Part shown: piece after piece, positions 1 through 64,000 of the stretch | Layout: every line of letters starts with the position of its first letter | How positions within the stretch are numbered: the stretch's first letter is position 1 | Source of the DNA: Fimbriimonadales bacterium | GTDB lineage: Bacteria; Armatimonadota; Fimbriimonadia; Fimbriimonadales; GBS-DC | Direction: 5' to 3' | Assembly (NCBI GenBank): GCA_026003075.1 | Contig: BPGO01000003.1 | Location: 259,971-323,970 of the forward strand | Length of the DNA: 64,000 bases | Made by a program: the position numbers and the translations under genes | Notes under the pieces: model-generated | Seen by the model: the letters and a program-made list of their open reading frames with translations, nothing else | Told to the model about the DNA's origin: nothing | Databases searched by the model: none

Positions 1-897
1 GCGAGCTGACAGGTATCGAGCGCGAGGCGCCCATCGTGGCGTCCGTGCAGGAGGCGATGGCATACCGTCCGGATGTGTTGGTCATCGGGATTGCTCCTCC
101 TGGAGGGCGCGCTACCGCCAGATCTGTGGCGGGAGGTGCGCACCGCCGTACTGGCAGGGCTGAACCTGGTGAACGGCTTGCACGCCCCGCTTGCCAAGCA
201 TCCCGACCTGGAGCCGTTCCTGCACAGTTGCCAGTGGATTTGGGATGTGCGCAAGGAGCCGCCCGGCTTGGGAGTCGGTTCAGGCAAGGCACGCCACCTC
301 CCCTGCAAGCGCGTGCTGACCGTCGGCACCGACATGGCAGTCGGCAAGATGACCGTGAGTTTGGAGATGCATCGCGCCTGCCTGCAACAGGGTATCCGTT
401 CGCGTTTCCTGGCGACGGGGCAAACCGGGATTATGATTGAAGGCAGTGGCGTGCCGCTCGACGCCGTGCGCGTGGATTTCGCGTCGGGCGCAGTCGAAAA
501 GTTCGTATGCGAACTGGCGGAAGATGCTGAGATAATCCACATTGAGGGGCAGGGCGCGCTGACCAACCCCGCCTCTACGGCGACGCTGCCCCTGCTGCGC
601 GGGGCACAGCCGACCCACCTGATTTTAGTCCATCGCGCGGGGCAGAGCCATATCCGCACCTTCCCCGATGTGCCTATTCCCCCCTTGCCTGAAGTGATTC
701 GTATTTACGAAGAAGTGGCCGCAATGGGCGGCGCGTTTTATCCCTCGAAAGTAGTCGCTGTCGCGCTCAACACGGCGCACCTGAGCGAGTCCGAGGCGCG
801 AGAGGCAATTCAGCAGGTGGAAGCCGAAACAAAATTGCCCTGCACCGACCCTGTACGGTTCGGCGCAGGGCAGCTATTACATGCGATAAATGGGTAG
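1..897 (+). CDS. DUF1611 family P-loop protein, 5'-partial, apparent frameshift near 105
   Basis: VLVIGIAPPGG (frame of ORF 36..440) continues as LPPDLWREV...NGLH...VGTDMAVGKMT...ATGQTG...IEGQG (ORF 73..897); removing one G from 'ggagggcgcg' joins the frames. Confidence 0.85.
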
Positions 898-909
898 GAG
901 TGCAAAGAC

Positions 910-1233
910 TTACAGGTGCTTCGCGATTTTTTGCTCAATCGCGGCTTTGGGCAACGCGCCCACGATCTGCTCCACAACTTGACCGTTTTTGAACAGCAAC
1001 AGCGTCGGGATGCTCATAATGCCGTACTGCATCGCCAGATGTTGCTCCTGATCCACATCCACTTTGAACACTTTCAGTTTGCCTTCATACTGTTTCGCCA
1101 GCTCCTCCACAATCGGCGCGATGAGGCGGCACGGACCGCACCAGACCGCCCAGAAGTCCACAAGCACGGGGATCGGCGAGTTGAGAACTTCCGTTTGCCA
1201 TTCGCTCTGAGTGATAGCCTTCGCCATAAGCAT
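910..1233 (-). CDS. trxA: Thioredoxin
   Basis: DFWAVWCGPC active site, SIPTLLLFKNG, 107 aa. Confidence 0.97.
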   Translation of the reverse strand: MLMAKAITQSEWQTEVLNSPIPVLVDFWAVWCGPCRLIAPIVEELAKQYEGKLKVFKVDVDQEQHLAMQYGIMSIPTLLLFKNGQVVEQIVGALPKAAIEQKIAKHL

Positions 1234-1264
1234 AGCCTCCTTAGATAAGGTAGTTTAGTATACC

Positions 1265-2104
1265 CTATAGGCTGGTTGAGCGCAACGCTGCTTCCAGCGC
1301 GGTAGCAGCGTCGGTGCGTTCATCGCGATATTTCACGATAATGGGGGTGTAGAGATGGACGCCATACTGTTGCGCGAACGCTCCCGACGCAGGTCGGCTG
1401 CCCGCGACCACCACTGCGTTTTCGGGCACGATCAGGGGCAGTTCGCCTTCGGCGCGGATGACTCGCTCGTTTACAAGGTCGTAAAGCGGCGTGGAGCGCG
1501 TCAGGATAACCCCCGCCCCAATCACCGCACGCCTTTTGACCACTGTGCCTTCGAACACACCCGAGCAACCGCCAATCAGCACATCGTCTTCGATAATCAC
1601 GGGAAGCGCCCCCACAGGCTCCAGCACACCGCCAATCTGACAGCCTGCGCTCAGGTGCACCCGCGCGCCAATCTGGGCGCAGGAGCCGACCAGCACATGG
1701 GAGTCCAGCATCGTGTTCTCGCCCACATAGGCTCCCACATTCACATAGGTTGGGGGCATCACCACCACGCCTGCCCGCAGGCATGCGCCGCGCCGCACAC
1801 TGGTTCCCCCAGGCACGATCCGCACACCGTCGGTTAGGGCAAACGCACGCGGCGGATACAGATGCCGATCCAGAAACTCCACCCCGCCCCAAGGCATCGG
1901 TACTAACTTGCCCAGCCGAAAGCCGAGCAGGATCCCTTGCTTGACCCACGCATTCACGCGCCACCCTGTTGGGCTGTGGGGGTCAGGCTCTGCGGCGCGC
2001 GCAACGCCGTGCTCTAACGCCTCAAGAAGCTCGTCAATCAGCGATTCGGTCGCCTCGCCAGTGGCGTAGGCGTGCGCGATTCTGTGTGCTAAGCTGCTGT
2101 GCAT
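1265..2104 (-). CDS. dapD: Tetrahydrodipicolinate N-succinyltransferase
   Basis: [21 protein letters not shown], hexapeptide repeats, IGGVLEP. Confidence 0.93.
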
Positions 2105-2157
2105 ATGCGTAGAGATTCGACACGCAGTGCAGAATCCTATTCCGCCGCCTCACGACG

Positions 2158-3453
2158 CTAAGAGACTCCTTCGCTCACCACCTCTCCCAGCACACCGTCC
2201 GCGGCGAGGTCGGTAATCCGCACCTGCACCAGTTGCCCCGCGAGCGTGGGCGAGGCAGCGAACTCCACCTGGAGGTAGTGGTCGCTTGTACCCGTCATCA
2301 AGCCCGAAAGTTTGGATCGGCTCTCCACCAGCACGCGCTCCACTTTACCGAGAAAGCGTGTGGCGTAGCGGCGCGCCGCCTCTTTGCAGACCTGCTGCAG
2401 TCGCTGAATCCGCTCCGACTTTACCGTATCGGGCACATGGTCGGGCATCGCTTCCGCGGGTGTGCCCGGACGCGGCGAGTAGCGAAACAGGTGCGCCCGA
2501 CAGAACTCGACCTGCTCCACGACCGAACAGGTGTTCTGAAACGCTGACTCATCCTCGCCCGGAAAGCCCACCATAATATCCGTGCTGACGCCGCAATCGG
2601 GAATACGGGCACGCAGACGGCGAATCAGATCGAGATAGAACGCCTGGTCGTAGGGACGATTCATCGCCTTGAGAATCCGCGAGTCGCCGCTCTGGAGCGG
2701 GATGTGGAGCTGTGGGCACATTTTGGGATTCTCGGCAATCAGGTCGATCAGGTCGTCGCGAATCAGGGTCGGCTCGATGGAACTAATGCGGATGCGCTCC
2801 AGCCCCTCAATCGCGCTCAGCATGGCGCATAACTCCGTCAGGTTCGGACCCCCGCTGCCTGTTTCCGCGCTATAATCACCTATCAGCACGCCCGTCAACA
2901 CGATCTCGCGATAGCCGTCTTCGACCATCGCCCGCGCCTCTTCCAATACCTCTTGATAGGGGATGCTGCGCATGACGGGGCGCGTGTAGGGGATGGAACA
3001 GAAACTGCAGTACACATTACAGCCGTCTTGAATTTTCAGCACCGCGCGGCTGCGCCGACGGATAGGAACCTCACCGCGCCGACGCGCCTGTTCCAACGCG
3101 GTCTTGAAGTGGGGGAAACGCTCCAGAAGGTACTCCACGGTGCGCAGTTTGTCGGGGTTCGGCACCACGAGGTGCGCCTCGTCCAGCTGCTCCCCGCGTC
3201 GGAGGGTGAACTGCGCGTAGCAACCCGTCATCACCACAATGGCGTCGGGGTTCTGACGCGCGGCGCGGCGGAGGGTCTGGCGCGACTTCGCCTCCGCCGA
3301 CTGCGTCACGGAGCAGGTGTTGATCACATACACATCCGCAGGCGCGTCAAACGGCACGATTTCGAAGCCCTGCGCCTCGAAACTCTCCAGAATCTTCTGC
3401 GTCTCGTACTGGTTGACCTTGCACCCCAGCGTCGTAAAGGCAGCGGTCGGCAT
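2158..3453 (-). CDS. mtaB: tRNA t6A37 methylthiotransferase (radical SAM)
   Basis: TLGCKVNQYET, NTCSVT, KIQDGCNVYCSFC, C-terminal TRAM-like domain; start set at MPTAAF. Confidence 0.92.
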   Translation of the reverse strand: MPTAAFTTLGCKVNQYETQKILESFEAQGFEIVPFDAPADVYVINTCSVTQSAEAKSRQTLRRAARQNPDAIVVMTGCYAQFTLRRGEQLDEAHLVVPNPDKLRTVEYLLERFPHFKTALEQARRRGEVPIRRRSRAVLKIQDGCNVYCSFCSIPYTRPVMRSIPYQEVLEEARAMVEDGYREIVLTGVLIGDYSAETGSGGPNLTELCAMLSAIEGLERIRISSIEPTLIRDDLIDLIAENPKMCPQLHIPLQSGDSRILKAMNRPYDQAFYLDLIRRLRARIPDCGVSTDIMVGFPGEDESAFQNTCSVVEQVEFCRAHLFRYSPRPGTPAEAMPDHVPDTVKSERIQRLQQVCKEAARRYATRFLGKVERVLVESRSKLSGLMTGTSDHYLQVEFAASPTLAGQLVQVRITDLAADGVLGEVVSEGVS

Positions 3454-3553
3454 GACAAGCGAATTGTACCTCACGGGGAAATTCGCTCCTCCCGCCAATT
3501 CCGGCAGCCGCGTCGCTTTTCAGGTACAATCGATTGCGTAAGGAGGCTATCTT

Positions 3554-4771
3554 ATGGATTTCACGCTTTCTGAAGAGCACCTGATGGTGCGCGACACGGT
3601 ACGACGCTTTGTAGAAAACGAAATAAAACCCCATATTCGCGAATGGGATCGGCATGGCGCCGACCCCAAGGTGTATCAGCGCATGGCAGAACTCGGCTTG
3701 CTGGGGATCTGTGTCCCCCGCAAGTGGGGCGGCTCCGGGCTGGACTACATCGCGCTGGGAATCGCGTGCGAGGAACTGGAGTACGGCGATACCTTCTTGC
3801 GCGTGGTGATGTCGGTACATGTCGGCTTGACTGCGATGACCCTGATGGCATGGGGCAACGAGGAGCAGAAAAAGCGTTTTCTCATCCCCCAGGCGCGGGG
3901 GGAACGACTTGGCGCGTTCTGTCTGACCGAGCCGAACGCGGGCAGCGATGTGGTCGGCATGCAGTCCGTCGCGCGGCGCGAGGGCGACCGTTATATCCTC
4001 AACGGCGAGAAAATCTGGATTTCGCTTGCCGAAGTGGCGGACCAGTATCTGGTGGTGGCGTGGACCGATTTGGACAAAAAAGCGAAGCGCGACCATTCGG
4101 GCATGAGCGCGTTCTTCGTGGAGCGCGAGCGCCCTGGCGTAAAACCCTATACCCTGAAAGGGAAACTCGGGGTGCGCGCGGGCAACACAGGCGGCGTGGT
4201 GTTCGAAAATGTGGAAATCCCCGTCGAGAACCGCATCGGCGAGGAGGGCGAGGGCTTCAAAATCGCCATGTTCGCGCTGGATCAAGGGCGCTATACCGTC
4301 GCGGCGGGCGCAGCGGGGCTAATCCGCGCCTGTCTGGACGAATCGGTGCGCTACGCCAAAGAGCGCAAAACCTTCGGCAAGCCCTTAGCAGAACATCAAC
4401 TCATCAAGCAGAAAATCGCGCAGATGGAAGCCGACTACCAGATTAGCACGCTGCTCTATCAGAAGGTCGGCTGGATGAAGAATGTCGGCTTACGCAATAC
4501 GCGCGAAACCTCGCTGGCGAAGTGGTACAGCACCGAAGCGGCACAACGCGCTGCCAACGCCGCCGTGCAAGTCTTCGGCTCCTATGGCTTCTCCGACGAG
4601 TACCCCGTGGAGCGCTTCTACCGCAACAGCAAGGGCGCGACCATCTACGAGGGTACTTCGGAAATCCATACCCTGCTGCAGGCAGACTACGCGCTGGGCT
4701 ATCGTGTGGATAAACCCTTGCGTGTCAATCTCCCGACCTATCCGTTTGCCGAGGACGCGGAAGGCGGATAA
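3554..4771 (+). CDS. Acyl-CoA dehydrogenase
   Basis: FCLTEPNAGSD, LNGEKIWIS, RKTFGKPL, IYEGTSEI. Confidence 0.95.
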   Translation: MDFTLSEEHLMVRDTVRRFVENEIKPHIREWDRHGADPKVYQRMAELGLLGICVPRKWGGSGLDYIALGIACEELEYGDTFLRVVMSVHVGLTAMTLMAWGNEEQKKRFLIPQARGERLGAFCLTEPNAGSDVVGMQSVARREGDRYILNGEKIWISLAEVADQYLVVAWTDLDKKAKRDHSGMSAFFVERERPGVKPYTLKGKLGVRAGNTGGVVFENVEIPVENRIGEEGEGFKIAMFALDQGRYTVAAGAAGLIRACLDESVRYAKERKTFGKPLAEHQLIKQKIAQMEADYQISTLLYQKVGWMKNVGLRNTRETSLAKWYSTEAAQRAANAAVQVFGSYGFSDEYPVERFYRNSKGATIYEGTSEIHTLLQADYALGYRVDKPLRVNLPTYPFAEDAEGG

Positions 4772-4897
4772 TTCTCCGCCCCCTCACCCCTTGCACGAGG
4801 CGCCCGATGCGGGCGGGAGGAGGGGCTCGAACCGCCGCCCGGCTCCAAATAGGGCGGCGAGAGTCCGCTTCAGGTACACTCTATCGGAGGCTGTGCA

Positions 4898-6301
4898 ATG
4901 AGCATTCGAATCGAGCGAGACGCTTTAGGAGAGCGCGAACTGCCCGCGGATGTCTATTGGGGTTTACAAACGCTGCGGGCGCAGGAGAATTTCCCGATTA
5001 GTGGCATCACGGAACCCCCACTGATGATTGACGCCTATGTACTGCTGAAAAAAGCGGCGGCGCAGGCGAACACGGAACTGGGCTTACTGCCCGAACATGT
5101 GGGGCGCGCGATTATGCAAGCCGCCGACGAAATCCTGCAGGGCAAACTGCGCGACCAGTTCCCCACCGACATCTTCCATCAGGGGGCGGGCACTTCGTTC
5201 CACATGAATGTGAACGAGGTGCTGGCGAACCGCGCCATCGAGATTTTGGGCGGTCAAAAAGGCGACTACACGATGGTGAATCCAAACGACCACCCGAACT
5301 TTGGGCAATCCACGAACGACACCTTCCCGACGGCGATGCGCATCGCAACGCGCCTTGCCCTGCGCGAGTTGTTTCCTGCGCTGGACGCGCTCACGGACGC
5401 CTTCGCACAGAAAGGTCGGGAGTTCGACCATGTGCTGAAGTCGGGACGCACGCACTTACAAGACGCCGTGCCGATTCGGTTGGGTCAAGAGTTTGCGGCG
5501 TATGCGGCGACGCTGCGCAAGTGTCGGCGCGTGCTGGAGTTCGCCGCCGAGGCAGTGGAAGAACTCGGCATCGGCGGTAGCGCGGTCGGCACAGGACTGA
5601 ACACCCATCCCCAGTACCGATTCCGCGTGGTGGAACTCCTACGCCAGTGGACGGGCATCCCCTTCCGCCCCGCCGACGACCTGCGCGAGGCGATGCAAAG
5701 CCAGATGCCCATGCAGTTAGTGGGGTCTGCCCTGCGCACGCTCGCGCTGGAACTGACCCGAATCGTGAACGACCTGCGCCTGCTCTCCTCAGGACCGCTT
5801 ACCGGCTTCGCCGAAATCACCCTGCCTGCCGTGCAGCCAGGCAGCAGCATCATGCCCGGCAAGGTGAACCCCAGTATCCCCGAAATGGCGAACATGGTCT
5901 GTTTTCAGGTGATTGGCAACGCGACGACGATCGACTACGCCGTACAAGCAGGACAACTGGAACTGAATGTGATGATGCCCGTGATGGCGTACAACGCTGT
6001 CTTTTCGGTTCAGATTATGACCCACATGATGCGCCAGTTAGACGAGCGATGCGTGCGGGGCATCACTGCGAACGAGGATAAATGTCGCTGGTACGCCGAG
6101 ACCAGTCCCAGCCTCGCCACCGCGCTCAATCCCTATGTGGGCTATGCGACCGCCGCGGAGGTCGTCAAGCAAGCCCTGCGCGAGGGACGCTCGGTCATCG
6201 ATGTCGTGCGGGAGCGCAACTTGCTTACAGAAGAGCAAATCCGCGAGGTGTTCGACCCCTTCAAGATGACCGAACCAGGTATCCCCGGCAAAACCTCGTA
6301 G
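4898..6301 (+). CDS. aspA: Aspartate ammonia-lyase / class II fumarase family
   Basis: GAGTSFHMNVNEV, GRTHLQDAVP, GSSIMPGKVNP; aspA versus fumC not fully resolved. Confidence 0.75.
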   Translation: MSIRIERDALGERELPADVYWGLQTLRAQENFPISGITEPPLMIDAYVLLKKAAAQANTELGLLPEHVGRAIMQAADEILQGKLRDQFPTDIFHQGAGTSFHMNVNEVLANRAIEILGGQKGDYTMVNPNDHPNFGQSTNDTFPTAMRIATRLALRELFPALDALTDAFAQKGREFDHVLKSGRTHLQDAVPIRLGQEFAAYAATLRKCRRVLEFAAEAVEELGIGGSAVGTGLNTHPQYRFRVVELLRQWTGIPFRPADDLREAMQSQMPMQLVGSALRTLALELTRIVNDLRLLSSGPLTGFAEITLPAVQPGSSIMPGKVNPSIPEMANMVCFQVIGNATTIDYAVQAGQLELNVMMPVMAYNAVFSVQIMTHMMRQLDERCVRGITANEDKCRWYAETSPSLATALNPYVGYATAAEVVKQALREGRSVIDVVRERNLLTEEQIREVFDPFKMTEPGIPGKTS

Positions 6302-6327
6302 GGAGCTAATTCGGAGGCGAACAGACA

Positions 6328-7563
6328 ATGGCGTCGGAAATGATTCATTTGGAAGGACATGTGATCGACTCGCTCACACTGTCCAAAGTGCTGGACATCC
6401 TCTCCTCGTATGAGGGCGTGCGCTATGAGGTGCGCCACGCGAAAATCGGGCATACCCGCACGGAGACCAGCCAGTTCGATATCTTGGTCGAGGCGGAAAC
6501 GGAGGAGTTGCTGGAGCGCGTCTTGGAGGCGGTGCAGCAACATGGGGCGTATTTTTCGCACGAAGACGCCCGCTTAGAGCCTGCCCCCAAAGACGGCGTG
6601 TTCCCCGAGGATTTCTACTCCACCACGAATCTGGAGACCTTCGTGCGGGTACATCATCGCTGGGTGCATGTGGAGAACATCGAGATGGACTGTGGCGTGC
6701 GTGTCTGGCATGAGGAGGGACGCTGGCGGGCAGCGACCGTGCCGATGGCGCGAGTTAAACAGGGCGACCTTATCGTCGTGGGACACGAGGGGATTCGCGT
6801 TACGCCCCCTGAACGGCGCGACCCGACCTCGGTCTTCGCCTTTATGGGCAGTGATGTATCGTCGGAGAAACCCAAGGAGCGGGCAGTGCGCGGCGTCGCC
6901 GAAGAGGTGCGCAAAGCCAAAGCGAAGGGCGAGAAGGTGCTGTTCGTGGGCGGGCCCGCGATTATCCACACTGGCGCAGGTCCCTACTTAGAACAACTCA
7001 TTCGCAACGGCTGGATTGATGTGCTGTTTGCGGGGAACGCGCTCGCCGCGCACGATGTCGAGTCGGCACTGTACGGCACTTCGCTGGGGGTGTCGCTCGA
7101 TTTAGGGGCGCCGGTGACTCATGGGCACCAGCATCACATCCGCGCCATCAACAAGATTCGGCTGCTGGGCGGGCTGAAGCAGGCGGTCGAGCAGGGCGTG
7201 CTGACCCGAGGCGTGATGTATACCTGTATCAAGCACAACACGCCCTTTGTGTTGGCGGGCAGCATCCGCGACGACGGACCGCTGCCCGAAGTGATTACCG
7301 ATGTTCTGGAAGCACAGGACGCGATGCGCGCACACATCCCCGGCGTCGGCGTCGCCATTATGGTAGCGACCACGCTCCACTCGGTAGCAACCGGCAATAT
7401 GTTGCCCGCCTCAGTGCGCGTGTTCTGCGTGGACAACGACGCCGACACGGTGATTAAGCTCACCGATCGCGGCACGCACCAGACTTTCCCAATCGTCACC
7501 GACTGCCACTTCTTTATGAAAGAGTTGGCGCTACATCTGGTGGAGCCATTTCGGCGGAGTTAG
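6328..7563 (+). CDS. TIGR00300 family (LOR/SDH-like) protein
   Basis: LEGHVIDS, FYSTTN, EMDC, FMGSDVSSEKP, GNALAAHD, LAGSIRDDGPLP, HSVATGN. Confidence 0.88.
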   Translation: MASEMIHLEGHVIDSLTLSKVLDILSSYEGVRYEVRHAKIGHTRTETSQFDILVEAETEELLERVLEAVQQHGAYFSHEDARLEPAPKDGVFPEDFYSTTNLETFVRVHHRWVHVENIEMDCGVRVWHEEGRWRAATVPMARVKQGDLIVVGHEGIRVTPPERRDPTSVFAFMGSDVSSEKPKERAVRGVAEEVRKAKAKGEKVLFVGGPAIIHTGAGPYLEQLIRNGWIDVLFAGNALAAHDVESALYGTSLGVSLDLGAPVTHGHQHHIRAINKIRLLGGLKQAVEQGVLTRGVMYTCIKHNTPFVLAGSIRDDGPLPEVITDVLEAQDAMRAHIPGVGVAIMVATTLHSVATGNMLPASVRVFCVDNDADTVIKLTDRGTHQTFPIVTDCHFFMKELALHLVEPFRRS

Positions 7564-7808
7564 CGCGTCGCTGGTGGCTGGGGCTGTTGTGGTGCGCTCA
7601 TGCGCCGTCGCAGCTCGCTAATCGCCGCCGCCTTCGCCTGCGGTGGCATGTTCGGGTCGTTTTGAATCTGCTGGATGCGCTTTTCCAACTCGTTTGGGTC
7701 AGGCTGCACGAACTGCGGCTGCGTGCTGCGGTACGAGAAGAAGAAGATAATCGCCGCCGCTAAGATGAGTGTAATCGCGACAATCGCCAATTTGGTTTCC
7801 CGGTTCAT
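7560..7808 (-). CDS. Small single-pass membrane protein downstream of a prepilin-like gene
   Basis: N-terminal hydrophobic helix, Q/P-rich tail, GGAGG upstream. Confidence 0.7.
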   Translation of the reverse strand: MNRETKLAIVAITLILAAAIIFFFSYRSTQPQFVQPDPNELEKRIQQIQNDPNMPPQAKAAAISELRRRMSAPQQPQPPATR

Positions 7809-7897
7809 CAGTCCCTCCTGCGTGGATAGGGCAGGCAGTTCCTCGCCTCACACTCCCGTGCCATTTCGCGAGGAAGCGCCTACCCGTCTCTATCGTT

Positions 7898-8728
7898 TTA
7901 GTAAGGATACCACCCTTCCGCTGTCCATTGGGCGGGCAAGCCGACGGGGATGTAGATGTTCTTGAACCAGAGGATTTTGCCCCGCGCCATGCCCTTGGCA
8001 TGCCCGTCGAAGAACGCGGTGTTCGCCACGCGGTTGTGTCGGTAGCGCGGGAGCATGCCACAGCCTGCCCATGTGCCGTTCCCGCTGGGCGTATAGTCGC
8101 AATCGCGCTCCAGAGCGATGCGCGCGTTATCGGTGGCGCCACGCGGGTTGCCTACGGAGTCTGCCCAGTCCCACTGCCAAGTGCCGAAGTAAGGCCAACC
8201 CCAAGTCGCGTCGTTCACGCCCGTTTCGACCATCATCACTTTTTCAGCGGGCGTGTCAATCGCTGCGATCGAAGTGGCACGATGGCGAGCATCGATCTGC
8301 GAGCCGGGCACACAACAGTTCCAGAAGTCGGGGAACACATCGTAGTGGACTCCGTACTGTCCGTTCTGCTGGGGAGCAGGATAACTGGGACAACTGAAGA
8401 TCCCCTCAATGCCCGGATACCACCGGAAGTTCGGGTTCATCCAGTGCGTCTCTACGCGACCACTCTTGACATACGGATAAATCATGCCCGTCCACAGCAT
8501 CTGCGGGATGTTCGTGTTGCCGCCTCCGTACTGGGACATCGGGAAGAACTCGTCGAAGTCTTGTAGGTACTGCATAATTCCAAGACCGATCTGCTTCGTG
8601 TTTGAGAGACAGGTCGTCTGACGCGCTTTTTCACGCGCCTGCGCAAACACAGGGAACAAAATCGCCGCTAAAATGGCGATAATCGCGATGACCACTAACA
8701 GCTCAATCAGCGTAAATCCACGCTTCAT
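7898..8728 (-). CDS. Prepilin-type N-terminal cleavage/methylation protein (DUF1559, H-X9-DG)
   Basis: [33 protein letters not shown]; [14 protein letters not shown]. Confidence 0.93.
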
Positions 8729-8883
8729 TGCAGTCCTCCTTCGCGCTTCGTGCGGCGTTGCCCGTTGAAGCGCTTCAATACCTTAATTATACATCGGCTG
8801 TAGGCCGATTCCTGCTGTTTCCAACGACAGAAAGGGTTAAACCCCCTACAAAAAGGGGTACACCTGAATGTGCGGGCGTCATT

Positions 8884-9513
8884 TCACTTTTCTGTGGGGC
8901 GCTCCATGCGAAACATCGCCTCAGGCGTGGCGCGTACATACCACGACTCGCCCATCCTGCCGATGAAATCCGCGACGAGGTCATCCACGATGCCCTCCGG
9001 TTTGAGCAGATGCTCGGCGATGTGGAAACAGAGAACCTCCCCAATGACATAGTTCGCGGCGACGGGACCAGCGCCGTGAGACACTATCTGGAACAGTTTG
9101 CACTCCATCGCGATAGGGCTTTCGGCAACGCGCGGCGGCCGCACATAGAGCGACGGGGCACGAGTCAAGCCCACCTGTTCAAACTCGCACACACCGTAGT
9201 CGTACTCGAATGAGGTCTGGTTCATCTTCTCCGCGAGCCAGTAGGGCGCGAGGTTGACCACGAACTCGCCCGTCGCCTGCACATTACGCAGCGTGTCCTT
9301 CGGGCGCCCGTCGCGAAAGTTGGTACAAGAGAAGACGATGGAGACGGGGTTCGCGCCGCCAGCGTTGAAGAAGCTGAACGGCGCGAGATTCGTGCAGCCG
9401 TCGGGCGCGCAGGTACTGACCCAAGCAATGGGGCGCGGTGCAACACAGCTAATCAATAGCGCATAAGCGTCGCGTACATTCATCTCCGAAGGCACGAAAG
9501 TCCGAGTCAACAT
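8884..9513 (-). CDS. Flavin reductase-like family protein
   Basis: PRPIAWVST, NLAPFSFFN, KDTLRN..TGEFVVN, VAESPIAMEC. Confidence 0.9.
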   Translation of the reverse strand: MLTRTFVPSEMNVRDAYALLISCVAPRPIAWVSTCAPDGCTNLAPFSFFNAGGANPVSIVFSCTNFRDGRPKDTLRNVQATGEFVVNLAPYWLAEKMNQTSFEYDYGVCEFEQVGLTRAPSLYVRPPRVAESPIAMECKLFQIVSHGAGPVAANYVIGEVLCFHIAEHLLKPEGIVDDLVADFIGRMGESWYVRATPEAMFRMERPTEK

Positions 9514-9565
9514 CGCCTAAAGGATACCCCACCCAGGCGAGGGCGATTTCGGTTATAATATCCCT

Positions 9566-10789
9566 ATGACGCGGAAACGGTTGCGAGCAGGCGCAGCGAA
9601 GGTAGACATCACTCCCGACATCAAAAAGATACGCATCCAACTGGGGGGCTACGGCGCACGGCTGAATATGCCCCCCACGGGCGTCCACGACCCTATCTAT
9701 GCGCGCGCGCTTGCGCTGGAAACCACGCATCAGCAGGTGGTGATTGTGGCGACAGACCTTTTGCTAATTCCTTGGAGCCTGACGCGCAATGTACTGCAGG
9801 CGACTGGGCTGAAGCCAGAGCAACTGTTTATCGCGGCGAGCCATACCCACTGTGCGCCCGATGCGATGGGGCTGAACGAGCGGATGCGCTTCCCTTTACC
9901 AGGGGTGGGTACATTTATTCCGGAGTTTTTACAGTTCATGACGGAGCGCGTTGTGCAAGCCATCCAGCAGGCGCAACGCGCCATGAAGTCGGCGACGCTG
10001 TCGGTGCATGCGGCGGCGTTGCCCAACCTGAACCGCAACCGTCGCGGGCGGCGACTGGTAGACCCCACGATGACTGTCGCGAGGCTGGACAACACGCAGG
10101 GCAAGCCGTTCGCTGCGTTGGTGGTGTACGCAGCGCACCCCACCATCTACCCCCACACAATGATGGAGGTCTCCGCCGAGTTTCCGGGGGTGCTGCAGAA
10201 CACGCTGGAGCGTGCGCTGGGGCGCGGCGCGGTCGCCTTGTATCTGAATGGAGCGCAGGGCGATGTGTCGCCAGTGGCCGACACTGGCAAGGACGACCAC
10301 GAGCGCGTGCAGCGGTATGGGGCGCAACTCGCTGCGCATGCGCAACGCCTGCTGCGCAACGCGAAGGCGGACTCGGCGGGGCTGCGCTGCCGTCAGGTGT
10401 CGGTGCGCCTACCCGAAGCCCAACCCCATCCCGCGTTTCAAGAGTCGGCAGGGCGCGAATACAAAGTGCCCGAAGCGCTGCTCCAGCAGCTGACGAAGCA
10501 ACTGATGCCCGAAACTGCGCCCATTAGCCTCCTCGCGCTGGGCAACCTGTTGCTGGTGGGCTTTCCGGGCGAGCCGATTAGTTCGCTGGGGCTCCAAGCG
10601 CGTGAGCTTGGGCGCGCGGCAGGCTATGCCTATGTCGCCCCTGTTGCGCTGGTCAACGACTGGATTGGCTATATCCTCACGCGCCACGAGTATCTCTTGG
10701 GCGGCTATGAGGCGACGGTCTCGTTCAACGGTCCCGATGCAGGCGCAGTGGTGATGCAGGGCGTGCGTGAGGGTATAAACGCGCTTTAG
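9566..10789 (+). CDS. Neutral/alkaline ceramidase-like hydrolase
   Basis: AGAAKVDITP, HDPIYARAL, ASHTHCAP, YAAHPT, NGAQGDVSP, GFPGEP, GGYE. Confidence 0.82.
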   Translation: MTRKRLRAGAAKVDITPDIKKIRIQLGGYGARLNMPPTGVHDPIYARALALETTHQQVVIVATDLLLIPWSLTRNVLQATGLKPEQLFIAASHTHCAPDAMGLNERMRFPLPGVGTFIPEFLQFMTERVVQAIQQAQRAMKSATLSVHAAALPNLNRNRRGRRLVDPTMTVARLDNTQGKPFAALVVYAAHPTIYPHTMMEVSAEFPGVLQNTLERALGRGAVALYLNGAQGDVSPVADTGKDDHERVQRYGAQLAAHAQRLLRNAKADSAGLRCRQVSVRLPEAQPHPAFQESAGREYKVPEALLQQLTKQLMPETAPISLLALGNLLLVGFPGEPISSLGLQARELGRAAGYAYVAPVALVNDWIGYILTRHEYLLGGYEATVSFNGPDAGAVVMQGVREGINAL

Positions 10790-12687
10790 TAGCTCAACCT
10801 CTGCTTGTACTCGGCGATGCGCTGCTGGATTTGCTCGCCGTCTTTGCATTCGCGCGTGGCTTCGGCAACATAATTCAGGAAGGCCCCATAGGCGTCGCAC
10901 CACTGCTGGTAAAGCGTCTGCAACCGCTCTTCCGCCCACGGCGGCAAGTAGTCGTAGATGGGGCGCGGTTGCAGTTCGTGTAGCATCTGCTCGTACGGTG
11001 CGAGTTCCGCTCGCAGCATCTCCTGGGCGCGGAGAAAGTTTCCGTAAATCCCCCGCGCGTAGCTAATCGCCTCGAAAGCGTCTTGCAGTCGCTGGCGTCT
11101 ATCGCTGGAGGGGGTCTCAGAGGGTGTGGTCGCGGTTGCACCGTTCACGGTCGCGTGCCCTCCATTTACCGAACCGAGTGGCTCGGAAGCAAGAGTGTTC
11201 CCCTCGTGTGTTAGGGGTAGCGGCGAGGTTTCGCCTCGTTCGAGGCGCAAGCGTTCGAGCGCGAAGCGTTCTCGCTCCAGTTCGCTTTGGATACGCATCT
11301 GCTCGGTGCGTTCCCGTTCCAGTTCGAGGCGTATCTGCTCGGAGGGGGCTTCGGGGAGCCCTTGTTCGGATGGGTCTTCCTGGTGTACCGGCTCGGACGA
11401 GGCGCGTTCGCGTTGCTGCTGTTCGCGTTTAGCGGCGACAACCGCGCTCTGGATGGCGTTGCGCACCACCTGTTCGCGTCCCTGCAGGTAGCCGCCTACC
11501 ATTGCCAGCCCCAGCAACGGCAGGATCGCCAGCAACGCCAGCACCGCCAGCAACAACACATCGCCCGCTCTCACTGTGGGCAGCCAATAGATCACAGACA
11601 CAAGCAACGCTGTGGGCAAGATTAAGAGCAGGAGTAGCACCAACCCCCCCAGACGCGCCGCACGCCTCGCCTTGAGTGCGCCCCAGTCGAACAGATAATA
11701 CAGCTCGCTGATGGCGCGGCTAACGCCCCACACCGCACGATACCACAACAACACCGCCAGCATCTCCCCAATCGAGGCAATCCAGAACGCAGGCGTTTCC
11801 CAATCCAGAGGAATTCCTGCGACGACCAGCAGGATTTGCCCCAGAGCGACCCCGATGGCAAGCGGCGCGAGCCAGTGCAGCCAGTACGGGATGACCAACG
11901 CTTGGTTGGTAGGCAGGTGCGCCGCGTGCGCCGCCTCTTCAGGCGTGAGCGGTTCGATGGGGTCAGGTAGCTTCGCAGTCGCTTCAGACTGGGGATTGCT
12001 GGTTGGTGCGGAGCCCTGCGAAGACGGTTCACCTCGAGATGCGGTATCCGTCTCTGTATCCGAGCGTTGCGGCAAGAGCCTTGACAATAGAGGAATCCTA
12101 CGCTCAGATGGGGGTGATTGGGCAGGCGACGAAGCCGTTGCTGTTGTGCCAAGTTGCGCCTGGGCGTTTTGGGGCGGGGCATCGGATGCGGTCGACTCCG
12201 TTAGTTCGGCTTGTCCTTCGGTTGTTGGCTCCACCTCTTCAGGGAGCCCAATCCCCAGCAGGGGGTCGCCGCGCAGGGTGATACCCGCTAATCCAGCGCG
12301 ACGATACGCCTCGGCATCGGCGTCATCTAACTTCTCTCGGAGGCGATCGATCTCGCCCTGCCAGCGCTGACGGATCGAGTCTATTTGCGCCAAAATTTGC
12401 TGTCGTCGCTCGTACACCTCGCGGTTATATGCTTCATCGTCTTGCCGCCGTTGGGCGTATGCCGTGATCTCCTGTTCACGCGCTTGGCAATAGTTCTGGA
12501 ACGCGGTGCGCGCCGCCTCATATTGCGGACGGATCAGTTCTGCCTTGAGTACATTCACCTGGCGCAGCACCTCGTACAGACCAACCCACTCGCTCTGCTC
12601 GAACGGGACATCGCGGAAAATAGGTTCGCGCTTATCCCGGCGAAGCTCTCCGTTTACGCTACCGTTTTGCTCAAACACTAATCTCAC
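10786..12687 (-). CDS. Hypothetical membrane protein with coiled coils (about 4 TM)
   Basis: 633-aa ORF with central hydrophobic segments flanked by E/R/Q-rich and P/S/T-rich regions. Confidence 0.75.
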   Translation of the reverse strand: MRLVFEQNGSVNGELRRDKREPIFRDVPFEQSEWVGLYEVLRQVNVLKAELIRPQYEAARTAFQNYCQAREQEITAYAQRRQDDEAYNREVYERRQQILAQIDSIRQRWQGEIDRLREKLDDADAEAYRRAGLAGITLRGDPLLGIGLPEEVEPTTEGQAELTESTASDAPPQNAQAQLGTTATASSPAQSPPSERRIPLLSRLLPQRSDTETDTASRGEPSSQGSAPTSNPQSEATAKLPDPIEPLTPEEAAHAAHLPTNQALVIPYWLHWLAPLAIGVALGQILLVVAGIPLDWETPAFWIASIGEMLAVLLWYRAVWGVSRAISELYYLFDWGALKARRAARLGGLVLLLLLILPTALLVSVIYWLPTVRAGDVLLLAVLALLAILPLLGLAMVGGYLQGREQVVRNAIQSAVVAAKREQQQRERASSEPVHQEDPSEQGLPEAPSEQIRLELERERTEQMRIQSELERERFALERLRLERGETSPLPLTHEGNTLASEPLGSVNGGHATVNGATATTPSETPSSDRRQRLQDAFEAISYARGIYGNFLRAQEMLRAELAPYEQMLHELQPRPIYDYLPPWAEERLQTLYQQWCDAYGAFLNYVAEATRECKDGEQIQQRIAEYKQRLSY

Positions 12688-12782
12688 TCCCTCTGTGCAT
12701 GATACCTAATTATCACTTCGTGGGGGCGGGTGGGATGGCAATAGGCTCTGTCGCCGCGGTGCGCCCGTGTGAAGAAGCCATT

Positions 12783-13481
12783 TCAAAACAGGCGTGGCTC
12801 ACCCTCACTGGCTTGGTCAAGTGGCGCGATGAGGCTGGGGTCGTCGTGGGCGGGGCTGTTCACGCGCGGGCTGACAGGGTAAGCCATTAGCAGATCGTCG
12901 GGCGCGGGGCGCAACAGAGCCTCCAGCGTATCCAGAGGTGTGTCGGGGTTCAACCACGCTTCGTAGGCGTCGGGCGGTAGTACGACCGCCATGCGCGAGT
13001 GCAGGGGTTGTATTACGGCGTTCGCGTCGGTGGTGATAATCGTGCAGGTTTCCAGTTCGCTGCCGTCGGGGCTGCGCCAAGTCTCCCACAAGCCTGCTAA
13101 CCCGATGGGTTGGTCATCGGCGGGGCGGACGAAATAGGGCTGCTTGGTGCGTCCGACCTTTTTCCACTCGTAGAAACCGCTCACCGGCACGATACAGCGG
13201 CGGTAGCGGTAGGCGTTGCGGAAGGCGGGCTTCTCGCGCAGGCTCTCGGCGCGGGCATTAATCATCCGATTGCCGATACTGACATCCTGCGCCCAGCTGG
13301 GCACTAAGCCCCACGCGAAATGCGTCCACTCGCGGGTTTTCGCATCGCGATTGTAGCGCAGAGCTAACACGGGCTGGCTGGGGGCGATGTTGTAGCGTGG
13401 GGCGATGGGATGCGGCACGGGCGTTCCGAACCGCCACGCCAGTTGCTCTCCGTCAGCGTACAGCGCGAACCTTCCACACAT
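12783..13481 (-). CDS. SOS response-associated peptidase (SRAP/YedK/HMCES family)
   Basis: N-terminal MCGRF, RYNIAPSQ, INARAES, GFYEWK, HSRM. Confidence 0.95.
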   Translation of the reverse strand: MCGRFALYADGEQLAWRFGTPVPHPIAPRYNIAPSQPVLALRYNRDAKTREWTHFAWGLVPSWAQDVSIGNRMINARAESLREKPAFRNAYRYRRCIVPVSGFYEWKKVGRTKQPYFVRPADDQPIGLAGLWETWRSPDGSELETCTIITTDANAVIQPLHSRMAVVLPPDAYEAWLNPDTPLDTLEALLRPAPDDLLMAYPVSPRVNSPAHDDPSLIAPLDQASEGEPRLF

Positions 13482-13487
13482 CGCGTT

Positions 13488-14577
13488 TCACTCCAATCGC
13501 TCGCCCACTTGGGGGCGGTAGCCATTCACGAAGGCACGAACCTCCATGCGGGGTCGGCTTTCAGGTTGCACTTCCAGCAGGCGCAGCGCGCCCTCGCCAC
13601 AGGCGACGAGGAAGTTGTGGGGATCGGCGGAGAGGATTGTGCCCTCACCCCCCCTGCCCCCCTCTCCCACCGCGTGGACGAGGGGGGGGTGTGCCCTCGC
13701 TGACCTCTCCCACCGCGTGGGCGAGGGGGGGTGTGCCCTCGCTGACCTCTCCCACCGCGTGAGCACGGGGGGAGGCGACTCCCCTCTCCCACGCCGTGGG
13801 AGAGGGGACGGGGGTGAGGGCGACCTCCGCCCGCCAAATCTTCAGCATCTTCCCTCGCCAGAAGGCATAGGCGCCAGGCTTAGGCGAGAAGGCGCGGATG
13901 CGGTTGCGACACCGCACGGCAGGCTCATCCCAGCGGATGTGGCAGTCTTCTTTCGTAATCAGGGGTGCGTAGGTCGCGGCGGCGTGGTTTTGAGGCGTGC
14001 GCGTCAGTGTGCCTGCTTGCAGGCGTTGTAGCCCCTCAATCAGCAGTTCCGCCGCGCGTTGGGCAAGGCGCGCCTCCAAAGTACCGTAATCATCGTCGGG
14101 TAGGATGGGTTCCACCACTTGCAGATAGATGTCGCCCGCGTCCATCTCGCGCACCATCTCCATCAGCGTGACGCCTGTCTCTGTTTCGCCGTTCAAAATC
14201 GCATACTGGATAGGCGACGCCCCCCGATACTTAGGTAGCAGCGAGGCGTGTAGGTTCCAGTTGCCCAGCGAGGCAATCTCCAAGAGGCTTTGGGGCAGAA
14301 TCTTGCCGTAGGACGCCAAGACAATCAGGTCAGGCGCAAGCGAGCGAGCCTGTTCAATAAACTCTGGGTCGCGGGCGCGTTGGGGGGTTAGCACGGGCAG
14401 GTTCAGCGTCTCTGCCCGTTCGTGGACAGGGGTTTTATGAACGCGCATTCCGCGCCCTGCTGGTTTCGGGGGCTGGCTCACGACGGCTAAGATGGGGTAG
14501 CCTTCGTGGTGTAATCGTTCCAGCGCGGGCACTGCGAACGCTCCTGAACCGAAATAGACAATGCGCGGGCGACTCAG
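13488..14577 (-). CDS. fmt: Methionyl-tRNA formyltransferase with a repeat insertion and apparent frameshift in a G8 run
   Basis: RIVYFGSGAFAVP, PPKPAGRG, NLHASLLPKYRGASPI, MDAGD, RAFSPKPGA; C-terminus VACGEGALRLLEVQPE in ORF 13488..13766; directly downstream of def. Confidence 0.9.
13641..13821. repeat. REP-like palindromic element with 42-bp tandem units
   Basis: Ends GCCCTCACCCCC / GGGGGTGAGGGC are inverted repeats; unit CCTCTCCCACCGCGTGG(A/G)CGAG(7-8)TGTGCCCTCGCTGA twice plus two variant hairpins. Confidence 0.9.
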
Positions 14578-15116
14578 ACCGCCTCCTCCTCGTCTTCGGT
14601 ATAGGGATGCTCCCAGCGTAAAGTCTCTGGAATCGCGCGATCGATGAACAGCACGCCGTCCAGATGGTCGACTTCGTGCAGGGCGATGCGTGCGGGGGTG
14701 TCTTCCAAGTGCAGCCGAATGGGTTTGCCGTGTCGGTTGATTCCGCGCAGGACGATATGCTTAGCGCGTTTGACATCGCCAAACAATTGCGGAATGCTCA
14801 AGCAGCCTTCCAGCCCCACCTGCTCACCCGAACGCTCCAGCACTTGGGGATTGATAATCACGCGGGGCTGTTGGTCAGGCGGGGCGACAATAATCACACG
14901 CAACGGTACACCCACCTGCGGCGCGGCTAATCCGATGCCGTTCGCGCGTTTCATCACGCGCATCATATGCTCGATCAGCGCGTCCAGGTCGGGCGTGATG
15001 CGCTGAACAGACTTTGCGGTTTTGCGCAGAATCGGGTCAGGGTACTTCACGACCCCGTCGTCGCGCTCAAAATAGACACGAAACTCGGCAGGTACAACCA
15101 GGTTCGTTTCCTTCAT
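14574..15116 (-). CDS. def: Peptide deformylase
   Basis: GIGLAAPQVG, EGCLS, HEVDHLDG. Confidence 0.97.
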   Translation of the reverse strand: MKETNLVVPAEFRVYFERDDGVVKYPDPILRKTAKSVQRITPDLDALIEHMMRVMKRANGIGLAAPQVGVPLRVIIVAPPDQQPRVIINPQVLERSGEQVGLEGCLSIPQLFGDVKRAKHIVLRGINRHGKPIRLHLEDTPARIALHEVDHLDGVLFIDRAIPETLRWEHPYTEDEEEAV

Positions 15117-15164
15117 CGCCTCTAAGAGATTATACCTCCTCTTATTCAGGTAAAATCCTCACCG

Positions 15165-15494
15165 ATGAGCCAGCTGCTTATAGACCTGATAGACTACTAT
15201 GAGCAGTGCTTGCTTCAGGAGCGGCGCGAGTCGCTGAGTATCTTGGAGGCGCGTCTGGAGCAGTCAATCATTCCCTTGCACGGGTGGAGTCAAGAGAGCT
15301 GGCAAACTCTGAACACGCTTCCCGTTGTGCAGCAGTTTGTGCAGGCGCAGCGTGGGCATGGGGCGGTTTCAGTGGTATATGCACCGTATGTGTGGACGAC
15401 AACGCGCGGGACGCGCCATGAGCCGATTGTAGGGATCTACGGTAGACCGTGCAGGAATCCCTATCAGCGAACCGAAATTCGGTTCGCGCAGTGA
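15165..15494 (+). CDS. Hypothetical protein, possibly a truncated N-terminal fragment
   Basis: 109-aa ORF preceded by GGTAAAAT -10-like element; no recognisable complete domain. Confidence 0.45.
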   Translation: MSQLLIDLIDYYEQCLLQERRESLSILEARLEQSIIPLHGWSQESWQTLNTLPVVQQFVQAQRGHGAVSVVYAPYVWTTTRGTRHEPIVGIYGRPCRNPYQRTEIRFAQ

Positions 15495-15552
15495 GTGCTG
15501 CTTACCGCTCTGTAAGGAAGTCGATACCGTTGACCGAACTGGGAGCTTCAGG

Positions 15553-17175
15553 ATGCGACGCCTATGGATAACGGCGGCTCTCGTCGGGGTTGTCGGGGGC
15601 GCAGGGCAAACAGTGATTCAAGTGCGCCCTCTTGTTCACGAGGACGCCATCAGTTATCGGGGCGCATACCAGGTGGCGCTGATTCAGCAGCAAGGTTCCA
15701 CAAGCGGCACGCTTATCGCCACCGACCAACAGGGACACCAGTGGGTCTACCCTCTCGATTTGGCAGCCAGTGCCCGCAAGCAGCTCTATCTGAGTTTGGA
15801 TGTGGCTAATCGTTATGCCCCGCGTTGGAGAGCGCCCCGCTTGGAATGGCACGACTCTGAGTCTAAATCCCAGCGCATCGAGACGCCGACACTGTTGCCT
15901 CGTCACCTTCCCATTGTGGTGGTGGGCAACCTCAAGGGTGGTCTGGAGTTTCTGAATGACCAGCAAGTCCAATTCCTTACGCGACGACTGCGGTCGAGCG
16001 AATCAAATATCCCGATACGGGTGTACTACTGGCGCCCGAGCGAGTTGCCCGACGATTGGCGTGCCTTGTTGGAGGCGCCGATACTGGTGCTTGCGGAAGG
16101 CGCGGAAACCCTCAACGATGCACAGCTGCGTGCGCTGCGCTTGTGGCTGAACGCGGGAGGTACTTTAGTGCTTAGCCTGGGCGCGTTTTCCAGTTGGCGG
16201 GCGACGCCGTTCGCCCCCCTTATCACAGCGGAGCCGCATGGCTTGTTTACGCCGTTTATGCCCGATATGCCACAGATCGAACTGTCTTGGCGAAGGGTCG
16301 GCCAGGGGATGCTCCTCCTCTTCTCAGGGGATATTGGGTCGGCTCAGTGGCGCGCCCGCCCCGAACTGCTGACGATGTTCCAAACGATTGCGTCTTCCAG
16401 TCGTCTCCCCTCGGAGTTGCTGACACGGCGCGTGGAGGCGGGTACGGAAGGTTTTGTGGGGGCTATGCCCTATGAGCGACTGGACGGCGGCATGGTAGTA
16501 TTGGCGTTGTATGGGCTTGGGGTGTGGGTGCTGAGTGCGTGGTTGCGTCGCCGGCGGCGGTTGGCAGCGGTGTTTAAGCCGTTGGTCGGATTGACGGTGC
16601 TGAGTTGCGTTGTTGTGTGGCTGTTGGCGCCTCGCTTGCCACAAGATCAGCCTATCGTCTACCGCGCGGTGCTTCAAAGTGCAATCCAGCCAACCGTAGA
16701 AGCAGGGGTCCTGATGGCGCATCTTGAAGCGGGACGCCATCAGATTACGCTCCCTGAAGACGCCTTCGTGGTCAGCATCCAGGTGCAGCCTTTCACGCCG
16801 ATTGTCATCCGAGATGCCGCAGCGCCCCAGCTGGAGCTCCACTGCAAGAGCCACACGCGCGTTGCCATTGGGTTCGTATGTCCTGTGGAACAACCGCCGC
16901 GGGTGCAACTGCAGCGATCAGGATGGTTTGCCACGCTCCGCAACCTTACGAACGAACCGCTCCAATCGCTGCAGTTCTATGACGACTGGTTCCTAATGGG
17001 CGAATCGGTACCGCATCAACACATAGAATCGCTTCCGCCCCGTCAACAAGCGCGCTGTCGAGTATCTAAATCCAGCTCATGGCTTCGAACGCCTTTACCC
17101 CCCAGCGAGGCTTCGGTTTTCATTGAGGGCAAACCCGTGCAGGAGGTGCGCTCCTTGTGGGCATCCATTCCCTAA
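15553..17175 (+). CDS. Hypothetical exported/membrane protein
   Basis: Signal-like N-terminus, WLNAGGTLVL (GATase-like fold feature), two internal TM helices. Confidence 0.75.
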   Translation: MRRLWITAALVGVVGGAGQTVIQVRPLVHEDAISYRGAYQVALIQQQGSTSGTLIATDQQGHQWVYPLDLAASARKQLYLSLDVANRYAPRWRAPRLEWHDSESKSQRIETPTLLPRHLPIVVVGNLKGGLEFLNDQQVQFLTRRLRSSESNIPIRVYYWRPSELPDDWRALLEAPILVLAEGAETLNDAQLRALRLWLNAGGTLVLSLGAFSSWRATPFAPLITAEPHGLFTPFMPDMPQIELSWRRVGQGMLLLFSGDIGSAQWRARPELLTMFQTIASSSRLPSELLTRRVEAGTEGFVGAMPYERLDGGMVVLALYGLGVWVLSAWLRRRRRLAAVFKPLVGLTVLSCVVVWLLAPRLPQDQPIVYRAVLQSAIQPTVEAGVLMAHLEAGRHQITLPEDAFVVSIQVQPFTPIVIRDAAAPQLELHCKSHTRVAIGFVCPVEQPPRVQLQRSGWFATLRNLTNEPLQSLQFYDDWFLMGESVPHQHIESLPPRQQARCRVSKSSSWLRTPLPPSEASVFIEGKPVQEVRSLWASIP

Positions 17176-18197
17176 AGCGCTGGTGGCGTGCGTTTTTCGC
17201 GGAGAACCCGGTTGTGTGGCTGCTGCGTCGGGCGTTTCTGTTTGACCTCATGCGCAGTTTGGACACGCGCGCGAGCTCCGTGATACGCCAATATGAGCAA
17301 GCGGTTCGGCGTGGGGATTGGGAACACGGGCGTGTCTTGTTTGCGCACATTGCTCAACGCTGGCGTATTCCGCCCCTACCCCAATCGTTCTGGCTACGCG
17401 GCGATCGGTGGGCGTTCGTGTGTTTGTCGTTAGTGGGGTTGTTTTTTCTGGGCGCACTGTGGTGGTCTGGCTGGTGGGGCGTGTTGCACGGCAAACCCTT
17501 CGTGTTGGTATCTGTGCTGGCGTTTATGAATCTGCTTCCATTTTTCTACAGTTCGCTCCCGAACCTGTTGATACGCGAGCATGCGAACGGCACTTCGGTT
17601 TTTTTGCGCCTGACGCCGTTAAGCGGGCGCGATTTGCTCTGGGGAGCGTATGCCGCGTATGTCGTGGGGGGTGTGGTACGGCTCTATCTTTCGTGGTGCG
17701 CGCCTATCCTACTCACTTTAGGGTATCTCGTCTATGGTTCTCTAATTATGGCGTTGGGCATCTATCTGCAGGTAGGGCTGTGTCTTGTGATGACGGGGTT
17801 GCTTTGGCAGGTGGTGATGGGTTTATGCGCCACGCAGCGGATGACGCTACTATGGATGGTGGGCTATACCCTGTTCGTGGTGGTCATCAGCATAGGCGCG
17901 TGGTCGGGTGGAGTAGCGATTGTGGGCATCTATAATCAAGTGGGCATCTTGGAGCGAATGAGTACCATGCCCTTCTGGGGATGGGTTCTCCAGCCTGCGT
18001 TCTGGATGTCGGTGGTACTGCCGAGCGCCTGTGTGTTGATGGCGCCCTTAATCACACAGCCGCTGTGGGGGCTAATTCAGGCTGTGTTTTGGGTGGGCGC
18101 TTGGCGTGTGTTAGAGCCGTTGGCAGTGCGTCGTCTGCAGCGCATGCTGAACGCTCCTGAACCCGAGCCGCAGTCGCAGGAGGGTGCATGGTGGTAA
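17157..18197 (+). CDS. Multi-pass membrane protein (ABC-2 permease-like)
   Basis: ENPV start, REHANGTSVFLRLTPLS resembles the RExxxGTxxxLxxTPL permease motif; several TM helices. Confidence 0.65.
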   Translation: MGIHSLKRWWRAFFAENPVVWLLRRAFLFDLMRSLDTRASSVIRQYEQAVRRGDWEHGRVLFAHIAQRWRIPPLPQSFWLRGDRWAFVCLSLVGLFFLGALWWSGWWGVLHGKPFVLVSVLAFMNLLPFFYSSLPNLLIREHANGTSVFLRLTPLSGRDLLWGAYAAYVVGGVVRLYLSWCAPILLTLGYLVYGSLIMALGIYLQVGLCLVMTGLLWQVVMGLCATQRMTLLWMVGYTLFVVVISIGAWSGGVAIVGIYNQVGILERMSTMPFWGWVLQPAFWMSVVLPSACVLMAPLITQPLWGLIQAVFWVGAWRVLEPLAVRRLQRMLNAPEPEPQSQEGAWW

Positions 18198-19804
18198 GCA
18201 GTGCGTGGATTGTGTTTCGTGTAGAGTATCGGCGGTTCGTGCGCACGCGCCGCGCTTGGGTCTTTATTCTCAGTATTCTGGTTGTGGGGTGGCTGCTCGC
18301 GTTTGGGGTCTGGCTTCTGGCTCGATCCGCACCGCTGGCGGCGCAGCAGTTGTTAGGCTTGTCTTATATGCCTGCTGGACTGATAGGCTGCTTGGCAGGG
18401 CTGCCGAGTCTGTTTGCAGGGGTCTTGGGGCTGCGCATGGTTCAAGATGTCTATAAAACGCATCTCCTGCCGGACCTATACTTGACCGAACTGCATCCGC
18501 TGGGTGTGTTGATAGGGCGTGCGCTGGCGACCACCGCACTGGCGGGGGTGTCGCTCCTCACGCTTACCCCGGCGGCGTTGTGGCTCTGTGCGTTAATCGG
18601 TGTCTCGCCGTGGCTGTGGGTCGGGACGGTACTGCTGGCGTTGGCATCGTATGGCTTCGGCTTTAGCTACGATGCGTTCTCCCTACGCGAAGCACAATTG
18701 GCGCCCCTTATCGAGGCGACGCCATTGATCGGGCGCACCAGCAGAACGCTTAGCCTTCTCGGAACATGGGTATTCCTTGCTTGGATGCTCTTTGGGTTAG
18801 GCGCGATTCTTGTTCCAGAAGCGCATCGGTTGGCAGGTCTGCCTGTATGGGCGTTCTTCGCGTTCACAGCCCCGATGCTCTTATGGTACGGCAATTGGGG
18901 GGCGGTGTTGCTGGGGTTGGTGTTGACCCTCGGCGCGACGATGGTGTTGCTTGTGGGCGCTGCCCAGTGGCGCGGTTGGTGGTCGGATACAGCGTACCGA
19001 TGGACTCGCATCGTGGGGACGGTTTGGTGGACAGCGCTAATTGTCCTCACTGTGGCGCCGCTTGCCACAATGACGCGCAGCGCCGCTGCTGTAGAGCATC
19101 TCTTACTCGCAAGCATGCTCGGTGTTGCCTTGCTCAACCTGTGGATTGCTCCTGCCTTAGGCTACTACGGCGTGGGGCGTCGCCCACGCGCCGTGCGCGG
19201 TGCGTTGCCCTACCCATGGGGCGGCGTTGTGTGGCAGTGGGGACTTCAGTGGCTCACGACCGTCACGCTCTACGGGGTGGTGGGATGGGCGTCCGGATAC
19301 TGGGTCGCATGGGAGCGTTGGGGGTTCTGGGCAGTCTATACTTGGCTGGGGGTAACGGTGCTCGCGCAAGTCCTCACAGTGGACTACTTAAGGAATGCCG
19401 CGTTCTGGCATCCGCAAAAAGAATCGCTTTTGGGACAGCGCTGGCTGCAAACTCATACCCAGCACGTTTGGTACGAATCGCTGGCACAGACGGTTGGTTC
19501 GGGCATAACAGCCCTGTTTACTTTTCTCGGAGTGCTCCTCGGTTTGAGGTTCTTGCTGCGAAGCCTGGACGCGATGCTTGGGGGAGTACCGCTCTTATTA
19601 ATTTTGGCGGACTGGTTCCCGCGCTTGCATCCGTGGTGGGGGTTCTACCAAGAATGGCGAGGTATCGGCGATAACTGGCTCTATGTAGTCTACTTAATTC
19701 TCTTAACGCCGATGTTATGGGGTCGGCTTTTGCGTTGGCGCTCTTTCAAGAAGGCAGGCGAACCGAGAGAGCCTTCTGGCGCAGGGCAAGGAGGTGACGC
19801 CTGA
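18188..19804 (+). CDS. Multi-pass membrane protein (ABC-2 permease-like)
   Basis: IVFRVEYRRFVRTRRAW start, LYLTELHP..VLIGR, more than 10 hydrophobic segments. Confidence 0.65.
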   Translation: MVVSSAWIVFRVEYRRFVRTRRAWVFILSILVVGWLLAFGVWLLARSAPLAAQQLLGLSYMPAGLIGCLAGLPSLFAGVLGLRMVQDVYKTHLLPDLYLTELHPLGVLIGRALATTALAGVSLLTLTPAALWLCALIGVSPWLWVGTVLLALASYGFGFSYDAFSLREAQLAPLIEATPLIGRTSRTLSLLGTWVFLAWMLFGLGAILVPEAHRLAGLPVWAFFAFTAPMLLWYGNWGAVLLGLVLTLGATMVLLVGAAQWRGWWSDTAYRWTRIVGTVWWTALIVLTVAPLATMTRSAAAVEHLLLASMLGVALLNLWIAPALGYYGVGRRPRAVRGALPYPWGGVVWQWGLQWLTTVTLYGVVGWASGYWVAWERWGFWAVYTWLGVTVLAQVLTVDYLRNAAFWHPQKESLLGQRWLQTHTQHVWYESLAQTVGSGITALFTFLGVLLGLRFLLRSLDAMLGGVPLLLILADWFPRLHPWWGFYQEWRGIGDNWLYVVYLILLTPMLWGRLLRWRSFKKAGEPREPSGAGQGGDA

Positions 19805-19819
19805 CCCGTGCCGCCCCCC

Positions 19820-21652
19820 TCACTCCACCGTCACGCTCTTTGCCAAGTTGCGCGGTTGGTCGATTTCGCAGCCGCGCAAACGCGCCACATGATACGCGAA
19901 CAACTGGAGCACGGGAATAGTGGTCAGCGGTGCGAGTTCCTCAAGGATAGGCTTCGGCACGAACACCGTGTAGTCGGCTTCTTGGGGCAGCAGTTCATCG
20001 CCCTCGACGGTCACCAAGAACACCGTGCCCTGACGCGCCTTAATCTCTTTGAGGTTGCCCAGCAATTTCTCACGCGTGCGCTCTTGGGTGGCGATAATGA
20101 CCGCAATTACCCCTGGCTCCACCAAGGCGAGCGGACCGTGTTTCATCTCGCCTGCAGGCGGTTCTTGGGTGGGCACATAGGCGATTTCCTTGATCTTGAG
20201 CGCACCCTCCATCGCCACATAGGCGTCCACGCCGCGCCCTAAATAGAACGCGAGCGGCGTCCGGTACAGTTGCGCGGCGATTTGGCGCACCTGGGGCTCG
20301 GTCTCCAGCGCGCGGGCAATCAGCGAGGGCATCTGCATCAACCCCTTCACCCCCTCCGAGTAGACCTGCATCGGCAACGTGCCGTTAATCGAAGCCAGAT
20401 ACAACCCCAGCAGGTACAACACAGCCACTTGGGTGCTGTAGGCTTTGGTGGACGCGACGGAGATTTCGGGACCCGCTTGGGTGTAAATCACATGGTCGCA
20501 CTCGCGGGCGATGCTGCTGCCCACCACATTCACGATACCGAGCGTGGTATAGCCCGCCTCGCGACATAAGCGGAGCGCGGCGAGGGTGTCCGCCGTCTCA
20601 CCCGATTGACTGATAAACACTGCCAGCGTGTTGGGCTGCAAGATGGGGTCGCCGTAGCGGAACTCGGAGGAGTAGTACACCTCCACAGGGCGGCGCAACC
20701 AGCGTTCCAGCGCGTGCTTGCCGATGAGACCCGCGTGATATGCGGTACCACACGCCACAATCAGGATGCGCCGAAACTTCTGCCAGTCCTCCACCTCCAG
20801 TTTGAGCTCGGGGAACTGGATACCGCCGTTGGGCTTGAGCCTGCCCCGAAGCGTATCACGCACAGCTTCGGGCTGCTCCAGAATCTCTTTGATCATAAAA
20901 TGCTCGTGCCCACCCTTTTCGGCGGCTTCGGCAGACCAGGTGATTTCCACAGGGGGGCGTTCCACGGGTGCGCCGTCGAGGCGTGAGAGTCTCACCGAAT
21001 CGCGCGTGACTACACCCACATCGCCGTTCTCCAGCAGGATGACGCGCCGCGTGTAGGGCAACAGCGCGGGAATGTCGGACGCGATGAAGTTTTCGCCCTC
21101 ACCCAAGCCAATCACGAGGGGCGAATCGTTGCGAGCGACCACCACACGGTCGGGATAGTCCGTAAACAGCACGGCAATCGCATACGAGCCGCGCACGGGC
21201 TGCAACGCGCGTCGCACCGCCTCTTCGGGGGCATAGCCCTGCCCTAGCTGTTCTTCGATCAGGTGCGCCAGCACCTCCGTATCGGTCTCCGAACGGAACT
21301 GATGCCCCCGCGCGAGCAGTTCCTGCTTGAGCTCCAGATAGTTCTCAATGATGCCGTTATGCACGACGGCGACGCGCCCTTGTTCGTCGGTATGGGGGTG
21401 GGCGTTTGGATCGTTCGGAATGCCGTGCGTCGCCCAGCGCGTGTGGGAAACCGCCAATCCGTGCGCCTCCACGCCGTTCAGCAAGTCACTGAGCTGCTGA
21501 ATCTTGCCCGCACGCTTCATGACCTGCAGCGTTTCACCGCCCCAGAACGCGACGCCCGCTGAATCATAGCCCCGATATTCCAACCGTTTCAGGGTATCCA
21601 GCGCGACCTCCAGGGCTGGACGCGACCCGATATAGCCCGTGATTCCACACAT
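19820..21652 (-). CDS. glmS: Glutamine-fructose-6-phosphate aminotransferase
   Basis: MCGITG, RLEYRGYDSAG, HTRWATHG, SQSGETADT, PRNLAKSVTVE. Confidence 0.98.
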   Translation of the reverse strand: MCGITGYIGSRPALEVALDTLKRLEYRGYDSAGVAFWGGETLQVMKRAGKIQQLSDLLNGVEAHGLAVSHTRWATHGIPNDPNAHPHTDEQGRVAVVHNGIIENYLELKQELLARGHQFRSETDTEVLAHLIEEQLGQGYAPEEAVRRALQPVRGSYAIAVLFTDYPDRVVVARNDSPLVIGLGEGENFIASDIPALLPYTRRVILLENGDVGVVTRDSVRLSRLDGAPVERPPVEITWSAEAAEKGGHEHFMIKEILEQPEAVRDTLRGRLKPNGGIQFPELKLEVEDWQKFRRILIVACGTAYHAGLIGKHALERWLRRPVEVYYSSEFRYGDPILQPNTLAVFISQSGETADTLAALRLCREAGYTTLGIVNVVGSSIARECDHVIYTQAGPEISVASTKAYSTQVAVLYLLGLYLASINGTLPMQVYSEGVKGLMQMPSLIARALETEPQVRQIAAQLYRTPLAFYLGRGVDAYVAMEGALKIKEIAYVPTQEPPAGEMKHGPLALVEPGVIAVIIATQERTREKLLGNLKEIKARQGTVFLVTVEGDELLPQEADYTVFVPKPILEELAPLTTIPVLQLFAYHVARLRGCEIDQPRNLAKSVTVE

Positions 21653-21794
21653 AACGATAGATCCTCTCATGGGGATTATACCATTCCGAAACAACCGCTA
21701 AGCGAACTGCCCGCTTTTTCGCCTTTTTTGAGTCGGTTATCACAGGAAGCCCAGTGAGGAGGCTTCCACTGACAACGATGGAGGTGCATTCGAT

Positions 21795-21976
21795 GAAACA
21801 AGCAAACCTTCGATGGAGCCTGTCGGCATCACTTCGCCAGCTTGGCAGGTACAGCGATTCTGTATGACCAAACCTTCAGCCAAAGCTTCACCGTGCTCGT
21901 GCCTGAGCCTGCCAGTATGATTGCGCTGGGCACGGGGTTGGTCGGGCTCCTTGCTGCGCGCCGACGACGCAAGTAG
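21795..21976 (+). pseudogene. PEP-CTERM protein 3' remnant
   Basis: Manual translation ...LYDQTFSQSFTVLVPEPASMIALGTGLVGLLAARRRRK*; in-frame stops upstream. Confidence 0.8.
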
Positions 21977-22232
21977 CCTTTTATAAATCCTTACCCTTAC
22001 TTTCCGCCCTCCTCGTCTGCAAAGGGCGAGGGGGGCTTGAGTACGCATCGCCAAGACACCGTAAGTGACGGAGGATCCCTCTGTATGAGCGCGCCTTTCA
22101 CCTCTATACGGGTATCCTCCCCTCGCACAAGCGCAAAGCCGTTCGACAGCACCGACGCCATCATACCCGGTATAATCTCGGGTTGGGTTGACCATCCGAG
22201 ATCCTGGTATCGCAGCAGTCGGGAGGCTCTTT

Positions 22233-22910
22233 ATGGCACGCAAGATAGAACGAATCGTGTGGCATACTGCGGCACATGGACGCGACGGTCAAGCGTTTGA
22301 TACTACCGCCGCGCAGATGGACCAGTGGCATCGCGAGCGCGGCTGGAGCGAAATCGGCTATAATGTGGTCATCCGCTTCGACGGTACGATTGAAAAAGGA
22401 CGCGACCCGCGCAAAATCCCCGCAGGAGTCGCTGGCATCAATGAGACCACCTACCACCTCTGTTTTTCTGGGCATGGCGACATTGCCCCGCTGACCCCGC
22501 AGCAACTGCAAAGCGGCGTGCAGCATACCATCGCGATGCTCCAGAAATATGGCTTGACGGAGCGGTTCCTGAACGAACCGGAGGGGCTTATAGTCATGGG
22601 GCATCGCGAGGTGAACGAGCTGGTCAAGCGAGGTTTAGCTCCCACACCCACTCTTAAGACCTGTCCCGGAAAGTTGGTGGATATGAATCAAATCCGCCTT
22701 CTGATACGCCAGCGGCTCATATCGATGCCTGCGGCGACCTACACCTACGATTCCCATGCGGCAGGGGAGCTTTTTGAGGGGCTACGACAAGTGTACAGCG
22801 CTGCAGCGCGCCTGAAACTGCCCGAGGAGACGCTCGCTGCTTTGAACCAGTTCCGGAAGCAGCCCGAGGTGGATGCACTCATCGATCGGTGGCTTCAGGA
22901 AAATCGCTAA
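22233..22910 (+). CDS. N-acetylmuramoyl-L-alanine amidase (Amidase_2, T7-lysozyme-like)
   Basis: IVWHTAA, WHRERGWSEIGYNVVI, GHRE, KTCPG; GGAGG upstream of MARKIE. Confidence 0.88.
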   Translation: MARKIERIVWHTAAHGRDGQAFDTTAAQMDQWHRERGWSEIGYNVVIRFDGTIEKGRDPRKIPAGVAGINETTYHLCFSGHGDIAPLTPQQLQSGVQHTIAMLQKYGLTERFLNEPEGLIVMGHREVNELVKRGLAPTPTLKTCPGKLVDMNQIRLLIRQRLISMPAATYTYDSHAAGELFEGLRQVYSAAARLKLPEETLAALNQFRKQPEVDALIDRWLQENR

Positions 22911-23023
22911 CCTTGCATCCGTTTCAGGGATACTCGTCGCGCTTTATGAGGATGGCTTGCGTGGCGTTTTCCCAGTGCGCTTCGAGGTAGGTTAGGCGTG
23001 TTGGGACAAGACCATGAGGGGCG

Positions 23024-24325
23024 TCATGCGCCCGTAATCCGATGGATCCATCGGAGCGTGCGTTGGAGCGCGTGGTCGTCGGCGATTTGCCTGGCTTGCT
23101 CCAGCGCGTCCTGCGCCTGCCCCAGACGCCCAAGCGCGTGGCAGACCTCGTACAGCGTCATCAGGTAGTTCACTTGCGTGGCGGGGAGCGGGTTCTCTGG
23201 CGGCGTCAAAAGCTCCATCGCGTGATGGGGTTGTCCGACTCGGGTAAGCACCAGTGCGCGGGAGATACACTCGTGTTGACGCTCAGCGAGATTGTCGGAG
23301 CGCTGCAAACTTTGAAGCCCGTGTTCGGCGGCACCCAGCGCTTCGTCGGAGCGACGCGCTTGAGCGTAATATTCCGCCATGCCCCGATAGAACCACGATT
23401 CGTACTCGGGCCACGGCGCAAACTGAGGCAGCCAATCGTGCAGAATCGACGCTGCTTCCAGAAGCCGTTTCTCGGTCAGTTCGGTGGTTTCAGCGCACTC
23501 GATAGCAATTGCCATAATTAGCCATGCGGCGTTGCGTGGGAACGGGCGTTCCCTGTCCAGCAGGCGTAGTCCGCGATAGGCATAGTTGGACGCCTGAGAT
23601 ACGCGCCCGTGCAGAGTGTACCACTGGCAGCAGAGCGTGTAGACCCACTGCAAGAGCGCGCCGTGTTGCGGGTATCGGCGCACATGCCACCATGTCTGCC
23701 CTTCCAGTGTTAGGAGGCGCAGTTCCATCCCTTCGGTCGCGCCTTGCCACAGCAGCTGTTTCAACGCTTCCGCCTGCATTTCGAGCGCGGTGGCGTCTTC
23801 CCGACCGGGGTGTGGGCTTGGGGGCGCAAGCCAGAGCGAGCGTGTGAGGATAAAGGCGACCTCCTCCGGCGTGGCTTGCAAGACATAACAGAGCGCGTGC
23901 AGGTGTTCATCCGACGGGATGATGTGCGACCGCTCCCAATCGCGCACGCTGCGTTCCGACACTTCCAGCGCACAGGACACCTGAGCGACGCTCCAGCCGC
24001 GGCGCAGGCGCAGAGCGCGCAACAGGTCGCCCAGCAACGGCGGGTTCAGCTCCCCAGACGGGTGAGGCATTTGGCGGGTCAGTTGTTGCAGAGTAGCTAA
24101 GGCGCGCGGCGCATGCAGCAGGCGCAACGCCTCCAAGCGCTCCGCTGCAGAAACGCCCATCGCTTGAAGCACTTGCTCCAATTCCGGAATCGAAGGGCGC
24201 GTCTGCTCACGCTCCCAACGGTTCACAGTGCTGGGCGACAGGCGCGCACGCCGCGCCAACTGATGCTGCGACAACCCCCGCTGCTGGCGCGCCCGGCGAA
24301 TCCACGCGCCAATCGTTTGCGCCAT
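23024..24325 (-). CDS. XRE-family regulator with two HTH domains and TPR-like C-terminus
   Basis: IRRARQQRGLSQHQLA...TVNRWER and LRALRLRRGWSVAQV...SVRDWER; helical C-terminal region. Confidence 0.85.
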   Translation of the reverse strand: MAQTIGAWIRRARQQRGLSQHQLARRARLSPSTVNRWEREQTRPSIPELEQVLQAMGVSAAERLEALRLLHAPRALATLQQLTRQMPHPSGELNPPLLGDLLRALRLRRGWSVAQVSCALEVSERSVRDWERSHIIPSDEHLHALCYVLQATPEEVAFILTRSLWLAPPSPHPGREDATALEMQAEALKQLLWQGATEGMELRLLTLEGQTWWHVRRYPQHGALLQWVYTLCCQWYTLHGRVSQASNYAYRGLRLLDRERPFPRNAAWLIMAIAIECAETTELTEKRLLEAASILHDWLPQFAPWPEYESWFYRGMAEYYAQARRSDEALGAAEHGLQSLQRSDNLAERQHECISRALVLTRVGQPHHAMELLTPPENPLPATQVNYLMTLYEVCHALGRLGQAQDALEQARQIADDHALQRTLRWIHRITGA

Positions 24326-24442
24326 CCCGATGCCTCCTACTCTATTATGCCCCATGAACGCCTCGTATTTTGCAATTTCACCTCCATGCACCTTCTACGC
24401 CCCTAAAGTGGGCTATCCTAAGTGTAGGCAGGAGATGAGACC

Positions 24443-25729
24443 ATGCAACAGCACGATTGGAGTCGAGCAAACAGAGCGCGTTTGAATCGCCCCACTGCGA
24501 GAATCGTTTGGCTCGCGCTGGTGATGGTGTACAGCGCAACGTACTCAATTCATGCCCAGTCGCTCACATGGTTGGGGACATTCGGAAACCCTTACAGCAG
24601 TGCGCGGGATGTGTCGGACGACGGGAGTGTGGTCGTGGGTTCGTCCCGATTCGACAACTACAACCGCGCCTTCCGCTGGACGCGCACGGGCGGCATGCAG
24701 AATCTGGGCACTTTGCCCCAACACACCTATAGCGAGGGCTATGGGGTCTCCGCAGATGGGAACCGCGTCACAGGGACTGCGTATTATGTGATCCCCTACG
24801 GTGGGAGCGAACGGGCGTTTCTTTGGGTTTTTGGAAGCGGGATGCGCGACATCGGAAATCTGCCAGGGTCGCCCGTCAACACCGCGCTGGACATTTCTCG
24901 CGATGGCGCCACGATCGTTGGCTGGGGACGAGACTATGGGTATGCAATCCGAGCCTTCCGATGGACCTCCGGCACAGGGATGGTGAGCCTCGGCACCCTG
25001 GGCGGAAATGAGAGCCGAGCCAACGGCGTGTCCCGCGACGGAAGCGTCGTGGTCGGCTGGTCGTATAACCATTTGGGTGAACGGTGGGCGTTCTATTGGA
25101 CGCGCGCCGCAGGTATGCAAGTCCTGTACCCGCTTGCTGCTTGCTGTGGCGAAGCGAACGCCGTCTCGGATAATGGTCAAATCATCGTGGGACGCTCCCA
25201 CTCTGCCCAAACCGAGCATTGGCACGCCTGTATGTGGGCGTGGGACGGCTACGGCTATTCCGTCAGCGACTTGGGCACTTTGGGCGGCAACGAAAGCGTC
25301 GCACAGGGCTGCACGAACAACCGTGAAGTGGTCGGCTGGGCACATACGACCTCCGGCGCACGGCGCGCCTTCCGCTGGACGCCCAACGGCGGCATGGAAA
25401 ACCTCTCCGAGACCTTCGCACGCCTACTCAGCCCCGGCTCATATCTGGAGATTGCCTTCGCCATCACGCCAGATGGGCGCTACATTGTAGGGCAAGGTTA
25501 CAACGCGGCGGCAGGGCGCACCGAAGCGTTCTTACTGGACACGCGCTGCGTCACTCATAACGGCGACATCGACGACAACGGATGCGTGGACGACGCCGAC
25601 CTGCTTGCGGTGCTGTTCGCGTTTGGCGGCGCAGGGCAAGATTTGGGGCGCGTCGATACCAACTGCGACGGCGTGGTGGATGACGCGGATCTGCTGATGG
25701 TGCTGTTCAACTTCGGGCAAGGGTGTTAA
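24443..25729 (+). CDS. Secreted HAF-repeat protein with C-terminal dockerin-like domain
   Basis: Signal peptide ending IHA-QS; repeats AFRWT...GM..LGTLGG..S.A.GVS.DG.VVVG; two DDADLL motifs. Confidence 0.9.
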   Translation: MQQHDWSRANRARLNRPTARIVWLALVMVYSATYSIHAQSLTWLGTFGNPYSSARDVSDDGSVVVGSSRFDNYNRAFRWTRTGGMQNLGTLPQHTYSEGYGVSADGNRVTGTAYYVIPYGGSERAFLWVFGSGMRDIGNLPGSPVNTALDISRDGATIVGWGRDYGYAIRAFRWTSGTGMVSLGTLGGNESRANGVSRDGSVVVGWSYNHLGERWAFYWTRAAGMQVLYPLAACCGEANAVSDNGQIIVGRSHSAQTEHWHACMWAWDGYGYSVSDLGTLGGNESVAQGCTNNREVVGWAHTTSGARRAFRWTPNGGMENLSETFARLLSPGSYLEIAFAITPDGRYIVGQGYNAAAGRTEAFLLDTRCVTHNGDIDDNGCVDDADLLAVLFAFGGAGQDLGRVDTNCDGVVDDADLLMVLFNFGQGC

Positions 25730-25807
25730 CCCCAACAGTCAAGTGAAGCAGGGGCATTCGGAGGTGTTTCCTCCTCCCCACAGATCCTCATGCGCACGGA
25801 TGGGGCT

Positions 25808-25837
25808 GCGGCAGCCGAGCGCGAGCTCCGCTGCCGC
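25808..25837 (+). terminator. GC-rich hairpin after the HAF gene
   Basis: GCGGCAGCCGAGC-GCGA-GCTCCGCTGCCGC imperfect inverted repeat. Confidence 0.45.
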
Positions 25838-26053
25838 GCTTGCATCACTGGAACTCTAATAACACCTACCTCAAATCCCAAAATTTGCCATTTCGCAAAA
25901 CAGGACTAAAGTCCCCCCTCTATTTTTTTAAATCCATGCTATAATAGTGTTGAGGTATTTTCGTAGAGACTTCGGAACGCAACAGGGCGTCTTTTGTTGC
26001 CTCCTTATTCTCCCACGAAAATTTCTCTACTCTTGCAGCAAGGAGAATTGTTT

Positions 26054-29000
26054 ATGCATTCACTTAAACGGAGTGCCTTTTCAAGAGGTTTTGTGCTTTC
26101 TGTCGCGCTCGTGCTGGCGTCGGTTATATGGGCGCAGCCCGATTTGCCCATTCCAGCGCCGCCGCCAACGGCGCCGCCGTTGGATCGACCTGTGTTTGAA
26201 CCGCCTGCGCCGCGCGCGCCTGCGGAGCACCCCACCCGTGATAGGACCCGACGGGAACCCCGTCGCGCCGATTTATGAAACTACCCAGAAACGCACCCGC
26301 CCCAACACGCCCGACAGTAACGCCCCTGCTGAAGGCTTCACGCACGGCGGCGACGGGGAATCTGTGGGCAAAATTGGCGACCCGTTCGTGTTGCCTTTTG
26401 GAACCAAAGGCGAGCGCGTGGCAATCGCTTTTCGCAACGGCGACTTCGTTCCTCCTGTAGGGGAGAAGGTTCAGCCAGCCCTGCGCCTACTTGCGGCGCA
26501 ACGCGCCCAGGCGTTCAATCCCGCTGCAGGCAGCTCACGCCCCATGGTTCACGCGCTGATTCTGTTCAACGAACGGTTGAGCGACGGCATGCGGGCGCAG
26601 ATGGAAGCCGCAGGCATCGAATTTCACGGCTTCTATCCCTACAACGCCTATCAAGCGCGTATCCCTGTGGACGCACTGGCGCGGCTGGAAGCCACCCAAG
26701 CCGTACGCTGGGTGGGCATGCCCGAACCGATTCAGAAATTGGACCCCGTGCTGGCGCCGCTGATGCAAAAAGGCGGAACGGAGCGCGTACCCCTCTATGT
26801 CAATCTCATCGGAGATGACCCCAGCGGTTCCGTCCGCGCCACCCTGCAAGCGGCGGGGCTAACCGTGTATACCTACCACCCTGACCTGCATTTCTATTAT
26901 GCCGAAGGCAACGCCCAAGCCATCTGGAACGCGCTCTCGATGGACAGTGTGCTGTTTATCGAACCCGTGCCCGTGTCCACCCCGGCGCACACGGAATCGC
27001 AACCCTCCATCAACGCCGACCGACTGTGGGGCACTGAGTTCGATGGGCGCCCACGCGATGGACGGCAAATCAAAATCGGCGTGATGGACAGCGGCATGAA
27101 CACCAGCCACCAGGACTTCAGCAACCTATCTGGCGGAATGTTCGGCTACAACCGCACCACGGAGCAGAACTGGTGGAACGACCTGCACGGGCACGGCACC
27201 CATGTGTCGGGCACGCTGTTTGGGGAAGGCAACGCCCAGTTCCGCTATCGCGGGTTCGCCGCCGGGTTTCAAGAGTCGGGCTTGGAACAGTTTGACTTAT
27301 TACATAGCAAAGTGTTCCGTTCTAACGGTTCTTCCGAAGGCAATTCCGTGGGTGAAGGGCTGGAAGATATGCGCGGGCGCGGGAATAACACGATCAAGCG
27401 TCATCTGTTCAACTACAGTGGCGGCTTTACGGGTACCAATTTACCTGGTACCGATGCGCAGTCGCGCACGGTCGATCTCGCCTTTGGCGAGGATATTTTG
27501 CCCGTGATTGCCGCAGGGAATGAAGGTTCCAACGCGGGCACAGTGCGCGGACCGGGCGTCGCCAAGGGCGCGCTCACCGTCGGCAACATTTGGGATGACG
27601 GCGAGACCACCACCGACACGATGGCGCCCGACTCCTCACGCGGACCTACCGGCGACAATCGCTTCAAGCCCGATGTGGTTGCGCCCGGACGCTGGATCGA
27701 CTCGACCAGTAATACCGACAACAGCGGCTACCTCTTCGGCTGGAACGGCACTTCGATGGCTGCCCCCCATGTGGCGGGCTTAGCGGCGACGCTCAAACTC
27801 CACTACAACTGGCCCGCGTGGGCCATCCGTGCGATTCTGATGGGCACAGCAATTGATCTGGGGTTGGGACGCAATAATCAGGGTCTGGGCAAGGTCGATG
27901 CCCTCTTGGCGCATTACGCTTGGAACGGCGGCTGGGAAACCTGGTTCTGGGCGAACGGCGGCACAGGCGATGTGCGCTATATCGATGTGAATGTACCCGC
28001 AGGCGTTTCCCGCATGCGCGTGACCTTGGTGTATCCCGATCCCCCTGCATCGGCAGGGGCAAGCATCGCCCTCGTGAACGACCTTGACCTCTATGTGCAA
28101 ACAGGCACGCTGACTACCAATGCCTCGGGACAGTGGAGCTCGCTCTCTGCACGCAACAATGTGGAGGTCATCGAGATTAACAACCCCGCCGCGGGAACCT
28201 ACCGCGTGAAGGTTTATACCTACGCGCTGAACTCCGGTAGTTCCCAGTCGTGGGCGTTCAACATCCACTGGACTTTCGGGAGCCAATCGCCGAATGTGAA
28301 CCTAAGCCTCACCGCGCCGGCGGCTGTGAAGCCCAGTACGAACTTCACCGTCACGGGCACTGCGTCGGCAGGGTCGTATGTCGCCTCGGGGGTGTTTGCA
28401 CAGCTCACCGTGCCGACGGGCGGCTTGACGCGCAATGGACTGACCTATTTCCGTCGCGCACCCAACGGTGGGGAGGAGAGCGTCTACTTCAGCGGCGTGG
28501 TCGGCAAAAACATGGGCAATATCGGACATACCCTCAGCCGCAAGTTCGAGTGGAGCATGACCAGCGGCGCTACCGAAGGCACCCGCACCGTGCGCATGAG
28601 CGCGTCCTCCAGCAACGGCGGCAGCGCAACGCTGGATCGCTCTATCATCGTGGATGGCACATCCCCTACCAACTGGAGCAACTTCAGCCCCGCGGACTGG
28701 ATCAACACCCAGACCCCCACCTGTCGATTCAGGTACAGGATGTGCTGGCAGGACTCAACACCAGTGCGCTCTTCTACTGGTACTACACGCCTGGCACGGG
28801 CACACAGGGTCCGTTCACAGCGACCACCAGCGCCTCGAACGGAACCACCGCCCTGGCGACGATCAACGCGCCGAATGTGCCGTTCAACACCGATAGCACC
28901 GGCACACAAGCGCAGGTCTATTTCCGCGCCTATGACCGTGCCGGCAACTACAGCGACAGCGGCTGGCAACAAGTGCGCATCGACACCGTCGCACCCGGCG

Positions 29001-30159
29001 ACTGGCAGAACTTCACGCCCAGCGGACAGGTCTACGGTACCCGAATCACTTGCACTATCCAAGTGCGCGATGTGAGCGTCTGGACTGAATGTAGGGCTGG
29101 GCTACTATCGCTACTCCACTGATGGCGGCGCCACATGGTCTGCATGGATCCTGGGTAGCACAACAGGCGCAAACGGCACAACCGCCTTCCAAACCATCAC
29201 TGCGCTCAATGTACCCTTCCCGAACGCCAGCGCAACCCAGAACCTCATCCAGTTCGCGATTCGCGACATCGCAGGCAACTGGGGCTATAGTCCAACCTAC
29301 ACTGTGAACACCACCGACGCTTTCACCCTGACCGATGGAAGTGCGACCTACACCGTACGCCATACCTTCGGTGGTGTGTACCGCACAGGCGCGCAGCGGC
29401 GGCTCCACCGACTTCAATGTGGGCAGCGGCGACCGCATGTTCCAACAGTGGTGGTGGTATCGCACGCAAGGCTCCAACCGCGAGTTCGCGTTGTCGAACC
29501 TCGTGGCATACAACCGCCCCAGCGCGAACCGAATCGTGTTGACCTACGAAGAGCCTGTGGACACTGACCCTGCCCAACGCTACCAGATCCAACTCGATTA
29601 CCGCTTGGAGCAAGTTGGGGCAGGAGCTGCGCGTGTCGTGGTTTCCTACCGCGTCACCAACTTGACCAGCAGCAGTCAACTGCTGAACCTATTCCACTAT
29701 GTTGACTTCGACGGCGGTAGCGACACGATTCAAGTGTTGAACTCCGGGCGCATTCGTCAGATGTTCGGCACAGGCGGTTGCGCCGAGCTGAACGCAGACC
29801 CCGCAGCAAACCGCTGGGAAGTGGGTGTGTTCCCCACCGTTCGTGATAAACTGATCAACACGGCAGCGGACAATCTTTCGAATGCGAACTCGGCAACCGG
29901 TGATGTGTCCGCAGCGATGCAGTGGGTGCGCTCACTCGGCGCCTCCGGCGTTATGAGCGGCGTGGTCGTGCAGTCGCTCAACATGCCCCGACTCATGGGG
30001 GATGTCAACGGCGATTGCATCGTGGATGACGCTGACCTGTTGGAGGTGTTGTTCAACTTCGGCGCTACGAGCGACGCCACCGCCGACCTGAACTGCGACG
30101 GCGTTGTAGACGACGCTGACCTGCTCATCGTGCTGTTCAACTTCGGCAGTAGCTGTTGA
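26054..30159 (+). CDS. Secreted S8 subtilisin-like protease with C-terminal dockerin-like domain; four apparent frameshifts (~26232, ~28724, ~29077, ~29392)
   Basis: Signal peptide MHSLKR...IWA-Q; triad GVMDSG, HGTHVSG, GTSMAAPHVAG; segments in different frames join; ends DDADLLIVLFNFGSSC. Confidence 0.88.
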
Positions 30160-30176
30160 GGTTCATTCCAACACGG

Positions 30177-30203
30177 AGGGCGCAAAGATGCTCTTTGCGC
30201 CCT
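30177..30203 (+). terminator. Hairpin after the protease gene
   Basis: AGGGCGCAAAG-ATGCT-CTTTGCGCCCT perfect 11-bp stem. Confidence 0.65.
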
Positions 30204-30286
30204 TCATAGAGTATCCCTCGACGCGCACAAGCCCCCTGCTGCGCCGAACCTCGCGGTTTGAAATTCGCATCGGTATAATGTTGACT

Positions 30287-31384
30287 ATGCGCCGCGCTGT
30301 TTACGGGATTATCCTACTTCTGTTGCTACTTGCTGGCTGTGCGCCAGATTCCAAGCCGAATTCGCCAACGGCGGCGTTGGAGCCTGCGCCGAAAGATACG
30401 CTCCAAGTCGTCTTTTTCGATGTGGGGCAGGGCGACAGCGCGCTCATCGTGTTCCCGAACGGCAAGACGATGCTGATCGATGGGGGCGAGACCGACCAGG
30501 GGCGTCGGCTCGTGCAAAAACTGGGGCAAATCGGGGTGAAGCAAATCGATTGGCTCGTGGCGACCCATCCGCATAGCGACCACATCGGCGGGTTGATTCA
30601 GGTGCTCAAGTCGCTTCCTGTGGGCGAAGTGTGGGATATCGCGATGGCGTACGAGTCGCCCGTCTATCGCGATTTCTTGCTGGCGGTTCGGAACGCGCGC
30701 ACTCCGGACGGTAAGCGTCCCGTGTTTCGGAAGGTGCGGGCGGGGATTACGCTGACGCCCGCCCGTGGGGTGCGCGTGGAAGCGCTGGCGCCTCGTGAGC
30801 CGCTCCTTATCGGTACTCGCTCCGACCCAAACAACAACAGTCTCATCTTGCGCATCGACGCACCGGGCGGCAGTTTCCTGTTCACAGGCGATGTCGAACG
30901 CGAAGGGCGTCAGCGTCTCTATGCTGCGCGTGCCCCGTTGCGAGCCGATGTCTTGAAAGTCTCGCATCACGGCGCGGCGAACGGCACCGACGGAATGTTC
31001 TTGAGGCATGTGAACCCGCGCGTGGCGGTGATTTCCGTTGGCGCAGGCAACCGATATGGGCATCCCCACCGCGAGACGCTGGCGCTTTTGCAGGGCAGGC
31101 GCGTCTACCGCACCGACTGGCACGGCGACATCGTGATGCGTCTCGGCGCGGATAAAAAACTCCACATCGCCACGACCCGCCGCGCATCGGAACCCGCTTC
31201 AGCAGCAATGCAACCCTCCAAACCACGCATCGCGGGCGTCGTGATTGGCAACTGGAATTCCAAAGTCTATCACACTACCGACTGCCCACGCCTGCCCAAA
31301 CCGCAAAATCAGGTGCGGTTCCGTTCAGCGCATGAAGCTGAGAAAGCGGGCTATCGTCCCCATGCGTGCGTGATGGGTGAGTAA
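30287..31384 (+). CDS. ComEC/Rec2-type metallo-beta-lactamase lipoprotein with C-terminal Ada-like metal-binding domain
   Basis: Lipobox LAGC; DVGQGDS, THPHSDHIGG, NNNSL, LKVSHHG, YGHPH; SKVYH..DC...AEKAGYRP. Confidence 0.88.
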   Translation: MRRAVYGIILLLLLLAGCAPDSKPNSPTAALEPAPKDTLQVVFFDVGQGDSALIVFPNGKTMLIDGGETDQGRRLVQKLGQIGVKQIDWLVATHPHSDHIGGLIQVLKSLPVGEVWDIAMAYESPVYRDFLLAVRNARTPDGKRPVFRKVRAGITLTPARGVRVEALAPREPLLIGTRSDPNNNSLILRIDAPGGSFLFTGDVEREGRQRLYAARAPLRADVLKVSHHGAANGTDGMFLRHVNPRVAVISVGAGNRYGHPHRETLALLQGRRVYRTDWHGDIVMRLGADKKLHIATTRRASEPASAAMQPSKPRIAGVVIGNWNSKVYHTTDCPRLPKPQNQVRFRSAHEAEKAGYRPHACVMGE

Positions 31385-31391
31385 TTGCGCT

Positions 31392-32111
31392 CTATTTCAC
31401 GACGACATAGGGACGCATGGTCTCCAGCCGTTTCTGCCCGATGCCCTGAACCTCCAGCAGCTCGTCCACCGATTGGAACCGCCCGTTGGTGCGTCGGTAG
31501 TCCACGATGCGCTGCGCCAAGACGGGACCGATGCCCGGGATCGCCTCCAGTTGCTCGGCGGTGGCGGTGTTGAGATCGAGGGGGAAGCGTACTGCTGAGG
31601 TAGATTTTGCGCTGCGTAGGTTGGCTTGTGTCGTGGAGTGGGGCGCATTTGCTACCACTGTCGGTGGTGGGGCTTCGCCTTTGCGGGGCACATAGATTTT
31701 TTGTCCGTCGGTCAGTGTTTCCGCCAAGTTCAATACATCGAGGTCGGCGTTGGCGGTTGCGCCGCCCGCTTGACGAATAGCATCCTCCACGCGGCTATTC
31801 GGGGACAAGTGATACACCCCTGGTTGCTTCACCGCGCCCGCCACATGCACCGCGAGCGTTGTTGGAGGGGGCGATTCAGGAAGGGGGTTTGGCTCGGTTG
31901 TCGGGGGAATTTGAGTTGCCGATGGGGGCTTGCTTAGGTCAATCACTTCCACGGCGCTACCCTGCTGTAGGCTGGCCGTTTGCACGGTGGGCTGAATCGC
32001 ACCACGCCCCCAACCATAGCCCAACAACCCTGCCAGTGCCACCGACGCCGCGTAGACACCCAACAGCGTTGCCCGCTCCTTAAGTTCCAGCTTCTCCCAA
32101 ATGGAATGCAT
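31392..32111 (-). CDS. comEA: Competence DNA-binding protein
   Basis: VHVAGAVKQPGVY SLBB domain; LNTATAEQLEAIPGIGPVLAQRI HhH. Confidence 0.93.
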   Translation of the reverse strand: MHSIWEKLELKERATLLGVYAASVALAGLLGYGWGRGAIQPTVQTASLQQGSAVEVIDLSKPPSATQIPPTTEPNPLPESPPPTTLAVHVAGAVKQPGVYHLSPNSRVEDAIRQAGGATANADLDVLNLAETLTDGQKIYVPRKGEAPPPTVVANAPHSTTQANLRSAKSTSAVRFPLDLNTATAEQLEAIPGIGPVLAQRIVDYRRTNGRFQSVDELLEVQGIGQKRLETMRPYVVVK

Positions 32112-32180
32112 GGAACGCCTCCCGCGCGTGGATGTGTTCGCTGCGTCGGGAGGCGTTCCTGCCAGACGGTAGGGCGGATC

Positions 32181-33132
32181 TTACAGGTTCGGATTATCCG
32201 CCGACGGGTCTTGGTTCAGCCGAATGGTGCGCCCGCCCGCCGACGGGAACGAGGGATGCTGATCCATAAACACCGTATGCGGGATGTTCTTCACATGCCC
32301 ATCGGCGAACGCCACATTCCAGTTTTCGGGGATGGGACCGCCGTTCGGCGCTTTCGAGCGTACCGTGCCACATCGGGAACGCGTCGAAGAACATGATGAT
32401 CTCTGCAGGGCGCGCTACACTCGCCAGCGTCTTGGGATTGAAAGTCCACTGGGCGGGCGTACCGCCACGCATGCGATCGGAGTAGTTGTAGACGAGCCAG
32501 GTGTTGAACATATAGTCGTGCCCGAAGACCTGGTAGTGGCGCAATCCTGTCAGTTCGAACAGGCTGTTTTCCCCGCCATAGCCGACCACGGTGGTGGAGT
32601 CGGCGGGGCAGTACCAGATGCCTTTCACCGTGCGCGAGGTCATGATTTCTTGCCGATTTTGTGCCACGCCCGCTTTGATGTAGGGGTCTACGAGGCGGTG
32701 GATGTAGAAGGGGTAGGGGAGGGTAGCGGGTAGACCTGCGGGGCGTGGTGGAGCGTTGCCGACGATTTGCCCCATCGGCAGGTAGCGCAGCCCGGCGATG
32801 TTGTTGCCGTTGTTGGCGCAGGTAACGCCGCGCGTATCGATCCAGCAGCCCGTCGAACGCACCCACGGATTGCGCATCGTGGGCGGCGTGTTCGCGTCCA
32901 GAGGCTCCGAAGGACCGCCGCTCACATTCACGCCCATCGGCATGCGCTCGTCGTAGTCCTGCACATACATCAGTCCGCCGAGCGTAATCTGTTTGAGGTT
33001 ATTCAAGCAACTCGTGCGAGCAGCCGCTTCTCGCGCGCGTGCGAACACCGGGAACAGAATCGCCGCTAAAATGGCGATAATCGCAATAACGACCAAGAGC
33101 TCAATTAGTGTAAAGCCACGATGATTTTTCAT
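32181..33132 (-). CDS. Prepilin-type DUF1559 protein; apparent frameshift near 32360
   Basis: [14 protein letters not shown]; expected C-terminus [13 protein letters not shown]...NPNL* lies in another frame. Confidence 0.88.
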
Positions 33133-33146
33133 GGTGAACCCCCTTA

Positions 33147-33320
33147 TTAGAGCAGTTGTCCTTGTCCTTCGTTCGGGTTCTGCTGCACGGGCGGCGGGGT
33201 CACTGGCTCCACCTTCGGTTCCGGTGTCCGCATAAAGAGGAACCAGCTCAAGAACACCACCGCGATTGCCAAGATGAGCAGCCCGACTGCGAGGACGGGC
33301 TTGTCACGAAATGCCTGCAT
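33147..33320 (-). CDS. Small single-pass membrane protein between prepilin-like genes
   Basis: AGGAGG then [29 protein letters not shown] plus P/Q-rich tail. Confidence 0.7.
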
Positions 33321-33330
33321 GGATGCCTCC

Positions 33331-34167
33331 TTACAAGCAGCGGTTCCAGATGAGCCAGCGCGTGTTGGCGGTATTGAAGTCGCGCAGCTCTTCATTATTG
33401 GAGCAGCCGCCTTGTGGGAACATGCGCGGGTTCGGGATGACCGCTTCGAGTCGGAACCATTTGGTATGTCCGTCGGCGAAGGTGAGGTTCAACCCCCCGC
33501 GGTGGCGCGCCATAATAGGCGCGTAGCCTGCAGTTCCACTGCGTGCCAGCACGGTAATGACCTGTCGGAACTGGGGCGTGCCTTCGCAGCCGCCGTAGGA
33601 GTTGTTATCCGCCGAGAATCCGAAGCAGTTCCCACCTTGCTGGGGCGAGCGTCCATTTGCCGTATCCGCCAGCAGCACGAACTGCGCCGCTTCGCGAATC
33701 ATCGCCAAGTTCGGCACCATAATCGTGTTCTCGCCGCTGGGTAGATCGCCGCCAATCCAATACCATCCTGCAATGTGCGTGTTGTAGCCCACCGAAAGCC
33801 ACCCGCGCATTGCCCAGCTATCCAGGGTAAAGTCTGCAGGCGGTTTTTCCGCATTCGGGCAGAAAAACACATCCTTATTCTTCACATACGGGTTAATCAG
33901 GCTCGCCCAAGTGCGCCGGGCTGCATCAGGCAACCCAGTACCGCCCGGTCCCAGCACGACGCGGTTCATCGGCAAGGTCTGTTCATGGTCTGCCGCGTAC
34001 ATTGAAATCGCGCGGCTCAATTGATTCATGTTGGAAGCACAGGTCGTCTGGCGCGCCGACTCGCGCGCTTGCGCAAACACCGGGAACAGTATCGCCGCTA
34101 AAATGGCGATAATCGCGATGACTACCAGCAACTCAATCAGCGTAAACCCTCTGCCAGAACGCATCAC
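33331..34167 (-). CDS. Prepilin-type DUF1559 / H-X9-DG protein
   Basis: [14 protein letters not shown]; [14 protein letters not shown]. Confidence 0.93.
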
Positions 34168-34531
34168 TCTTGCCTCCTTTGACCAGCGCAGGCATCGAAT
34201 AAATCACTCTCTATGATGCACTTGCCTGCGCGAAGTCAGTGGGTGTTTCTATTATACATCGATTTTTCGGAAATTCCTGCAGGATTGTGAGAAATTCGGG
34301 ATGATAATCAGCGTTTCTTAGGAATCGCTACTCCAACGCACGCACTGATTGCCCGTGATGTAGCACCGCGCTCGGCGAGCCATCCCGCGCCCCATCACCG
34401 TGTTGGCGCACAGTAGCAGATTTGCTCAAACTTCCACACACGAACCCCTGCGGAGGTCAGATGCAGATTTCTCTTATCGCAAAAGCATGGAGGTAGGCGA
34501 GCACTAACAAACAAGACACCTTGCAGAAAGC

Positions 34532-34699
34532 TCATCCTTTTCTTTTTACTGGCTCTTTCAATGCCTTTGCGCACGATTTACACACCACTCGCCGTTTCCG
34601 AACCGAGGAGAGCTTTGCTATACAAAACACACAGACGGTTCTTTGACAAACCGCACACTGCCATCCTATTGGGGTATTCGTTTTGGGGGGGGGATTCAT
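34532..34699 (-). CDS. Possible small zinc-finger protein
   Basis: Three CxxC pairs (CAVC, CVFC, CKSC) in 55 aa; start uncertain. Confidence 0.35.
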   Translation of the reverse strand: MNPPPKTNTPIGWQCAVCQRTVCVFCIAKLSSVRKRRVVCKSCAKALKEPVKRKG

Positions 34700-34772
34700 G
34701 CTCGGGGCATCTTCTGTGTTCGGATTGTTTTTGTCATGAAACAGCCCCTCAAACGGCAGGTATAATCCTGTC

Positions 34773-36491
34773 ATGTCCAACGAGGCAATCGCCCAGCAGC
34801 TGCTGGAGCTCGCCGACCTGAGCGATTATGTGGGCGATAGCCCGTACAAGTCGCGTGCATATCGGCAGGCGGCGCACACCCTCGAAACCCTGCAAACCCC
34901 TATTGAAACCCTTGCTGAGGGTGGCGCGAAAGCGTTGGAACAGATCCCAGGCATTGGCACGGCGATTGCGGAGAAGATTTTAGCGTACCTCCAGACGGGG
35001 GTCATTCCCAAACGCGAACAGTTGCTGCAGCAGGTTCCGCAGGGGATTCTGGAGGTGATGGCAGTTCCAGGGATCGGTGCGAAGACGGCGCGCCTGCTGC
35101 ACGAGCAGCTGGGCGTGAGCGACTTACAGAGCCTGCGTCAAGCGCTTCTCAGTGGTGCGGCAGATCACTTGCTCGGCTCCCAGCGGCGCGAGCGGTTGCT
35201 TCGCTTGGTGGAACTTAGGCACAAGTCGCAACGGCGCACACCGCTGGGCTTTGCCCTCCCACGCGGTCGGGAACTCCTGCAAGCGATCCAGCAACTGGAA
35301 GGTGTGCAAAACGCCGTGCTGGGCGGCTCTGCACGGCGCATGCAGGAAGATGTCGGCGATTTGGACTACCTCGTCGCCACGGAGCAGCCTGAAACAACCC
35401 TTGAAGCGTTCGTGCGCCTCCCGCAAATCGCCGATGTGTATGCGCAGGGGGTGCGCCGGGCACAGGTGTTTCTAAGCGATGGGCTTCAAGTGGATGTGAA
35501 GACCGTCCCCCCAATCAGCTGGGGCGCAGGCATGCTCTCGATTACGGGGTCCAAAGCCCACTCCATTCGTTTGCGCCAGCGCGCCCTTGAGCGCGGACTG
35601 AAGCTGAACGAGTACGGCGTGTGGCAAGGCGGAACCTGCATCGCCTCCGACACCGAAGAAGCCGTCTACGCCGCGCTGGGCTTGCCGTGGATACCGCCAC
35701 CCCTGCGCGAAGATACAGGCGAAATCGAAGCCGCTGAGCAGGGACGCTTACCGAACCTCATCGTGGCAGTGCAGATTCGCGGCGACTTACAAAGCCACTC
35801 AAACTGGTCCGATGGGCTTAATACACTGGAAGAGATGGCACAGGCGGCGCACGCGCTGGGCTATGAATACCTCGCGGTGACCGACCACGCGCACCAGCTC
35901 GGCGATGCAAACGACCCCGTCGAGGCGTTCGCACAACGCCAGCGCGCAATCGAACAGTTGAATGAGCGGCTTGGCGGACGACCGTACCTCCTGAATGCAA
36001 TCGAGGTCAACATCCTTGAGGACGGCACGCTGCTTGCACCGGAGCCGATACTCCGCGCAGCGCAACTGGTGTTGGCGGGTGTTCACGACAACCACGGCAT
36101 GCCCCCTGAACAGATGACCCAGCGTCTACTGCGGGCGTTAGAGAACCCAGCAGTGGACATTCTGGCGCACCCGACGGGCAGACGCTACGGCAAACGCCCA
36201 CCGAACGACGCCGACTGGGAACGCCTCTTCGAGCGCGCCCGCGCACTGGACAAAGCGGTGGAAATTAACGGCTATCCAACGCGCATGGATCCCCCCACCC
36301 CGATTGCACGCATGTTGGTAGAAAGCGGCGCATGGATTAGCCTCGGCACCGACGCCCACACGGTGCGCGACCTACAGGCGATGGAACTCGCGATCGGGCT
36401 AGCACAACGCGCATGGACAACCCCCGAACGCCTCCTCAACACCCGCTCACTCAACGAATTGCTCCAGTGGCTGCAAGGCAGGAGGAACTGA
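34773..36491 (+). CDS. polX: DNA polymerase X / PHP domain protein
   Basis: IPGIG HhH, GSARR...VGDLD, TGSKAH, LNEYG, HSNWSDG, TDH, HPTGR, GTDAH. Confidence 0.93.
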   Translation: MSNEAIAQQLLELADLSDYVGDSPYKSRAYRQAAHTLETLQTPIETLAEGGAKALEQIPGIGTAIAEKILAYLQTGVIPKREQLLQQVPQGILEVMAVPGIGAKTARLLHEQLGVSDLQSLRQALLSGAADHLLGSQRRERLLRLVELRHKSQRRTPLGFALPRGRELLQAIQQLEGVQNAVLGGSARRMQEDVGDLDYLVATEQPETTLEAFVRLPQIADVYAQGVRRAQVFLSDGLQVDVKTVPPISWGAGMLSITGSKAHSIRLRQRALERGLKLNEYGVWQGGTCIASDTEEAVYAALGLPWIPPPLREDTGEIEAAEQGRLPNLIVAVQIRGDLQSHSNWSDGLNTLEEMAQAAHALGYEYLAVTDHAHQLGDANDPVEAFAQRQRAIEQLNERLGGRPYLLNAIEVNILEDGTLLAPEPILRAAQLVLAGVHDNHGMPPEQMTQRLLRALENPAVDILAHPTGRRYGKRPPNDADWERLFERARALDKAVEINGYPTRMDPPTPIARMLVESGAWISLGTDAHTVRDLQAMELAIGLAQRAWTTPERLLNTRSLNELLQWLQGRRN

Positions 36492-36730
36492 TGACGATTC
36501 GTGCGTTTGTGGATCGAATCGAGACCACCCAAGAGGGCAACGCGCTCGCGGTGCTGCTCATTCGCCGTGCGGAGGGCGAGTATCTGCAGTGGCTTTGCCC
36601 GCTCGAGTGGCTGCCTCCGGGCACGCGCGAGGGCGATTGGCTCCGCATGGAGTTTGCACCCGACGCCGAAACACGCGCCGAAATGCGCAGCGAAATCGAG
36701 TCGCTCCTGCAGGAACTGCAAGGCGAATAG
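36491..36730 (+). CDS. DUF3006 family protein
   Basis: VDRIE...AVL, LPPGTREGDWL, helical tail; overlaps polX stop. Confidence 0.78.
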   Translation: MTIRAFVDRIETTQEGNALAVLLIRRAEGEYLQWLCPLEWLPPGTREGDWLRMEFAPDAETRAEMRSEIESLLQELQGE

Positions 36731-36854
36731 GTTCCATACTTTATCGGGTATAATTGCGCCGTCCTGCAGTGGAAGGGAATCTCCGTCAATTCACCTTCTA
36801 TCCACCAGGCGATATTGAGGCACATCCTATCGTGTTGCGAAGGAGCAGATACCT

Positions 36855-38075
36855 ATGGCAATCGTGAGAGCCTTTCGAGCGACTCGGTTCGCGCGACTGA
36901 TTCCCGAAGTGGTCGCCCCGCCGTATGATGTGATCGACGAATCGCTGCGTGCCGACCTGGCAGAGCGGAACCCGTATAATATCGTTCATTTAACCCTCCC
37001 GCAAGGGGGCGAGCAGCGCTATGAAAACGCCGCGCGCCTGTTGCAACACTGGCTTGCCGAGGGCGTGCTGCAACAAGATAACGAACCCGCGATCTACCGA
37101 TATACCCAGCGGTTTTTCGACCCGCTGACCCAAACCTACCGCACCCGCACCGGGTACTTCGTGCTGCTGCACACGGAACCTTACGAAAAGGGCGTCGTGT
37201 TGCCCCACGAACAGACCTTCCCCGGTGTCAAGGAAGACCGTTTCCGCCTGCTGCAAGCGACGCGCACCCACTTGGAGACGATTTTCGGGCTGTTCGAAAA
37301 CACCCCCGCGTTCCAAAAGGCGATTGCCGATGCACTGTGGGAGCCGATTGCGCAGGTGGAGGGCGAGGGGCTTTTTGAGGGCAACGCCCACAGGTTGGAG
37401 CGCATCACAAATCCCGTACAGGTGATGCATTTCGAGCGTGCGTTCGAGAGTGCCCGCGTTTGGATTGCCGACGGGCATCATCGATACGAGACGGCGTTGC
37501 GTTTCGGGCAGACCTATGGAACCGACGGCTCGCCCGAACGGTTCTTGCCCATCTTGCTGGTTCCGCTGGACGACCCAGGTCTGGTGATTTTGCCGACTCA
37601 TCGCATGCTCTCGGAACTGCCTCCCGGTTCCCCCCACGATTGGCAGGCGCGTCTGAGCGAGGAATTCGAGGTCGAGGCGGTCGCCCCCGAAACCGTCGTG
37701 AGCCAGATGGCGCAGTATGGCGGCGAGGCGATAGGGTTCGTGTGGCGCGAGGGCGCGTGGCTCATCCGTCCCAAAGCCTACCCGCCTGTGTCGGGTCAGC
37801 CCGACGCGCTGACCCGACTCGACTCGTGGGTGCTGCACGCGCGCGTGATGCCCGCATTAGGCTATCAGGAGCCTTCGAAAACCTACACCCGCTCGGCGGA
37901 AGAGGCGATTGAGGCGGTACGCACGAACAAGGCGCAGGCGGCGTTCCTGCTGAACCCACCCCCACTAAGCGCCCTGCAACAGATTGCCAGCGCAGGCGGC
38001 AAAATGCCCCACAAGTCCACCTACTTCCATCCGAAAGTCCTCTCAGGGCTGATTCTATGGCAGGTGAAAGCATGA
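36855..38075 (+). CDS. DUF1015 family protein
   Basis: APPYDVI, PHEQT, IADGHHRYET, PTHR, MPHKSTYFHPK. Confidence 0.92.
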   Translation: MAIVRAFRATRFARLIPEVVAPPYDVIDESLRADLAERNPYNIVHLTLPQGGEQRYENAARLLQHWLAEGVLQQDNEPAIYRYTQRFFDPLTQTYRTRTGYFVLLHTEPYEKGVVLPHEQTFPGVKEDRFRLLQATRTHLETIFGLFENTPAFQKAIADALWEPIAQVEGEGLFEGNAHRLERITNPVQVMHFERAFESARVWIADGHHRYETALRFGQTYGTDGSPERFLPILLVPLDDPGLVILPTHRMLSELPPGSPHDWQARLSEEFEVEAVAPETVVSQMAQYGGEAIGFVWREGAWLIRPKAYPPVSGQPDALTRLDSWVLHARVMPALGYQEPSKTYTRSAEEAIEAVRTNKAQAAFLLNPPPLSALQQIASAGGKMPHKSTYFHPKVLSGLILWQVKA

Positions 38076-38803
38076 AGGTCATCGGGGTCATCCCTGCGCG
38101 CTTGGCAGCCACGCGCTTGCCCAACAAACCGCTGCTCGACATCGCCGGGAAACCGATGGTACAGTGGGTGTGGGAGCGCGCGCGTCAGGCGCGCTCCCTG
38201 CACGCGATTTACATCGCCACGCCCGACCCCGAAATCGTGGCGGTCGCCGAATCGTTTGGCGCACAGGCGATGCTCACCAGCCACGCCCACCGCTCAGGCA
38301 CCGACCGCATGGCGGAAGTCGCCCGACGCACCGACGGCGAAATCTATGTGAACATTCAAGGCGATGAACCCCTGCTCAACCCTGAGGCGATCGACCGCGC
38401 CGTGCAGCCCCTGCTCGACGACCCCAGCGTGATGATGAGTAGCCTCTACTGCCACGCCAAACCGGAAGACTATGAAACGCCCAGCGTGGTGAAGGTGGTC
38501 GTCGATTGCAACGGCGACGCGCTCTATTTCTCCCGATCACGTATCCCGTACCCACGCGAGACCACTGAGACGCCTGTACTGCGCCATATCGGGCTGTATG
38601 TATTCCGCAAGCCACTGCTGCTCGAATACGCGCAGTGGGAGCCGACCCCGCTGGAGCGCACGGAGATGCTCGAGCAACTGCGCGTGCTGGAACACGGCTA
38701 CAAGATCCGAATGGTCTACTTCGAACACCCGTCAATAGCGGTGGATACAGAAACCGATTTGCAGCGTGTACGGGCGATTTTGGCAAGCGATGGCTCGATA
38801 TAG
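38072..38803 (+). CDS. kdsB: 3-deoxy-manno-octulosonate cytidylyltransferase
   Basis: IPARLAATRLPNKPL, SGTDR, NIQGDEP, ALYFSR, HIGLY, LEQLRVL. Confidence 0.95.
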   Translation: MKVIGVIPARLAATRLPNKPLLDIAGKPMVQWVWERARQARSLHAIYIATPDPEIVAVAESFGAQAMLTSHAHRSGTDRMAEVARRTDGEIYVNIQGDEPLLNPEAIDRAVQPLLDDPSVMMSSLYCHAKPEDYETPSVVKVVVDCNGDALYFSRSRIPYPRETTETPVLRHIGLYVFRKPLLLEYAQWEPTPLERTEMLEQLRVLEHGYKIRMVYFEHPSIAVDTETDLQRVRAILASDGSI

Positions 38804-39585
38804 ACGGCGGTACTCAGTGCGTCGCACAGAATCGGGTCGTCCCCAATCACAACAGCAGGAGGGCGTGAAGGCGCAGGATAGCCTGTGCGCGGATCGATAA
38901 TATGCCCGTAGCGCACGCCGTCCACCTCGAAATAGCGCTCCGTGTCGCCCGAGACGCCGACAGCAGAATCGCGTAGGAGCGTTTCGCTGCCGTCGGGCAT
39001 TCGGAACTGCCAGCCCTCCGCGTTGGGCGGCGCACCCAGCGCATACACCGTGCTACCCCCCGAATCGATAAGCGCACTCGCCACCCCCAGCGAGCGCAGA
39101 AGCCGTACGCACTGCGCAATTGCCCAGCCCTTCCCAATCGCACCAAAACTCAGCTCCACACACGGCAGCGCATAGTAGACCCACCGCCCTTCAGGCTCCA
39201 GCAGCACCAGCTCCATTCCCACGCACGGGAGCATCTCCTCAATCGCCTCGCGGGTAGGGACACGGAACTGCTTATCCACAAATCCCCACAGGCGCAGTAG
39301 AGGCGTCACGGTGGGGTCAAACGCGCCCCCTGTGAGATCATAAAGCGATTTGCATGTCTGCAACAGTTGGAACAGTTCTGGCTCCACGCGCACAGGGTGC
39401 TGATGCGCATGAGCATTTAGATAACATAGGTCGCTATCGGGCAAGTAGAGGCTGAGTTGGTGTTCGAGGCGTTGTGTCTCTTCGCGTAGCGCGCCCGCGA
39501 TCGACTCTGCTGTCCGCGCATTGTCTTCGGGGAGGTGCACAGCGAACTCGGTGCCCATCGCACGCCAGCGGAAAACGAACATCAT
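38716..39585 (-). CDS. apbE: FAD:protein FMN transferase
   Basis: AMGT, GAFDPTV, GAIGKGWA, SGD.ERYF, HIIDPRTGYP, DALSTA. Confidence 0.9.
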   Translation of the reverse strand: MMFVFRWRAMGTEFAVHLPEDNARTAESIAGALREETQRLEHQLSLYLPDSDLCYLNAHAHQHPVRVEPELFQLLQTCKSLYDLTGGAFDPTVTPLLRLWGFVDKQFRVPTREAIEEMLPCVGMELVLLEPEGRWVYYALPCVELSFGAIGKGWAIAQCVRLLRSLGVASALIDSGGSTVYALGAPPNAEGWQFRMPDGSETLLRDSAVGVSGDTERYFEVDGVRYGHIIDPRTGYPAPSRPPAVVIGDDPILCDALSTAVYIEPSLAKIARTRCKSVSVSTAIDGCSK

Positions 39586-39683
39586 AGGGAGTGTACCCGA
39601 ACCCGCCGCGCAGGGGCAAACGATCCCCCGGTCGTAAATCGCATTCACCCCAACGCCTCAACACGCGAGGTACAATTCCCTTG

Positions 39684-41141
39684 ATGCGAGCAACCTATCG
39701 TGTGCGCCTATGGGCGTTGCTGTGTGGGCTGCTGTGGGCGCTTGCGCCTGCGTTGCAGCAACCCCCTGTTGAAAAGATCGAAAAGCGTATTAGCCCTCAT
39801 CTGGTGCTCTTTCAGGAGATTTCCACCAATCCACCGCTTGCCATTCAGGGCGTGCGAATTACCCCTGCGCGGGCGGTCAGTTTTCATGCAACCCTTGGCA
39901 ATGATGTGATAGCGACCGAAGGCGCGCTGCGTGGGCGCGAGCTCCCGAGCCGTATGGCGTGGCGTCATCGCGCCGTTGCTGCTATCAACGCCGACTTTTT
40001 CGATGGGGGCGACCCCTTAGGGCTGTGTATCGTGAACGGTGAGCTGGTCAGCGAGCCGTTTCCGAGCAGACCCAGTGTCGGCTGGATGGCAACCGGTCAG
40101 GTGGTGATGGGCGACCCGACCCTCGATGCGGATATCACGCGCCCCGATGGCGCCAAACAGGCGATTACGGGCATCAATCGCGTTGCGAAAGCGGGAGGCG
40201 ACCTGGTGTTGTTCACGCCGTTCTATGGCACGACCGCGCAGGCGGCGGCGTCGGGCGTCGTAGCGGTATTAGAGGCGTTGCCGCGTCCGGTGCGTGTGGG
40301 GGCGCAGTTGCAAGCGGTGGTGCGTGAAGTGCGTGAAGGCGTCAGCGCACCCATCCCATCCACAGGCGGCGCACTGATCGGCACGGGCACAGCGGCAGAA
40401 TTCTTGCGCACCCTGAAGCCGGGCGACCGCATCGTGATTCGCGTGGATTTGCAAGGCGATGGCGCGCCCCGGTGGCGCTCGGTTCAGGAAGCCGTCGCAG
40501 GCGGACCATGGCTGATACGCAACGGCAAGATTCTGGCTCCGAACGAACAGGGAGGCGGGTTCAATCAGCAAACCTTTGTCGAGCGGCGTCATCCCCGCAG
40601 CGCCGTCGGGCGCACAGCGCAAGGCGAGGTCATCTGGATTACGGTGGACGGACGTCAACCCCACAGTCAGGGCGCCACGCTCAGCGAACTCGCGCAGATA
40701 CTGGCGCGCTACGGCGCGGTGGACGCGATTAATCTGGATGGCGGCGGCTCTTCTGCTTTGGTCGTGCGTAATCTCGTTGTGAACAGCCCGTCTGACGGGA
40801 CAGAGCGTCCCGTCGCTAACGCATGGCTGGTCTACGACGACGCACAACGCCCCACCTTGCCACGCTACACCGATTATCGCATCGAGCCACCCCAAGCTTC
40901 CTTGAAAGTCGGCGAGCAAATCCGCTTCCGCGTGATGCGTGGCGATCAGGCGATTTCCACTTGGGAAGCGGTATGGGGCGCGAACGGGTTGGGGTTCATC
41001 GACCAATGGGGGCGGTTCCGCGCGTTACGCCCAGGACGCGGCGTGGTGAGCGCCTATGTGGATGGACAGTGGTTGCACGCCCCCGTGGAAGTTGTGGGCG
41101 AGATACCTACGCAAAATGGAAACAACGCTGGGAATCCGTAG
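39684..41141 (+). CDS. Phosphodiester glycosidase (NAGPA-like) family exported protein
   Basis: AAINADFF, HPRSAVG, VDGRQ, AINLDGGGSS, PSDGTERPVAN. Confidence 0.9.
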   Translation: MRATYRVRLWALLCGLLWALAPALQQPPVEKIEKRISPHLVLFQEISTNPPLAIQGVRITPARAVSFHATLGNDVIATEGALRGRELPSRMAWRHRAVAAINADFFDGGDPLGLCIVNGELVSEPFPSRPSVGWMATGQVVMGDPTLDADITRPDGAKQAITGINRVAKAGGDLVLFTPFYGTTAQAAASGVVAVLEALPRPVRVGAQLQAVVREVREGVSAPIPSTGGALIGTGTAAEFLRTLKPGDRIVIRVDLQGDGAPRWRSVQEAVAGGPWLIRNGKILAPNEQGGGFNQQTFVERRHPRSAVGRTAQGEVIWITVDGRQPHSQGATLSELAQILARYGAVDAINLDGGGSSALVVRNLVVNSPSDGTERPVANAWLVYDDAQRPTLPRYTDYRIEPPQASLKVGEQIRFRVMRGDQAISTWEAVWGANGLGFIDQWGRFRALRPGRGVVSAYVDGQWLHAPVEVVGEIPTQNGNNAGNP

Positions 41142-41142
41142 T

Positions 41143-41218
41143 TGGAGGCGCCGGTGGGAATCGAACCCACGAATAAGGGTTTTGCAGACCCTCCCCTTGG
41201 CCACTTGGGTACGGCGCC
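41143..41218 (-). tRNA. tRNA-Cys (GCA)
   Basis: Reverse complement GGCGCCG...CTGCAAA...GGTTCGATTCC...CGGCGCCTCCA forms a cloverleaf with encoded CCA. Confidence 0.97.
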
Positions 41219-41280
41219 CCGACGACCCAATTATACCCCAAATCGATCCCTTGCGTTTCAAGAGGTGCGGGGCAGAACTA

Positions 41281-41355
41281 ATAAAAAGGAGGGTGGCAGT
41301 GAAAGGAGAGCAAAGCCTGCCACCCCCAAGGAAGGAAGGTGAACTCGTTCCCAAT
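41281..41355 (-). ncRNA. Candidate small RNA
   Basis: TGnCATAAT upstream (41360-41368); 9-bp stem GGGTGGCAG/CTGCCACCC followed by a U-tract. Confidence 0.4.
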
Positions 41356-41457
41356 TAATATTATGGCACATCGGTCTCAAAAATTAATACCCTGCCGCAG
41401 GATTTGTCCCGAATTTCAGGAGCGAGTCGCAATTTCTTTCACTTAGGAATACGAACG

Positions 41458-42663
41458 ATGCTGAAAAAAAGTTTCCAAGCGGCGTTAGAATCGATCTGGA
41501 TGACCCCACGGCGCACTTTGCTGAGTGGTTTGGGGATGACGGTCGGCGTGGCGGCGATTGTGGTGCTGGTCTCGCTGGGCAAGGGGGTACAGCGGGATGT
41601 GGTCGCGCAGGTGGAGGCGTTGGGGGTCAATCTCGTGATTGTGTTGCCGGGCAGGCTTAGCCCCGAAAACCCGTTCAACCCGATGAGCTTCATCGGGCTG
41701 AGTACCCTCCGTGAGAGCGATGTCGCTGCCGTGATGCAGGTTCCCGGAGTGCGACGGGTCGCACCGATTATGTTCGTCGCGGGCGGCGCGCAACGGGGCG
41801 ACCGCTGGGCCGATGCGGCGCTGATTCTGGGCACCACACCCGAATGGTTCCAAATGCGCCCGCATACGCTCAAATATGGACGCGCCTTCACCGCCAGCGA
41901 AGCGGAGCAGTTCGTCTGTGTTTTAGGTCCGAAGCCTGCTGAGCAACTGTTTGGCGCGGCGAACCCTGTCGGTCAACAAGTGCTGTTGAACGGGAAGCCG
42001 TTCCGTGTGATTGGCGTCACGGCGGAAGACACAAGCCGTTCGCTCTTTGGAAGCGGTGGATTCGAGTTCGCTATCTATGCTCCCATCCGCGCCCTGCAAC
42101 GCGCGATGGGCAGCCAGCAGATTCACCGCGTGATTGCCCAAACGGCGCCTGATGTCGATCCAGCGCAAATCCAGGCGCAGATTAAGGCAGCGGTACTACG
42201 CAGCCATGGAGGGAGCGAGGATTTCTCGGTGCTGACTCAGGAAGAGCTGCTCAGCCGCCTGTTTACGCTGCTGCAGATTGTGTCGGTCGCGCTCACGGGG
42301 ATTACTTCTATTGCGCTGGTGGTAGGCGGGATTGGCGTGATGAATGTGATGCTGATGAGCGTGACGGAGCGCGTGCGGGAAATCGGGATCCGCAAGACGG
42401 TCGGGGCACAGCAGCGCGATATCTTTTGGCAGTTTCTGATGGAGGCGTTGCTCATCGCGCTCATCGGTGGGGCGATGGGCGTGTTGCTGGGCTGGGGCGT
42501 GTGTGCGCTCATCGATCGGCTGACGGTGTTAACCCCACTTGTAACGGGAGAGACCGTCGCGCTGGCGCTGTCGGTGTGTGGGCTGGTGGGACTAATTTTC
42601 GGCGTGTTGCCTGCCTACCGCGCCGCGCGCAAGGACCCCGTGGAGGCGTTGCGCTATGAGTAG
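41458..42663 (+). CDS. MacB/FtsX-family ABC transporter permease
   Basis: VGVAAIVVLVSLG, VGGIGVMNVML.SVTERVREIGIRK.VGA, DPVEALRYE. Confidence 0.93.
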   Translation: MLKKSFQAALESIWMTPRRTLLSGLGMTVGVAAIVVLVSLGKGVQRDVVAQVEALGVNLVIVLPGRLSPENPFNPMSFIGLSTLRESDVAAVMQVPGVRRVAPIMFVAGGAQRGDRWADAALILGTTPEWFQMRPHTLKYGRAFTASEAEQFVCVLGPKPAEQLFGAANPVGQQVLLNGKPFRVIGVTAEDTSRSLFGSGGFEFAIYAPIRALQRAMGSQQIHRVIAQTAPDVDPAQIQAQIKAAVLRSHGGSEDFSVLTQEELLSRLFTLLQIVSVALTGITSIALVVGGIGVMNVMLMSVTERVREIGIRKTVGAQQRDIFWQFLMEALLIALIGGAMGVLLGWGVCALIDRLTVLTPLVTGETVALALSVCGLVGLIFGVLPAYRAARKDPVEALRYE

Positions 42664-42993
42664 CTATGCTGCCCGTTGCTGGAGGTAAGTCGCCAGCGTC
42701 TCCCAATACGCTTTGAGCCGTTGGAGCGCGTCGGGCGCGTCGGACAGATTACCCTGCTTGCCTGCCTGCTCCAACACCAGAGCAATCGCGGCGAACTCGT
42801 CCGCGCCGACGGCACGGGCGCTGCCCTTGAGCGTATGCGCCGCTTTGCCCAGCGTGTCGGCATCGCCCTGTGCCACTGCCGACTCAATTTCGCTCATCAG
42901 GCTGGGGGTCTGCGCTAAAAAGTCGCCCAGCAACTCCGCGATGAACTCCTCATCGCCCCCTGTTATCTCATGCAAGTAATCGTAATTGAGCAT
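42664..42993 (-). CDS. Hpt phosphotransfer protein
   Basis: AAHTLKGSARAVGA. Confidence 0.92.
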   Translation of the reverse strand: MLNYDYLHEITGGDEEFIAELLGDFLAQTPSLMSEIESAVAQGDADTLGKAAHTLKGSARAVGADEFAAIALVLEQAGKQGNLSDAPDALQRLKAYWETLATYLQQRAA

Positions 42994-43024
42994 GTTCGAC
43001 CTCCTATTCGTGTGGGGTTGTATT

Positions 43025-46000
43025 CTATGCTGCTTTATGGTACGTAGTCGGATTCTCCAGCCACCTCGCCAGCGTTTCGCGGAGTTTGTCTGCCTGAATG
43101 GGTTTGCTCAGGTAGTCGTTCATGCCGCAGGCGAGGCATTTTTCGCGGTCGCCCTCCAAGGCGTTGGCGGTCAGCGCGATGATCGGCGTTTGGACGCCGC
43201 GTTCGCGCAGTGTGCGCGTCGCCTCGTAGCCGTCCATCTCCGGCATCTGGCAGTCCATCAGGATTAAATCATAAGCGTTCTCGGTGGCTTTCTGCACCGC
43301 CTCCAGTCCGTTGACCGCGATATCCACCTCCAGTTGCAACTTACCCAGCAGGCGCACAGCGACTTTGCGGTTGACCTCGTTGTCCTCCACCAGTAGGACG
43401 CGCTTATTGGGGAACGCTTCGGGCAGGGACTGCGGTTGCGCAGGGTTGTTGTGCCGCTGCGGAGGTTGGGCTGCGGGTAAGGGCAAGTCTACAAAGAACA
43501 GACTGCCCACGCCGACCTCGCTTTCCACGCCGATTCGCCCGCCCATCGTCTCGGCGAGTCTCTTGCTGATGGTCAGTCCCAGTCCCGTACCGCCGTATTT
43601 GCGCGTGGTGGAGCTGTCGGATTGGGTGAACGCCTCAAAGAGAGAGTCTCTCTTCTCTTCGGGAATGCCAATGCCCGTATCCTGTACCCCAATCCAGACT
43701 CCCTGGGGGTAGGTCGGACTGGGTAGCATGATGAGACTCACGCTGCCCTCGTGGGTGAACTTAATGGCGTTGCTGATAAAGTTCGCTACAATCTGTCGCA
43801 GGCGCACAGGGTCGCCGAGTACCCACTCGGGCGTGTTGGGATCGATCTGCGCCTGCAACACCAGTCCCTTCTCGCTGGCACGCCCACCAAATAACGCGAG
43901 CGTTTCGCGTGCCAACTCGTGCAGATTCACGGGGATTTGCTCTATGGTCATTTTGCCCGCTTCAATCTTGGAGAGGTCTAAAATATCGTTCAGCAGCTCC
44001 AGCAAATACCGGGCGCTGTTTTTGAGGGTGCGGAGCAGCTCTTCCTGCTCCTGAGTGAGTGGGGTGTCTTCCAGCAGCTGCACCATGCCGAGCACGCCGT
44101 TCATCGGGGTGCGGATTTCGTGGCTCATATTCGCCAGAAATTCGGACTTCGCCTGGTTGGCGGCTTCGGCGCGCACCGCCATCTCTTGGGCTTCCAAAAG
44201 CGCCAGCTCCAGTCGCTGGTTGGTCTCTTCCAGCATTTTCTGGGCGTACTTACGCTCGCTCACATCGCGCACCAAAATGATCACGCGCTCCTCAGTGTAA
44301 GGCACAAAGCGCGCTTCGTAGAAACGCTCCTCGCCGCGAACATGGAGGCTATACTCCCACACAAATGGCTGGCGCGTCTCCAGCACGAAAACCACAGGGC
44401 GCATCGCCTGCTCGGCAAACTCGCGAGGCAAACAGTTGTAGATGCTATTCCCCAACGCGAACTCTTTCGGCACAGCAAGTTGGCTCTCGTCGTAGGCGTA
44501 AATTTCATGGTAGATGCCGTCTTTATCGATCACGAAGAGCAAGTCGGGCAACGCAGAGAGCAGTGAGTTCAGATACTGCTCGCGTTCCTGCACTTGGCGC
44601 AACAGCTGCCTATACTCGGTTTGGTCGATTGCGACGCCCACCAGTGTTTTAAGGTTGCCGTTCTCGTCGTAGAGGTGAGAGTAGTAGGTTCGGTAATGGC
44701 GTCCCATCCATTCGCGTTCGGTGACGAGTTTTTCGCCCTGAAGCGCCCGCTGGAAGTCTTCATAGAGTTCCGGGACATCTTGGGAGAGTTGTAGGATATT
44801 GGCCCCTATCAGTGGGAGATCGGGGTAGCGTCTGGGCAGGTCGCGTAGCGCCGCACCCTCAATAAGCTCGATGTTCCCCTGCGCGTCGGAGGCGAACACG
44901 ATGACGGGCGCGTGTTCCAGCACCTGTTGGCGCAGATGGTTCAGGTAGCGCACCTGCTCCTGCTGGCGCTCATATTCCAGAACCAGGCTCACCAGGGAGG
45001 CCAATTGCTCCATCAGCAGAACTTCGTGGGGGCGAGGCGCACGCGCTTGCTTGCAATAGAACGCCAGCACACCAATCACCGCGCCTGTGTTATCCAAACA
45101 CGGCTGCGACCAGCACGCCTTCAGTCCCAACGGCAACACGAGGTGCGCATAGTCCCGCCAAAGAGGATCCGTCGCCACATTGTCCACCACAACGCGCTCT
45201 TTTCGGCACACCGCGGCGCCACAGGAGCCGACGCCGGGACCGAGACGCAAGCCATTAACAGCCTGTGTATACGATTCCGGCATCGTGGGGGCGGCGATTA
45301 ACTGATAACATCCATCGCGCACCTGCGCCAGCGTACAGCGTATGTCGGGGAGAACCTGCTCCAACTCGGCGCAGGCATCGTGCAAGATCTGGTGCACCGG
45401 TTCCCCTTGCAAAACGCGTTGCATCGCTTGCGCGTGGATTCGTTGCGCGGTAGCGTGGTACCGCAATCGCGAGGTGAGACCTTCCCGATAGCGCAGCGCT
45501 AATCCCAACGCCAACCCCGCAATGAGGGCGAACCCAACTGCATAGAGTAAGTTGCGTCGGTAGGCGCGGTCTATTACCGCAAGTTCCGCTAAATAATCCT
45601 TCGCAGCGATGTCGACGCCCAGTGCGCCTATCACATTGCCTCGGTGATCTCGCAGAGGTACATAGGCACATACATAATCGCCCCACGGGCTGGGCACGAT
45701 ATCCGTCAACTGCGGTGCGCCCGTTGTAAACACGGCGTGCATTTCCGGCTCGGCTTCGGGATACTCATCGCCGATGTAGGATTTGTCTTCCACGCCGTCG
45801 CCATCGTTGTCGCCGGGCGGTGTGGCGTCCAGTACGAAGTAAATCTTGCCGTCCTTGCGGGTGAAGGTGTAGATAAACTTGATTTGTGGGTCGGTCGCTT
45901 GGATTTTCGCCAGCGGCTCGATGGCGCGTCGGTATTTTTCGGTGTTCTCTTCGCCGGGTTTGAAAGTCTGGTGGAGTTCAGGGTCGACGGTGGTGGCTGT

Positions 46001-46171
46001 CGCCAACGCTGTATGCAACAATCTCTGATAGAATTCCTGTCGGAGAAGCGCGCGGGCTTCGTGGTAGAATGTGTTGATTCCGACTGTCGCTGCGCCGACG
46101 ATAGTCAGCGTCGCCGTCGCGCCCCACAAGATGGGATAACCCCACTTCTGCTGCCATTGCCGCATCGTCAA
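43025..46171 (-). CDS. Hybrid sensor histidine kinase (periplasmic sensor, GAF, PAS x2, HisKA, HATPase, REC)
   Basis: [49 protein letters not shown]. Confidence 0.95.
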
Positions 46172-46201
46172 GGGGTTATTCCATAAAATCCGATTCAGTT
46201 G

Positions 46202-47443
46202 CTATTCGGGAGTGATTGCCACAAGGACACGCTGTTCTGGGGCGAGCAGTTGCTGTGCCAGTATGTGCAGGCGTTCGGGTGTGACGGCGTCAATCTCAGC
46301 GATGATTTCCTCCATCGGGGTCACATAGCCGCGCATCAGCGTCTCGCTGCCAATGAGTTCTGCCCGCGCCTGGGTCGATTCCAACGCGAGGACGCGGTTC
46401 CCCTTGAGCAGGTTGCAGGCGTTGACCACTTCCTCCTCACTGGGCGGCTCCGTGAGGAGTTTATCAAGTTCGGTCTGGATCACCTCGACGGCTTGCTCGA
46501 AGGCGTTGGGGGCGACACCGCTGTAAATCACGAAAAGCCCCGCGTCGGACATCGGCATCGCATAACTGCCCACCTCGTACGCAAGTCCGCGCTTCTCGCG
46601 TACCTCCTGCCAGAGCCGACTGAACATGCTGCCTCCCAGTAGGGTGTTCAGCACCGCTTGCGCATAGCGCCGCTCGTCGAAAAACGACACGCCATGCGTT
46701 ACGAGGGCGAAGTGGGTCTGCTCCACATCGCGCGTCTCAATATGGCGTGCGGGTGCGTTCGGGTCGCGTGTCGGGGCAGGCTGCGTCGGGGAATCGGAGG
46801 CGCGGGGTTCGGGGTTCCAGCGTCCGAGCCAGCGATCCACTTCTTGAAACAGCGCGTCGGGGTCTAAGTTGCCCGCCGCTGCGACCACCACGCGTTCGGG
46901 GCGATAGTGGGTTTGGATAAACTCGAGAATCATTTCACGCGTGAATGCGCTGACCGTTTGCGGCACGCCGATAATGCGTCGCGCCAACGGGTGGTCGCCC
47001 CAGTAGACCTCCGTCACGCGATCGTGGAGGATTTCGTCGGGGGTGTCTTCAATCATGCGCATCTCTTCCAGAATCACGCCTTTTTCGAGTTCGATATCGT
47101 CGGGTTCTAAACGGGCGTTGAGGAACAGGTCGCTCAACACCTCGACGGCGACGGGCATATGTTCGGCGAGCATGCGGGCGTAGTAGAAAGTGAGTTCCTT
47201 GCCCGTGGAGGCGTTCAGCACGCCGCCGCGCCCTTCAATCTCTTGCGCTATCTGGGTCGCGCTGCGTGTGTGCGTGCCTTTGAACAGCATATGTTCCAGA
47301 AAGTGGGCAATCCCGTGCTGCTGGGGTGTCTCATCGCGTGAACCAGCGCGTATCCAGAGGCTTACTGTGAGCGACTGCACGGTGGGGATCGCTTCCGCAA
47401 CGACGCGGATCCCGTTGCTCAAGGTGGTCTGATGCAGGTTCAT
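46202..47443 (-). CDS. M16 family peptidase
   Basis: AHFLEHMLFKGT (HxxEH), SRLWQEVREKRGLAY. Confidence 0.95.
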   Translation of the reverse strand: MNLHQTTLSNGIRVVAEAIPTVQSLTVSLWIRAGSRDETPQQHGIAHFLEHMLFKGTHTRSATQIAQEIEGRGGVLNASTGKELTFYYARMLAEHMPVAVEVLSDLFLNARLEPDDIELEKGVILEEMRMIEDTPDEILHDRVTEVYWGDHPLARRIIGVPQTVSAFTREMILEFIQTHYRPERVVVAAAGNLDPDALFQEVDRWLGRWNPEPRASDSPTQPAPTRDPNAPARHIETRDVEQTHFALVTHGVSFFDERRYAQAVLNTLLGGSMFSRLWQEVREKRGLAYEVGSYAMPMSDAGLFVIYSGVAPNAFEQAVEVIQTELDKLLTEPPSEEEVVNACNLLKGNRVLALESTQARAELIGSETLMRGYVTPMEEIIAEIDAVTPERLHILAQQLLAPEQRVLVAITPE

Positions 47444-47488
47444 CGGGTGAGAAGTATACCCCAATACCGCGTCTGCGCCGCTGCGGTG

Positions 47489-48943
47489 CTACAGGGCATG
47501 CTGGGTCACGCTGTTGCCGTCGCAGGTAATCAGCACCGCTTCGTCATCTACGACGGTCTCTATGTGTACGGGGCGTCCCCAGAGTTTGACCAGATAGCGC
47601 ATGCAGCGGGTGGTGCGTTGCATATCGAGCGGCTTTCCGTCGTAGTGGTGTTTTAGGTACAGTTCGCCGCGATGCTCCCAATCGCCATCCTCTACGGTCA
47701 ACACGGGCATGCCAAAGTTAGTCATATTGTCGACCAGCGTATTGCGCACGGTGCGCCAGTCGGTTTCGTCCACCACCCAAACCAACTCGCCGTTCTGCTC
47801 CTCCACACGATAGGTGTAGAGGTCTAACTCGCGCACGAGTTTCTCGGTGAGGTACTTGTGCAGGAAGGTCTGGTCGCATTCCAGCGTGCGCACTTCAAAG
47901 AGTTTTTGCATTCCTTGTCCGACGGGGCGTTCGATGCGATAGCCCATCCAGTCGGTCTCTTCCTCGTCGGGGTCGATCGCGCCGTTCCAGCGTCGCTCAA
48001 TATCGCGCAGCACCTTGTAGCCTACATAGTAGGGGTTGAGGCTGGTGCGCGAGCCGGGCTGGATGACCGACGAGTGCATCCGACGGAACTGCACATGCTC
48101 GTCGGGGGTGAGGGGGAGGTTTTCGAGGATGCGTTCATGCCAAAACGACGCCCATCCCTCGTTGAGAATCTTTGTCTTGATCTGTGGCAAGAAGTAGATC
48201 ATCTCCTCGCGAATCATGCTGATGATGTCGCGTTGCCAGTCTTCCAGCACGCGCGAGTGGTCGCGAATGAAGAGGAGTAAATCTTTCTGGGGCTCTTCGG
48301 GGATTTTGCGCTTTTTGGGTTCGGGTTTCGGTTTCGGCTGCACCAAGTAGAAGAGGTCTTCGTAGGTGTCGCCCGTGGGTTTCGGCTCGGCGTTCTCCTG
48401 CCTGCGTGGGGGCGCGCCGTAGGTGGGCAACACGGGGTCGATATGCTCTTCAATTGACAGCACGGCGTCGAGAAACTGCTCCACCACCAGCGGTCCGTAG
48501 CGCATTTCGTATTCGCGGATGCGCTCCGCGTGCAGACGCGCGCGTTCAATCATGCGCCGATCGGTGTGTTCGAAGTAGATATTGTTCTTGAAAAAGTCGG
48601 AGTGTCCGTACACATGGGCAATCACTAATTTATGCGCCAGCATATCGTTCACATCGAGTAGGAACGCCTGAGCGGGGTCGCTGTTGAATACGAGTTCGTA
48701 GATACGGCTTACTCCGTACTCGTACATGGTCTTTTGCACATGGTAGTCGCGTCCAAAGGTCCAATGCGAGAAGCGTGCGGGTAGCGCGTAGGAGCCCAGT
48801 TCGTAAATCACATGGGCGGGCGCCACCTCGAAATGCACGGGGAACGGGTCTAAGCCCATTTCCAGGGCTTTTTCGTAAATCATCTCAATCCAGCGTTCCA
48901 GCTCGGCGCGTTCTGCCTGCGTCATCGTTGCCCCCAGTCTCAT
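47489..48943 (-). CDS. SpoVR family protein
   Basis: RFSHWTFG, IYELVFN, AHVYGHSDFFKNN, TKILNEGWASFWH, NPYYVG. Confidence 0.93.
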   Translation of the reverse strand: MRLGATMTQAERAELERWIEMIYEKALEMGLDPFPVHFEVAPAHVIYELGSYALPARFSHWTFGRDYHVQKTMYEYGVSRIYELVFNSDPAQAFLLDVNDMLAHKLVIAHVYGHSDFFKNNIYFEHTDRRMIERARLHAERIREYEMRYGPLVVEQFLDAVLSIEEHIDPVLPTYGAPPRRQENAEPKPTGDTYEDLFYLVQPKPKPEPKKRKIPEEPQKDLLLFIRDHSRVLEDWQRDIISMIREEMIYFLPQIKTKILNEGWASFWHERILENLPLTPDEHVQFRRMHSSVIQPGSRTSLNPYYVGYKVLRDIERRWNGAIDPDEEETDWMGYRIERPVGQGMQKLFEVRTLECDQTFLHKYLTEKLVRELDLYTYRVEEQNGELVWVVDETDWRTVRNTLVDNMTNFGMPVLTVEDGDWEHRGELYLKHHYDGKPLDMQRTTRCMRYLVKLWGRPVHIETVVDDEAVLITCDGNSVTQHAL

Positions 48944-49078
48944 GATATTAACGCAGATAATTGTCGGCAGGTTCCTATGGTTTCCAGAATCCTATGACGG
49001 CTGGAATGCGTCGTGTGGCGTATTTCGGAGCCGCCGCGCAGGAATTTCACTCGTTATGCCCTATTATCTTCGCTGAAG

Positions 49079-50296
49079 ATGACACGCAATCGTTGGACGA
49101 TTCCCGTTGTGCTGGCAGTCACGGTGTTCGTGCATTACATCGACCGCAATAATCTCTCCATCGTGTTGCCCCAGATTGCCCGCGAGTTTGGTTGGAGCGA
49201 TCAGCAGATGGGTCAGTACGGGCAGTATCTCTTGGGGGCGTTTTACCTCACTTTTGGGGCGGCGCAGATTTTGCTCAGTCCTTGGGCGGAGCGGTTCGGC
49301 GTGAAGCGCAGCTTGATGCTTTCGATTGTGGGGTTCTCGGTCTGTACAATGCTTGTGTATCCGCTGGGGGGTTCTTTGGGGGCGTTGATTGGGTTGCGCT
49401 TACTGCTGGGCGCGGCGGAGAGCGTGCATATGCCGATGAACAGCGCGCTGGTGAGCCGTTGGTTCCCTCCGCATGAGCGCGGGCGAGCGAACTCGATTTA
49501 TGTGGCGGGGATCTTGTTGGCGTTGGCGAGTGCGCCGCTGTTGATTATTCCGCTTGCAGAACGGTTCGGCTGGCGGCCGACTTTTGCGCTGCTGGGGGCT
49601 GCAGGGCTGATGGTTAGCGTGCCGTTGGTGGCGACGCTGGTGAGCGATTCGCCACCTCGTGGCTTAGAAGGTCCAACGCACGCGAAGCATCGCCTGAACG
49701 AGACCCTCCAAGCCGTAGACCGTGCTACGCTGTGGCTCTATATCGCAGCGGGGATTTGTAATGCCTTCTGTGTGTTCGGGATATTGAACTGGCTGCCCAG
49801 TTATTTGAACCGCACTCGCGGCATCGAGTTCGGTGAGTTGAGCCTACCGTTGTCTGGGGTGTTTTTGTCGGGCATTCTGGGAATCTTTTTCTGGGCGTAC
49901 TGGGGGGATCGGAGCGGCAAGCGCACCCTGTTGGCAAGCGTGGGGCTGCTGCTTGCAGGGGTATGTGTGCTCCTAACAGCGATTGCGCCCGCGAACGGCT
50001 GGGCAATCGGCTTGCTGGCGTTGGGGGTCTTTTTGCAGAGCAGTTATAACGCTCAGGAGTTTGCCACATTGCAGGGCATGGTACCCTCCGAACGAGTGGG
50101 AGCGATTACGGGGCTTTATAACGGAGCAACGGTGCTGTTCGGTGGGGTGGGAGGGTCGCTCATTCCAGGCACGGTCGTGGCGCTTACAGGGAGTTTTCAG
50201 GCAGGGCTGCTCAGCGTCGCGGTGGGGGCGGGTATGGTGAGCCTGCTTATGGCACTCCTCACGCGGCGCCTCGCGTCACTGGCACGGGTGCTGTGA
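49079..50296 (+). CDS. MFS transporter (ACS-like)
   Basis: YIDRNNLSI, AERFGVKR, RWFPPHERGRAN, about 12 TM. Confidence 0.9.
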   Translation: MTRNRWTIPVVLAVTVFVHYIDRNNLSIVLPQIAREFGWSDQQMGQYGQYLLGAFYLTFGAAQILLSPWAERFGVKRSLMLSIVGFSVCTMLVYPLGGSLGALIGLRLLLGAAESVHMPMNSALVSRWFPPHERGRANSIYVAGILLALASAPLLIIPLAERFGWRPTFALLGAAGLMVSVPLVATLVSDSPPRGLEGPTHAKHRLNETLQAVDRATLWLYIAAGICNAFCVFGILNWLPSYLNRTRGIEFGELSLPLSGVFLSGILGIFFWAYWGDRSGKRTLLASVGLLLAGVCVLLTAIAPANGWAIGLLALGVFLQSSYNAQEFATLQGMVPSERVGAITGLYNGATVLFGGVGGSLIPGTVVALTGSFQAGLLSVAVGAGMVSLLMALLTRRLASLARVL

Positions 50297-50372
50297 GGCA
50301 TATCAGTACGCTTGGAAGATGGCTTTTGGCATAAGCAGGACTCTGCGCGCGGAACGCGAAACAGATTAGTGT

Positions 50373-50633
50373 ATGAAATCGGAGTCGCCGCTACGCGCCT
50401 ACTGGCGTGCGAACGTGCGCCTCATCGCGACGCTGCTTACGGTGTGGTTCGTCACGGCGTATGGCGTCAGCATCGTGTTCGCGCCGTGGCTGAACCAGTT
50501 TCGGCTGGGCAGCACGCCGCTGGGCTTTTGGCTCGCACAGCAGGGCAGTATCTATGTGTTCATTCTGCTCATCTGGATTTACGCCCGCGCAATGGACACG
50601 CTGGATCGACGGTATGAGGTGCATGAAGACTGA
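50373..50633 (+). CDS. Small membrane subunit of sodium:solute symporter (DUF4212-type)
   Basis: YWRANVRLI, PLGFWLAQQGSIYVF; directly upstream of the symporter. Confidence 0.88.
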   Translation: MKSESPLRAYWRANVRLIATLLTVWFVTAYGVSIVFAPWLNQFRLGSTPLGFWLAQQGSIYVFILLIWIYARAMDTLDRRYEVHED

Positions 50634-50671
50634 GCGGGTCGCTAACCGCGCCTATTTCACACGGACGCACG

Positions 50672-52414
50672 ATGACTGTTGAGCAGTGGACCTATCTGAT
50701 TGTAGGGCTGAGCTTCGCGCTCTATATCTATATCGGCTACGCCTCGCGCGTGCGCGATACGAAAGGGTTCTATGTGGCGGGGCGCGGCGTGCCGCCCATC
50801 GCCAACGGCGCAGCGACCGCCGCCGACTGGATGAGCGCGGCGAGTTTTATCTCGATGGCAGGGCTTATCGCCACGCTGGGCTACGACGGCGCCATCTATC
50901 TAATGGGGTGGACAGGCGGTTATGTGCTACTCGCGCTCTTGCTTGCCCCCTACTTGCGCAAGTATCGCAAGTTCACCGTGCCCGATTTCGTGGGCGACCG
51001 CTATGCGTCGCAGACCGCCCGTACGCTCGCCGCGCTGGCGACGATTTTTATCTCGCTCGTGTATGTGGCGGGGCAGATGCGCGGCGTGGGAATCGTGTTC
51101 AGCCGATTCTTAGCCATCGACATCGCTCAAGGCGTGCTGCTGGGCGTGGCAGTAACGGCGTTTTTTGCCATCTTGGGCGGGATGAAAGGCGTCACTTGGA
51201 CGCAAGCCGCGCAGTATACTATCCTGATTATCGCGTATCTCATCCCAGGGGTCGCGCTGGCGTACCTGCTGACGGGCAATCCCATCCCTCAACTTGCGTT
51301 CGCATTCAGCGACATCAGCGAACGGCTTAACCAGCTCCAGACCGATTTGGGCTTTAGCGAGTACACTGCGCCGTTTCAGAGTAAGTCGATGCTCGATGTG
51401 CTGGCGATTACGGGCGCGCTGATGGTTGGCACGGCGGGGCTACCGCATGTGATTATTCGGTTCTACACCACGCCTGATGTGCGCTCGGCGCGCTACTCGG
51501 CGTTCTGGGCGTTGCTGTTTATCGGGCTGCTGTATACCACCGCGCCTGCGCTGGCGATGTTCGCCCGCTACAACTTGATTAACACGCTGCACGGCAAGCC
51601 GATGGAGCAGGTGCGCCAGATTGACTGGGTCGCCAAGTGGGAGCAGACGGGGCTGCTAAAACTCGTGGATAAAAACGGCGACGGCGTCGTGCAGTTCGCG
51701 AAGGGCAAAGCGTTTTTGGAGAAAAGCGGCAAGCCCGACTTCAACGCGCCCGACAGGAGCAACCCCAACGAGGTGTATCTGGACAACGATATTATTGTCC
51801 TCTCTACGCCCGAAGTCGCGCAACTGGCGCCGTTCGTGATTGCGCTGTTGGCGGCTGGGGGGCTGGCGGCTGCGCTCTCGACGGCGTCGGGACTGCTGAT
51901 TGCGATGTCCAGCGCGGTGGCGCACGATTTGTATTATCGGGTGTTCAATCCGCGCGCCCCCGAACGGCTGCGTTTGCTGGTGGGACGGCTGGCGATGGTT
52001 CCTGCGCTGTTCGCCGCGGCGTATCTGGGGATTAATCCGCCCGGTTTTGTAGCGCAGGTGGTGGCGTTCGCGTTCGGCTTGGCGGCGTCGGGGCTGTTCC
52101 CGGCGATTCTGTCGGGGATTTTTGACCGCCGTATGAATGCTCAGGGCGCTATTGCAGGCATGGTGATTGGCTTGGGCTTCACGACCGTGATGATTGCGCT
52201 GATGCGGGCGCCCCAACTCTTCGGCGCGCCTGAACCGTATCTGAAGGACTTCTTCGGGATCAGTGCGGAAGGCATCGGTATCGTGGGTATGGCTCTGAAC
52301 CTGATAACCGCGCTCGTTGTCTCGCGCCTGACGCCGCCGCCCCCCGCACACATTCAGGAGATTGTGGACTCGATTCGCATCCCACGCGGCGCAGGCGAGG
52401 CGTTGGAGGAATAA
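50672..52414 (+). CDS. actP: Cation/acetate symporter, sodium:solute symporter family
   Basis: NGAATAADWMSAASF, GTAGLPHVIIRF, GGLAAALSTASGLL; ends RGAGEALEE. Confidence 0.85.
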   Translation: MTVEQWTYLIVGLSFALYIYIGYASRVRDTKGFYVAGRGVPPIANGAATAADWMSAASFISMAGLIATLGYDGAIYLMGWTGGYVLLALLLAPYLRKYRKFTVPDFVGDRYASQTARTLAALATIFISLVYVAGQMRGVGIVFSRFLAIDIAQGVLLGVAVTAFFAILGGMKGVTWTQAAQYTILIIAYLIPGVALAYLLTGNPIPQLAFAFSDISERLNQLQTDLGFSEYTAPFQSKSMLDVLAITGALMVGTAGLPHVIIRFYTTPDVRSARYSAFWALLFIGLLYTTAPALAMFARYNLINTLHGKPMEQVRQIDWVAKWEQTGLLKLVDKNGDGVVQFAKGKAFLEKSGKPDFNAPDRSNPNEVYLDNDIIVLSTPEVAQLAPFVIALLAAGGLAAALSTASGLLIAMSSAVAHDLYYRVFNPRAPERLRLLVGRLAMVPALFAAAYLGINPPGFVAQVVAFAFGLAASGLFPAILSGIFDRRMNAQGAIAGMVIGLGFTTVMIALMRAPQLFGAPEPYLKDFFGISAEGIGIVGMALNLITALVVSRLTPPPPAHIQEIVDSIRIPRGAGEALEE

Positions 52415-52537
52415 CAAAAGCAGGGATGCAAAACTTGCATCCCTGCCCAATAAACTCTACTGCCTTGGTGACATCATTACGCGCAAGTGGTCTGCCTGAA
52501 ACTCCACCCAGTACACATTTCCGTCGCGATCGACGTC
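52276..52537. repeat. 262-bp direct repeat, copy 1 (actP 3' end, terminator, propeller 3' end)
   Basis: Aligns without gaps to 61901..62162; diverged in the first ~75 bp, near-identical afterwards. Confidence 0.95.
52420..52446. terminator. Hairpin between convergent genes (identical copy at 62045..62071)
   Basis: GCAGGGATGCAA-AAC-TTGCATCCCTGC perfect 12-bp stem. Confidence 0.8.
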
Positions 52538-53794
52538 CCAAAGCGTGCCGCTGTCGATTCCAACTTCCAGCGCAATATCGCGCGCGCGTGAACGAACATA
52601 TTGTCCTTGGGCGTCAAACTCCACTATCCAAAAGCCGTCAATCAACGTCGTGCCTTCTGTCTGATTCGCGTCGGTGTACAGGTATCTTTGTCGCTGCTGC
52701 TGGCGTGTATAGATTTTATAGATACGTCCTTGCTGGTCAAACAGAATGGGTATCTGCAACTTCCAGTTTCGTGCGCCGTTGTAAGCGTCCCACACATTCG
52801 GCAGGTGTCGCGACACATCCAGCTGCCACTGGATGGAGCGCACGATGCTACCTTCTATGGTGAACCAACGGAAGGTAAGTTCAGGCACGACATCGAACAC
52901 TGAATCGTCAAAAACCCGCCGCTCGCGCTCATCGTAGAGGGTCCAGACACGGCGGTCTTCCTGTGGAAGCGACGACGCACTGTAATCCACAACAAGGACT
53001 TGCCCCGTATACCGATTGACAGCAAATGGGTCATAGGTTACCACCGGAAGCACATTCACAGCCCCATCAGGTGAGACCACCAATAGTCGGTCAGACATGG
53101 TAGTAACCTTTTCCTTGCCATCATCCAACGATTCACTTTCAAGAATCCTTTGCATCAGAAAGAAGCATCGACCTGTGTGATCCACTTCCCAAAGTAGGGC
53201 TGATCCAGGGTACAGGTTGTGGGGCGCATAAGCGTTGCGCACTGCCGCTTGAATACGCTCCGAGAGCGTCTTGTTGTAAGTTCCATCAGGGTTGTACACC
53301 TCTGCACCGTCATTCCCCTGCACATAGAGCTTGCCGTCTGCCCCCACGCGCATTCGCCCTGGATCGCCGCGTACAATCTCAATCGCGCGTACCCACCGCC
53401 CCTGACGGTCGTAGACCTGTACGTATGGGTTTGGGGGCGTGCCTGTGCCTATCCGGGAGCGACCTGACTCAGTCTCAGAGTTTGGCGGCAGCATCCGCAC
53501 CGAGTCGTCAAAGAAGAACATCTGCCCATCCCAGCTCACGCAGAAACTGCCAGGCCACGCGCTACTTGCAGTCAGCTCAGGCTCCCGCTCATTCGCTTCA
53601 CTGCCGTCAGATACAGGCGGAAACTTTTCGGGAATCACCATAAGCTGCCCCTGCGCCTTGCCATAGTTAATCTTGAACAATTCTACAGGCGCTCTCCCAT
53701 CTTGTGCTGATGATGGTTCCAGAGCAACCACCGCCAACAACAGAGGCGTTCCTGCGACAAACGCTAATTTCGCCCAAGATTTCATCTTGCTCAT
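52457..53794 (-). CDS. Secreted beta-propeller-like protein, paralogue 1 (candidate immunity protein)
   Basis: Signal peptide ending SSA-QD; family motifs FCVSWDGQ, QVYDRQGRWVR, PNVWD, DVDRDGNVYWVEF, MSPRQ. Confidence 0.85.
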   Translation of the reverse strand: MSKMKSWAKLAFVAGTPLLLAVVALEPSSAQDGRAPVELFKINYGKAQGQLMVIPEKFPPVSDGSEANEREPELTASSAWPGSFCVSWDGQMFFFDDSVRMLPPNSETESGRSRIGTGTPPNPYVQVYDRQGRWVRAIEIVRGDPGRMRVGADGKLYVQGNDGAEVYNPDGTYNKTLSERIQAAVRNAYAPHNLYPGSALLWEVDHTGRCFFLMQRILESESLDDGKEKVTTMSDRLLVVSPDGAVNVLPVVTYDPFAVNRYTGQVLVVDYSASSLPQEDRRVWTLYDERERRVFDDSVFDVVPELTFRWFTIEGSIVRSIQWQLDVSRHLPNVWDAYNGARNWKLQIPILFDQQGRIYKIYTRQQQRQRYLYTDANQTEGTTLIDGFWIVEFDAQGQYVRSRARDIALEVGIDSGTLWDVDRDGNVYWVEFQADHLRVMMSPRQ

Positions 53795-53806
53795 ACGACA
53801 TCCTCC

Positions 53807-54021
53807 TCATTCTGTTTCCCGAATTCTTCGAAAAGTGTAGCCACGTTGTTGCAGCGCGCGTAGCATGTCCATCCATTCCCGCATTACGCGCCTCGAACCC
53901 CGAACGCCCCCCAGAAGCGCAGCAACACCTCTTGCACAAGGTCTTCTGCGTCAGCAGTGCAGTGTGTCCACCGCATCGCGACAGAAAACATCCAGGTTCG
54001 CCACGCGGTCTCGGTAGGCAT
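53807..54021 (-). pseudogene. Internally deleted copy of the sigma/NlpC-P60 gene
   Basis: MPTETAWRTWMF...AEDLVQEVLLRFW matches the N-terminus of 57824..61225, joined out of frame to ...LQQRGYTFRRIRETE*, similar to the family C-termini. Confidence 0.8.
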
Positions 54022-54081
54022 CGATACCTCTCTTGCACTACAATATAATTTAGCACTCTCATGCGAGATTCCTGCTGTTTC

Positions 54082-54285
54082 CAGCCCGAATACTGGATCG
54101 TTGACCCCGACCGCGAGTACGCGGAGTTCTGGCAGTTGGATGAGACGGGCGCATATCGCGTGGCGTTCGCAGGCAGCGAGGGCGTTTATCGCAGTCGCGA
54201 ACTGAACGGCTTTTGGTTGCGCGTGGAGTGGCTGTGGCAGCAGCCTCCGATGGCGACGGTTCTCCAAGAGTGGGGACTGCACTGA
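54082..54285 (+). pseudogene. Uma2 family (PD-(D/E)XK) endonuclease, 3' fragment
   Basis: PEYWIVDP...GVYRSRELNGFWLRVEWLW; the N-terminal part is missing. Confidence 0.8.
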
Positions 54286-54308
54286 CGCTCCTAAGGTATA
54301 CTTTCGGC

Positions 54309-55457
54309 ATGTCGCGTCCTGTCGTGCGTTTGCAAGGAAGCATCCAGAGCCTACGCTTCAACGGGCAGCCCGCGACCTTGCCTAACTATGAATGGAGCGA
54401 TTTCAATATCAATGCAGCCCGTTCTCCATGCAAAGTGCGCTTAGCTGACGGAGCTGGTCTGGCAGTGTCCAAATGGACAGGTCCGAAGCGCACACGCACC
54501 TATCCACTTGCAAAAGTGTACGATACTTACTCGCACAGCGGTAAGATTGTCACTGTTATACCTATCATCAAGGATGAGGGACGCGGCGAGCGAGAAAACG
54601 ACACTAACCTTGACCGAGTGAACTTTATCACGCTGTCATGGATGAACCTGATGGGCGTGTATGTCATCCTCGCCTGGTATTGTGATGCTGATAAGAAAGA
54701 TAACTACCGAATCACGCGCCAGCGATTAGACAACGATTATGTGCGTCAGAAGATTGAAGAAGTAGCACGCTACAAAATGGACGCCCATCACTGGAACCAA
54801 GACCATTTCGTAAACGAGTTTGTTCCTCTCTACGAAAAAGCGTTGCATAGCTACGCATTAATCGCCCAAAAGTTGGGCGTCGCTATGCATTCCCAGCAAA
54901 GGCTACTTTCGTTTCTCGATGCCGTACGTTCTACGGATAATCCGTGCAAGTTAGATCTTGCAAAGTACGCCGAACTTTCTCTCTCGGCGTCCGAGCGCGC
55001 TGCATTACGAGAGACCGCTACTGAACATCGGATGGAGCGTGTCCAAGTAGGGAACGCCAAGGGCTTCTTTGAGATACATAACTACTTGGGCGGCGTGTAC
55101 TACCTGACTGCTGATGAGGTTATCCTGAATGGGGGCAATCAGGCTATCATACAGGAGAGCAAGAACACCACCAAGCGTCTCCTACCTTCACTGAGCGACA
55201 TCAAGGATGGTCTGTTCAAGCTTTTACTGTTCTCGCAGCTTCAAGAGTTACGACTTGGAGGGGCGTCGCTACAGTTTCGTACCCGACTGCGCTTAACGGG
55301 CGTCTTTAGGGGGAAACTGGAGCTACCTGCCGAACCTGAGGTGTTGAAATCGTTCACTACAGGCTGGGGAGAGCCTGTTCGCCGAAGTTTGCTCTGGCTG
55401 AATGAGGAACTGAGGCGACTTAGCATAGAGGGCTTCCTGGAGGGAACTCACTCATGA
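54309..55457 (+). CDS. Putative type II restriction endonuclease
   Basis: Overlaps (ATGA) a Dam-like methylase; TADE...QESK resembles a PD-(D/E)XK motif; specificity unknown. Confidence 0.65.
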   Translation: MSRPVVRLQGSIQSLRFNGQPATLPNYEWSDFNINAARSPCKVRLADGAGLAVSKWTGPKRTRTYPLAKVYDTYSHSGKIVTVIPIIKDEGRGERENDTNLDRVNFITLSWMNLMGVYVILAWYCDADKKDNYRITRQRLDNDYVRQKIEEVARYKMDAHHWNQDHFVNEFVPLYEKALHSYALIAQKLGVAMHSQQRLLSFLDAVRSTDNPCKLDLAKYAELSLSASERAALRETATEHRMERVQVGNAKGFFEIHNYLGGVYYLTADEVILNGGNQAIIQESKNTTKRLLPSLSDIKDGLFKLLLFSQLQELRLGGASLQFRTRLRLTGVFRGKLELPAEPEVLKSFTTGWGEPVRRSLLWLNEELRRLSIEGFLEGTHS

Positions 55458-56350
55458 CAAAGAGTCCACTTCGCTTTCCTGGCGGCAAGTCGCGGGCGAT
55501 TGGGCAGATTCTCCCTCTGATACCTGACTTTGACGAATATCGCGAGCCGATGGTCGGAGGCGGCTCGGTTCTGTTGGCGTTGCGCCAGCGTTCTCCGCAG
55601 CGCAGGTACTGGATGAACGACCTCAACTACGAACTCTATTGCTTCTGGAAGGTCGCTCAGGAGTGCGCCGACCGCCTCGCGGATACGCTCCATCGCCTGC
55701 ACAGCGAGACTCAGGATGGTAGGACGCTGTTCTATCGCCTGTTGGAACGCTATGGGCAGGGTGACGAGTTCGAGCGCGCCGTGCGCTTCTTTGTGTTGAA
55801 TCGCATCACTTTCTCAGGGACAGTAGACTCAGGCGGCTACTCGGAGCAGGCGTTTCGCGGACGGTTCACCCCTTCTGCGATTGAGCGCATCCGACAAGTT
55901 GCGCCTCTGTTGCAAGGTGTACGAATCACCCACGGGGATTACGAACCCGTATTGCGCGAAGCAGGCGATGAGGTGTTCATCTTTTTAGACCCGCCGTACT
56001 ACTCCGCGACGAACTCGCGTCTGTATGGCAAACGCGGCGAACTGCACCTAAACTTCGATCATCATCGTCTGGCGCGGGTGCTGAACCAGGTCGCGCATCG
56101 CTGGCTGCTTACTTATGACGACAGCCCCTTTATTCGCGAGCTGTACGCTGACTATGCGCAGGTACGATGGACGCTGCAGTACGGAATGAATAACTACAAG
56201 CAGCCGTGTGCGCGTGCTGGGCGTGAGTTATTCATCGCGAACTACCCGATTCAGGCGCGGGATTCCTCGCCGCAACTCGCTTTAGTTTTCGAGAGGAACT
56301 GGAGCCGTTTCTATTCCACTGCAGGCGCAGGCGAAGCGTTGGAGGAGTAG
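55454..56350 (+). CDS. DNA adenine methyltransferase (Dam/D12 family) with actP-like C-terminal tail
   Basis: SPLRFPGGKSR, EPMVGGGSV, NDL, FLDPPYY, ELFIANY; ends AGAGEALEE. Confidence 0.92.
   Translation: MTKSPLRFPGGKSRAIGQILPLIPDFDEYREPMVGGGSVLLALRQRSPQRRYWMNDLNYELYCFWKVAQECADRLADTLHRLHSETQDGRTLFYRLLERYGQGDEFERAVRFFVLNRITFSGTVDSGGYSEQAFRGRFTPSAIERIRQVAPLLQGVRITHGDYEPVLREAGDEVFIFLDPPYYSATNSRLYGKRGELHLNFDHHRLARVLNQVAHRWLLTYDDSPFIRELYADYAQVRWTLQYGMNNYKQPCARAGRELFIANYPIQARDSSPQLALVFERNWSRFYSTAGAGEALEE
56324..56350 (+). repeat. 27-bp copy of the actP 3' end
   Basis: ggcgcaggcgaagcgttggaggagtag versus 52388..52414 ggcgcaggcgaggcgttggaggaataa: 24/27 identical, differences synonymous. Confidence 0.85.
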
Positions 56351-56446
56351 GGTGTCCCCCAGCACGGGTGAGAACCGATTTTGGCTGCGGGTGGAGGGTT
56401 AGGGAACGCGATGGCGGTAAGGCGCGCTCACCCCATCGCGCCCTAA

Positions 56447-57808
56447 TCATCGCGGCGACATCTTGACCTCCAAGTGATCGGGATGGAACTCTATCCAGTA
56501 CACATTACCATGTTTATCCACATCCCACAGGTTAATCAGCCGCCCGACCAAGTTCTCCTGATGTCCATAGCTGCCTATCAGGCGCAGATTCGAAGCGCGA
56601 GGACGGACAAAACGCCCATCCGGCGTGAACTCAATAATCCAGAAGCCGTCCATCAGGGCTATGCCACGATCCGGGTCAGCAGGATCGTCCACCGTAATCC
56701 AATGGCGGCGTGTCGCGCTATAGACCCGATAGAGATGTCCCGCCTCATCCGTCGCAATCGCAAGGTGTCTCTCCAGGTTCACCGTGCCCACAAACCCATC
56801 CCACACATTCGGAACGCGGTCCGAAATGTCCAGATGCCAGACGAACTTCCTGACCACCTCGCCATCAGGACGAACACGCTTGTACGGATCCTTTCTAAAG
56901 AGCGTGATTGTATCGGTTTGGGGTTCCTCGTCAGAGCGCGAGTGGATCACAACAAACTGAACCTCCATCCGCCCCTCCGCTCGTACATCGTAATCGCCTA
57001 TGATAATCTCGCCCCGATAGCGGTCGATTCCCGCCTGATCATATGATGGGTAATCCAGCAGATTGGATCCCCCATCTGGATGGATGACCAGCAAGCGTCC
57101 TTCCAATTGCTTTGTTCCACCCTCTTCAGAAACGATTTGGCGAGCCAAGAAGTAGACCCTTCCGTTGCGATCCACCTCAAAAAACTCAGGTGTGGCGACT
57201 TCTGAGTCTAAGCGAAACTCTGTTGCCGCCCGTTTGATCGCCTCCCCCACTGCCTCCGTGCGCTGCTTGTCGTAGGTTCCGTCGGGGCGGTAGATGGCGA
57301 CACCACGCTTGGCATCGTCCACATAGAGCCAGCCTTGTTCGTCCACCCGAATTCGGGAGGGGAAGCCGTGTTTGAGTTTGATGGTGCGCACCCACTGTCC
57401 CTGACGATTGTAGACCTGCACCCACGGCGCCAGCTGGTCATCTTCTGTAGAGGTCTCTGCTTGAGGGGGTAGCTCGAGATTCTTGTCATAGTGGCGCAGA
57501 GGGTCGGCGATGTAAAACAGTTGCCCATCCCAGCTGACACAGAAGGTCGTGGGTCCACCGCCTGGTAGCGGTTCCCGCAACTCGTCGCCGTTCACCTCGC
57601 TGATCAGCCGTGAGCCAGGAAAGCGCACCCGCAGCTGGGTCGGCTTCTCACCGTAGGCAACTTTGAACAGGGAGACGGGCCGTGAGTCGGTTTGGATAGG
57701 AGGCGTTCGTCCAAAGCTCACGGCTGCAATGGTCAGCAAGCTAATCAGCACCAGCAACATCGGTGCGAGTTCACTCAGGGTTTCACTCTTTCGTAGGGTT
57801 TTTCGCAT
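56447..57808 (-). CDS. Secreted beta-propeller-like protein, paralogue 2
   Basis: Hydrophobic leader; FCVSWDGQLFY, QVYNRQGQWVR, GIDRYRGEII, PNVWD, DVDKHGNVYWIEF, MSPR. Confidence 0.85.
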   Translation of the reverse strand: MRKTLRKSETLSELAPMLLVLISLLTIAAVSFGRTPPIQTDSRPVSLFKVAYGEKPTQLRVRFPGSRLISEVNGDELREPLPGGGPTTFCVSWDGQLFYIADPLRHYDKNLELPPQAETSTEDDQLAPWVQVYNRQGQWVRTIKLKHGFPSRIRVDEQGWLYVDDAKRGVAIYRPDGTYDKQRTEAVGEAIKRAATEFRLDSEVATPEFFEVDRNGRVYFLARQIVSEEGGTKQLEGRLLVIHPDGGSNLLDYPSYDQAGIDRYRGEIIIGDYDVRAEGRMEVQFVVIHSRSDEEPQTDTITLFRKDPYKRVRPDGEVVRKFVWHLDISDRVPNVWDGFVGTVNLERHLAIATDEAGHLYRVYSATRRHWITVDDPADPDRGIALMDGFWIIEFTPDGRFVRPRASNLRLIGSYGHQENLVGRLINLWDVDKHGNVYWIEFHPDHLEVKMSPR

Positions 57809-57823
57809 GGCTCTCACCTCAAC

Positions 57824-60800
57824 TTAGTTTTGGAGTTGCTGCAATCGGCGCAGGCGATAGGTTCTTCCTGATTTGTCTTCGCGCTCCATCAGGTCGCCCA
57901 CCGTATCGGGACGCAAACGCGGGTTACCGCGTGTTGGTAGCGTTAGATGCTCCCCGTCGTTGATGGACACCCTATTATAGCGCCCCGAAGAGTCGATTAC
58001 GTCCACCCAAATATAATAGTCTGTTAGCTCGTTAGTTTTCTTATGTCTTATCTCGTCCCGCCGTGTAAACTCGACGATGAGGGCGACGTGGCTTCCTCTT
58101 TTGACGAGGATATCGCCTGGCTGGGCATTCAGGCGGGCTTGTTTATTGTCGTCCCAGCCGCGCGTGTAGGGATAACTGCCGCTGGCTAAATGTTCGGTTC
58201 CGATATCCCACCAGCGTCTGGTCTGTCGCCTGTCGTCCTGTCGCCTATCCCAACCCAATCCTGCCATCATCGCCGCTGCACTGATAAGTTTGGAGCAATC
58301 GATGCCAAATCCCTGATAGCCGCCCTCTGTGCTACTATCGCGCGTTGTAGGATGGACACGCCCTCCAAACCAGCAACCGCCCCACTCATACCTCACGCCG
58401 ATAAACGCCGTCGCCCACTCCACTACGCGCAAACGATAGTTGGCGTCGCTCCCTTCAAAACGCTCACGCACCGACAGACGCATTGCGGCAGTAGCCTCCT
58501 CGCCACGCCTGTCCAGTCTAGCAAATATTTTTCTTCTCCCACTTACATATTCGTCCCAGTCGCTCTTGGGAATTTTCCCGATCCCTGATACCAGATAGTA
58601 GTCCCAGTCTTGATGAGTCACGGCAACGGCGTACCGTTTTGTGCCACGTTCTGCCCTGAATGAGTAGGTGGGTAAGTTACCTTCAATCTGTCGAAGGGTG
58701 TACCAGTAGATTCGGTTGGGGCGTTCTCCTGTGTGATGATGAACCTCCAACCAGCGGAATTCGAGTTTTGGACCAGGCCAGACACCACATCGTGAAAGGT
58801 CACTAACAGAACGCGAGAAGAAATTATTATCTGGGCGCTGTTCTCCTCGTGACCAGGATACATTCCCAATATAAATACCAGAAGGCTGACGAGTGTATAC
58901 TATACCTTCAGGAAAGTCGATCTCACTATACCCACCGGTTATTACAGGTATCAATTCTATCTCGGTACCGACATAAGGATAGAGCAATTCCTGATTGCTA
59001 CTTGTTGCACCTCCACGAACTGCGTAGAAGATACCTACATTAAAGATTTGATACGTTGTGAACTTAGGTGCAACGCCAACTTTTACCTGCCTTGGATGGT
59101 TATCACGATAGTAGCCTGCAAAATTATCAGTGAAGCGGGGTATAAAGTGATAGGTTCCGAACCGAGTCATCTGGTTCTCAGGAATGCGCACAATAACTGT
59201 ATGTTCGCCTTCAGTAAAATATGCCGAGTCGATATTTTCAGAATGGATAGGATTGCGCACATCATTCCCAAAATGAACGTCGATGTGTCCACGCGACACC
59301 AAAGGGGTTCTTTGGAGATTAGAACGGGTGTTCTGCAGACGATACCTGATAGCAAAGTCAAAGGTGCGTTGTTGTGAGTTGTATCCCAAGGCAGTCAGGT
59401 TGAGCAGATCCATATGCACCCAACTTGCTGTGGTATCTACATTCACGAAGGAGCCTATAAAAGTTCCCAGACTCGCTGCAATTTGGTAGGGCACCTCGTT
59501 CTCTAATCCACTGTAGGGCGTGCGTTGTATCTGGACGAGGACGCGACCCGGCAGATTAGTATTATTCACTGAATGCGTCGTCGTACCTGTCTGCACCTGC
59601 AGAAGTAAATCGCCCTGCCAGTGGGGTGAAATCAGATCCAGCTCCACAGTCTGCGTTTGTTCTGTCTCAGAAAAGATGATCCAGTCGTCACTGGCTATAC
59701 GCACGAGAGGGTTGCTTACATTGAAACGGAACTCTTTTTTACAAACCCTACCTGCGCCATTTGTCGAATACTGGAGATAGGTCACTTCTGCAGTGTTTTC
59801 CCCGTTCGGCATCCCGATATCTGCTCTTCCAACATCGTTGTTCCAACCATAGGTGTAGTCAAGGGTTCCCTCTTTAGAGCCGCTTAGGCATCGGCAATAT
59901 TCACGGATCCCATAGGGGTCGTTGCATTCCCAGTAGTCCAAGTACAACCTGCGTTCTGGAAACGCCCCCTCGGGGCGATTATTTTTGAAGGTTACATAAC
60001 TGAAGTAAAGCGTGGGCGGTTCAGGCGAATCCGCAGCATAGAACTTGTACATATCCGCAACTGTGGTCGTGCATCTGAGCGATTCATGGTCATGTTCGAC
60101 AAAATAGTACTCCAACCCAACACGGAAGTCTGCGCATCTACCTGGTAGGAAGCAGCCTGGCTCGCCGATTCGGCAAAATGACCCTAATAAAGTTCCACCT
60201 ATTCCAAACTGCGGAAAGTTGAACCTCACTTGGAATGAACTTGGCTGCAGCGTCGATTGCAACGCAAAAATGAATTGCCCATTCTCGTTCGTAAGGGGAT
60301 GATTCCCGATCCAGTGGATCGTGCCCGCGGTTGTATGGATTTCCACAACAGCACCCGGCACTGGTTTGCCATCAACGTCCCGAATCGTTATCGCTCCCCA
60401 AATTAGGCTCTCGCCATCGGCAGGGACGCTCGGCATATGCAGTCCTGCTCTCACTTGATATCCATTCTCCAAAGCCTGCGTCAGTGTTCCATTCTGAAGA
60501 GCGGCGCTAAGCACTTCATTTGCTATCTGGTTCTCTCGGTCAGTCTGAGCAAAAGATAACTTAGGAGGGTACACTACTACACCCATCGTCAATAGGATTA
60601 CCACAGCGCGAACTTGTCTTGCAGCGAGCGAGGCAAGCACTCTATCCCCCCCCCCCGCGCTTTCATCCAGCGGAAAGACTGGTTGATCATCAACATCAGC
60701 ACCTCCGCCAATTAATTCGCTCTCTGCTCCCCAAAAGGTTGACAGCATAGTCTGTGCTTTTTGACGCATTCGGCAGAATTGGCATTTGACGGTTCCCACA

Positions 60801-61225
60801 CTGACATTTAGGCGGCGTGCAATCTCCTGATAGGTATATCCCTCCAGATAAAGATGGAGCATCTCCTGCTGTTGGGGAGAGAGCTGCTCCTCAAGCCTCT
60901 GTCGAAGCAGCTGCATTTCGGCGTGTTCTATAAGGCGGGTTTCAGAACCCTCGTGACCCTCGGGTAAAGGAGCATCCCAGTTTTCAAGCGTGATGTTTCG
61001 TTGCGTTGGTGCGCGACGGTTCCAATCAATGGTGCGAAGGCGAAGCCAGCGTCGGCAAACGGTTCGCGCCCACTGATGCGGGTGATATTCCCAAGGCAGG
61101 ACACCGAACACCTCCCAAAACTGCAGCAGGACCTCTTGCACGATGTCTTCTGCGTCTGCGGCGCAGCGCGTCAAGGGCTGGGCTACAAAAAGCATCCAAG
61201 CACGCCATTCAGTCTCAGTACACAT
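57824..61225 (-). CDS. ECF sigma-70-like domain joined through a G11 tract to signal peptide, invasin-type Ig domain and C-terminal NlpC/P60 domain
   Basis: AEDIVQEVLL (region 2); LSPQQQ...EGYTYQEIARRLNVSVGTVK (region 4); SFA-Q; VPADGES...RDVDGKPVPGAVVE...TNENGQ; GVRYEWGG...GIDCSKL...QPGDILV..GSHV. Confidence 0.85.
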   Translation of the reverse strand: MCTETEWRAWMLFVAQPLTRCAADAEDIVQEVLLQFWEVFGVLPWEYHPHQWARTVCRRWLRLRTIDWNRRAPTQRNITLENWDAPLPEGHEGSETRLIEHAEMQLLRQRLEEQLSPQQQEMLHLYLEGYTYQEIARRLNVSVGTVKCQFCRMRQKAQTMLSTFWGAESELIGGGADVDDQPVFPLDESAGGGDRVLASLAARQVRAVVILLTMGVVVYPPKLSFAQTDRENQIANEVLSAALQNGTLTQALENGYQVRAGLHMPSVPADGESLIWGAITIRDVDGKPVPGAVVEIHTTAGTIHWIGNHPLTNENGQFIFALQSTLQPSSFQVRFNFPQFGIGGTLLGSFCRIGEPGCFLPGRCADFRVGLEYYFVEHDHESLRCTTTVADMYKFYAADSPEPPTLYFSYVTFKNNRPEGAFPERRLYLDYWECNDPYGIREYCRCLSGSKEGTLDYTYGWNNDVGRADIGMPNGENTAEVTYLQYSTNGAGRVCKKEFRFNVSNPLVRIASDDWIIFSETEQTQTVELDLISPHWQGDLLLQVQTGTTTHSVNNTNLPGRVLVQIQRTPYSGLENEVPYQIAASLGTFIGSFVNVDTTASWVHMDLLNLTALGYNSQQRTFDFAIRYRLQNTRSNLQRTPLVSRGHIDVHFGNDVRNPIHSENIDSAYFTEGEHTVIVRIPENQMTRFGTYHFIPRFTDNFAGYYRDNHPRQVKVGVAPKFTTYQIFNVGIFYAVRGGATSSNQELLYPYVGTEIELIPVITGGYSEIDFPEGIVYTRQPSGIYIGNVSWSRGEQRPDNNFFSRSVSDLSRCGVWPGPKLEFRWLEVHHHTGERPNRIYWYTLRQIEGNLPTYSFRAERGTKRYAVAVTHQDWDYYLVSGIGKIPKSDWDEYVSGRRKIFARLDRRGEEATAAMRLSVRERFEGSDANYRLRVVEWATAFIGVRYEWGGCWFGGRVHPTTRDSSTEGGYQGFGIDCSKLISAAAMMAGLGWDRRQDDRRQTRRWWDIGTEHLASGSYPYTRGWDDNKQARLNAQPGDILVKRGSHVALIVEFTRRDEIRHKKTNELTDYYIWVDVIDSSGRYNRVSINDGEHLTLPTRGNPRLRPDTVGDLMEREDKSGRTYRLRRLQQLQN

Positions 61226-61349
61226 CTGTACCCCCTAAGTATTATACATTACTATTAGTTACACACAGACAAGATTCCTGCCATTTAGGTACCGAATTGG
61301 CGAGGCCATGCGGAACCTTGTTTGCCTGAGTCAGGTACACTTTGTCCTG

Positions 61350-62039
61350 ATGAGGACTCTCTGCCGTGCGCCCGAAGTGTGGCGCGACATGGGACTGACC
61401 GACGCCGAGTACCAACGCATTGCGGACCTGATGGGACGCGAGCCGACCGATGTGGAACTGGGCATGTTCGCCGTGATGTGGTCGGAACACTGCGGTTATA
61501 AATACTCGCGCCCGGTATTGAGCCTCTTTAAAAGGTATCGCGAGTCGCTGGAGGGCGCAGGCTTTGAGAACGCAGGCGTGATACCGCTGGATGAGAATCT
61601 GGGCGTCGCGTTCAAGGTGGAGAGCCATAACCATCCTTCGGCGGTGGAACCTCATCAGGGGGCGGCGACGGGCGTGGGGGGCATCATCCGCGATATCTTC
61701 ACGATGGGCGCCCGCCCTATCGCGATTTTGGACTCGCTGCGCTTTGGTCCCTTGAACGAGCCGCGCAACCGCTACCTGTTTGAGCATGTGGTGGAGGGCA
61801 TCTCCAGCTACGGCAACTGCATCGGCGTGCCGACGGTTGCGGGCGAGGTCTATTTCCATCCGTGTTATTCGGGCAACCCGTTGGTGAACGCGATGGCGGT
61901 CGGCGTCGTGGGGATGGCGCTGAACCTGCTGACGGCGATTATCGTCTCGCGCCTGACGCCCCCACCTCCTACGCATATTCAGGAGATTGTGGACTCGATT
62001 CGCATTCCGCGCGGCGCAGGCGAGGCGTTGGAGGAATAA
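61350..62039 (+). pseudogene. purL: purL 5' fragment fused in frame to an actP 3' end
   Basis: [46 protein letters not shown], then [20 protein letters not shown]...GAGEALEE. Confidence 0.92.
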
Positions 62040-62162
62040 CAAAAGCAGGGATGCAAAACTTGCATCCCTGCCCAATAAACTCTACTGCCTTGGTGACATC
62101 ATTACGCGCAAGTGGTCTGCCTGAAACTCCACCCAGTACACATTTCCGTCGCGATCGACGTC
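61901..62162. repeat. 262-bp direct repeat, copy 2
   Basis: Matches 52276..52537. Confidence 0.95.
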
Positions 62163-63368
62163 GCACAATCTGTTGGCGAAATCGGTTTCCAGCGGCAGAT
62201 TGCGCGCACGCACACTTCTGAAATGACCCTGTGCGTCGAACTCCACGATTGCGAAGCCCCGATCTACGGTAAGCCATTCTCTCGCAGAAGCGGTCGGAAT
62301 AGCATGCCGCTCGATACGGGACGCCAGGTAAATCCGATATAGACGACCTTCGTTGTCCGTCATCACATTATCTGGCAACCAGCCGCGATAGGTGAATACA
62401 TACGCATCGAAAAGATTAGGCGCGTGCTGCGCGATGTCTACTTGCCACGAGAAGGTTCTCAAGACCTCACCGCTTGAATCGACGACCTTGTAAGGGAGAG
62501 ATGTATAAAGGTTGCACTGTTCCCTTTTGATTTCACGCTGTTCGCCAACGTCGTACAAGACGGTTTCATGCTGCCGAATGTATCCCTCTGTGAGAGGACG
62601 CTGGTAGTTAGCGGTGATGATTTCCCCACGATACCGATCAATACCCAGTGGGTTGAAAATTTCTATCGGGACAAGACGAGTCTGACCGTCTGGCGAAACG
62701 ATTAGCAGATTGTTTAGTCCTGACTCACCTTCTGGCACAGCCTCGCGACTCAAGAACACCCAGAAATAGATGCGTCCAAGACTATCTACCTCGCGAAAGA
62801 TGACCTTTTCCAAGTTATACTGGACACGCGCCGCACGTACCGAGCGTTGTAGCTGTTCAGACAAGGTCTTGTTGTAGCTCCCGTCAGAGTTGTAGACCTC
62901 CACCCCTTCATCGCCGCCAACATACAGGCGTCCGTCCCGATCCACCCGAAAATAGGAAGGGCGTCCCTTAATTATCTTGATCGTTCTCACCCATTCTCCC
63001 CTTCGGTTGTACACCTGTATCCACGGGGGCGATTCTTCCTTGGCTTCACGGACAGGAGTGTTCTCGTCGTCAAATTTAGGTATGGCGCGCATTGAGTCGC
63101 AAAAGTAAAAGAGTTGTCCATCCCAACTGACGCAGAAGTTGTCGACGCCCCCATACGGAGGGTCTTCCTCACCCTCCTCAGCGTCATCGCGTGAACAAAA
63201 CAGCACCATGCGCAGCTGCTGAGGATGGTCGCCAAACTTCACCTTGAACAGTTCCTGCTCTCGCGGTTGGGCAAGAGCGAGCCTTCCCAACGGCAGAACA
63301 GTGAGTAGAGCGAGCAGTATCGCTGTAAGCAGTCGCCAATCCCTTAGTGTTCGTCGATTATGTCGCAT
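62082..63368 (-). CDS. Secreted beta-propeller-like protein, paralogue 3
   Basis: Signal peptide ending ALA-QP; FCVSWDGQLFY, QVYNRRGEWVR, GIDRYRGEII, DVDRDGNVYWVEF, MSPRQ. Confidence 0.85.
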   Translation of the reverse strand: MRHNRRTLRDWRLLTAILLALLTVLPLGRLALAQPREQELFKVKFGDHPQQLRMVLFCSRDDAEEGEEDPPYGGVDNFCVSWDGQLFYFCDSMRAIPKFDDENTPVREAKEESPPWIQVYNRRGEWVRTIKIIKGRPSYFRVDRDGRLYVGGDEGVEVYNSDGSYNKTLSEQLQRSVRAARVQYNLEKVIFREVDSLGRIYFWVFLSREAVPEGESGLNNLLIVSPDGQTRLVPIEIFNPLGIDRYRGEIITANYQRPLTEGYIRQHETVLYDVGEQREIKREQCNLYTSLPYKVVDSSGEVLRTFSWQVDIAQHAPNLFDAYVFTYRGWLPDNVMTDNEGRLYRIYLASRIERHAIPTASAREWLTVDRGFAIVEFDAQGHFRSVRARNLPLETDFANRLCDVDRDGNVYWVEFQADHLRVMMSPRQ

Positions 63369-63371
63369 AGC

Positions 63372-64000
63372 TTACCTCCTTCTATCGGGAATGCGTCGAA
63401 CTTGATACCCGTGCGTGTTTGCATCCATGAGCCTTCTTAAGGCACACTGATGCCGTCCCGTGCGGTGATTTCCAGAAGCCTGCTGAGTCTGAATACGAAC
63501 CCTATTCGCGCTCGCACCCGTTGACTCGAGTAGATCGATGCGAGTTACCAAGTAGTCAGCAGTCTCTCCTCTTTCGTCCGCGATCGGGGTTTTATCGATA
63601 CCGTATACGAACATCACATGGCCTCTCCATTTCACTCTTTCTACCAGCTGACCAGTTCTCTGGTCGCGTACCCAATATGTCTCTGTACGACGCACTAAGA
63701 TGTCCCCTCTATCAATCTGGATTCGCGCCTCTCTCTCAGAAGAAAAGCCGTTTGTATAGCTTGACCCCATAAGCATGCCCGTGTTTATCTCTCTCCAATC
63801 TGCCGGCCAGGTAATTCCTTCCATTCGCGCGGCGGAAGTAACTAATTTGGAGCAGTCGATCCCGAAACCTTGATAGCCCCTTGACAAGTCCCTTAATTCA
63901 GGGTGTACATATCCTCCGAACCAGCAGCCGCCCAGCTCATATCGCACATTCTGAAACGCTGTCGCCCACTCCAGCAAGCGCAGCCGATAGTTTGTGTCGC
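63372..64000 (-). CDS. NlpC/P60 C-terminal region of another family member (5' end outside the window)
   Basis: NYRLRLLEWATAFQNVRYELGGCWFGG...GYQGFGIDCSKL...GDILV...GHV, homologous to the C-terminus of 57824..61225. Confidence 0.88.
   Translation of the reverse strand, partial: DTNYRLRLLEWATAFQNVRYELGGCWFGGYVHPELRDLSRGYQGFGIDCSKLVTSAARMEGITWPADWREINTGMLMGSSYTNGFSSEREARIQIDRGDILVRRTETYWVRDQRTGQLVERVKWRGHVMFVYGIDKTPIADERGETADYLVTRIDLLESTGASANRVRIQTQQASGNHRTGRHQCALRRLMDANTHGYQVRRIPDRRR

Follow-up and report, generated by a model that had tools for sequence, protein, structure and literature searches.

The window, by which we mean the whole 64 000-nucleotide stretch of DNA analysed, carries three minus-strand units in which a large enzyme gene, or its remnant, is followed after 3–12 nt by a partner gene (Table 1). 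An initial annotation had placed three enzyme/partner units here, and their coordinates and ORFs were found as described. It had also called them a tandem array; the units stand, but they are not simply adjacent, as a type II restriction-modification pair (54213–56350) separates units 1 and 2, and a purL N-terminal fragment fused to the 3′ end of a sodium:solute symporter (SSF) gene separates units 2 and 3. The SSF gene anchors the variable region on the left, and a copy of its 3′ end lies after each unit. In its first copy, the direct repeat joins the 3′ end of SSF to that of the propeller gene across a hairpin-containing spacer. The array extends 18.6 kb past the window, up to the end of contig C3, and probably runs on into contig C8. 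The full enzyme gene 3 encodes 976 aa, and the sigma of this intact copy is a separate 194-aa gene.

Table 1. Features of the locus, in window coordinates.
Feature	Coordinates	Strand	Basis or remark
SSF (sodium:solute symporter) gene	50672..52414	+	Pfam PF00474 E 1.3e-54; translation
Direct repeat copy 1, 266 nt	52275..52540		92% identical to 61900–62165
Propeller 1, 445 aa	52457..53794	-	Intact ORF, signal-peptide-like N-terminus
Sigma + enzyme deletion remnant	53807..54021	-	ORF reading, repeat D3, tblastn
Type II restriction endonuclease	54213..55457	+	PADLOC REase_II E 1.4e-56
D12-class N6-adenine DNA methyltransferase	55454..56350	+	Pfam PF02086 E 1.1e-36; PADLOC MTase_II E 2.1e-130
Propeller 2, 456 aa from GTG, 453 from first Met	56447..57817	-	Partner of complete enzyme gene
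Enzyme 2 ORF including sigma, 1133 aa	57824..61225	-	Complete in window
Enzyme 2 variable C-terminal module, residues ~709–1133	57824..59101	-	N2 vs N3 identity drop
Enzyme 2 divergent NlpC/P60 domain, residues 897–1133	57827..58537	-	Motifs, family profile
Enzyme 2 conserved stalk, residues ~225–708	59102..60552	-	Pfam, AlphaFold2 strands, Foldseek
Hydrophobic leader (signal peptide or signal anchor)	60553..60645	-	Inspection, homologue N-termini
Poly-G tract, 11 G as assembled	60646..60656	-	Between sigma/purL side and variable cassette
ECF-type sigma-70 family gene, regions 2 and 4	60657..61225	-	NCBIfam TIGR02937, Pfam Sigma70_r4_2
Chimeric purL′::SSF′ ORF	61308..62039	+	Pfam AIRS and FGAR-AT linker; C-terminus compared with SSF
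Direct repeat copy 2	61900..62165		92% identical to 52275–52540
Propeller 3, 428 aa	62082..63368	-	Partner of enzyme 3
Enzyme gene 3, 3′ part (open-ended ORF)	63372..>64000	-	Gene ends beyond window, C3 326272

From its N-terminus, the product of the large gene has a Sec-type leader, then a stalk built of Ig-like β-sandwiches, and last a divergent NlpC/P60 domain. In enzyme 2 the leader, identified by inspection, reads ...RQVRAVVILLTMGVVVYPPKLSFA/QT, and homologues begin at this position with signal-peptide-like N-termini. The stalk has a Big_1-like Ig domain (Pfam E 4.5e-7, under the cut-off), followed by further β-sandwich domains and a final FTDNFAGYYRD motif; its Foldseek matches are S-layer proteins and multi-Ig, FN3 and macroglobulin-domain chains. 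The C-terminal module comprises at least one β-sandwich domain and then the NlpC/P60 domain, with Cys977 in GIDCSKL and His1046 in SHVALIV. Asp1078 in VIDSSG is a candidate third catalytic residue; an acidic residue in this role was observed only in close homologues.

The NlpC/P60 identity proposed in the initial annotation is supported by the family profile and the Cys-His motifs, but not by Pfam, in which PF00877 stayed below threshold on both NlpC regions (E 0.025 and 0.071; 15.0 and 13.5 bits, cut-off 23) and reached E ≤ 0.001 in five of 79 enzyme-family sequences. Across these 79 sequences the Cys is invariant, and Y..GG (Y.WGG), G.D (G.DC), GD and HV are conserved in at least 90%. Searched against the PDB, the family profile matched 13 sequences of NlpC/P60 type at E ≤ 0.01 (best 8.4e-7), which include an NlpC/P60 domain protein, RipA, CwlO and Spr. 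The two visible NlpC regions have EWATAF..VRYE.GGCWFGG and GIDCSKL in common and diverge beyond them, as had been noted. AlphaFold2 gave no confident fold for the domain (pLDDT < 50 for most of model residues 699–909), which leaves a papain-like fold unconfirmed. The retained motifs suggest that the domain is catalytically intact: an invariant Cys and a His present in ≥ 90% of the 79 sequences argue for an active enzyme, by analogy presumably a peptidoglycan endopeptidase or amidase.

The AlphaFold2 model of propeller 2 is all-β (mean pLDDT 84.2, pTM 0.84), with NHL and other β-propellers as its best Foldseek matches, and together with its Sec-type leader this bears out the earlier proposal of an exported propeller; as modelled, the partner is a secreted β-propeller. 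The partner motifs quoted in the initial annotation are present in the translations. Among 19 members of the propeller family, F92 C93 S95 W96 D97 G98, Q134 V135 Y136, D432 V433 D434 and G437 N438 V439 Y440 W441 are invariant. Propeller 1 is 37–41% identical to propellers 2 and 3, and propeller 3 is 66.4% identical to the propeller of Fimbriimonadales SKW30, which has an enzyme domain of the same type. A propeller comes directly after the enzyme gene not only in units 2 and 3 but also in three other genomes: L001, L003 and L002, the last apparently the G350 locus. A survey of the phylum, which the initial annotation had called for, found the propeller family in five of 401 genomes, strong matches being confined to G000 and G350; the enzyme family turned up in neither of two same-genus genomes that are 98–99% complete.

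Deletion of its enzyme gene has left propeller 1 an orphan. The remnant upstream, rightly recognized as a deleted gene of the enzyme family, retains ~45 codons of the sigma N-terminus from an ATG at 54021 (66.7% over residues 1–42 by tblastn) and, in another frame, ~23 codons with similarity to the large gene's C-terminal tail; direct repeat D3 (53897–54028/61101–61232) is 73% identical. In a contig of sequencing run X2 (record 10), the propeller 1 gene recurs with no mismatches and with a full-length enzyme gene upstream. All three orphan propellers (unit 1, unit B and C8) adjoin a remnant of an enzyme 3′ end, and intact propellers lie next to deleted enzyme genes in two cases. The dN/dS of propeller 2′ against propeller 2 is 0.24.

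The sigma gene was recognized by TIGR02937 (65.6 bits, cut-off 42.9) and by Pfam Sigma70_r4_2 (E 4.1e-11). Sigma and enzyme form a single 1133-aa ORF because the poly-G tract has 11 G in the window copy. With G9 or G12, sigma stops at a TAG and a separate enzyme ORF begins at ATG AAA GCG (MKAR...). Four other copies have G12; among sequencing runs, the tract differs by +1 in X1 (G12) and by -2 in X3 and X4 (G9 in each), all with separate genes, and is unchanged in X2 record 13 (G11). Sigma is normally encoded by a separate gene that overlaps the enzyme gene, and is not a domain fused to it. The tract is also the exact meeting point of the conserved sigma/purL side and the variable cassette, and repeat end points lie there. 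The suggestion that the units carry their own ECF sigma holds here and in one other genome, but not at the G350/L002 locus of a third, where ThuA stands upstream of the pair instead. This inconstancy of sigma speaks against reading the locus as an effector system.

The slot that holds the restriction-modification pair here holds DruA, NurA and HerA in the C8 version, and, in the same-genus genomes, either unrelated genes or one that resembles PIN-type toxins. Units B and C8 carry a second cassette type in this slot, behind the same sigma, which encodes a PKD-containing protein (963 or 1065 aa) and a secreted protein of 487–490 aa. No toxin domain was recognized in these proteins, and such a cassette is a further point against an effector system.

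Alleles were compared along the enzyme. Between enzymes 2 and 3 (N2 and N3), identity is 98.8% over residues 225–705, 45.6% over 715–915 and 46.3% over 916–1133, whereas in P0039, from another metagenome, the pattern is reversed (73.5, 86.6 and 88.5% over the same segments). DNA homology between alleles starts at C3 319055 (window 59085), and contigs of X2, X3 and X4, three further runs, diverge at 59118–59121. Propeller identity tracks that of the NlpC domain and not that of the stalk: the NlpC domain and propeller values are 88.5% and 88.5% for P0039, 62.2% and 68% for L002 (stalk only 32.8%), and 46% and 43% for N3 (stalk 98.8%). Judged from these sequences, the alleles are mosaic and polymorphic, and the enzyme C-terminal domain co-varies with the propeller independently of the remaining enzyme gene.

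When one cognate pair, enzyme 2 residues 897–1133 with propeller 2 residues 45–456, was co-folded, the median ipSAE was 0.87, whereas the best of three controls scored 0.00; in the benchmark, 58 of 80 solved complexes attain this mark, as do 2 of 110 mismatched pairs, a calibration that holds only roughly because self-made alignments were used. Runs agreed in at least 73% of contacts, with partner pLDDT of at least 85. The predicted interface includes residues 976 and 978, which flank Cys977, the stretch 1042–1045 immediately ahead of His1046, and the hairpin 1052–1064. Interface positions were less conserved than positions elsewhere, both in the three window propellers (mean pairwise identity 0.146 vs 0.424, p = 2e-8) and in the enzyme domain (0.383 vs 0.536, p = 0.0013), a comparison limited by the fact that these residues are surface loops, prone to vary anyway. 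The propeller is thus predicted to cap the active site, and such contacts fit inhibition better than docking.

Could the pair serve the cell's own wall? The enzyme would then act as an autolysin in the periplasm or at the surface, regulated or inhibited by a propeller dedicated to it, with sigma tying expression to envelope stress and with diversity reflecting relaxed constraint or pressure from phages and predators, not conflict among bacteria. ECF sigmas typically serve envelope responses, Sec-type leaders and an outer membrane would bring both proteins to the cell's own peptidoglycan, the solved relatives RipA, CwlO and Spr are housekeeping endopeptidases, and no delivery system was found in the 84%-complete genome, which showed no TssC. 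However, a housekeeping role should be conserved, and the family is absent from both same-genus genomes, with the propeller so rare in the phylum. Alleles differ to 37–46% identity within one locus, intact propellers outlast enzymes, and a sharp recombination boundary with a hypervariable interface is typical of conflict systems; we consider wall remodelling unlikely. A variable surface structure seems to us distinctly improbable. The stalk does resemble adhesin, S-layer and macroglobulin-like β-sandwich chains, the locus is situated among anti-phage systems, and the homopolymer tract at the gene start differs in length among data sets, so that receptor-using phages might drive diversity, slippage might be phase variation, and the propeller a docking or assembly partner of an NlpC/P60-like domain with a binding and not a cutting role. 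Against this stand the conserved Cys and His, the predicted contacts around the active site and the retention of partner genes without a stalk protein, which would be hard to explain. The sigma gene, immediately before the large gene and overlapping it, and the hydrophobic segment at the start of the large protein might instead indicate a sensor in the membrane that retains the ECF sigma, with the propeller as co-sensor; membrane-tethered fusions of ECF sigmas are known, ECF52 being one (PMC5826349). Yet Pfam found no anti-sigma domain, the ~20 residues ahead of the hydrophobic segment in the separate reading are too short for a known one, homologues start with plain signal peptides, and at G350/L002 the pair occurs without sigma. 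We give this reading very little credence.

The row might also be an artefact that strings real alleles of co-existing strains together, so that no cell has all units. The genome is a binned assembly of 18 contigs, one purL::SSF junction marks both the end of C3 and the start of C8, a 7.3-kb stretch recurs beyond the window at 99.89% identity, and same-genus assemblies likewise break within 0.85–1.8 kb of the SSF gene. In X1, the likely source run, word depth (which by the tool's own warning is not equal to copy number) is 137.8 for the propeller 3 contig and 131.6 for propeller 1, despite two assembled copies of propeller 3, and a variant contig (depth 40.7, vs 78.3 for a unit-2-specific contig) joins 56329 to 62013 and omits unit 2. 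The chimera, in contrast, joins ~200 purL N-terminal codons at J1 (~61900–61910) to the last ~46 SSF codons, a junction that cannot come from collapsed alleles of a simple bubble. Other contigs depart at 61906–61910 into true purL, but a contig of X3 (record 21; 61484–62039), from an independent study, bridges J1 with one mismatch. At the second junction, J2, there is microhomology, and the bases derived from purL recur at the start of C8, as fits a real duplication. Every unit carries an SSF 3′ end remnant; in the methyltransferase gene it forms the last ~34 nt (56313–56346, 88% match). The chimera is a segmental duplication scar, and there is only a small chance that the row as a whole is an artefact.

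The initial annotation did not recognize the architecture from any described system, but analogues exist. Tsi1, a partial β-propeller, inhibits the NlpC/P60-type amidase Tse1 (PMC3391265), as the propeller here is predicted to lie over the active site of an NlpC/P60-type enzyme. NlpC/P60 is also among the toxin domains listed for polymorphic toxin systems (PMC3482391); against an effector-immunity reading, Zhang et al. 2012 state that immunity proteins had yielded no β-propeller domains. The earlier proposal of a toxin-immunity locus is supported in part, by strict pairing, co-variation, mosaic alleles, the co-fold and orphan propellers; the killing itself we infer. Omp85 proteins are encoded in the genome, so that a periplasm exists. 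As for delivery, only the Sec-type leader was seen, with TssC not found in the 84%-complete genome, which, for a ~100 kDa protein that would have to cross a target outer membrane, tells against an effector.

We favour effector-immunity cassettes. A full unit consists of an ECF sigma gene that probably drives the operon, an overlapping gene for a Sec-exported enzyme of ~930–980 aa, and the gene for a Sec-exported β-propeller. The propeller would bind its cognate NlpC/P60 domain across the active-site face and block the enzyme in the producer's periplasm; once released beyond the Sec step, the enzyme would attack the cell wall, presumably its peptidoglycan, of relatives without the matching propeller. 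By recombination at one fixed site directly after FTDNFAGYYRD, enzyme module and propeller would be swapped together, and propellers whose enzyme gene is deleted would be kept as orphan protection. The slippery poly-G at the overlap may switch between separate proteins and one membrane-tethered chain. Segmental duplications between the SSF and purL flanks would have built the row, along with defence cassettes inserted at one and the same position. The gene pairs look like a new form of toxin-and-antidote system, and there is about an even chance that the locus is a polymorphic effector-immunity locus, a strain-variable store of cassettes in the genome of one hot-spring member of the Armatimonadota (Fimbriimonadales-like).

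The three minus-strand units proposed in the initial annotation were all found at their claimed places in the ORF list and translations. Each consists, when complete, of a gene for an enzyme with a long stalk and a C-terminal NlpC/P60 domain, followed by a gene for a propeller protein. The sequence motifs that had been quoted for the propeller partners are present and are invariant in 19 sequences of the partner family. The window corresponds to C3:259971-323970 of a binned genome (18 contigs, 2.6 Mb, completeness 84%, contamination 1.2%).

Components of the three units, by position in the window
Feature	Position	Strand	Description
Unit 1 partner (propeller 1)	52457-53794	-	Intact, 445 aa
Unit 1 remnant	53807-54021	-	~45 codons of sigma N-terminus plus ~23 out-of-frame codons resembling the enzyme C-terminal tail
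Unit 2 partner (propeller 2)	56447-57817	-	456 aa
Unit 2 sigma-enzyme ORF	57824-61225	-	1133 aa
Unit 3 partner (propeller 3)	62082-63368	-	428 aa
Unit 3 enzyme gene		-	3' end in window, remainder past window edge

The units do not lie directly next to one another. Units 1 and 2 are separated by a plus-strand type II restriction-modification pair (PADLOC REase_II, 1.4e-56, and MTase_II, 2.1e-130; Pfam D12 methylase), and units 2 and 3 by a plus-strand ORF of 243 codons. In this ORF, ~200 codons of purL N-terminus, with AIRS and FGAR-AT linker domains, come first, and the final ~46 codons are the C-terminus of SSF, the sodium:solute symporter gene that flanks the array on the left. The purL'::SSF' junction, J1 (~61900-61910), is the start of a 266-nt direct repeat (52275-52540 and 61900-62165, 92% identical) that contains the SSF 3' end, a hairpin-bearing spacer and a propeller 3' end; the 3' end of the D12 methylase gene is a 34-nt leftover of the SSF 3' end. 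Because every unit thus carries an SSF-derived scar, we infer that each formerly adjoined SSF directly. An identical GC-rich hairpin (GCAGGGATGCAA...TTGCATCCCTGC) lies at 52415-52456 and 62040-62081, between convergent SSF (or chimera) and propeller genes, and is likely to be a two-way terminator copied along with the duplication. We found no inverted repeats in 48000-64000 and no transposase or integrase among the ORFs examined. A minus-strand ORF at 61242-62075 (277 aa, Arg/His-rich) was rejected as a gene, being an antisense shadow of the purL fragment.

As judged by tblastn and self-BLAST of the genome, the array extends past the window to the end of its contig, C3, in the order remainder of unit 3, longer purL fragment joined to SSF (J2), a further unit (unit B), J1 and a second unit 3. 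At J2 (C3 327937/327943), which shows microhomology, the longer purL fragment is fused to SSF from ~nt 180. Unit B contains propeller 2', which is 97.6% identical to propeller 2 (dN/dS 0.24), with a 55-residue remnant of an enzyme tail and then a different cassette. After it J1 recurs and leads into the second unit 3, which is 99.89% identical over 7.3 kb. Another contig of the genome, C8, starts at the right side of J2, including 7 purL-derived bases, and C3 therefore probably runs on into C8; the latter contains a further form of unit B, in which DruA, NurA and HerA genes are present, followed by full purL. The sigma gene of the first unit 3 copy (C3:326265-326790) falls into two reading frames around codon 36-40, while that of the second (C3 340828-341412), inside the 99.89%-identical stretch, is intact at 194 aa.

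Repeats of this kind might be an assembly artefact, and collapse of strain variants had been named as an outcome that would undermine the array. We compared Logan contigs of four metagenome runs from four studies (X1 to X4, X1 being the likely source of the window) over 50000-64000, window parts lacking X2-X4 contigs not being counted as absence. A contig of X3, a separate study, spans J1 (61484-62039, 1 mismatch), so the purL'::SSF' chimera is present in an independent data set; it cannot be explained by allele collapse in a simple bubble. The microhomology at J2 likewise argues against an artefact. On the other side, a variant contig of X1 runs from 56329 straight to 62013, leaving out unit 2, with a word depth of 40.7 compared with 78.3 for the unit-2-specific contig, and the X1 contig over propeller 3 has a depth of 137.8, similar to its single-copy neighbours (118-132), though the gene is present twice in the assembly; word depth of contigs is not equivalent to copy number. 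We conclude that the tandem structure seen in the window genuinely exists in some genomes at least, and that unit 2 is polymorphic in the population. Within the window an artefact is largely excluded; this does not extend to the stretch beyond, where the duplication may be over-assembled. In X2, a contig over the restriction-modification cassette (54155-56352) links position 56352 back to position 54155 across 12 letters, a pattern that a repeat-bounded, tandem or circular cassette in that population would produce.

After the sigma part, the 1133-aa ORF has a hydrophobic leader ending ...SFA/QT and then a Big_1-like domain that lies below the Pfam cut-off. AlphaFold2 predicted the stalk to be a chain of beta-sandwiches, for which the Foldseek matches were chains of multiple Ig, FN3 or macroglobulin domains and S-layer proteins. 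Within the C-terminal 237 residues, PF00877 scored 15.0 bits (E 0.025) for the enzyme of unit 2 (enzyme 2) and 13.5 bits (E 0.071) for that of unit 3 (enzyme 3), neither of which reaches the cut-off of 23. A search of 1.84 billion representatives returned 84 relatives of the domain. We aligned 78 of these with the query, excluding the copy from this genome, two fragments, two very short sequences and one sequence of 3226 aa. Among the resulting 79 sequences C81 is invariant, and Y50, G53, G54, G78, D80, G141, D142, H150 and V151 are conserved in at least 90%. The canonical order of motifs, Y.WGG ... G.DCS ... GD ... HV followed by a polar third residue, is retained; in enzyme 2 the residues are Cys977 and His1046, with Asp1078 as candidate third residue, and type-B alleles have GHV and LLESTG.

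Five of the 79 relatives match PF00877 at E <= 0.001. The 79-sequence profile matched 13 PDB sequences at E <= 0.01, with 8er5 as the best match (8.4e-7); the matches include an NlpC/P60 domain protein, RipA and 'invasion protein' entries, MT2245, CwlO and Spr, and one labelled only 'putative uncharacterized protein'. A profile made from only 7 close homologues found no NlpC/P60 chain in the PDB. In an AlphaFold2 model of residues 225-1133 built from 8 sequences, the enzyme domain had mostly pLDDT <50 (model residues 699-803 and 865-909). Given the invariant cysteine, the conserved motifs, the relatives that reach PF00877 and the PDB matches of the family profile, we accept the domain as a divergent member of the NlpC/P60 superfamily, with apparently intact catalytic residues and a putative papain-like fold. 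The original assignment is therefore upheld by motifs and by the family profile's match to solved NlpC/P60 chains, although not by the Pfam threshold. Inspection of the enzyme protein for a trafficking domain or secretion system revealed a Sec-type leader alone, with no other Pfam domain, and a search of the genome, which is 84% complete, gave no TssC (PF05943). Two Omp85 proteins are encoded in the genome, which indicates that the host is diderm.

Structure modelling and a Foldseek search bore out the view of the partner as a propeller. The AlphaFold2 model of propeller 2 is all-beta (mean pLDDT 84.2), and Foldseek gave at least 500 matches at E <= 0.001, headed by NHL, methylamine dehydrogenase and WD-type (WD40) propellers, with modest TM-scores to the target of 0.33-0.60; a beta-propeller fold is thus predicted by both. 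The N-termini resemble, on inspection, Sec signal peptides without a lipobox. Pfam, NCBIfam and PADLOC assigned the propellers to no family, and ESM Atlas returned generic NHL/SGL-like clusters only. The family is small: it comprises 28 clusters, unnamed except for 'hypothetical' labels, from hot springs, mats and Armatimonadota bins, and was found in 5 out of 401 genomes from the phylum, with strong matches limited to the present genome, G000, and G350.

A cognate pair was co-folded from residues 897-1133 of the enzyme and 45-456 of propeller 2, with author-built alignments. The median ipSAE reached 0.87, whereas the best of three controls scored 0.00. In the calibration, which is only rough for author-built alignments, 58 of 80 solved complexes attain the mark, compared with 2 of 110 mismatched pairs. 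The runs share at least 73% of contacts; pLDDT was at least 85 for the partner and 66-72 for the enzyme-domain chain. Contacts flank the catalytic Cys and His: the predicted interface includes residues 976 and 978 around Cys977 and 1042-1045 ahead of His1046. It also takes in the C-terminal tail, the WG of Y.WGG and a hairpin (1052-1064). In the alignment this hairpin follows the His in type-A alleles and precedes it in type-B alleles. Interface positions are less conserved than the remainder of both partners, in a comparison uncorrected for solvent exposure. The model supports binding of the enzyme domain to the propeller.

The two proteins vary together in the comparisons below.

Identity of related enzymes and their propellers to enzyme 2 and propeller 2
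Compared sequence	Stalk (225-705)	Middle (715-915)	Domain (916-1133)	Propeller
Enzyme 3	98.8%	45.6%	46.3%	43%
P0039 (other metagenome)	73.5%	86.6%	88.5%	88.5%
L002 (apparently the G350 locus)	32.8%	29.4%	62.2%	68%

In addition, the tails of enzyme 3 and of the enzyme in Fimbriimonadales SKW30 are 62.5% identical and their propellers 66%. Over these four comparisons the identity of the partner tracks that of the enzyme domain; stalk identity does not. The boundary between the constant and variable parts is sharp: from enzyme 2 to enzyme 3, identity drops from 98.8% to ~46% at residue ~708, and the X2, X3 and X4 contigs diverge from the window at this same boundary (59118-59121), right after FTDNFAGYYRD. 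In X2, propeller 1 (0 mismatches) is preceded by a full enzyme gene, which indicates that the enzyme of unit 1 exists elsewhere.

Propeller genes occurring independently of NlpC genes would have spoken against pairing. A propeller directly follows the enzyme gene in 5/5 intact cases seen, and all three orphan propellers have an enzyme-tail remnant beside them. In the window, 3-12 nt separate the enzyme gene or remnant from the propeller gene. Propeller 2' and the C8 propeller are each next to a 55-residue remnant. The C8 copy (L005, 7056-8163) is broken into ORFs of 210 and 238 aa, by either a true frameshift or a sequencing error.

The claimed linkage to a sigma factor was supported in part. 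Pfam places sigma-70 regions 2 and 4 at residues 8-160 of the 1133-aa ORF, and the ECF model TIGR02937 (cut-off 42.9) is passed with 65.6 bits, or 67.5 bits for the separate 194-aa copy. A poly-G tract is the exact meeting point of the conserved sigma/purL side and the variable cassette, and the repeat ends coincide with it. The tract has 11 G in unit 2 of the window and 12 G in four other copies. Next to flanks of the unit-2 type, we read G12 in X1, G9 in X3 and X4, and G11 in X2 (low depth), all from contigs, in which minority variants are dropped. Tract length thus varies across data sets and shifts the reading frame, as in phase variation. At G12 or G9, as read from the sequence, the sigma stop codon TAG comes right after the tract and the enzyme has its own ORF, starting ATG AAA GCG (MKARGGG..., signal-peptide-like) within the end of the sigma gene, whereas at G11 sigma and enzyme form a single chain. 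In units B and C8 it is G12 that fuses sigma with the protein of the other cassette, and G10 or G13 would part them.

Of the four other data sets with coverage of the tract, three show lengths at which the sigma and enzyme genes are separate. SKW30, which has no tract, has a separate sigma of 191 aa and an enzyme of ~940-971 aa, depending on the start codon, with a plain signal peptide; database homologues of the enzyme are 885-970 aa long. From the separate genes in other data sets and in SKW30 we conclude that the fusion is a minority state or a homopolymer error: an ECF sigma does head the units, but the fused form rests on G11. The large protein was considered as an anti-sigma factor and this was rejected, since it matches no Pfam anti-sigma family, has only ~20 residues ahead of its hydrophobic membrane segment, and has homologues that begin with signal peptides. 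A G-quadruplex-type recombination signal at the tract was also dropped, one stretch of 11-12 G being insufficient to argue for it. A further ECF-like sigma gene in the genome (G000:C2:293868-294500; 31.9% identical over 141 aa) has a G10 tract ~220 nt downstream. The genome contains 20 G/C runs of at least 9, and the combination of a sigma gene with a G-tract may recur in it.

The slot beside SSF holds restriction-modification genes in the window and DruA, NurA and HerA genes in C8. The latter (L005 2205-6240, minus strand) may form a defence trio, in which DruA (PF14236, E 2.1e-111) is accompanied by a NurA-domain protein and a HerA-like ATPase. Neither of two same-genus genomes, G355 and G400, has the enzyme family, and their contigs end 0.85-1.8 kb from the SSF 3' end. 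By names read from translations, the SSF neighbours are a PIN-like toxin gene with a small upstream gene in G355 (L018, C109, 1-846), and MtnA-like and Uma2-like genes in G400 (L019, C65, 1-1500). A second cassette type lies behind the same sigma and poly-G tract on the minus strand, both in C3 beyond the window (L004, G000:C3:323971-342559, at 7183-11848) and in C8 (L005, 8336-12993). Its first protein, of 963 or 1065 aa, combines a PKD domain and a proline-rich linker with a large, unassigned C-terminal part, and its second is secreted, 487-490 aa long and partly coiled-coil-looking; inspection found no family or function for either.

The initial annotation recognized no described system in this architecture. 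It seems to work like two known ones, Tse1/Tsi1 and the Sec-dependent polymorphic toxins, but by sequence is a member of neither. In Tse1/Tsi1 (Tae1/Tai1), the amidase effector and immunity pair of the Pseudomonas aeruginosa T6SS, a papain-like hydrolase of NlpC/P60 Cys-His type that acts on peptidoglycan is neutralised by the product of a neighbouring gene, an exported all-beta protein of propeller type on its active site; Tsi1 is described as a partial beta-propeller (PMC3391265). The present pair is predicted to resemble this. Tse1, however, is a small single-domain T6SS effector; the domain here forms the C-terminus of a Sec-exported protein of ~950 aa that has an Ig-like stalk, and the partner is a complete propeller of ~400 aa rather than a partial one. 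We saw no sequence relationship to Tse1/Tsi1, and Tsi1 is absent among the 50 Foldseek matches listed. A full-text literature search found no description of an NlpC enzyme paired with an immunity propeller.

Polymorphic toxins (CDI, Rhs and Sec-dependent) share with this locus a constant N-terminus, a sharp boundary, a variable C-terminal enzymatic module, a partner gene directly downstream and orphan or displaced modules nearby; the same source lists Tox-NlpC/P60 among their toxin domains and reports beta-propellers as not seen among immunity proteins (Zhang et al. 2012, PMC3482391). The present locus departs from these toxins in several ways: its proteins lack a recognized domain of the trafficking, repeat or pre-toxin kind, FTDNFAGYYRD marks the boundary, and the variable module contains a beta-sandwich in addition to the enzyme domain. 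Each unit also begins with an ECF sigma and a poly-G tract, and the partner is a beta-propeller. Pesticin (with Pim) and colicin M (with Cmi) are released proteins that kill via the cell wall or its precursors, their immunity proteins residing in the producer's periplasm. The likeness here is the putative wall-acting domain with an exported partner, but pesticin and colicin M have receptor-binding and translocation domains and other enzyme folds.

The clostridial factors TcdR, BotR, TetR and UviA exemplify alternative sigma genes that adjoin the toxin or bacteriocin gene under their control. These belong to a separate sigma subgroup in Firmicutes, whereas the sigma here fits the general ECF model TIGR02937 and has a putative regulatory role. 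Homopolymer contingency loci underlie phase variation in Neisseria, Haemophilus and Campylobacter. As in these, a run of 9-12 G stands at the start of an exported protein's gene, varies in length between data sets and alters the frame; in contrast to on/off switches, both frames are productive here, giving separate or fused proteins. ECF sigma factors with membrane-spanning C-terminal extensions are known, for example ECF52 and SCO4117 (PMC5826349). The G11-state ORF resembles ECF52 in combining an ECF sigma, a membrane segment and a large extracytoplasmic part, but here the fusion depends on one base of a homopolymer tract.

We believe that the locus is most economically read as a polymorphic effector-immunity system, in which an exported NlpC/P60 enzyme would be capped by its cognate periplasmic propeller, modules would be swapped at a fixed boundary with orphan partners kept, and the whole would lie within a hotspot of defence and competition genes with an ECF sigma at its head. 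The co-variation, the sharp boundary, the orphans and the predicted complex favour the interbacterial toxin-immunity function suggested initially, which is partly supported; the lack of a trafficking domain or TssC among the findings here counts against it. The enzyme may instead be a self-directed autolysin with its regulator, or the pair may form a variable surface structure. We regard as rather improbable a more elaborate version, in which each cassette is a self-wired, phase-variable weapon: slippage would toggle between free sigma plus exported effector and a tethered single chain, in which the effector's own leader holds sigma at the membrane and links its activity to effector export or release; the tract would be the exact swap point for cassette types behind the same sigma, the complete propeller a new immunity class, and the tandem purL'::SSF' scars the mark of a genome that stores alleles through repeated duplication at a single site.

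Duplication scars of the kind described here can be used to separate real arrays from assembly artefacts, and the locus shows how a single intergenic slot gathers defence and competition genes. The poly-G tract provides a testable case in which the physical state of a sigma factor may hinge on a slippery repeat. If the effector-immunity reading is true, the units would offer naturally occurring pairs of enzyme and inhibitor, both matched and mismatched, whose compact interface is hypervariable and suits the study of how specificity evolves; a complete beta-propeller would join the known immunity folds, and polymorphic effector-immunity systems would be extended to the Armatimonadota.

Follow-up and report, generated by a model that had tools for sequence, protein, structure and literature searches.

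Repeated actP ends in the window

The stretch of DNA analysed here (64,000 nucleotides, hereafter the window) belongs to a metagenome-assembled genome of a Fimbriimonadales bacterium from a hot spring, 84% complete. The listing of open reading frames reveals three on the plus strand that end in the same residues, GAGEALEE, followed by the stop codon: an SSF symporter of 580 aa, called actP (50672–52414), a D12-class methylase of 298 aa (55454–56350) and a 5′ fragment of purL of 243 aa (61308–62039). Each faces a convergent gene on the minus strand (52457–53794, 56447–57817 and 62082–63368, respectively), as the first-pass annotation had reported. The features of the locus are as follows:

50373–50633, plus strand: DUF4212 small membrane protein, symporter partner (Pfam PF13937, E 1.3e-32)
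50672–52414, plus strand: intact actP-like sodium:solute symporter, allele A1 (Pfam SSF, E 1.3e-54)
52275–52414, plus strand: actP 3′ end, recurring as a 139/140-nt tail at 61900–62039 and beyond the window
52385–52537, no strand: 153-nt patch, 100% identical to 62010–62162 (identity strings)
52420–52446, no strand: hairpin terminator with a 12-bp stem between the convergent actP and propA
52457–53794, minus strand: propA, secreted propeller-like protein, cassette type A
53884–54021, minus strand: remnant of an ECF sigma N-terminus, 45 codons
54061–54285, plus strand: C-terminal remnant of the Uma2 family, about 70 codons (Pfam Uma2, E 8e-4)
54306–55457, plus strand: type II restriction endonuclease (PADLOC REase_II, E 1.1e-56)
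55454–56350, plus strand: D12-class (Dam-type) N6-adenine methylase (Pfam PF02086, E 1.1e-36)
56324–56364, plus strand: right-hand copy of a 41-bp target, B-type allele, joint J3
56404–56418, plus strand: 15-mer identical to purL 61886–61900; the matched purL segment stops exactly at the J1 breakpoint
56447–57817, minus strand: propB, propeller-like protein, cassette type B
57824–61225, minus strand: bigB, 1133 aa (Pfam)
60646–60656, minus strand: poly-G tract, G11 in the window, at the junction of sigma and membrane domains
61308–61899, plus strand: purL 5′ fragment, codons 1–197, with its own start (Pfam FGAR-AT linker and AIRS)
61900–62039, plus strand: actP tail, allele Tc, 139 nt and the remainder of the stop
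62082–63368, minus strand: propC, propeller-like protein, cassette type C
63372–64000, minus strand: 3′ part of bigC (gene of 976 aa), which runs off the window to C3:326272

Past the window the array runs on through the rest of contig C3 and apparently continues into contig C8. In the whole assembly there are seven actP 3′-end pieces (one intact gene, two pieces of codons ~58–580, two tails of 139 nt and two of 26 nt), four of the GAGEALEE-type tails lying outside the window, and five purL 5′ ends, one intact and four fragments. Allele A1 is the sole full-length actP and forms the conserved left flank of the array; purL also has a single intact copy. DNA comparison of 52275–52540 with 61900–62165 gives 92% identity over 266 nt, running through the 139-nt actP tail and the terminator hairpin into the last part of the convergent gene. 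The similarity of the tails is beyond chance: in BLAST the 140-nt copies match at E 5e-40 and the 26-mers at E 3.7e-5 to 8e-4. The hairpin between actP and propA folds at −23.1 kcal/mol (z −3.86), and none of 200 shuffled sequences folds equally well.

The units are built around propeller-like genes and large genes called here ‘big’. The designation of the former as propellers is tentative: an Atlas feature and structural neighbours among the six-bladed NHL, SBBP and SGL propellers (TM 0.50–0.58) point to this fold, but the Pfam search of these proteins returned no domain match. The three proteins are 36–41% identical, with pS 0.73 and pN 0.40 between propA and propC, the divergence of the cassette genes thus being ancient; propB has a 98% identical copy at C3:329613–330977. 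The bigB protein has ECF sigma regions 2 and 4, a transmembrane segment and an Ig-like domain; its C-terminal domain contains a Cys/His motif like that of NlpC/P60, with weak profile scores (NLPC_P60 E 0.025, ELLD 0.005) and with D976, C977 and S978 invariant. The gene is a mosaic, ~99.9% identical to bigD in the sigma part and 100% identical to bigC over 59437–60637, with a unique C-terminal part. The poly-G tract, whose length varies in contigs of other runs, coincides with the left edge of a 7.3-kb repeat, two copies of which (99.89% identical, 8 differences) are the sole near-identical pair among the units. In cassette A the rest of the ‘big’ gene is deleted, the joint lying at about 53897–53900, and 53897–54028 matches 61101–61232 at 73%. 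Besides conserved flanks and a conserved block of 2.8 kb, the array contains patches, of 153 nt and of ~1.2 kb, in which otherwise diverged units are 100% identical. The shorter one covers the tail end, the terminator and the last 27 codons of propA and propC; rightward of it similarity ends abruptly, leftward it continues at ~85%, and the patch marks a recent exchange between units.

Joints and alleles of actP and purL

Three types of joint occur in the array, two between purL and actP (J1 and J2) and one between the methylase and actP (J3). In J1 (61899/61900) codon ~197 of purL is fused to the last 139 nt of actP next to an imperfect microhomology of 8/10 (GGCGT.GTG), whereas J2 fuses codon ~375 of purL out of frame to codon ~58 of actP, with a 3-nt overlap (ATC) and one extra C. 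Both are illegitimate joints at short or imperfect microhomology, as the first-pass annotation had proposed, and its junctions at ~56324 and ~61901 could be placed at 56324 and 61900. The former, J3, fuses the methylase to the last 26 nt of actP; these (56324–56349, 24/26 with actP) are all that the two genes have in common. The breakpoints in actP thus fall at three places (codons ~58, ~534 and ~572), with mirror-image scars at codons ~197 and ~375 of purL. The three reading frames share their ending only because two chimeric frames happen to read in frame into a scar.

J1 is bridged in contigs of two independent runs (X2 record 14, 61484–62039; X4 record 23, 61464–62039), both from a study other than that of the probable source run, and J3 is independently present in the genome of the closest relative, G006. 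J2 is internal to contig C3, flanked on either side by unique sequence, and can also be rebuilt from the end of C3, five missing nucleotides and the start of C8; the exact J2 40-mer has no match in the JGI metagenome contigs, its support being limited to its own assembly. The exact J1 patterns likewise gave no match in the JGI contigs and the GTDB species genomes. A 15-mer is common to the intergenic hairpin of type B (56404–56418) and the purL breakpoint of J1; its two matches in the window compare with ~0.01 expected by chance, and the account preferred below leaves it unexplained.

The purL fragments differ from one another at 0–3 sites. The one at 61308–61899 is 96% identical to the intact purL, and the fragments differ from it at 21 of 591 sites (0, 2 and 19 at the three codon positions; binomial P 8e-8) or, in a longer comparison, at 44 of 1065 sites (2, 6 and 36; P 5e-11), with pS 0.14 and pN 0.004–0.010. 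For actP, alleles A1 and A2 differ at 26 of 1564 sites (3, 1 and 21; P 3e-7), A1 and the tail Tc at 21 of 141 (6, 0 and 15; pS 0.378, pN 0.065; P 4e-4 for at least 15 of 21 at third positions). The differences between scars and intact genes have the pattern of purifying selection, which suggests that the tails diverged while functional and bears out the first reading of them as separate alleles, different mainly at synonymous or conservative positions, rather than a fresh duplication. Since pS is higher for the Tc tail (0.38) than for the purL fragments, the two flanks have had different histories. A tree of purL places the fragments together with the intact gene and the species representative G006 as an unresolved trio within a clade supported at 100/99. 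Mostly third-position divergence of the scars, together with the ancient divergence of the cassette genes, argues for units from different lineages; this bias, the purL tree and the pS between propA and propC all point to added DNA that is foreign to the host lineage.

The restriction-modification cassette and the locus in relatives

The endonuclease gene (54306–55457), whose frame is open from 54213 so that its start is uncertain, is 95% identical to its copy in G006. The methylase is also matched by PADLOC MTase_II (E 2.1e-130), the profile covering residues 1–276 of 298, and its last 9 codons and stop derive from the duplicated actP end. A target of 41 bp, made up of the final 26 nt of actP, stop codon included, and the 15 nt downstream, borders this cassette: 56324–56364 is identical to the uninterrupted junction of actP (A2) and propB′ at C3:329487–329527 (G000), and in G006 a perfect 41/41 direct repeat surrounds the corresponding cassette with an insert of ~2.17 kb between the repeats. 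In the window only the right copy abuts the cassette. The methylase joint is therefore one edge of a long target duplication around the restriction-modification (R-M) genes, an event distinct from the purL–actP joints.

This arrangement resembles the ‘insertion with long target duplication’ described for R-M genes by Furuta, Abe & Kobayashi 2010 (PMC2853133), where homologues of both R and M, an insert of <20 kb with no mobility gene, and a repeat of >30 bp with an uninterrupted target for comparison are the defining points, and where in Haemophilus repeats of 46 bp overlap the 3′ end of a gene by 15 bp or 2 bp. Here too a type II R and M pair (both found by PADLOC) lies in an insert of ~2.2 kb with no other mobile element or mobility gene, C3 and C8 being without a recombinase, and a direct repeat of >30 bp overlaps a gene 3′ end and aligns with an uninterrupted target. 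Unlike those cases, the left repeat copy in the window is not adjacent to the cassette: propA, the sigma stub and a longer Uma2 stub intervene, so that the simple form is seen only in G006. The insert also carries a stub of the neighbouring Uma2 gene, which suggests that the cassette was cut out of a homologous locus.

Comparison with relatives reveals wide variation downstream of actP, as expected by the first-pass annotation. In one genome (G014) actP, Uma2 and purL are adjacent, an empty slot with an intact Uma2 orthologue of 209 aa, to which the remnant at 54061–54285 shows DNA similarity. In G006 the order is actP-[Uma2′-REase-MTase]-prop-big, and among 12 congeners only 3 pairs have common sequence downstream of actP. 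Contigs of the runs X2, X4 and X6 carry propA, leave the window sequence at the same loose end (53900) and have neither propB nor the R-M cassette, so that natural populations are polymorphic for the units. The genes actP and purL are the conserved flanks of a hypervariable interval.

Origin of the array

We favour, with a probability of roughly 0.6, the interpretation that the tails are recombination scars of alternative cassettes from different lineages, stacked between actP and purL. The interval would be a hypervariable slot holding alternative modules (ECF sigma, large membrane protein, propeller-like protein) and defence genes, and its versions, from lineages as distant as different species of the genus, would have been joined head to tail, the 5′ part of purL or the end of the R-M cassette being fused each time to a 3′ part of actP through an illegitimate exchange where microhomology was short or imperfect. 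To retain a whole cassette, with its promoter and its terminator, a unit must be broken within the actP and purL flanks. The most likely route would be a foreign fragment, linear or circularised, anchored through a single homologous crossover within a conserved flank and closed by illegitimate joining, that is homology-facilitated illegitimate recombination or Campbell-type integration, with actP, purL or the conserved half of a ‘big’ gene as candidate anchors. The R-M cassette would have inserted 15 nt behind the actP stop, making the 41-bp duplication, and later homologous exchange between tails, purL fragments and conserved ‘big’ halves would have copied and rearranged the units and in part evened out their differences. 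The joints with their positions, the copy numbers, the divergence of the alleles, the variation in relatives and the independent support for J1 and J3 are observed; the order of these events, the uptake route and the anchoring flank are inferred. The earlier proposal that cassettes from related strains were stacked agrees in part with this interpretation; the methylase belongs to the separate R-M event shared with G006. As for uptake, natural transformation would be consistent with homologues of comEA, comEC and dprA in this genome, which also occur in 10–11 of 14 control genomes; the two competence genes attributed to the window reduce to the comEA-like HHH_3 gene at 31404–31580, the ComEC ‘Competence’ domain being on contig C5.

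The array is a known kind of genome rearrangement, here large and unusually elaborate. Homology-facilitated illegitimate recombination (de Vries & Wackernagel 2002, Prudhomme et al. 2002, Meier & Wackernagel 2003, cited in PMC5361080; for this and Campbell-type integration see also PMC3240628) is the likeness we propose: one homologous anchor in a flank (in the array a candidate), one illegitimate joint at a microhomology of a few bases, foreign DNA added without an element-encoded recombinase, and alternative gene sets stacked beside dead remnants of the genes at the flanks. It differs in that the array, known from sequence inference alone, would require several rounds and internal duplications, and in that the purL stubs are one allele. 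The same mechanism has been proposed for the orphan arrays of T6SS effector-immunity genes in Vibrio cholerae, formed by sequential displacement (Kirchberger et al. 2017, PMC5361080), where Rhs C-terminal displacement (Jackson et al. 2009) is also cited. There as here, alternative modules lie serially downstream of a conserved region, each unit retains a conserved piece, complex arrays then move and reshuffle by homologous recombination, and a conserved 5′ half with a variable 3′ part, as in the ‘big’ genes, is followed by a variable small gene. The conserved pieces of the present array are however unrelated housekeeping flanks, actP and purL, outside the variable gene. A toxin-immunity pairing of ‘big’ and the propeller-like protein would be conjectural, the weak NlpC/P60 signal and the gene order being its possible traces.

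Against this interpretation, the four purL fragments are a single allele, whereas stepwise addition from different donors predicts different ones; this would agree with a small number of illegitimate events and subsequent duplication within the array, or with an origin inside a single genome. The stronger divergence of the Tc tail relative to the purL fragments also speaks against it. The origin inside a single genome, which we regard as unlikely though the strongest competitor, supposes that the purL–actP joints arose when sister chromosomes exchanged unequally at microhomology, that homologous unequal crossovers expanded the array, and that ordinary homologous recombination with foreign DNA then overwrote slots and intact flanks part by part. 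Tandem duplication at short junctions, followed by amplification, occurs in bacteria. A two-step model of duplication and then expansion has been described (PMC2656507), and the 5′ part of a downstream gene fused to the 3′ part of an upstream gene, as in J1 and J2, is the classic head-to-tail joint. The near-identity of the 7.3-kb repeat, the identical patches, which indicate ongoing exchange between units, and a second, young tandem duplication of 6,516 nt in the genome (C6:36623–43138 = 43139–49654, 99.985%) agree with such a history. Duplicates begin identical, however, yet propA and propC are separated by the pS of 0.73 and the units are not copies of one another, as they would be after simple tandem duplication; contigs of X2 and X4 already hold J1 beside different neighbours. 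Moreover, the scars look like foreign alleles diverged under purifying selection, so this history needs several extra replacements per unit.

That the assembler threaded strain variants of one locus in series is very improbable. In its favour, the genome comes from a metagenome assembly, alternative continuations occur in the probable source run (loose ends at 56129, 56527, 57985 and 60036), C3 terminates inside a repeat, and the 8 differences between the 7.3-kb copies could be those of two strains; but a purL–actP joint cannot arise from strain variation alone, and the independent support for J1 and J3 and the unique surroundings of J2 mean that an artefact could affect how many units there are and in which order, but not the scars. 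Unit order beyond the joints, the second 7.3-kb copy and the link between C3 and C8 depend on the assembly, in which a strain switch at a 1.6-kb identical actP stretch is possible.

Islands are known to integrate at tRNA genes, carrying a replacement gene end, and the first-pass annotation had regarded the actP 3′ end as a repeated capture site. Indeed, 3′-end direct repeats flank accessory DNA, the last 26 nt are common to all copies, and the repeat around the G006 cassette is perfect. Neither the window nor the main ORFs of the units scanned revealed an integrase, transposase or other recombinase; in the genome, 84% complete, the search gave two tyrosine-recombinase matches, on C6 and C1 and none on C3 or C8, and no serine recombinase, and the sole mobile-element trace is a truncated IS5-family copy (C8:1570–2115). 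Differing actP breakpoints and the lack of a recombinase on these contigs argue against a specific capture site, and the mirror scars in purL do so as well; an integration that displaces the former 3′ end is at odds with an intact actP that has retained its own end and is followed by the additional tails. Site-specific insertion by an integrase-type element at the actP 3′ end is therefore scarcely credible, given three breakpoints with no common core and joints that include purL fragments.

Beyond the stacking of cassettes from different lineages, we consider it doubtful, although worth stating, that the array is more than debris and serves the cell as a library of alternative modules for surface signalling or for action on the cell wall. 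If so, each unit would be a complete operon with its own promoter, encoding an ECF sigma, a large membrane protein and a propeller partner; the G9/G11/G12 tract would switch the sigma between a free form and one tethered to the membrane protein; and gene conversion between units, of which the identical patches and the mosaic bigB may be traces, would reshuffle the variable, NlpC/P60-like ends. The cell could then vary or pool its modules in the manner of antigenic-variation loci or orphan effector-immunity arrays.

Shared gene ends and the array around the window

Analysis of the open reading frames in the window reveals that three forward-strand genes end in the same peptide, GAGEALEE*, each facing a convergent gene. 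This had been claimed in the first-pass annotation and is borne out by the listing and by DNA matches.

Genes of the window concerned
50672-52414, +, actP, SSF-family symporter with a DUF4212 partner (Pfam)
52457-53794, -, gene convergent with actP (propA)
55454-56350, +, D12-class methylase, ends GAGEALEE*
56447-57817, -, gene convergent with the methylase (propB)
61308-62039, +, 243-aa chimeric ORF, first ~197 codons of purL followed by 46 actP codons
62082-63368, -, gene convergent with the chimeric ORF (propC)

The match between 52275-52540 and 61900-62165 amounts to 92% over 266 nt, and the part of the tail shared by the methylase is 26 nt long (56324-56349). A Pfam search of the three convergent genes gave no match; from their Atlas neighbours alone (features and predicted structure), which are NHL/SBBP/SGL six-bladed propellers with TM 0.50-0.58, they are putative propeller proteins.

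A search of the whole metagenome-assembled genome yielded seven copies of the actP 3' end and five of the purL 5' end, with a single full-length actP (C3:310642-312384, inside the window, C3 being its contig) and a single full-length purL (contig C8:13076-15361). The order of units was obtained from ORF maps of C3:322600-342559 and C8:1-16000 together with self-comparison, and both order and number rest on a metagenome assembly.

Order of units in the array (big, ECF sigma/membrane-protein gene; tail26 and tail139, last 26 and 139 nt of actP; numbers in parentheses, codons retained)
First stretch: actP - propA - sigma stub - Uma2 stub - REase - MTase, then joint
Second stretch: tail26 - propB - bigB - purL(1-197), then joint
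Third stretch: tail139 - propC - bigC - purL(1-375), then joint
Fourth stretch: actP(58-580) - propB' - 490-aa gene - bigD - purL(1-197), then joint
Fifth stretch: tail139 - propC' - bigC' - purL(1-...), where C3 ends
Start of C8: actP(58-580) - truncated IS5-family copy - REase remnant - HerA/NurA/DruA genes - MTase remnant, then joint
Last stretch, on C8: tail26 - propB'' (broken) - 490-aa gene - bigD' - intact purL

The two contigs apparently meet at a J2-type joint, which can be pieced together from the terminus of C3, five bases that are missing and the beginning of C8. Self-comparison reveals that W60646-67967 (window numbering continued past 64000) is repeated at 99.89% over 7.3 kb, and the following 1,570 nt at 100%. 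Elsewhere, the end of contig C17 (12655-25754) and the start of contig C9 (1-13100) share 13.1 kb at 99.93%, probably an assembly overlap or a repeat left unmerged.

Joints of the array
J1, 61899/61900 and again C3:336492/3, purL codon ~197 to the last 139 nt of actP
J2, C3:327942/3, purL codon ~375 to actP codon ~58
J3, 56323/56324 and again C8:6588/9, methylase to the last 26 nt of actP

J1 and J3 are thus placed where junctions had been proposed, near 61901 and 56324. J1 adjoins an imperfect microhomology (8/10), and J2, which is out of frame, shows a 3-nt overlap and one extra base. A 15-mer, GAACGCGATGGCGGT, occurs twice in the window (~0.01 extra matches expected by chance): at 56404-56418, in the hairpin that separates propB from the actP end of B type, and at 61886-61900, where, within purL, it stops precisely at the J1 breakpoint. 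Fourteen of its 15 nt are kept in the intergenic copy of the closest relative, G006, and the pair may go back to an older joint or to a microhomology that served earlier.

Divergence of the gene fragments and of the cassettes

The tails had been regarded as separate alleles differing mainly at synonymous sites and not as a fresh duplication, and the counts agree. The tail allele at 61900-62039 (Tc) differs from the intact actP tail at 21/141 sites (6, 0 and 15 at the three codon positions; pS 0.38, pN 0.065). Four purL fragments differ among themselves at 0-3 sites and from intact purL at 21/591 sites, 19 of them third codon positions; for the longest comparable fragment the count is 44/1065, with 36 at third positions (pS 0.14, pN 0.004-0.010). 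Likewise, 21 of the 26 differences (in 1564 sites) between the long truncated actP (A2) and the intact allele (A1) fall at third positions. These biases, with binomial P from 4e-4 to 5e-11, suggest that the stubs diverged as working genes in other lineages. Sixteen of the 26 actP differences are packed in 115 nt (window 50860-50974), 15 of these 16 spaced three bases apart; over the remainder of the 1.56 kb the two copies hardly differ. The cluster resembles a short tract brought in by recombination.

A purL tree places the fragment allele with the intact copy and with the species representative G006, as a trio without internal order, in a 100/99 clade. The tree of the tails against actP orthologues was built (137 nt) but left 8 of 12 inner forks open, so that the tail comparison rests on pairwise counts: 117/137 for Tc-A1 and 134/137 for A1-A2. 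Tc reaches 87.8% with the best of 12 sampled congeners, as against 85% with the resident actP, and is no closer to the congeners. Divergence of the cassette genes is ancient (pS 0.73 and pN 0.40 for propA/propC; pS 0.38 for bigB/bigC), and the units represent distinct pre-existing cassette types and not duplicates.

Identity between units is nevertheless patchy. The segments 52385-52537 and 62010-62162 are identical over 153 nt, with 85% identity on the left side and no alignment on the right, and bigB and bigC share ~1.2 kb (59437-60637) at 100% identity, with ~87-98% in the sigma part and ~40-57% in the 3' part, which makes bigB a mosaic. Exchange between units appears to be ongoing.

A G11 or G12 tract is present at each sigma/big junction; together these make up five of the 17 G/C runs of at least 10 nt in the 2.6-Mb genome.

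Poly-G tracts at sigma/membrane-protein junctions
Window 60646-60656; C3:326209-326220; C3:335238-335249; C3:340832-340843; C8:12413-12424; L046 2993

Tract length decides if sigma and the membrane protein are joined in one frame. With G11 in bigB or G12 in bigD, sigma is in frame with the transmembrane and extracellular protein; in bigC a TAG directly follows the G12. Length varies in natural contigs, by +1 in the hot-spring metagenome run X1 and by -2 in runs X2 and X4. G017, from another genus, has a G12 just 5' of its homologue; in the relative G002 sigma is a separate 191-aa gene and there is no tract. By strand slippage, the tract may act as a phase switch that leaves ECF sigma free or tethers it. 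An NlpC/P60 signal in the big genes is weak (E 0.025 and 0.071). The C-terminal domain of bigB has a D-C-S motif invariant in 11 homologues and gave no match among PDB sequences at E up to 1. Sigma/membrane-protein/propeller modules with length-variable poly-G may be a family worth its own study.

The restriction-modification cassette and the locus in relatives

The order in G006 is actP - [Uma2 stub - REase - MTase] - propeller - big, its actP being 97% identical at the protein level. The cassette lies between perfect 41-nt direct repeats that each comprise the final 26 nt of actP, stop included, and the 15 nt beyond it; an uninterrupted copy of the same 41 nt is found at the actP(A2)-propB' junction of our genome. 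According to PMC2853133, restriction-modification (R-M) insertion with long target duplication is recognized by R and M genes, an insert <20 kb, a repeat >30 bp and no other mobile element, and the G006-type cassette agrees with each of these. The methylase joint is best read as such a duplication around an R-M cassette. The methylase profile match stops at residue 276/298, indicating that the enzyme core is whole and that the ORF merely extends through the duplicated target as far as the stop of actP. The arrangement in the window is not the simple form: between the left repeat copy and the cassette stand propA, a sigma stub of 45 codons and a longer Uma2 stub.

In C8 (1570-6588) the cassette is gutted. 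The REase gene is reduced to 63 nt and the methylase gene to 220 nt, with HerA-like (DUF87), NurA and DruA (Druantia) genes between them, which suggests that the slot collects defence genes too. As to mobile elements, the array shows only 546 nt, adjoining the actP stop in C8, of an ~870-nt element that is present at C1:24284-25150 and in nine or more further places (C1, C4, C6, C9; copies 87-95% identical). Its two overlapping ORFs presumably encode, by their appearance, an IS5-family transposase made by frameshifting; the element has no match in Rfam.

Among relatives, actP was found in 14 of 16 further congeneric genomes and in none of 14 more distant ones, purL in 24/30, and a propeller homologue in only 5/30. 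In G014, actP, an intact 209-aa Uma2 gene and purL lie side by side; here the slot is empty, which accounts for the Uma2 stub of the window. In the complete genome G012, actP and purL are 589 kb apart. Comparison of the region downstream of actP, as the first-pass annotation had proposed, found it variable: in 12 congeners similarity ends at the stop codon, except in the pairs G010/G012, G009/G016 and G014/G015. The sigma/big/propeller module of G002 and G017 resides at other loci, beside plsY or dapF/thuA. The sequences point to a locus of conserved flanks and variable middle. Contig breaks near actP or purL in related metagenome-assembled genomes were considered as a sign of similar arrays and dropped, these assemblies being very fragmented.

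Origin of the array

We favour, with a probability of about 0.6, addition of foreign fragments by homologous crossover and illegitimate joining, together with target duplication around the R-M cassette and later exchange. A fragment from another lineage would be joined by one homologous crossover in a conserved part and one illegitimate joint, either as homology-facilitated illegitimate recombination (HFIR) or by circularisation and Campbell-type integration; the R-M cassette would be added with its 41-bp target duplication, and homologous exchange among the repeated parts would follow. A join inside the promoter-to-terminator span would break the cassette, which would be why units start in actP and end in purL.

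The main rival, tandem duplication in situ followed by allele replacement, is a good deal less probable. It would agree with the single allele common to all four purL stubs and with another young 6.5-kb tandem duplication in this genome (C6:36623-49654; 6,516 nt in perfect register, 99.985%); the third-position bias of the stubs, on the other hand, speaks for addition from other lineages.

That the joints are assembly artefacts is improbable. Logan contigs were aligned to window 50000-64000, and the stretch is present in hot-spring metagenome runs, of which the best match, X1, may be the source sample. Contigs of X2 (61484-62039) and X4 (61464-62039), from a different study than X1, bridge J1 with one differing letter each, which provides independent sequence for the junction near 61901; the one near 56324 finds its independent counterpart in the J3 of G006. 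X2, X4 and a further run, X6, cover propA and then depart from the window at 53900 with the same loose end, leaving the R-M cassette, propB and the bigB-specific part uncovered. This suggests that units are polymorphic in nature and that J1 is older than the R-M/propB segment of our genome. Junction k-mer scans demand exact matches and give weak negatives: a J1 28-mer and a J2 40-mer had no match in JGI metagenome contigs, nor had a J1 40-mer in GTDB species genomes, and J2 is without support outside the assembly.

Integrase-mediated integration is the least credible reading, actP being broken at three different places with mirror-image stubs in purL, unlike a site-specific attachment site, and the only two tyrosine-recombinase matches of the genome lying on contigs C6 and C1, away from the array; the proposal of the actP 3' end as a repeated capture site is thereby not supported. 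The reported lack of an integrase in the window stands; no serine recombinase was found in this 84%-complete genome.

Addition by crossover and illegitimate joining has precedents. In PMC5361080, HFIR-built arrays are proposed for Vibrio T6SS effector-immunity clusters and Rhs loci, which the present pattern resembles, and the R-M cassette resembles the long target duplications described in PMC2853133. The case adds no new mechanism; it is a large example, well documented, of a kind already known. The purL-actP and methylase-actP chimeric ORFs are scars and not new genes, and annotators should expect such ORFs at these places. The locus records the building of a large accessory region in a bacterium in which no mobile-element machinery is visible there. 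Entire alternative cassettes, of which some come from species-level relatives, follow one another between two housekeeping genes, and stubs of these genes log each event. It offers a testable example of between-lineage recombination in hot-spring Fimbriimonadales.

Follow-up and report, generated by a model that had tools for sequence, protein, structure and literature searches.

The locus and its predicted products

The window, i.e., the whole stretch of 64,000 nucleotides analysed from a Fimbriimonadales bacterium, carries an open reading frame (ORF) of 1133 uninterrupted codons on the minus strand (57824..61225). The 1133-aa gene was confirmed as real as assembled, and represents an ECF sigma factor read through into an exported Ig plus NlpC/P60 protein, the fused state for a poly-G tract of n = 11. 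The ECF sigma core (sigma2 and sigma4, residues 14–160; 60746..61186, minus strand) matched TIGR02937 (sigma70-ECF) with 70.4 bits against a cut-off of 42.9, covering profile positions 17–164 of 165. The Pfam model Sigma70_r4_2 scored above its cut-off at residues 113–155 (42.8 bits; cut-off 25.7), and Sigma70_r2 scored under it at residues 8–57 (18.8 bits; cut-off 24). The sigma part thus corresponds to an ECF (group 4) sigma-70 core consisting of sigma2 and sigma4 only; the NCBIfam subfamily and equivalog models were all far under their cut-offs when compared with it. An acidic/Gly-rich linker follows (residues 161–196; 60638..60745, minus strand) and overlaps the 5' end of the exported-protein gene, with a spacing of about 45 linker residues between sigma4 and the hydrophobic segment. 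A search of Pfam and NCBIfam found no anti-sigma family match in the ORF. The possibility of a classical downstream anti-sigma factor was rejected because no more than about 20 residues precede the hydrophobic segment of the exported protein.

The signal-peptide-like segment (60545..60607, minus strand), drawn from sequence features, includes an h-region AVVILLTMGVVVY (residues 207–219) and a putative cleavage motif with SFA preceding Q (residues 224–227). Over the full protein, hydrophobicity in 19-residue stretches peaks in the one beginning at residue 200, and in the homologue N-termini the Q is preceded by a small residue (FAQ in P0002, P0003 and L016; LAQ in P0005; FSQ in L014). A Big_1/invasin-like Ig domain (60245..60427, minus strand) was matched below threshold at residues 267–327 (E 4.5e-7; 30.3 bits against a cut-off of 34.9); precomputed PF02369 matches are listed for the homologues. 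In the C-terminal region (57827..58678, minus strand) lies a papain-like NlpC/P60 domain of divergent sequence (Cys977, His1046), together with a C-terminal tail that varies. The query itself gave no NlpC/P60 match with Pfam, NCBIfam or a single-sequence PDB search (0 matches at E≤10 for the C-terminal piece), and no NCBIfam match was found for the body or the downstream partner; PF00877 was matched at E≤0.001 by 3 of 61 homologues (best E 8.8e-5), the query remaining under the family threshold. The profile made from the 61 sequences matched RipB 3pbi (E 3.3e-5), 8er5, RipA, CwlO and MepS, and the AlphaFold model (pLDDT 81.6) gave RipB, P60 and RipA as top Foldseek matches with TM-scores of up to 0.71 (target-normalised). 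Cys977 is invariant, and Asp976 and His1046 are nearly invariant, the latter being kept in at least 90% of the 61 sequences. The placement of the catalytic Cys and His within their motifs, together with the predicted fold, argues for an NlpC/P60 domain.

These profile, motif and fold matches agree overall with the domain reading of an earlier note on this DNA, which had placed sigma regions 2 and 4 within residues ~1–160, followed by an acidic/Gly linker and a hydrophobic segment ending SFA-Q, and had pointed out a GTG at 60640, present in frame at 60638..60640. Its Big_1-like domain was recovered as a match too weak to reach the cut-off, and its NlpC/P60 assignment agreed with profile, fold and Cys/His positions for a domain too divergent to give a family-model match on the query.

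Downstream of the enzyme gene is a conserved neighbour encoding a 456-aa exported protein (56447..57817, minus strand); that it adopts a beta-propeller fold is a lead only. In a model of the complex, this partner was predicted to lie over the NlpC/P60 active site and to cover the catalytic Cys/His, with a score of 0.87 compared to 0.00 for the best of 3 controls. Individual runs scored 0.87, 0.00 and 0.87, with contact agreement of at least 0% and a partner pLDDT of at least 76. In calibration, 58 of 80 solved complexes and 2 of 110 mismatched pairs attained this mark for partner binding, counts which hold only roughly because our own alignments were used. As the third-gene product is predicted to cap the active site, the model suggests that the enzyme and third gene form an enzyme plus inhibitor/immunity pair under the sigma factor. 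A second cassette begins nearby with a 428-aa partner paralogue (62082..63368, minus strand), 37% identical to the 456-aa protein, and the C-terminal NlpC/P60 end of a paralogue termed A' (63372..64000, minus strand), whose 5' end lies beyond the window and whose sigma gene and G12 tract are at G000:C3:326209-326790 (G000 being the window's own genome). The N-terminal two thirds of the body are near-identical between the paralogues; divergence is shared by the C-terminal enzyme part and the downstream partner, and an orphan C-terminal fragment adjoins a partner gene. A consensus scan of 56200–61450 found 6 promoter-like sites (4.3 expected), none upstream of the sigma start, and 7 terminator-like sites (4.5 expected), of which none followed the partner gene on the minus strand; an operon boundary therefore could not be drawn.

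Tract length and reading frame at the sigma junction

The continuity of the ORF rests on a G11 homopolymer within codons 190–194 (60646..60656, minus strand; C11 on the plus strand), which would act as the switch; the earlier note had hinted at this dependence. Within the linker, a Shine-Dalgarno-like GGAGG (60702..60706, minus strand) is situated 5 nt before an ATG in the +1 frame (60694..60696, minus strand; MLMINQSFRWMKARGGG...), the likely start of the exported protein at n = 9 or 12. This +1-frame ATG is the annotated start in gene calls P0003 (MLMMANLSFRWMKTWGGG...) and P0108 (MLMRAGRWMKARGGVRLLASL...); in the assembled G11 state the frame closes after 32 codons. Frame arithmetic was run on the unaltered sequence. 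With n = 9 or 12 a TAG immediately behind the tract terminates the sigma factor (...ESAGGG(G)), and the exported protein is read from the +1-frame ATG; with n = 10 or 13 a tail of about 15 aa is added to the sigma factor and the exported-protein frame stops (OFF); with n = 8, 11 or 14 sigma factor and exported protein share one frame, the state of the window. The n = 9 or 12 arrangement is presumably the designed ON state. The tract is so placed that changes in its length shift the reading frame, as at simple sequence repeat (SSR) contingency loci.

We compared tract lengths read from assembled contigs of hot-spring samples (runs X1, X2, X3 and X6; X6 is an RNA library, whose contig was read for tract length and is incapable of showing transcription). 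The window junction has G11 with the flank ATAGAG. Run X2 has the same flank with G12 (contig of 399 nt, depth 205.8), runs X3 and X6 have G9 with the flank TTAGAC, and run X1 has G11 with TTAGAC in the fused frame; two paralogues in the window's own genome have G12 with TTAGAC, the variant in which the in-frame GTG is a CTG. Three of the four runs (X2, X3 and X6) thus give a stop directly after the sigma domain. At this junction (type A) the window and X1 are fused, and X2, X3, X6 and the own-genome A' copies are ON, where paralogous copies are not independent counts; an OFF length (10 or 13) was never seen among the window, the four runs and the own-genome copies. Tract length therefore varies between samples (G9, G11 and G12 for the four runs and the window), a further feature of SSR contingency loci, and the differences presumably arose by reversible slipped-strand mutation within populations. 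Among relatives, the orthologous locus L016 carries G10 and L045 carries G11. A metagenome scan with an exact junction pattern found no occurrence, a protein-guided metagenome scan gave 188 pattern matches with 0 confirmed, a scan of viral contigs gave 0 matches, and a scan of genome contigs returned only the already known locus JAOAFW010000375.1 (G080).

Fused and separate forms among relatives, and recurrence of the tract

Relatives of the window body outside its own genome were found only as body-length proteins (881–980 aa) or adjoining a separate sigma gene. Five proteins matched the whole query: three from other genomes (918–969 aa) without a sigma part, and two from the own genome, namely P0004 (885 aa), which has just the body, and P0006, a fused protein of type B. 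A separate search with the sigma part for longer proteins gave P0006 as its single match. Sigma-only proteins of 193–207 aa share the query's 90% cluster, and two of this kind, P0099 and P0100, end in ...ESAGGG. Sigma and body are two ORFs in G080 (no long tract at the junction), in G027 (a 75-nt gap between them) and in G021 (G10 at the junction). We did not take the start positions chosen by gene callers (P0002, P0004, P0095, P0101, P0104) as a guide to the state of the tract, as the own-genome A' copy, ON by frame arithmetic, was annotated from an internal Met.

Fusion was not conserved among homologues, and those fusions that were seen were tract-dependent only. The type B layout is a sigma factor, G12, a transmembrane (TM) segment SSKYLLVIILLGFVAFGYAGVIA and a body of about 770–870 aa, with no ATG, GTG or TTG in the body-frame codons just after the tract. 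It is fused in the own genome (two copies), in run X1 and in the independent NCBI MAG protein GIV10269.1, the sigma part of which differs at several residues from own-genome type B. Type B was fused in all three assemblies that show it, which are small in number and from samples possibly related, and this would be unexpected were the fusion a neutral by-product. Two other relatives, L030 (G12) and L037 (G10), are in-frame fusions of sigma with a Cys-rich domain of about 140–160 aa.

The earlier note had read the ORF as a fusion of a sigma domain with a hydrolase-type protein, and had named as contrary outcomes that homologues be consistently two genes and that raw reads give a tract length placing a stop after the sigma domain. 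Both were largely found, the lengths being those of contigs, and a fixed fusion is not borne out: relatives are unfused, three of the four run contigs have a stop after the sigma domain, and the exported protein has its own GGAGG and ATG. The answer as to fused or split is a mixed one, with body relatives outside the genome split, and the X1 junction and type B fused. The fusion is not merely an artefact, as seen from G11 in run X1 and the type B fusions.

A G≥7 run was present within 400 nt 3' of sigma4 at 12 of 25 sigma loci in relatives, one of these being a G7 inside the body gene. Nine junctions could be classified (4 ON, 3 OFF, 2 fused), and in 6 of 9 sigma-linked junctions TAA or TAG directly follows the tract; L016 and L031 have GGAGG or AGGAGG before an alternative-frame ATG. 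Several further ECF sigma genes in the family thus show the order sigma, tract and direct stop, with an upstream alternative-frame start. Within the own genome, 17 G/C runs of at least 10 were found compared to 1.8 extrapolated from the decay of shorter runs, and 8 of 20 runs of at least 9 lie just 3' of an ECF sigma4 match. Runs of G≥10 are present in 73 of 101 genomes of the order, some at contig ends where they may be sequencing artefacts; the control for this count was discarded as uninformative because it was the same homopolymer read backwards.

Interpretation and comparison with known systems

The locus is best read as two overlapping genes because its parts are joined only by a slippery G11 that varies between samples. 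We consider it probable that the overlap carries a hypermutable, phase-variable poly-G tract and that the fusion is one of its states, not a fixed fusion gene. Gene 1 would encode an ECF sigma factor of about 193–194 aa. Gene 2, coding for about 955 aa, would give an exported protein made up of a signal peptide, an Ig-like domain, a middle region and an NlpC/P60 domain; it would start from a GGAGG-ATG of its own, which lies within the sigma linker in the +1 frame, 17 codons ahead of the tract. Tract slippage would then give three heritable states, ON (n = 9/12), OFF (n = 10/13) and fused (n = 8/11/14). The sequences themselves show the tract, how its length varies among samples and paralogues, the logic of the frames, and a repeat of the design at further sigma genes in the family. 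Weighing against this reading are the lack of an OFF length at the A-type junction, the fused state of type B in every assembly showing it, and the result of the consensus scan, in which no promoter-like site preceded the sigma start. An extension of this reading, which we regard as doubtful, is a three-way switch between free sigma factor with secreted enzyme, silenced enzyme, and sigma factor tethered to the membrane via the signal peptide of its target, where export or cleavage of the target protein would set sigma activity; the fused state would here be selected, because type B is fused in all three assemblies showing it.

It is unlikely that the fusion is a selected, working membrane-tethered ECF sigma factor, anchored by the signal-peptide/TM segment, from which signal-peptidase cleavage or further proteolysis would free the enzyme and later the sigma factor, with the tract toggling free and tethered regimes. 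The two assemblies with a fused A-type junction (window and X1), the fused type B copies of G000 (two), X1 and GIV10269.1, the lack of a type B body-frame start codon just after the tract, and the Cys-rich-domain fusions L030 (G12) and L037 (G10) are in agreement with tethering, as are the TM-containing C-terminal extensions described for IutY, ECF48, ECF52 and ECF53 in PMC8999054. Against it, Pfam and NCBIfam found no anti-sigma domain and only about 45 linker residues precede the hydrophobic segment; the exported protein's own Shine-Dalgarno and ATG, and the sigma stop after the tract, fit two genes; body relatives outside the own genome were found only unfused; and all three frames occur among relatives.

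The window G11 could instead be a homopolymer miscall in the assembly, the source population being G12 and having simply two genes. Run X2, which shares both window flank letters (ATAGAG) and has one extra C (G12), would fit this, and the source is a MAG of 18 contigs, 84% complete, in which the frame of one A' sigma copy is broken by a 1-nt indel relative to its twin, so that assembly indel errors are possible. The same G11 was obtained from the sister junction in the independent run X1, and therefore length 11 does exist; tract lengths differ among the runs anyway, and we judge a miscall to be quite improbable. It is very improbable that slippage in transcription, or ribosomal frameshifting, at the G run lets one allele give both products, with fused and separate forms coexisting in each cell. 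Long homopolymers can induce polymerase slippage, and the overlap design would permit a fixed ratio of products; however, DNA length differs between samples, which is enough to explain the states, and the RNA-library contig X6 has a single length, G9.

Under the preferred reading of two overlapping genes with a phase-variable tract, poly-G contingency tracts would be placed systematically at overlaps of ECF sigma and exported-protein genes in free-living thermophilic Armatimonadota. To our knowledge, phase variation has been little studied beyond host-adapted pathogens, and in our literature search no paper connected it with ECF sigma genes or with Armatimonadota. A 1133-aa "fusion protein" in a database should be viewed with caution, as it depends on one homopolymer base. 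Were the fused state to work, it would provide a simple tie between a regulator and the export of its own target. The cassette of sigma factor, NlpC/P60 enzyme and predicted inhibitor, in which C-termini are swapped, may represent a novel type of effector/immunity pair active on the cell wall.

Polymorphic effector-immunity cassettes include amidase effectors paired with their cognate immunity proteins, as well as orphan modules from C-termini. The present cassette resembles these in its co-diverging C-terminus and partner, in the orphan C-terminal fragment, and in a partner predicted to sit over the catalytic Cys/His; unlike them, the partner is large (428–456 aa) and exported, not a small immunity protein. 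The predicted enzyme aligns with NlpC/P60 endopeptidases (RipA, RipB, MepS/Spr, CwlO) at YxWGG, GxDCS and GD(I/L)..HV, keeping Cys and His, and its predicted fold agrees, but it falls below all Pfam/NCBIfam thresholds and has long insertions and a variable C-terminal tail.

Poly-G SSR phase variation at contingency loci is described for Campylobacter, Helicobacter and Neisseria, including "C-terminal phase variation" and a proposed merger of HCAN_0660/HCAN_0661 in Helicobacter canadensis (PMC2823697). As in those loci, a G tract of 9–12 lies in an exported-protein gene between start codon and signal peptide, and at the 3' end of an upstream gene where its length alters the C-terminus or merges ORFs, and there are many tracts per genome. 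Compared with those loci, the gene upstream is here that of the ECF sigma factor itself, the layout is found again at several sigma paralogues and across several genera of a single family, and the host is a free-living hot-spring Fimbriimonadales and not a host-adapted pathogen, with lengths known from contigs. ECF sigma factors with membrane-spanning C-terminal extensions, as described in PMC8999054 and PMC7826278, include IutY (ECF243), SCO4117 (ECF52), ECF48 and ECF53. The fused state shares with these proteins the order sigma2-sigma4, linker, one hydrophobic segment and a large extracytoplasmic part. It differs from them in lacking the domain that they carry ahead of the TM helix, which resembles an anti-sigma factor (zinc-finger or FecR-type), in a hydrophobic segment that resembles a cleavable signal peptide, and in an extracytoplasmic part that ends in a peptidoglycan-hydrolase-type domain; those proteins are fixed fusions, whereas the fusion in the window depends on tract length.

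Domain order and reading frames of the 1133-residue ORF

The minus-strand ORF at window positions 57824-61225 (1133 open codons) opens with a complete ECF sigma core (residues 14-160; TIGR02937, 70.4 bits against a cut-off of 42.9; in Pfam, Sigma70_r4_2 scored over and Sigma70_r2 under cut-off), directly followed by an acidic, Gly-rich linker (residues 161-196). Hydrophobicity peaks in the stretch from residue 200 (h-region AVVILLTMGVVVY), SFA|Q follows at residues 224-227, and Big_1 at residues 267-327 scored slightly below the Pfam threshold. The last 284 residues alone matched nothing in Pfam, NCBIfam or a single-sequence PDB search; a whole-library search found 84 relatives of this piece, and a 61-sequence profile of its relatives matched the NlpC/P60 structures RipB, 8er5, RipA, CwlO and MepS. 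The top Foldseek matches of its AlphaFold model (pLDDT 81.6) were RipB, P60 and RipA, and in the alignment of its relatives Cys977 was invariant and Asp976 and His1046 almost invariant. By the TIGR02937 match, the linker, the hydrophobic segment, the Big_1 score and the NlpC/P60 profile and fold matches, the domain order described in the earlier note (sigma, acidic/Gly linker, hydrophobic segment with SFA|Q, Big_1-like, NlpC/P60) is correct.

A run of 11 G (60646-60656, codons 190-194) joins the sigma part to the exported part. The real sequence supplied the frames flanking the tract, which were then paired by arithmetic. For the window body (type A, Ig plus NlpC/P60), tracts of 8, 11 or 14 G give the fused frame; at 9 or 12 the sigma terminates as ...ESAGGG(G)* and a short upstream frame (MLMINQSFRWMKARGGG...) continues into the exported protein (ON); at 10 or 13 a 15-aa tail is added to the sigma and the upstream frame terminates (OFF). 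The ATG of the upstream frame (60694-60696) lies within the sigma linker codons, as does a GGAGG 5 bases ahead of it. For a different exported body, type B, the scheme is moved by one (fused at 9 or 12, ON at 10 or 13).

Copies, relatives and tract lengths

The genome holding the window, G000 (a MAG of 18 contigs, 2.6 Mb, 84% completeness), carries five copies of the sigma gene, each ended by a poly-G tract. The window copy (G11, type A) is fused; two copies (C3:326209 and C3:340832) have G12 and a paralogous body, A', that is 80% identical, with a TAG after the tract that stops the sigma; and two type B copies (C3:335238 and C8:12413) are fused. In the latter (C3:332927-335818 and C8:9796-12993) the sigma gene is 99-100% identical and joined via G12 to a 770-870-aa body with a TM-like start and a Pro-rich stretch, which is unrelated to the type A body; Pfam and NCBIfam matched nothing in the type B proteins outside the sigma part. 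Sigma modules and bodies appear to have been reshuffled between strains, since the NCBI MAG protein GIV10269.1 (P0091, 1065 aa), a type B fusion, places this body after another sigma variant (several residues differ from the G000 sigma).

The A' cassette occurs twice (C3:322000-327800 and C3:336623-342423, about 5.8 kb each, 14.6 kb apart) with only 8 aligned positions differing. One of these is a single-nucleotide indel at C3:326667 that disrupts the reading frame of sigma in one copy, and it reflects either a decaying copy or an assembly indel. A 243-aa ORF at window 61308-62039 (+) contains the N-terminal part of purL (FGAR-AT linker and AIRS domain) with a tail corresponding to the C-terminal ~30 residues of a sodium/solute symporter. 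Three more loci belong to this pattern (C3:335901-336632, C3:326804-328429 and C8:13076-15361), and the full purL is on C8 beside a type B cassette. Duplication of the sigma cassettes seems to have taken the divergent 5' end of purL along, so that chimeric ORFs remained where the duplications end. The GAGEALEE ending of the 243-aa ORF recurs after the methyltransferase gene at 55454-56350. This gene, within 54213-56350 (+), encodes a D12-class N6-adenine DNA methyltransferase (Pfam E 1.1e-36) and shares 4 nt with the end of a 414-aa ORF without a family match; together they may form a restriction-modification pair that inserted between two cassettes.

The whole 1133-aa query matched only 5 proteins: three from outside G000 (918-969 aa, without sigma) and two from G000, P0004 (body only) and P0006 (fused type B). 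When longer proteins carrying the sigma part were sought, P0006 was again the only one. Matches were present in 11 of 100 other sampled genomes of the order, all 11 in the same family, and wherever sigma and body both occurred they were adjoining separate ORFs, as in G080 (junction without a long tract), G027 (75-nt gap) and the one-contig genome G021 (G10 at the junction). On the earlier note's question whether homologues are fused or split, these searches met relatives of the type A body outside G000 solely without a sigma or in an ORF separate from it. A homologous body gene in G004 (C18, locus L013, 1528-1539) is without an upstream sigma and has G12 three bases ahead of its ATG, where it would act on initiation or transcription, not on reading frame.

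Runs of G or C in G000 were scarce at lengths 6-9 and commoner again at 10-12, with 17 runs of at least 10 (a number inflated by paralogous copies) vs 1.8 predicted by extending the decay seen in shorter runs. Of the 20 runs of at least 9, eight sit just 3' of an ECF sigma4 match and the remainder mostly just ahead of signal-peptide-like segments. Further long tracts lie at C2:291743 (G15), C2:294491 (G10), C3:68608 (C17), C8:104736 (C10), C1:3726, C11:2133, C11:58387, C18:20292, C4:193146, C5:193004 and C7:85923, either where another ECF sigma gene ends or, in large ORFs, a few codons ahead of a signal-peptide-like segment; four of these are one repeated family located at contig ends. A G10 at C2:6428 is inside a 903-aa ORF. 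Among 25 sigma loci from family relatives, 12 had a run of at least 7 G within 400 nt past sigma4 (one of them, a G7, lies within the body gene). The nine sigma-linked junctions that were classified comprised four ON (L016, L031, L019, L021), three OFF (L045, L047, L034) and two with the sigma fused to a Cys-rich domain (140-160 aa; L030, L037). L016 (G10, ON) and L045 (G11, OFF) have junction flanks in common. A TAA or TAG immediately follows the tract in 6/9, and GGAGG or AGGAGG precedes an alternative-frame ATG at L016 and L031. Across the order, 73/101 genomes had runs of at least 10 G, some at contig ends that may be artefacts.

The junction stretch was present in four public hot-spring runs, and tract lengths were read from assembled contigs. 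X2, with the window flank ATAGAG, had G12 (ON); X3 and the RNA library X6, with the variant flank TTAGAC, had G9 (ON); X1, also TTAGAC, had G11 (fused), and its type B junction had a tract of 12 (fused). Protein records are consistent with this: P0099 and P0100 are sigma alone (193 aa, C-terminus ...ESAGGG), P0096 and P0097 are sigma carrying a tail past the join, P0003 and P0108 are exported proteins begun in the alternative frame, and P0103 lacks the tract and has an ordinary start.

The downstream partner

The gene after the enzyme (56447-57817) encodes a 456-aa partner that is conserved as a neighbour in both G080 and G042; none of its 28 homologues has a function name. Language-model features alone give a lead towards six-bladed NHL/SGL propellers. 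Complex prediction supports binding of the partner to the NlpC/P60 piece: the pair scored 0.87 vs 0.00 for the best of 3 controls, a level reached by 58/80 solved complexes and 2/110 mismatched pairs (own alignments were used, so that these counts are only rough). Runs gave 0.87, 0.00 and 0.87, with agreement in at least 0% of contacts and partner pLDDT at least 76. The confident predicted interface takes in residues 976 and 978 on either side of Cys977, residues 1044-1046 (including His1046) and a large part of the variable tail (1052-1123). The first two thirds of the body are almost identical between paralogues; the enzyme part diverges, and the partner alongside it (37% identity between paralogous partners). 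Orphan C-terminal fragments, 86% identical to the final 57 residues of the 1133-aa protein, lie behind type B cassettes at C3:330990-331163 and C8:8173-8346, each immediately before a 456-type partner gene, which on C3 is intact and on C8 appears to be broken. Because enzyme part and partner co-diverge and an orphan C-terminal fragment adjoins a partner gene, the two resemble an enzyme/inhibitor or effector/immunity pair.

Interpretation and known systems

The stop directly past the tract (6/9) and the Shine-Dalgarno-like motif here, at L016 and at L031 are in keeping with two genes that overlap and hold a mutable tract. The tract would then sit between the second gene's start codon and its signal peptide, the usual tract site for translational phase variation of exported proteins. 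Its length would touch the sigma gene solely at the tail, save in the frame that merges both genes, and the 1133-aa ORF would be that merged state. A poly-G switch where an ECF sigma gene overlaps an exported-protein gene is better supported than a designed fusion, and the arrangement is repeated over paralogues and genera.

The earlier note's interpretation, taken as a designed sigma-hydrolase fusion, is only partly supported: the ORF is open and the fused frame also occurs in X1, but sigma and body are split in G080, G027 and G021. The tract length that the earlier note named as counting against a fusion, one placing a stop after the sigma domain, stands in the contigs of X2, X3 and X6, and not in X1 or the window. 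A functional tethered sigma in the fused state gains from the fused frame not being rare (X1 at the A-type junction; type B in 3/3 assemblies having it) and from the OFF length never appearing at the A-type junction in the window, the G000 copies or the contigs of the four runs; with counts this low and samples that may be related, we consider it unlikely. The window G11 may be the majority allele of its source or a miscall; X2, with an identical flank, has G12.

No paper that connects ECF sigma genes with phase-variable tracts came up in full-text searches (ECF classification supplements may list relevant groups), and none on phase variation in Armatimonadetes/Armatimonadota. Sigma factors with fused TM-containing extensions (IutY, ECF48, ECF52, ECF53) are, in excerpts of PMC8999054 and PMC7826278, fixed fusions with an anti-sigma-like domain, whereas the window ORF showed none and has a linker of ~45 residues. 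Excerpts of PMC2823697 describe phase-variable poly-G tracts and C-terminal phase variation in Helicobacter canadensis, among them one merger of two ORFs, HCAN_0660/0661, that is proposed to depend on the tract.
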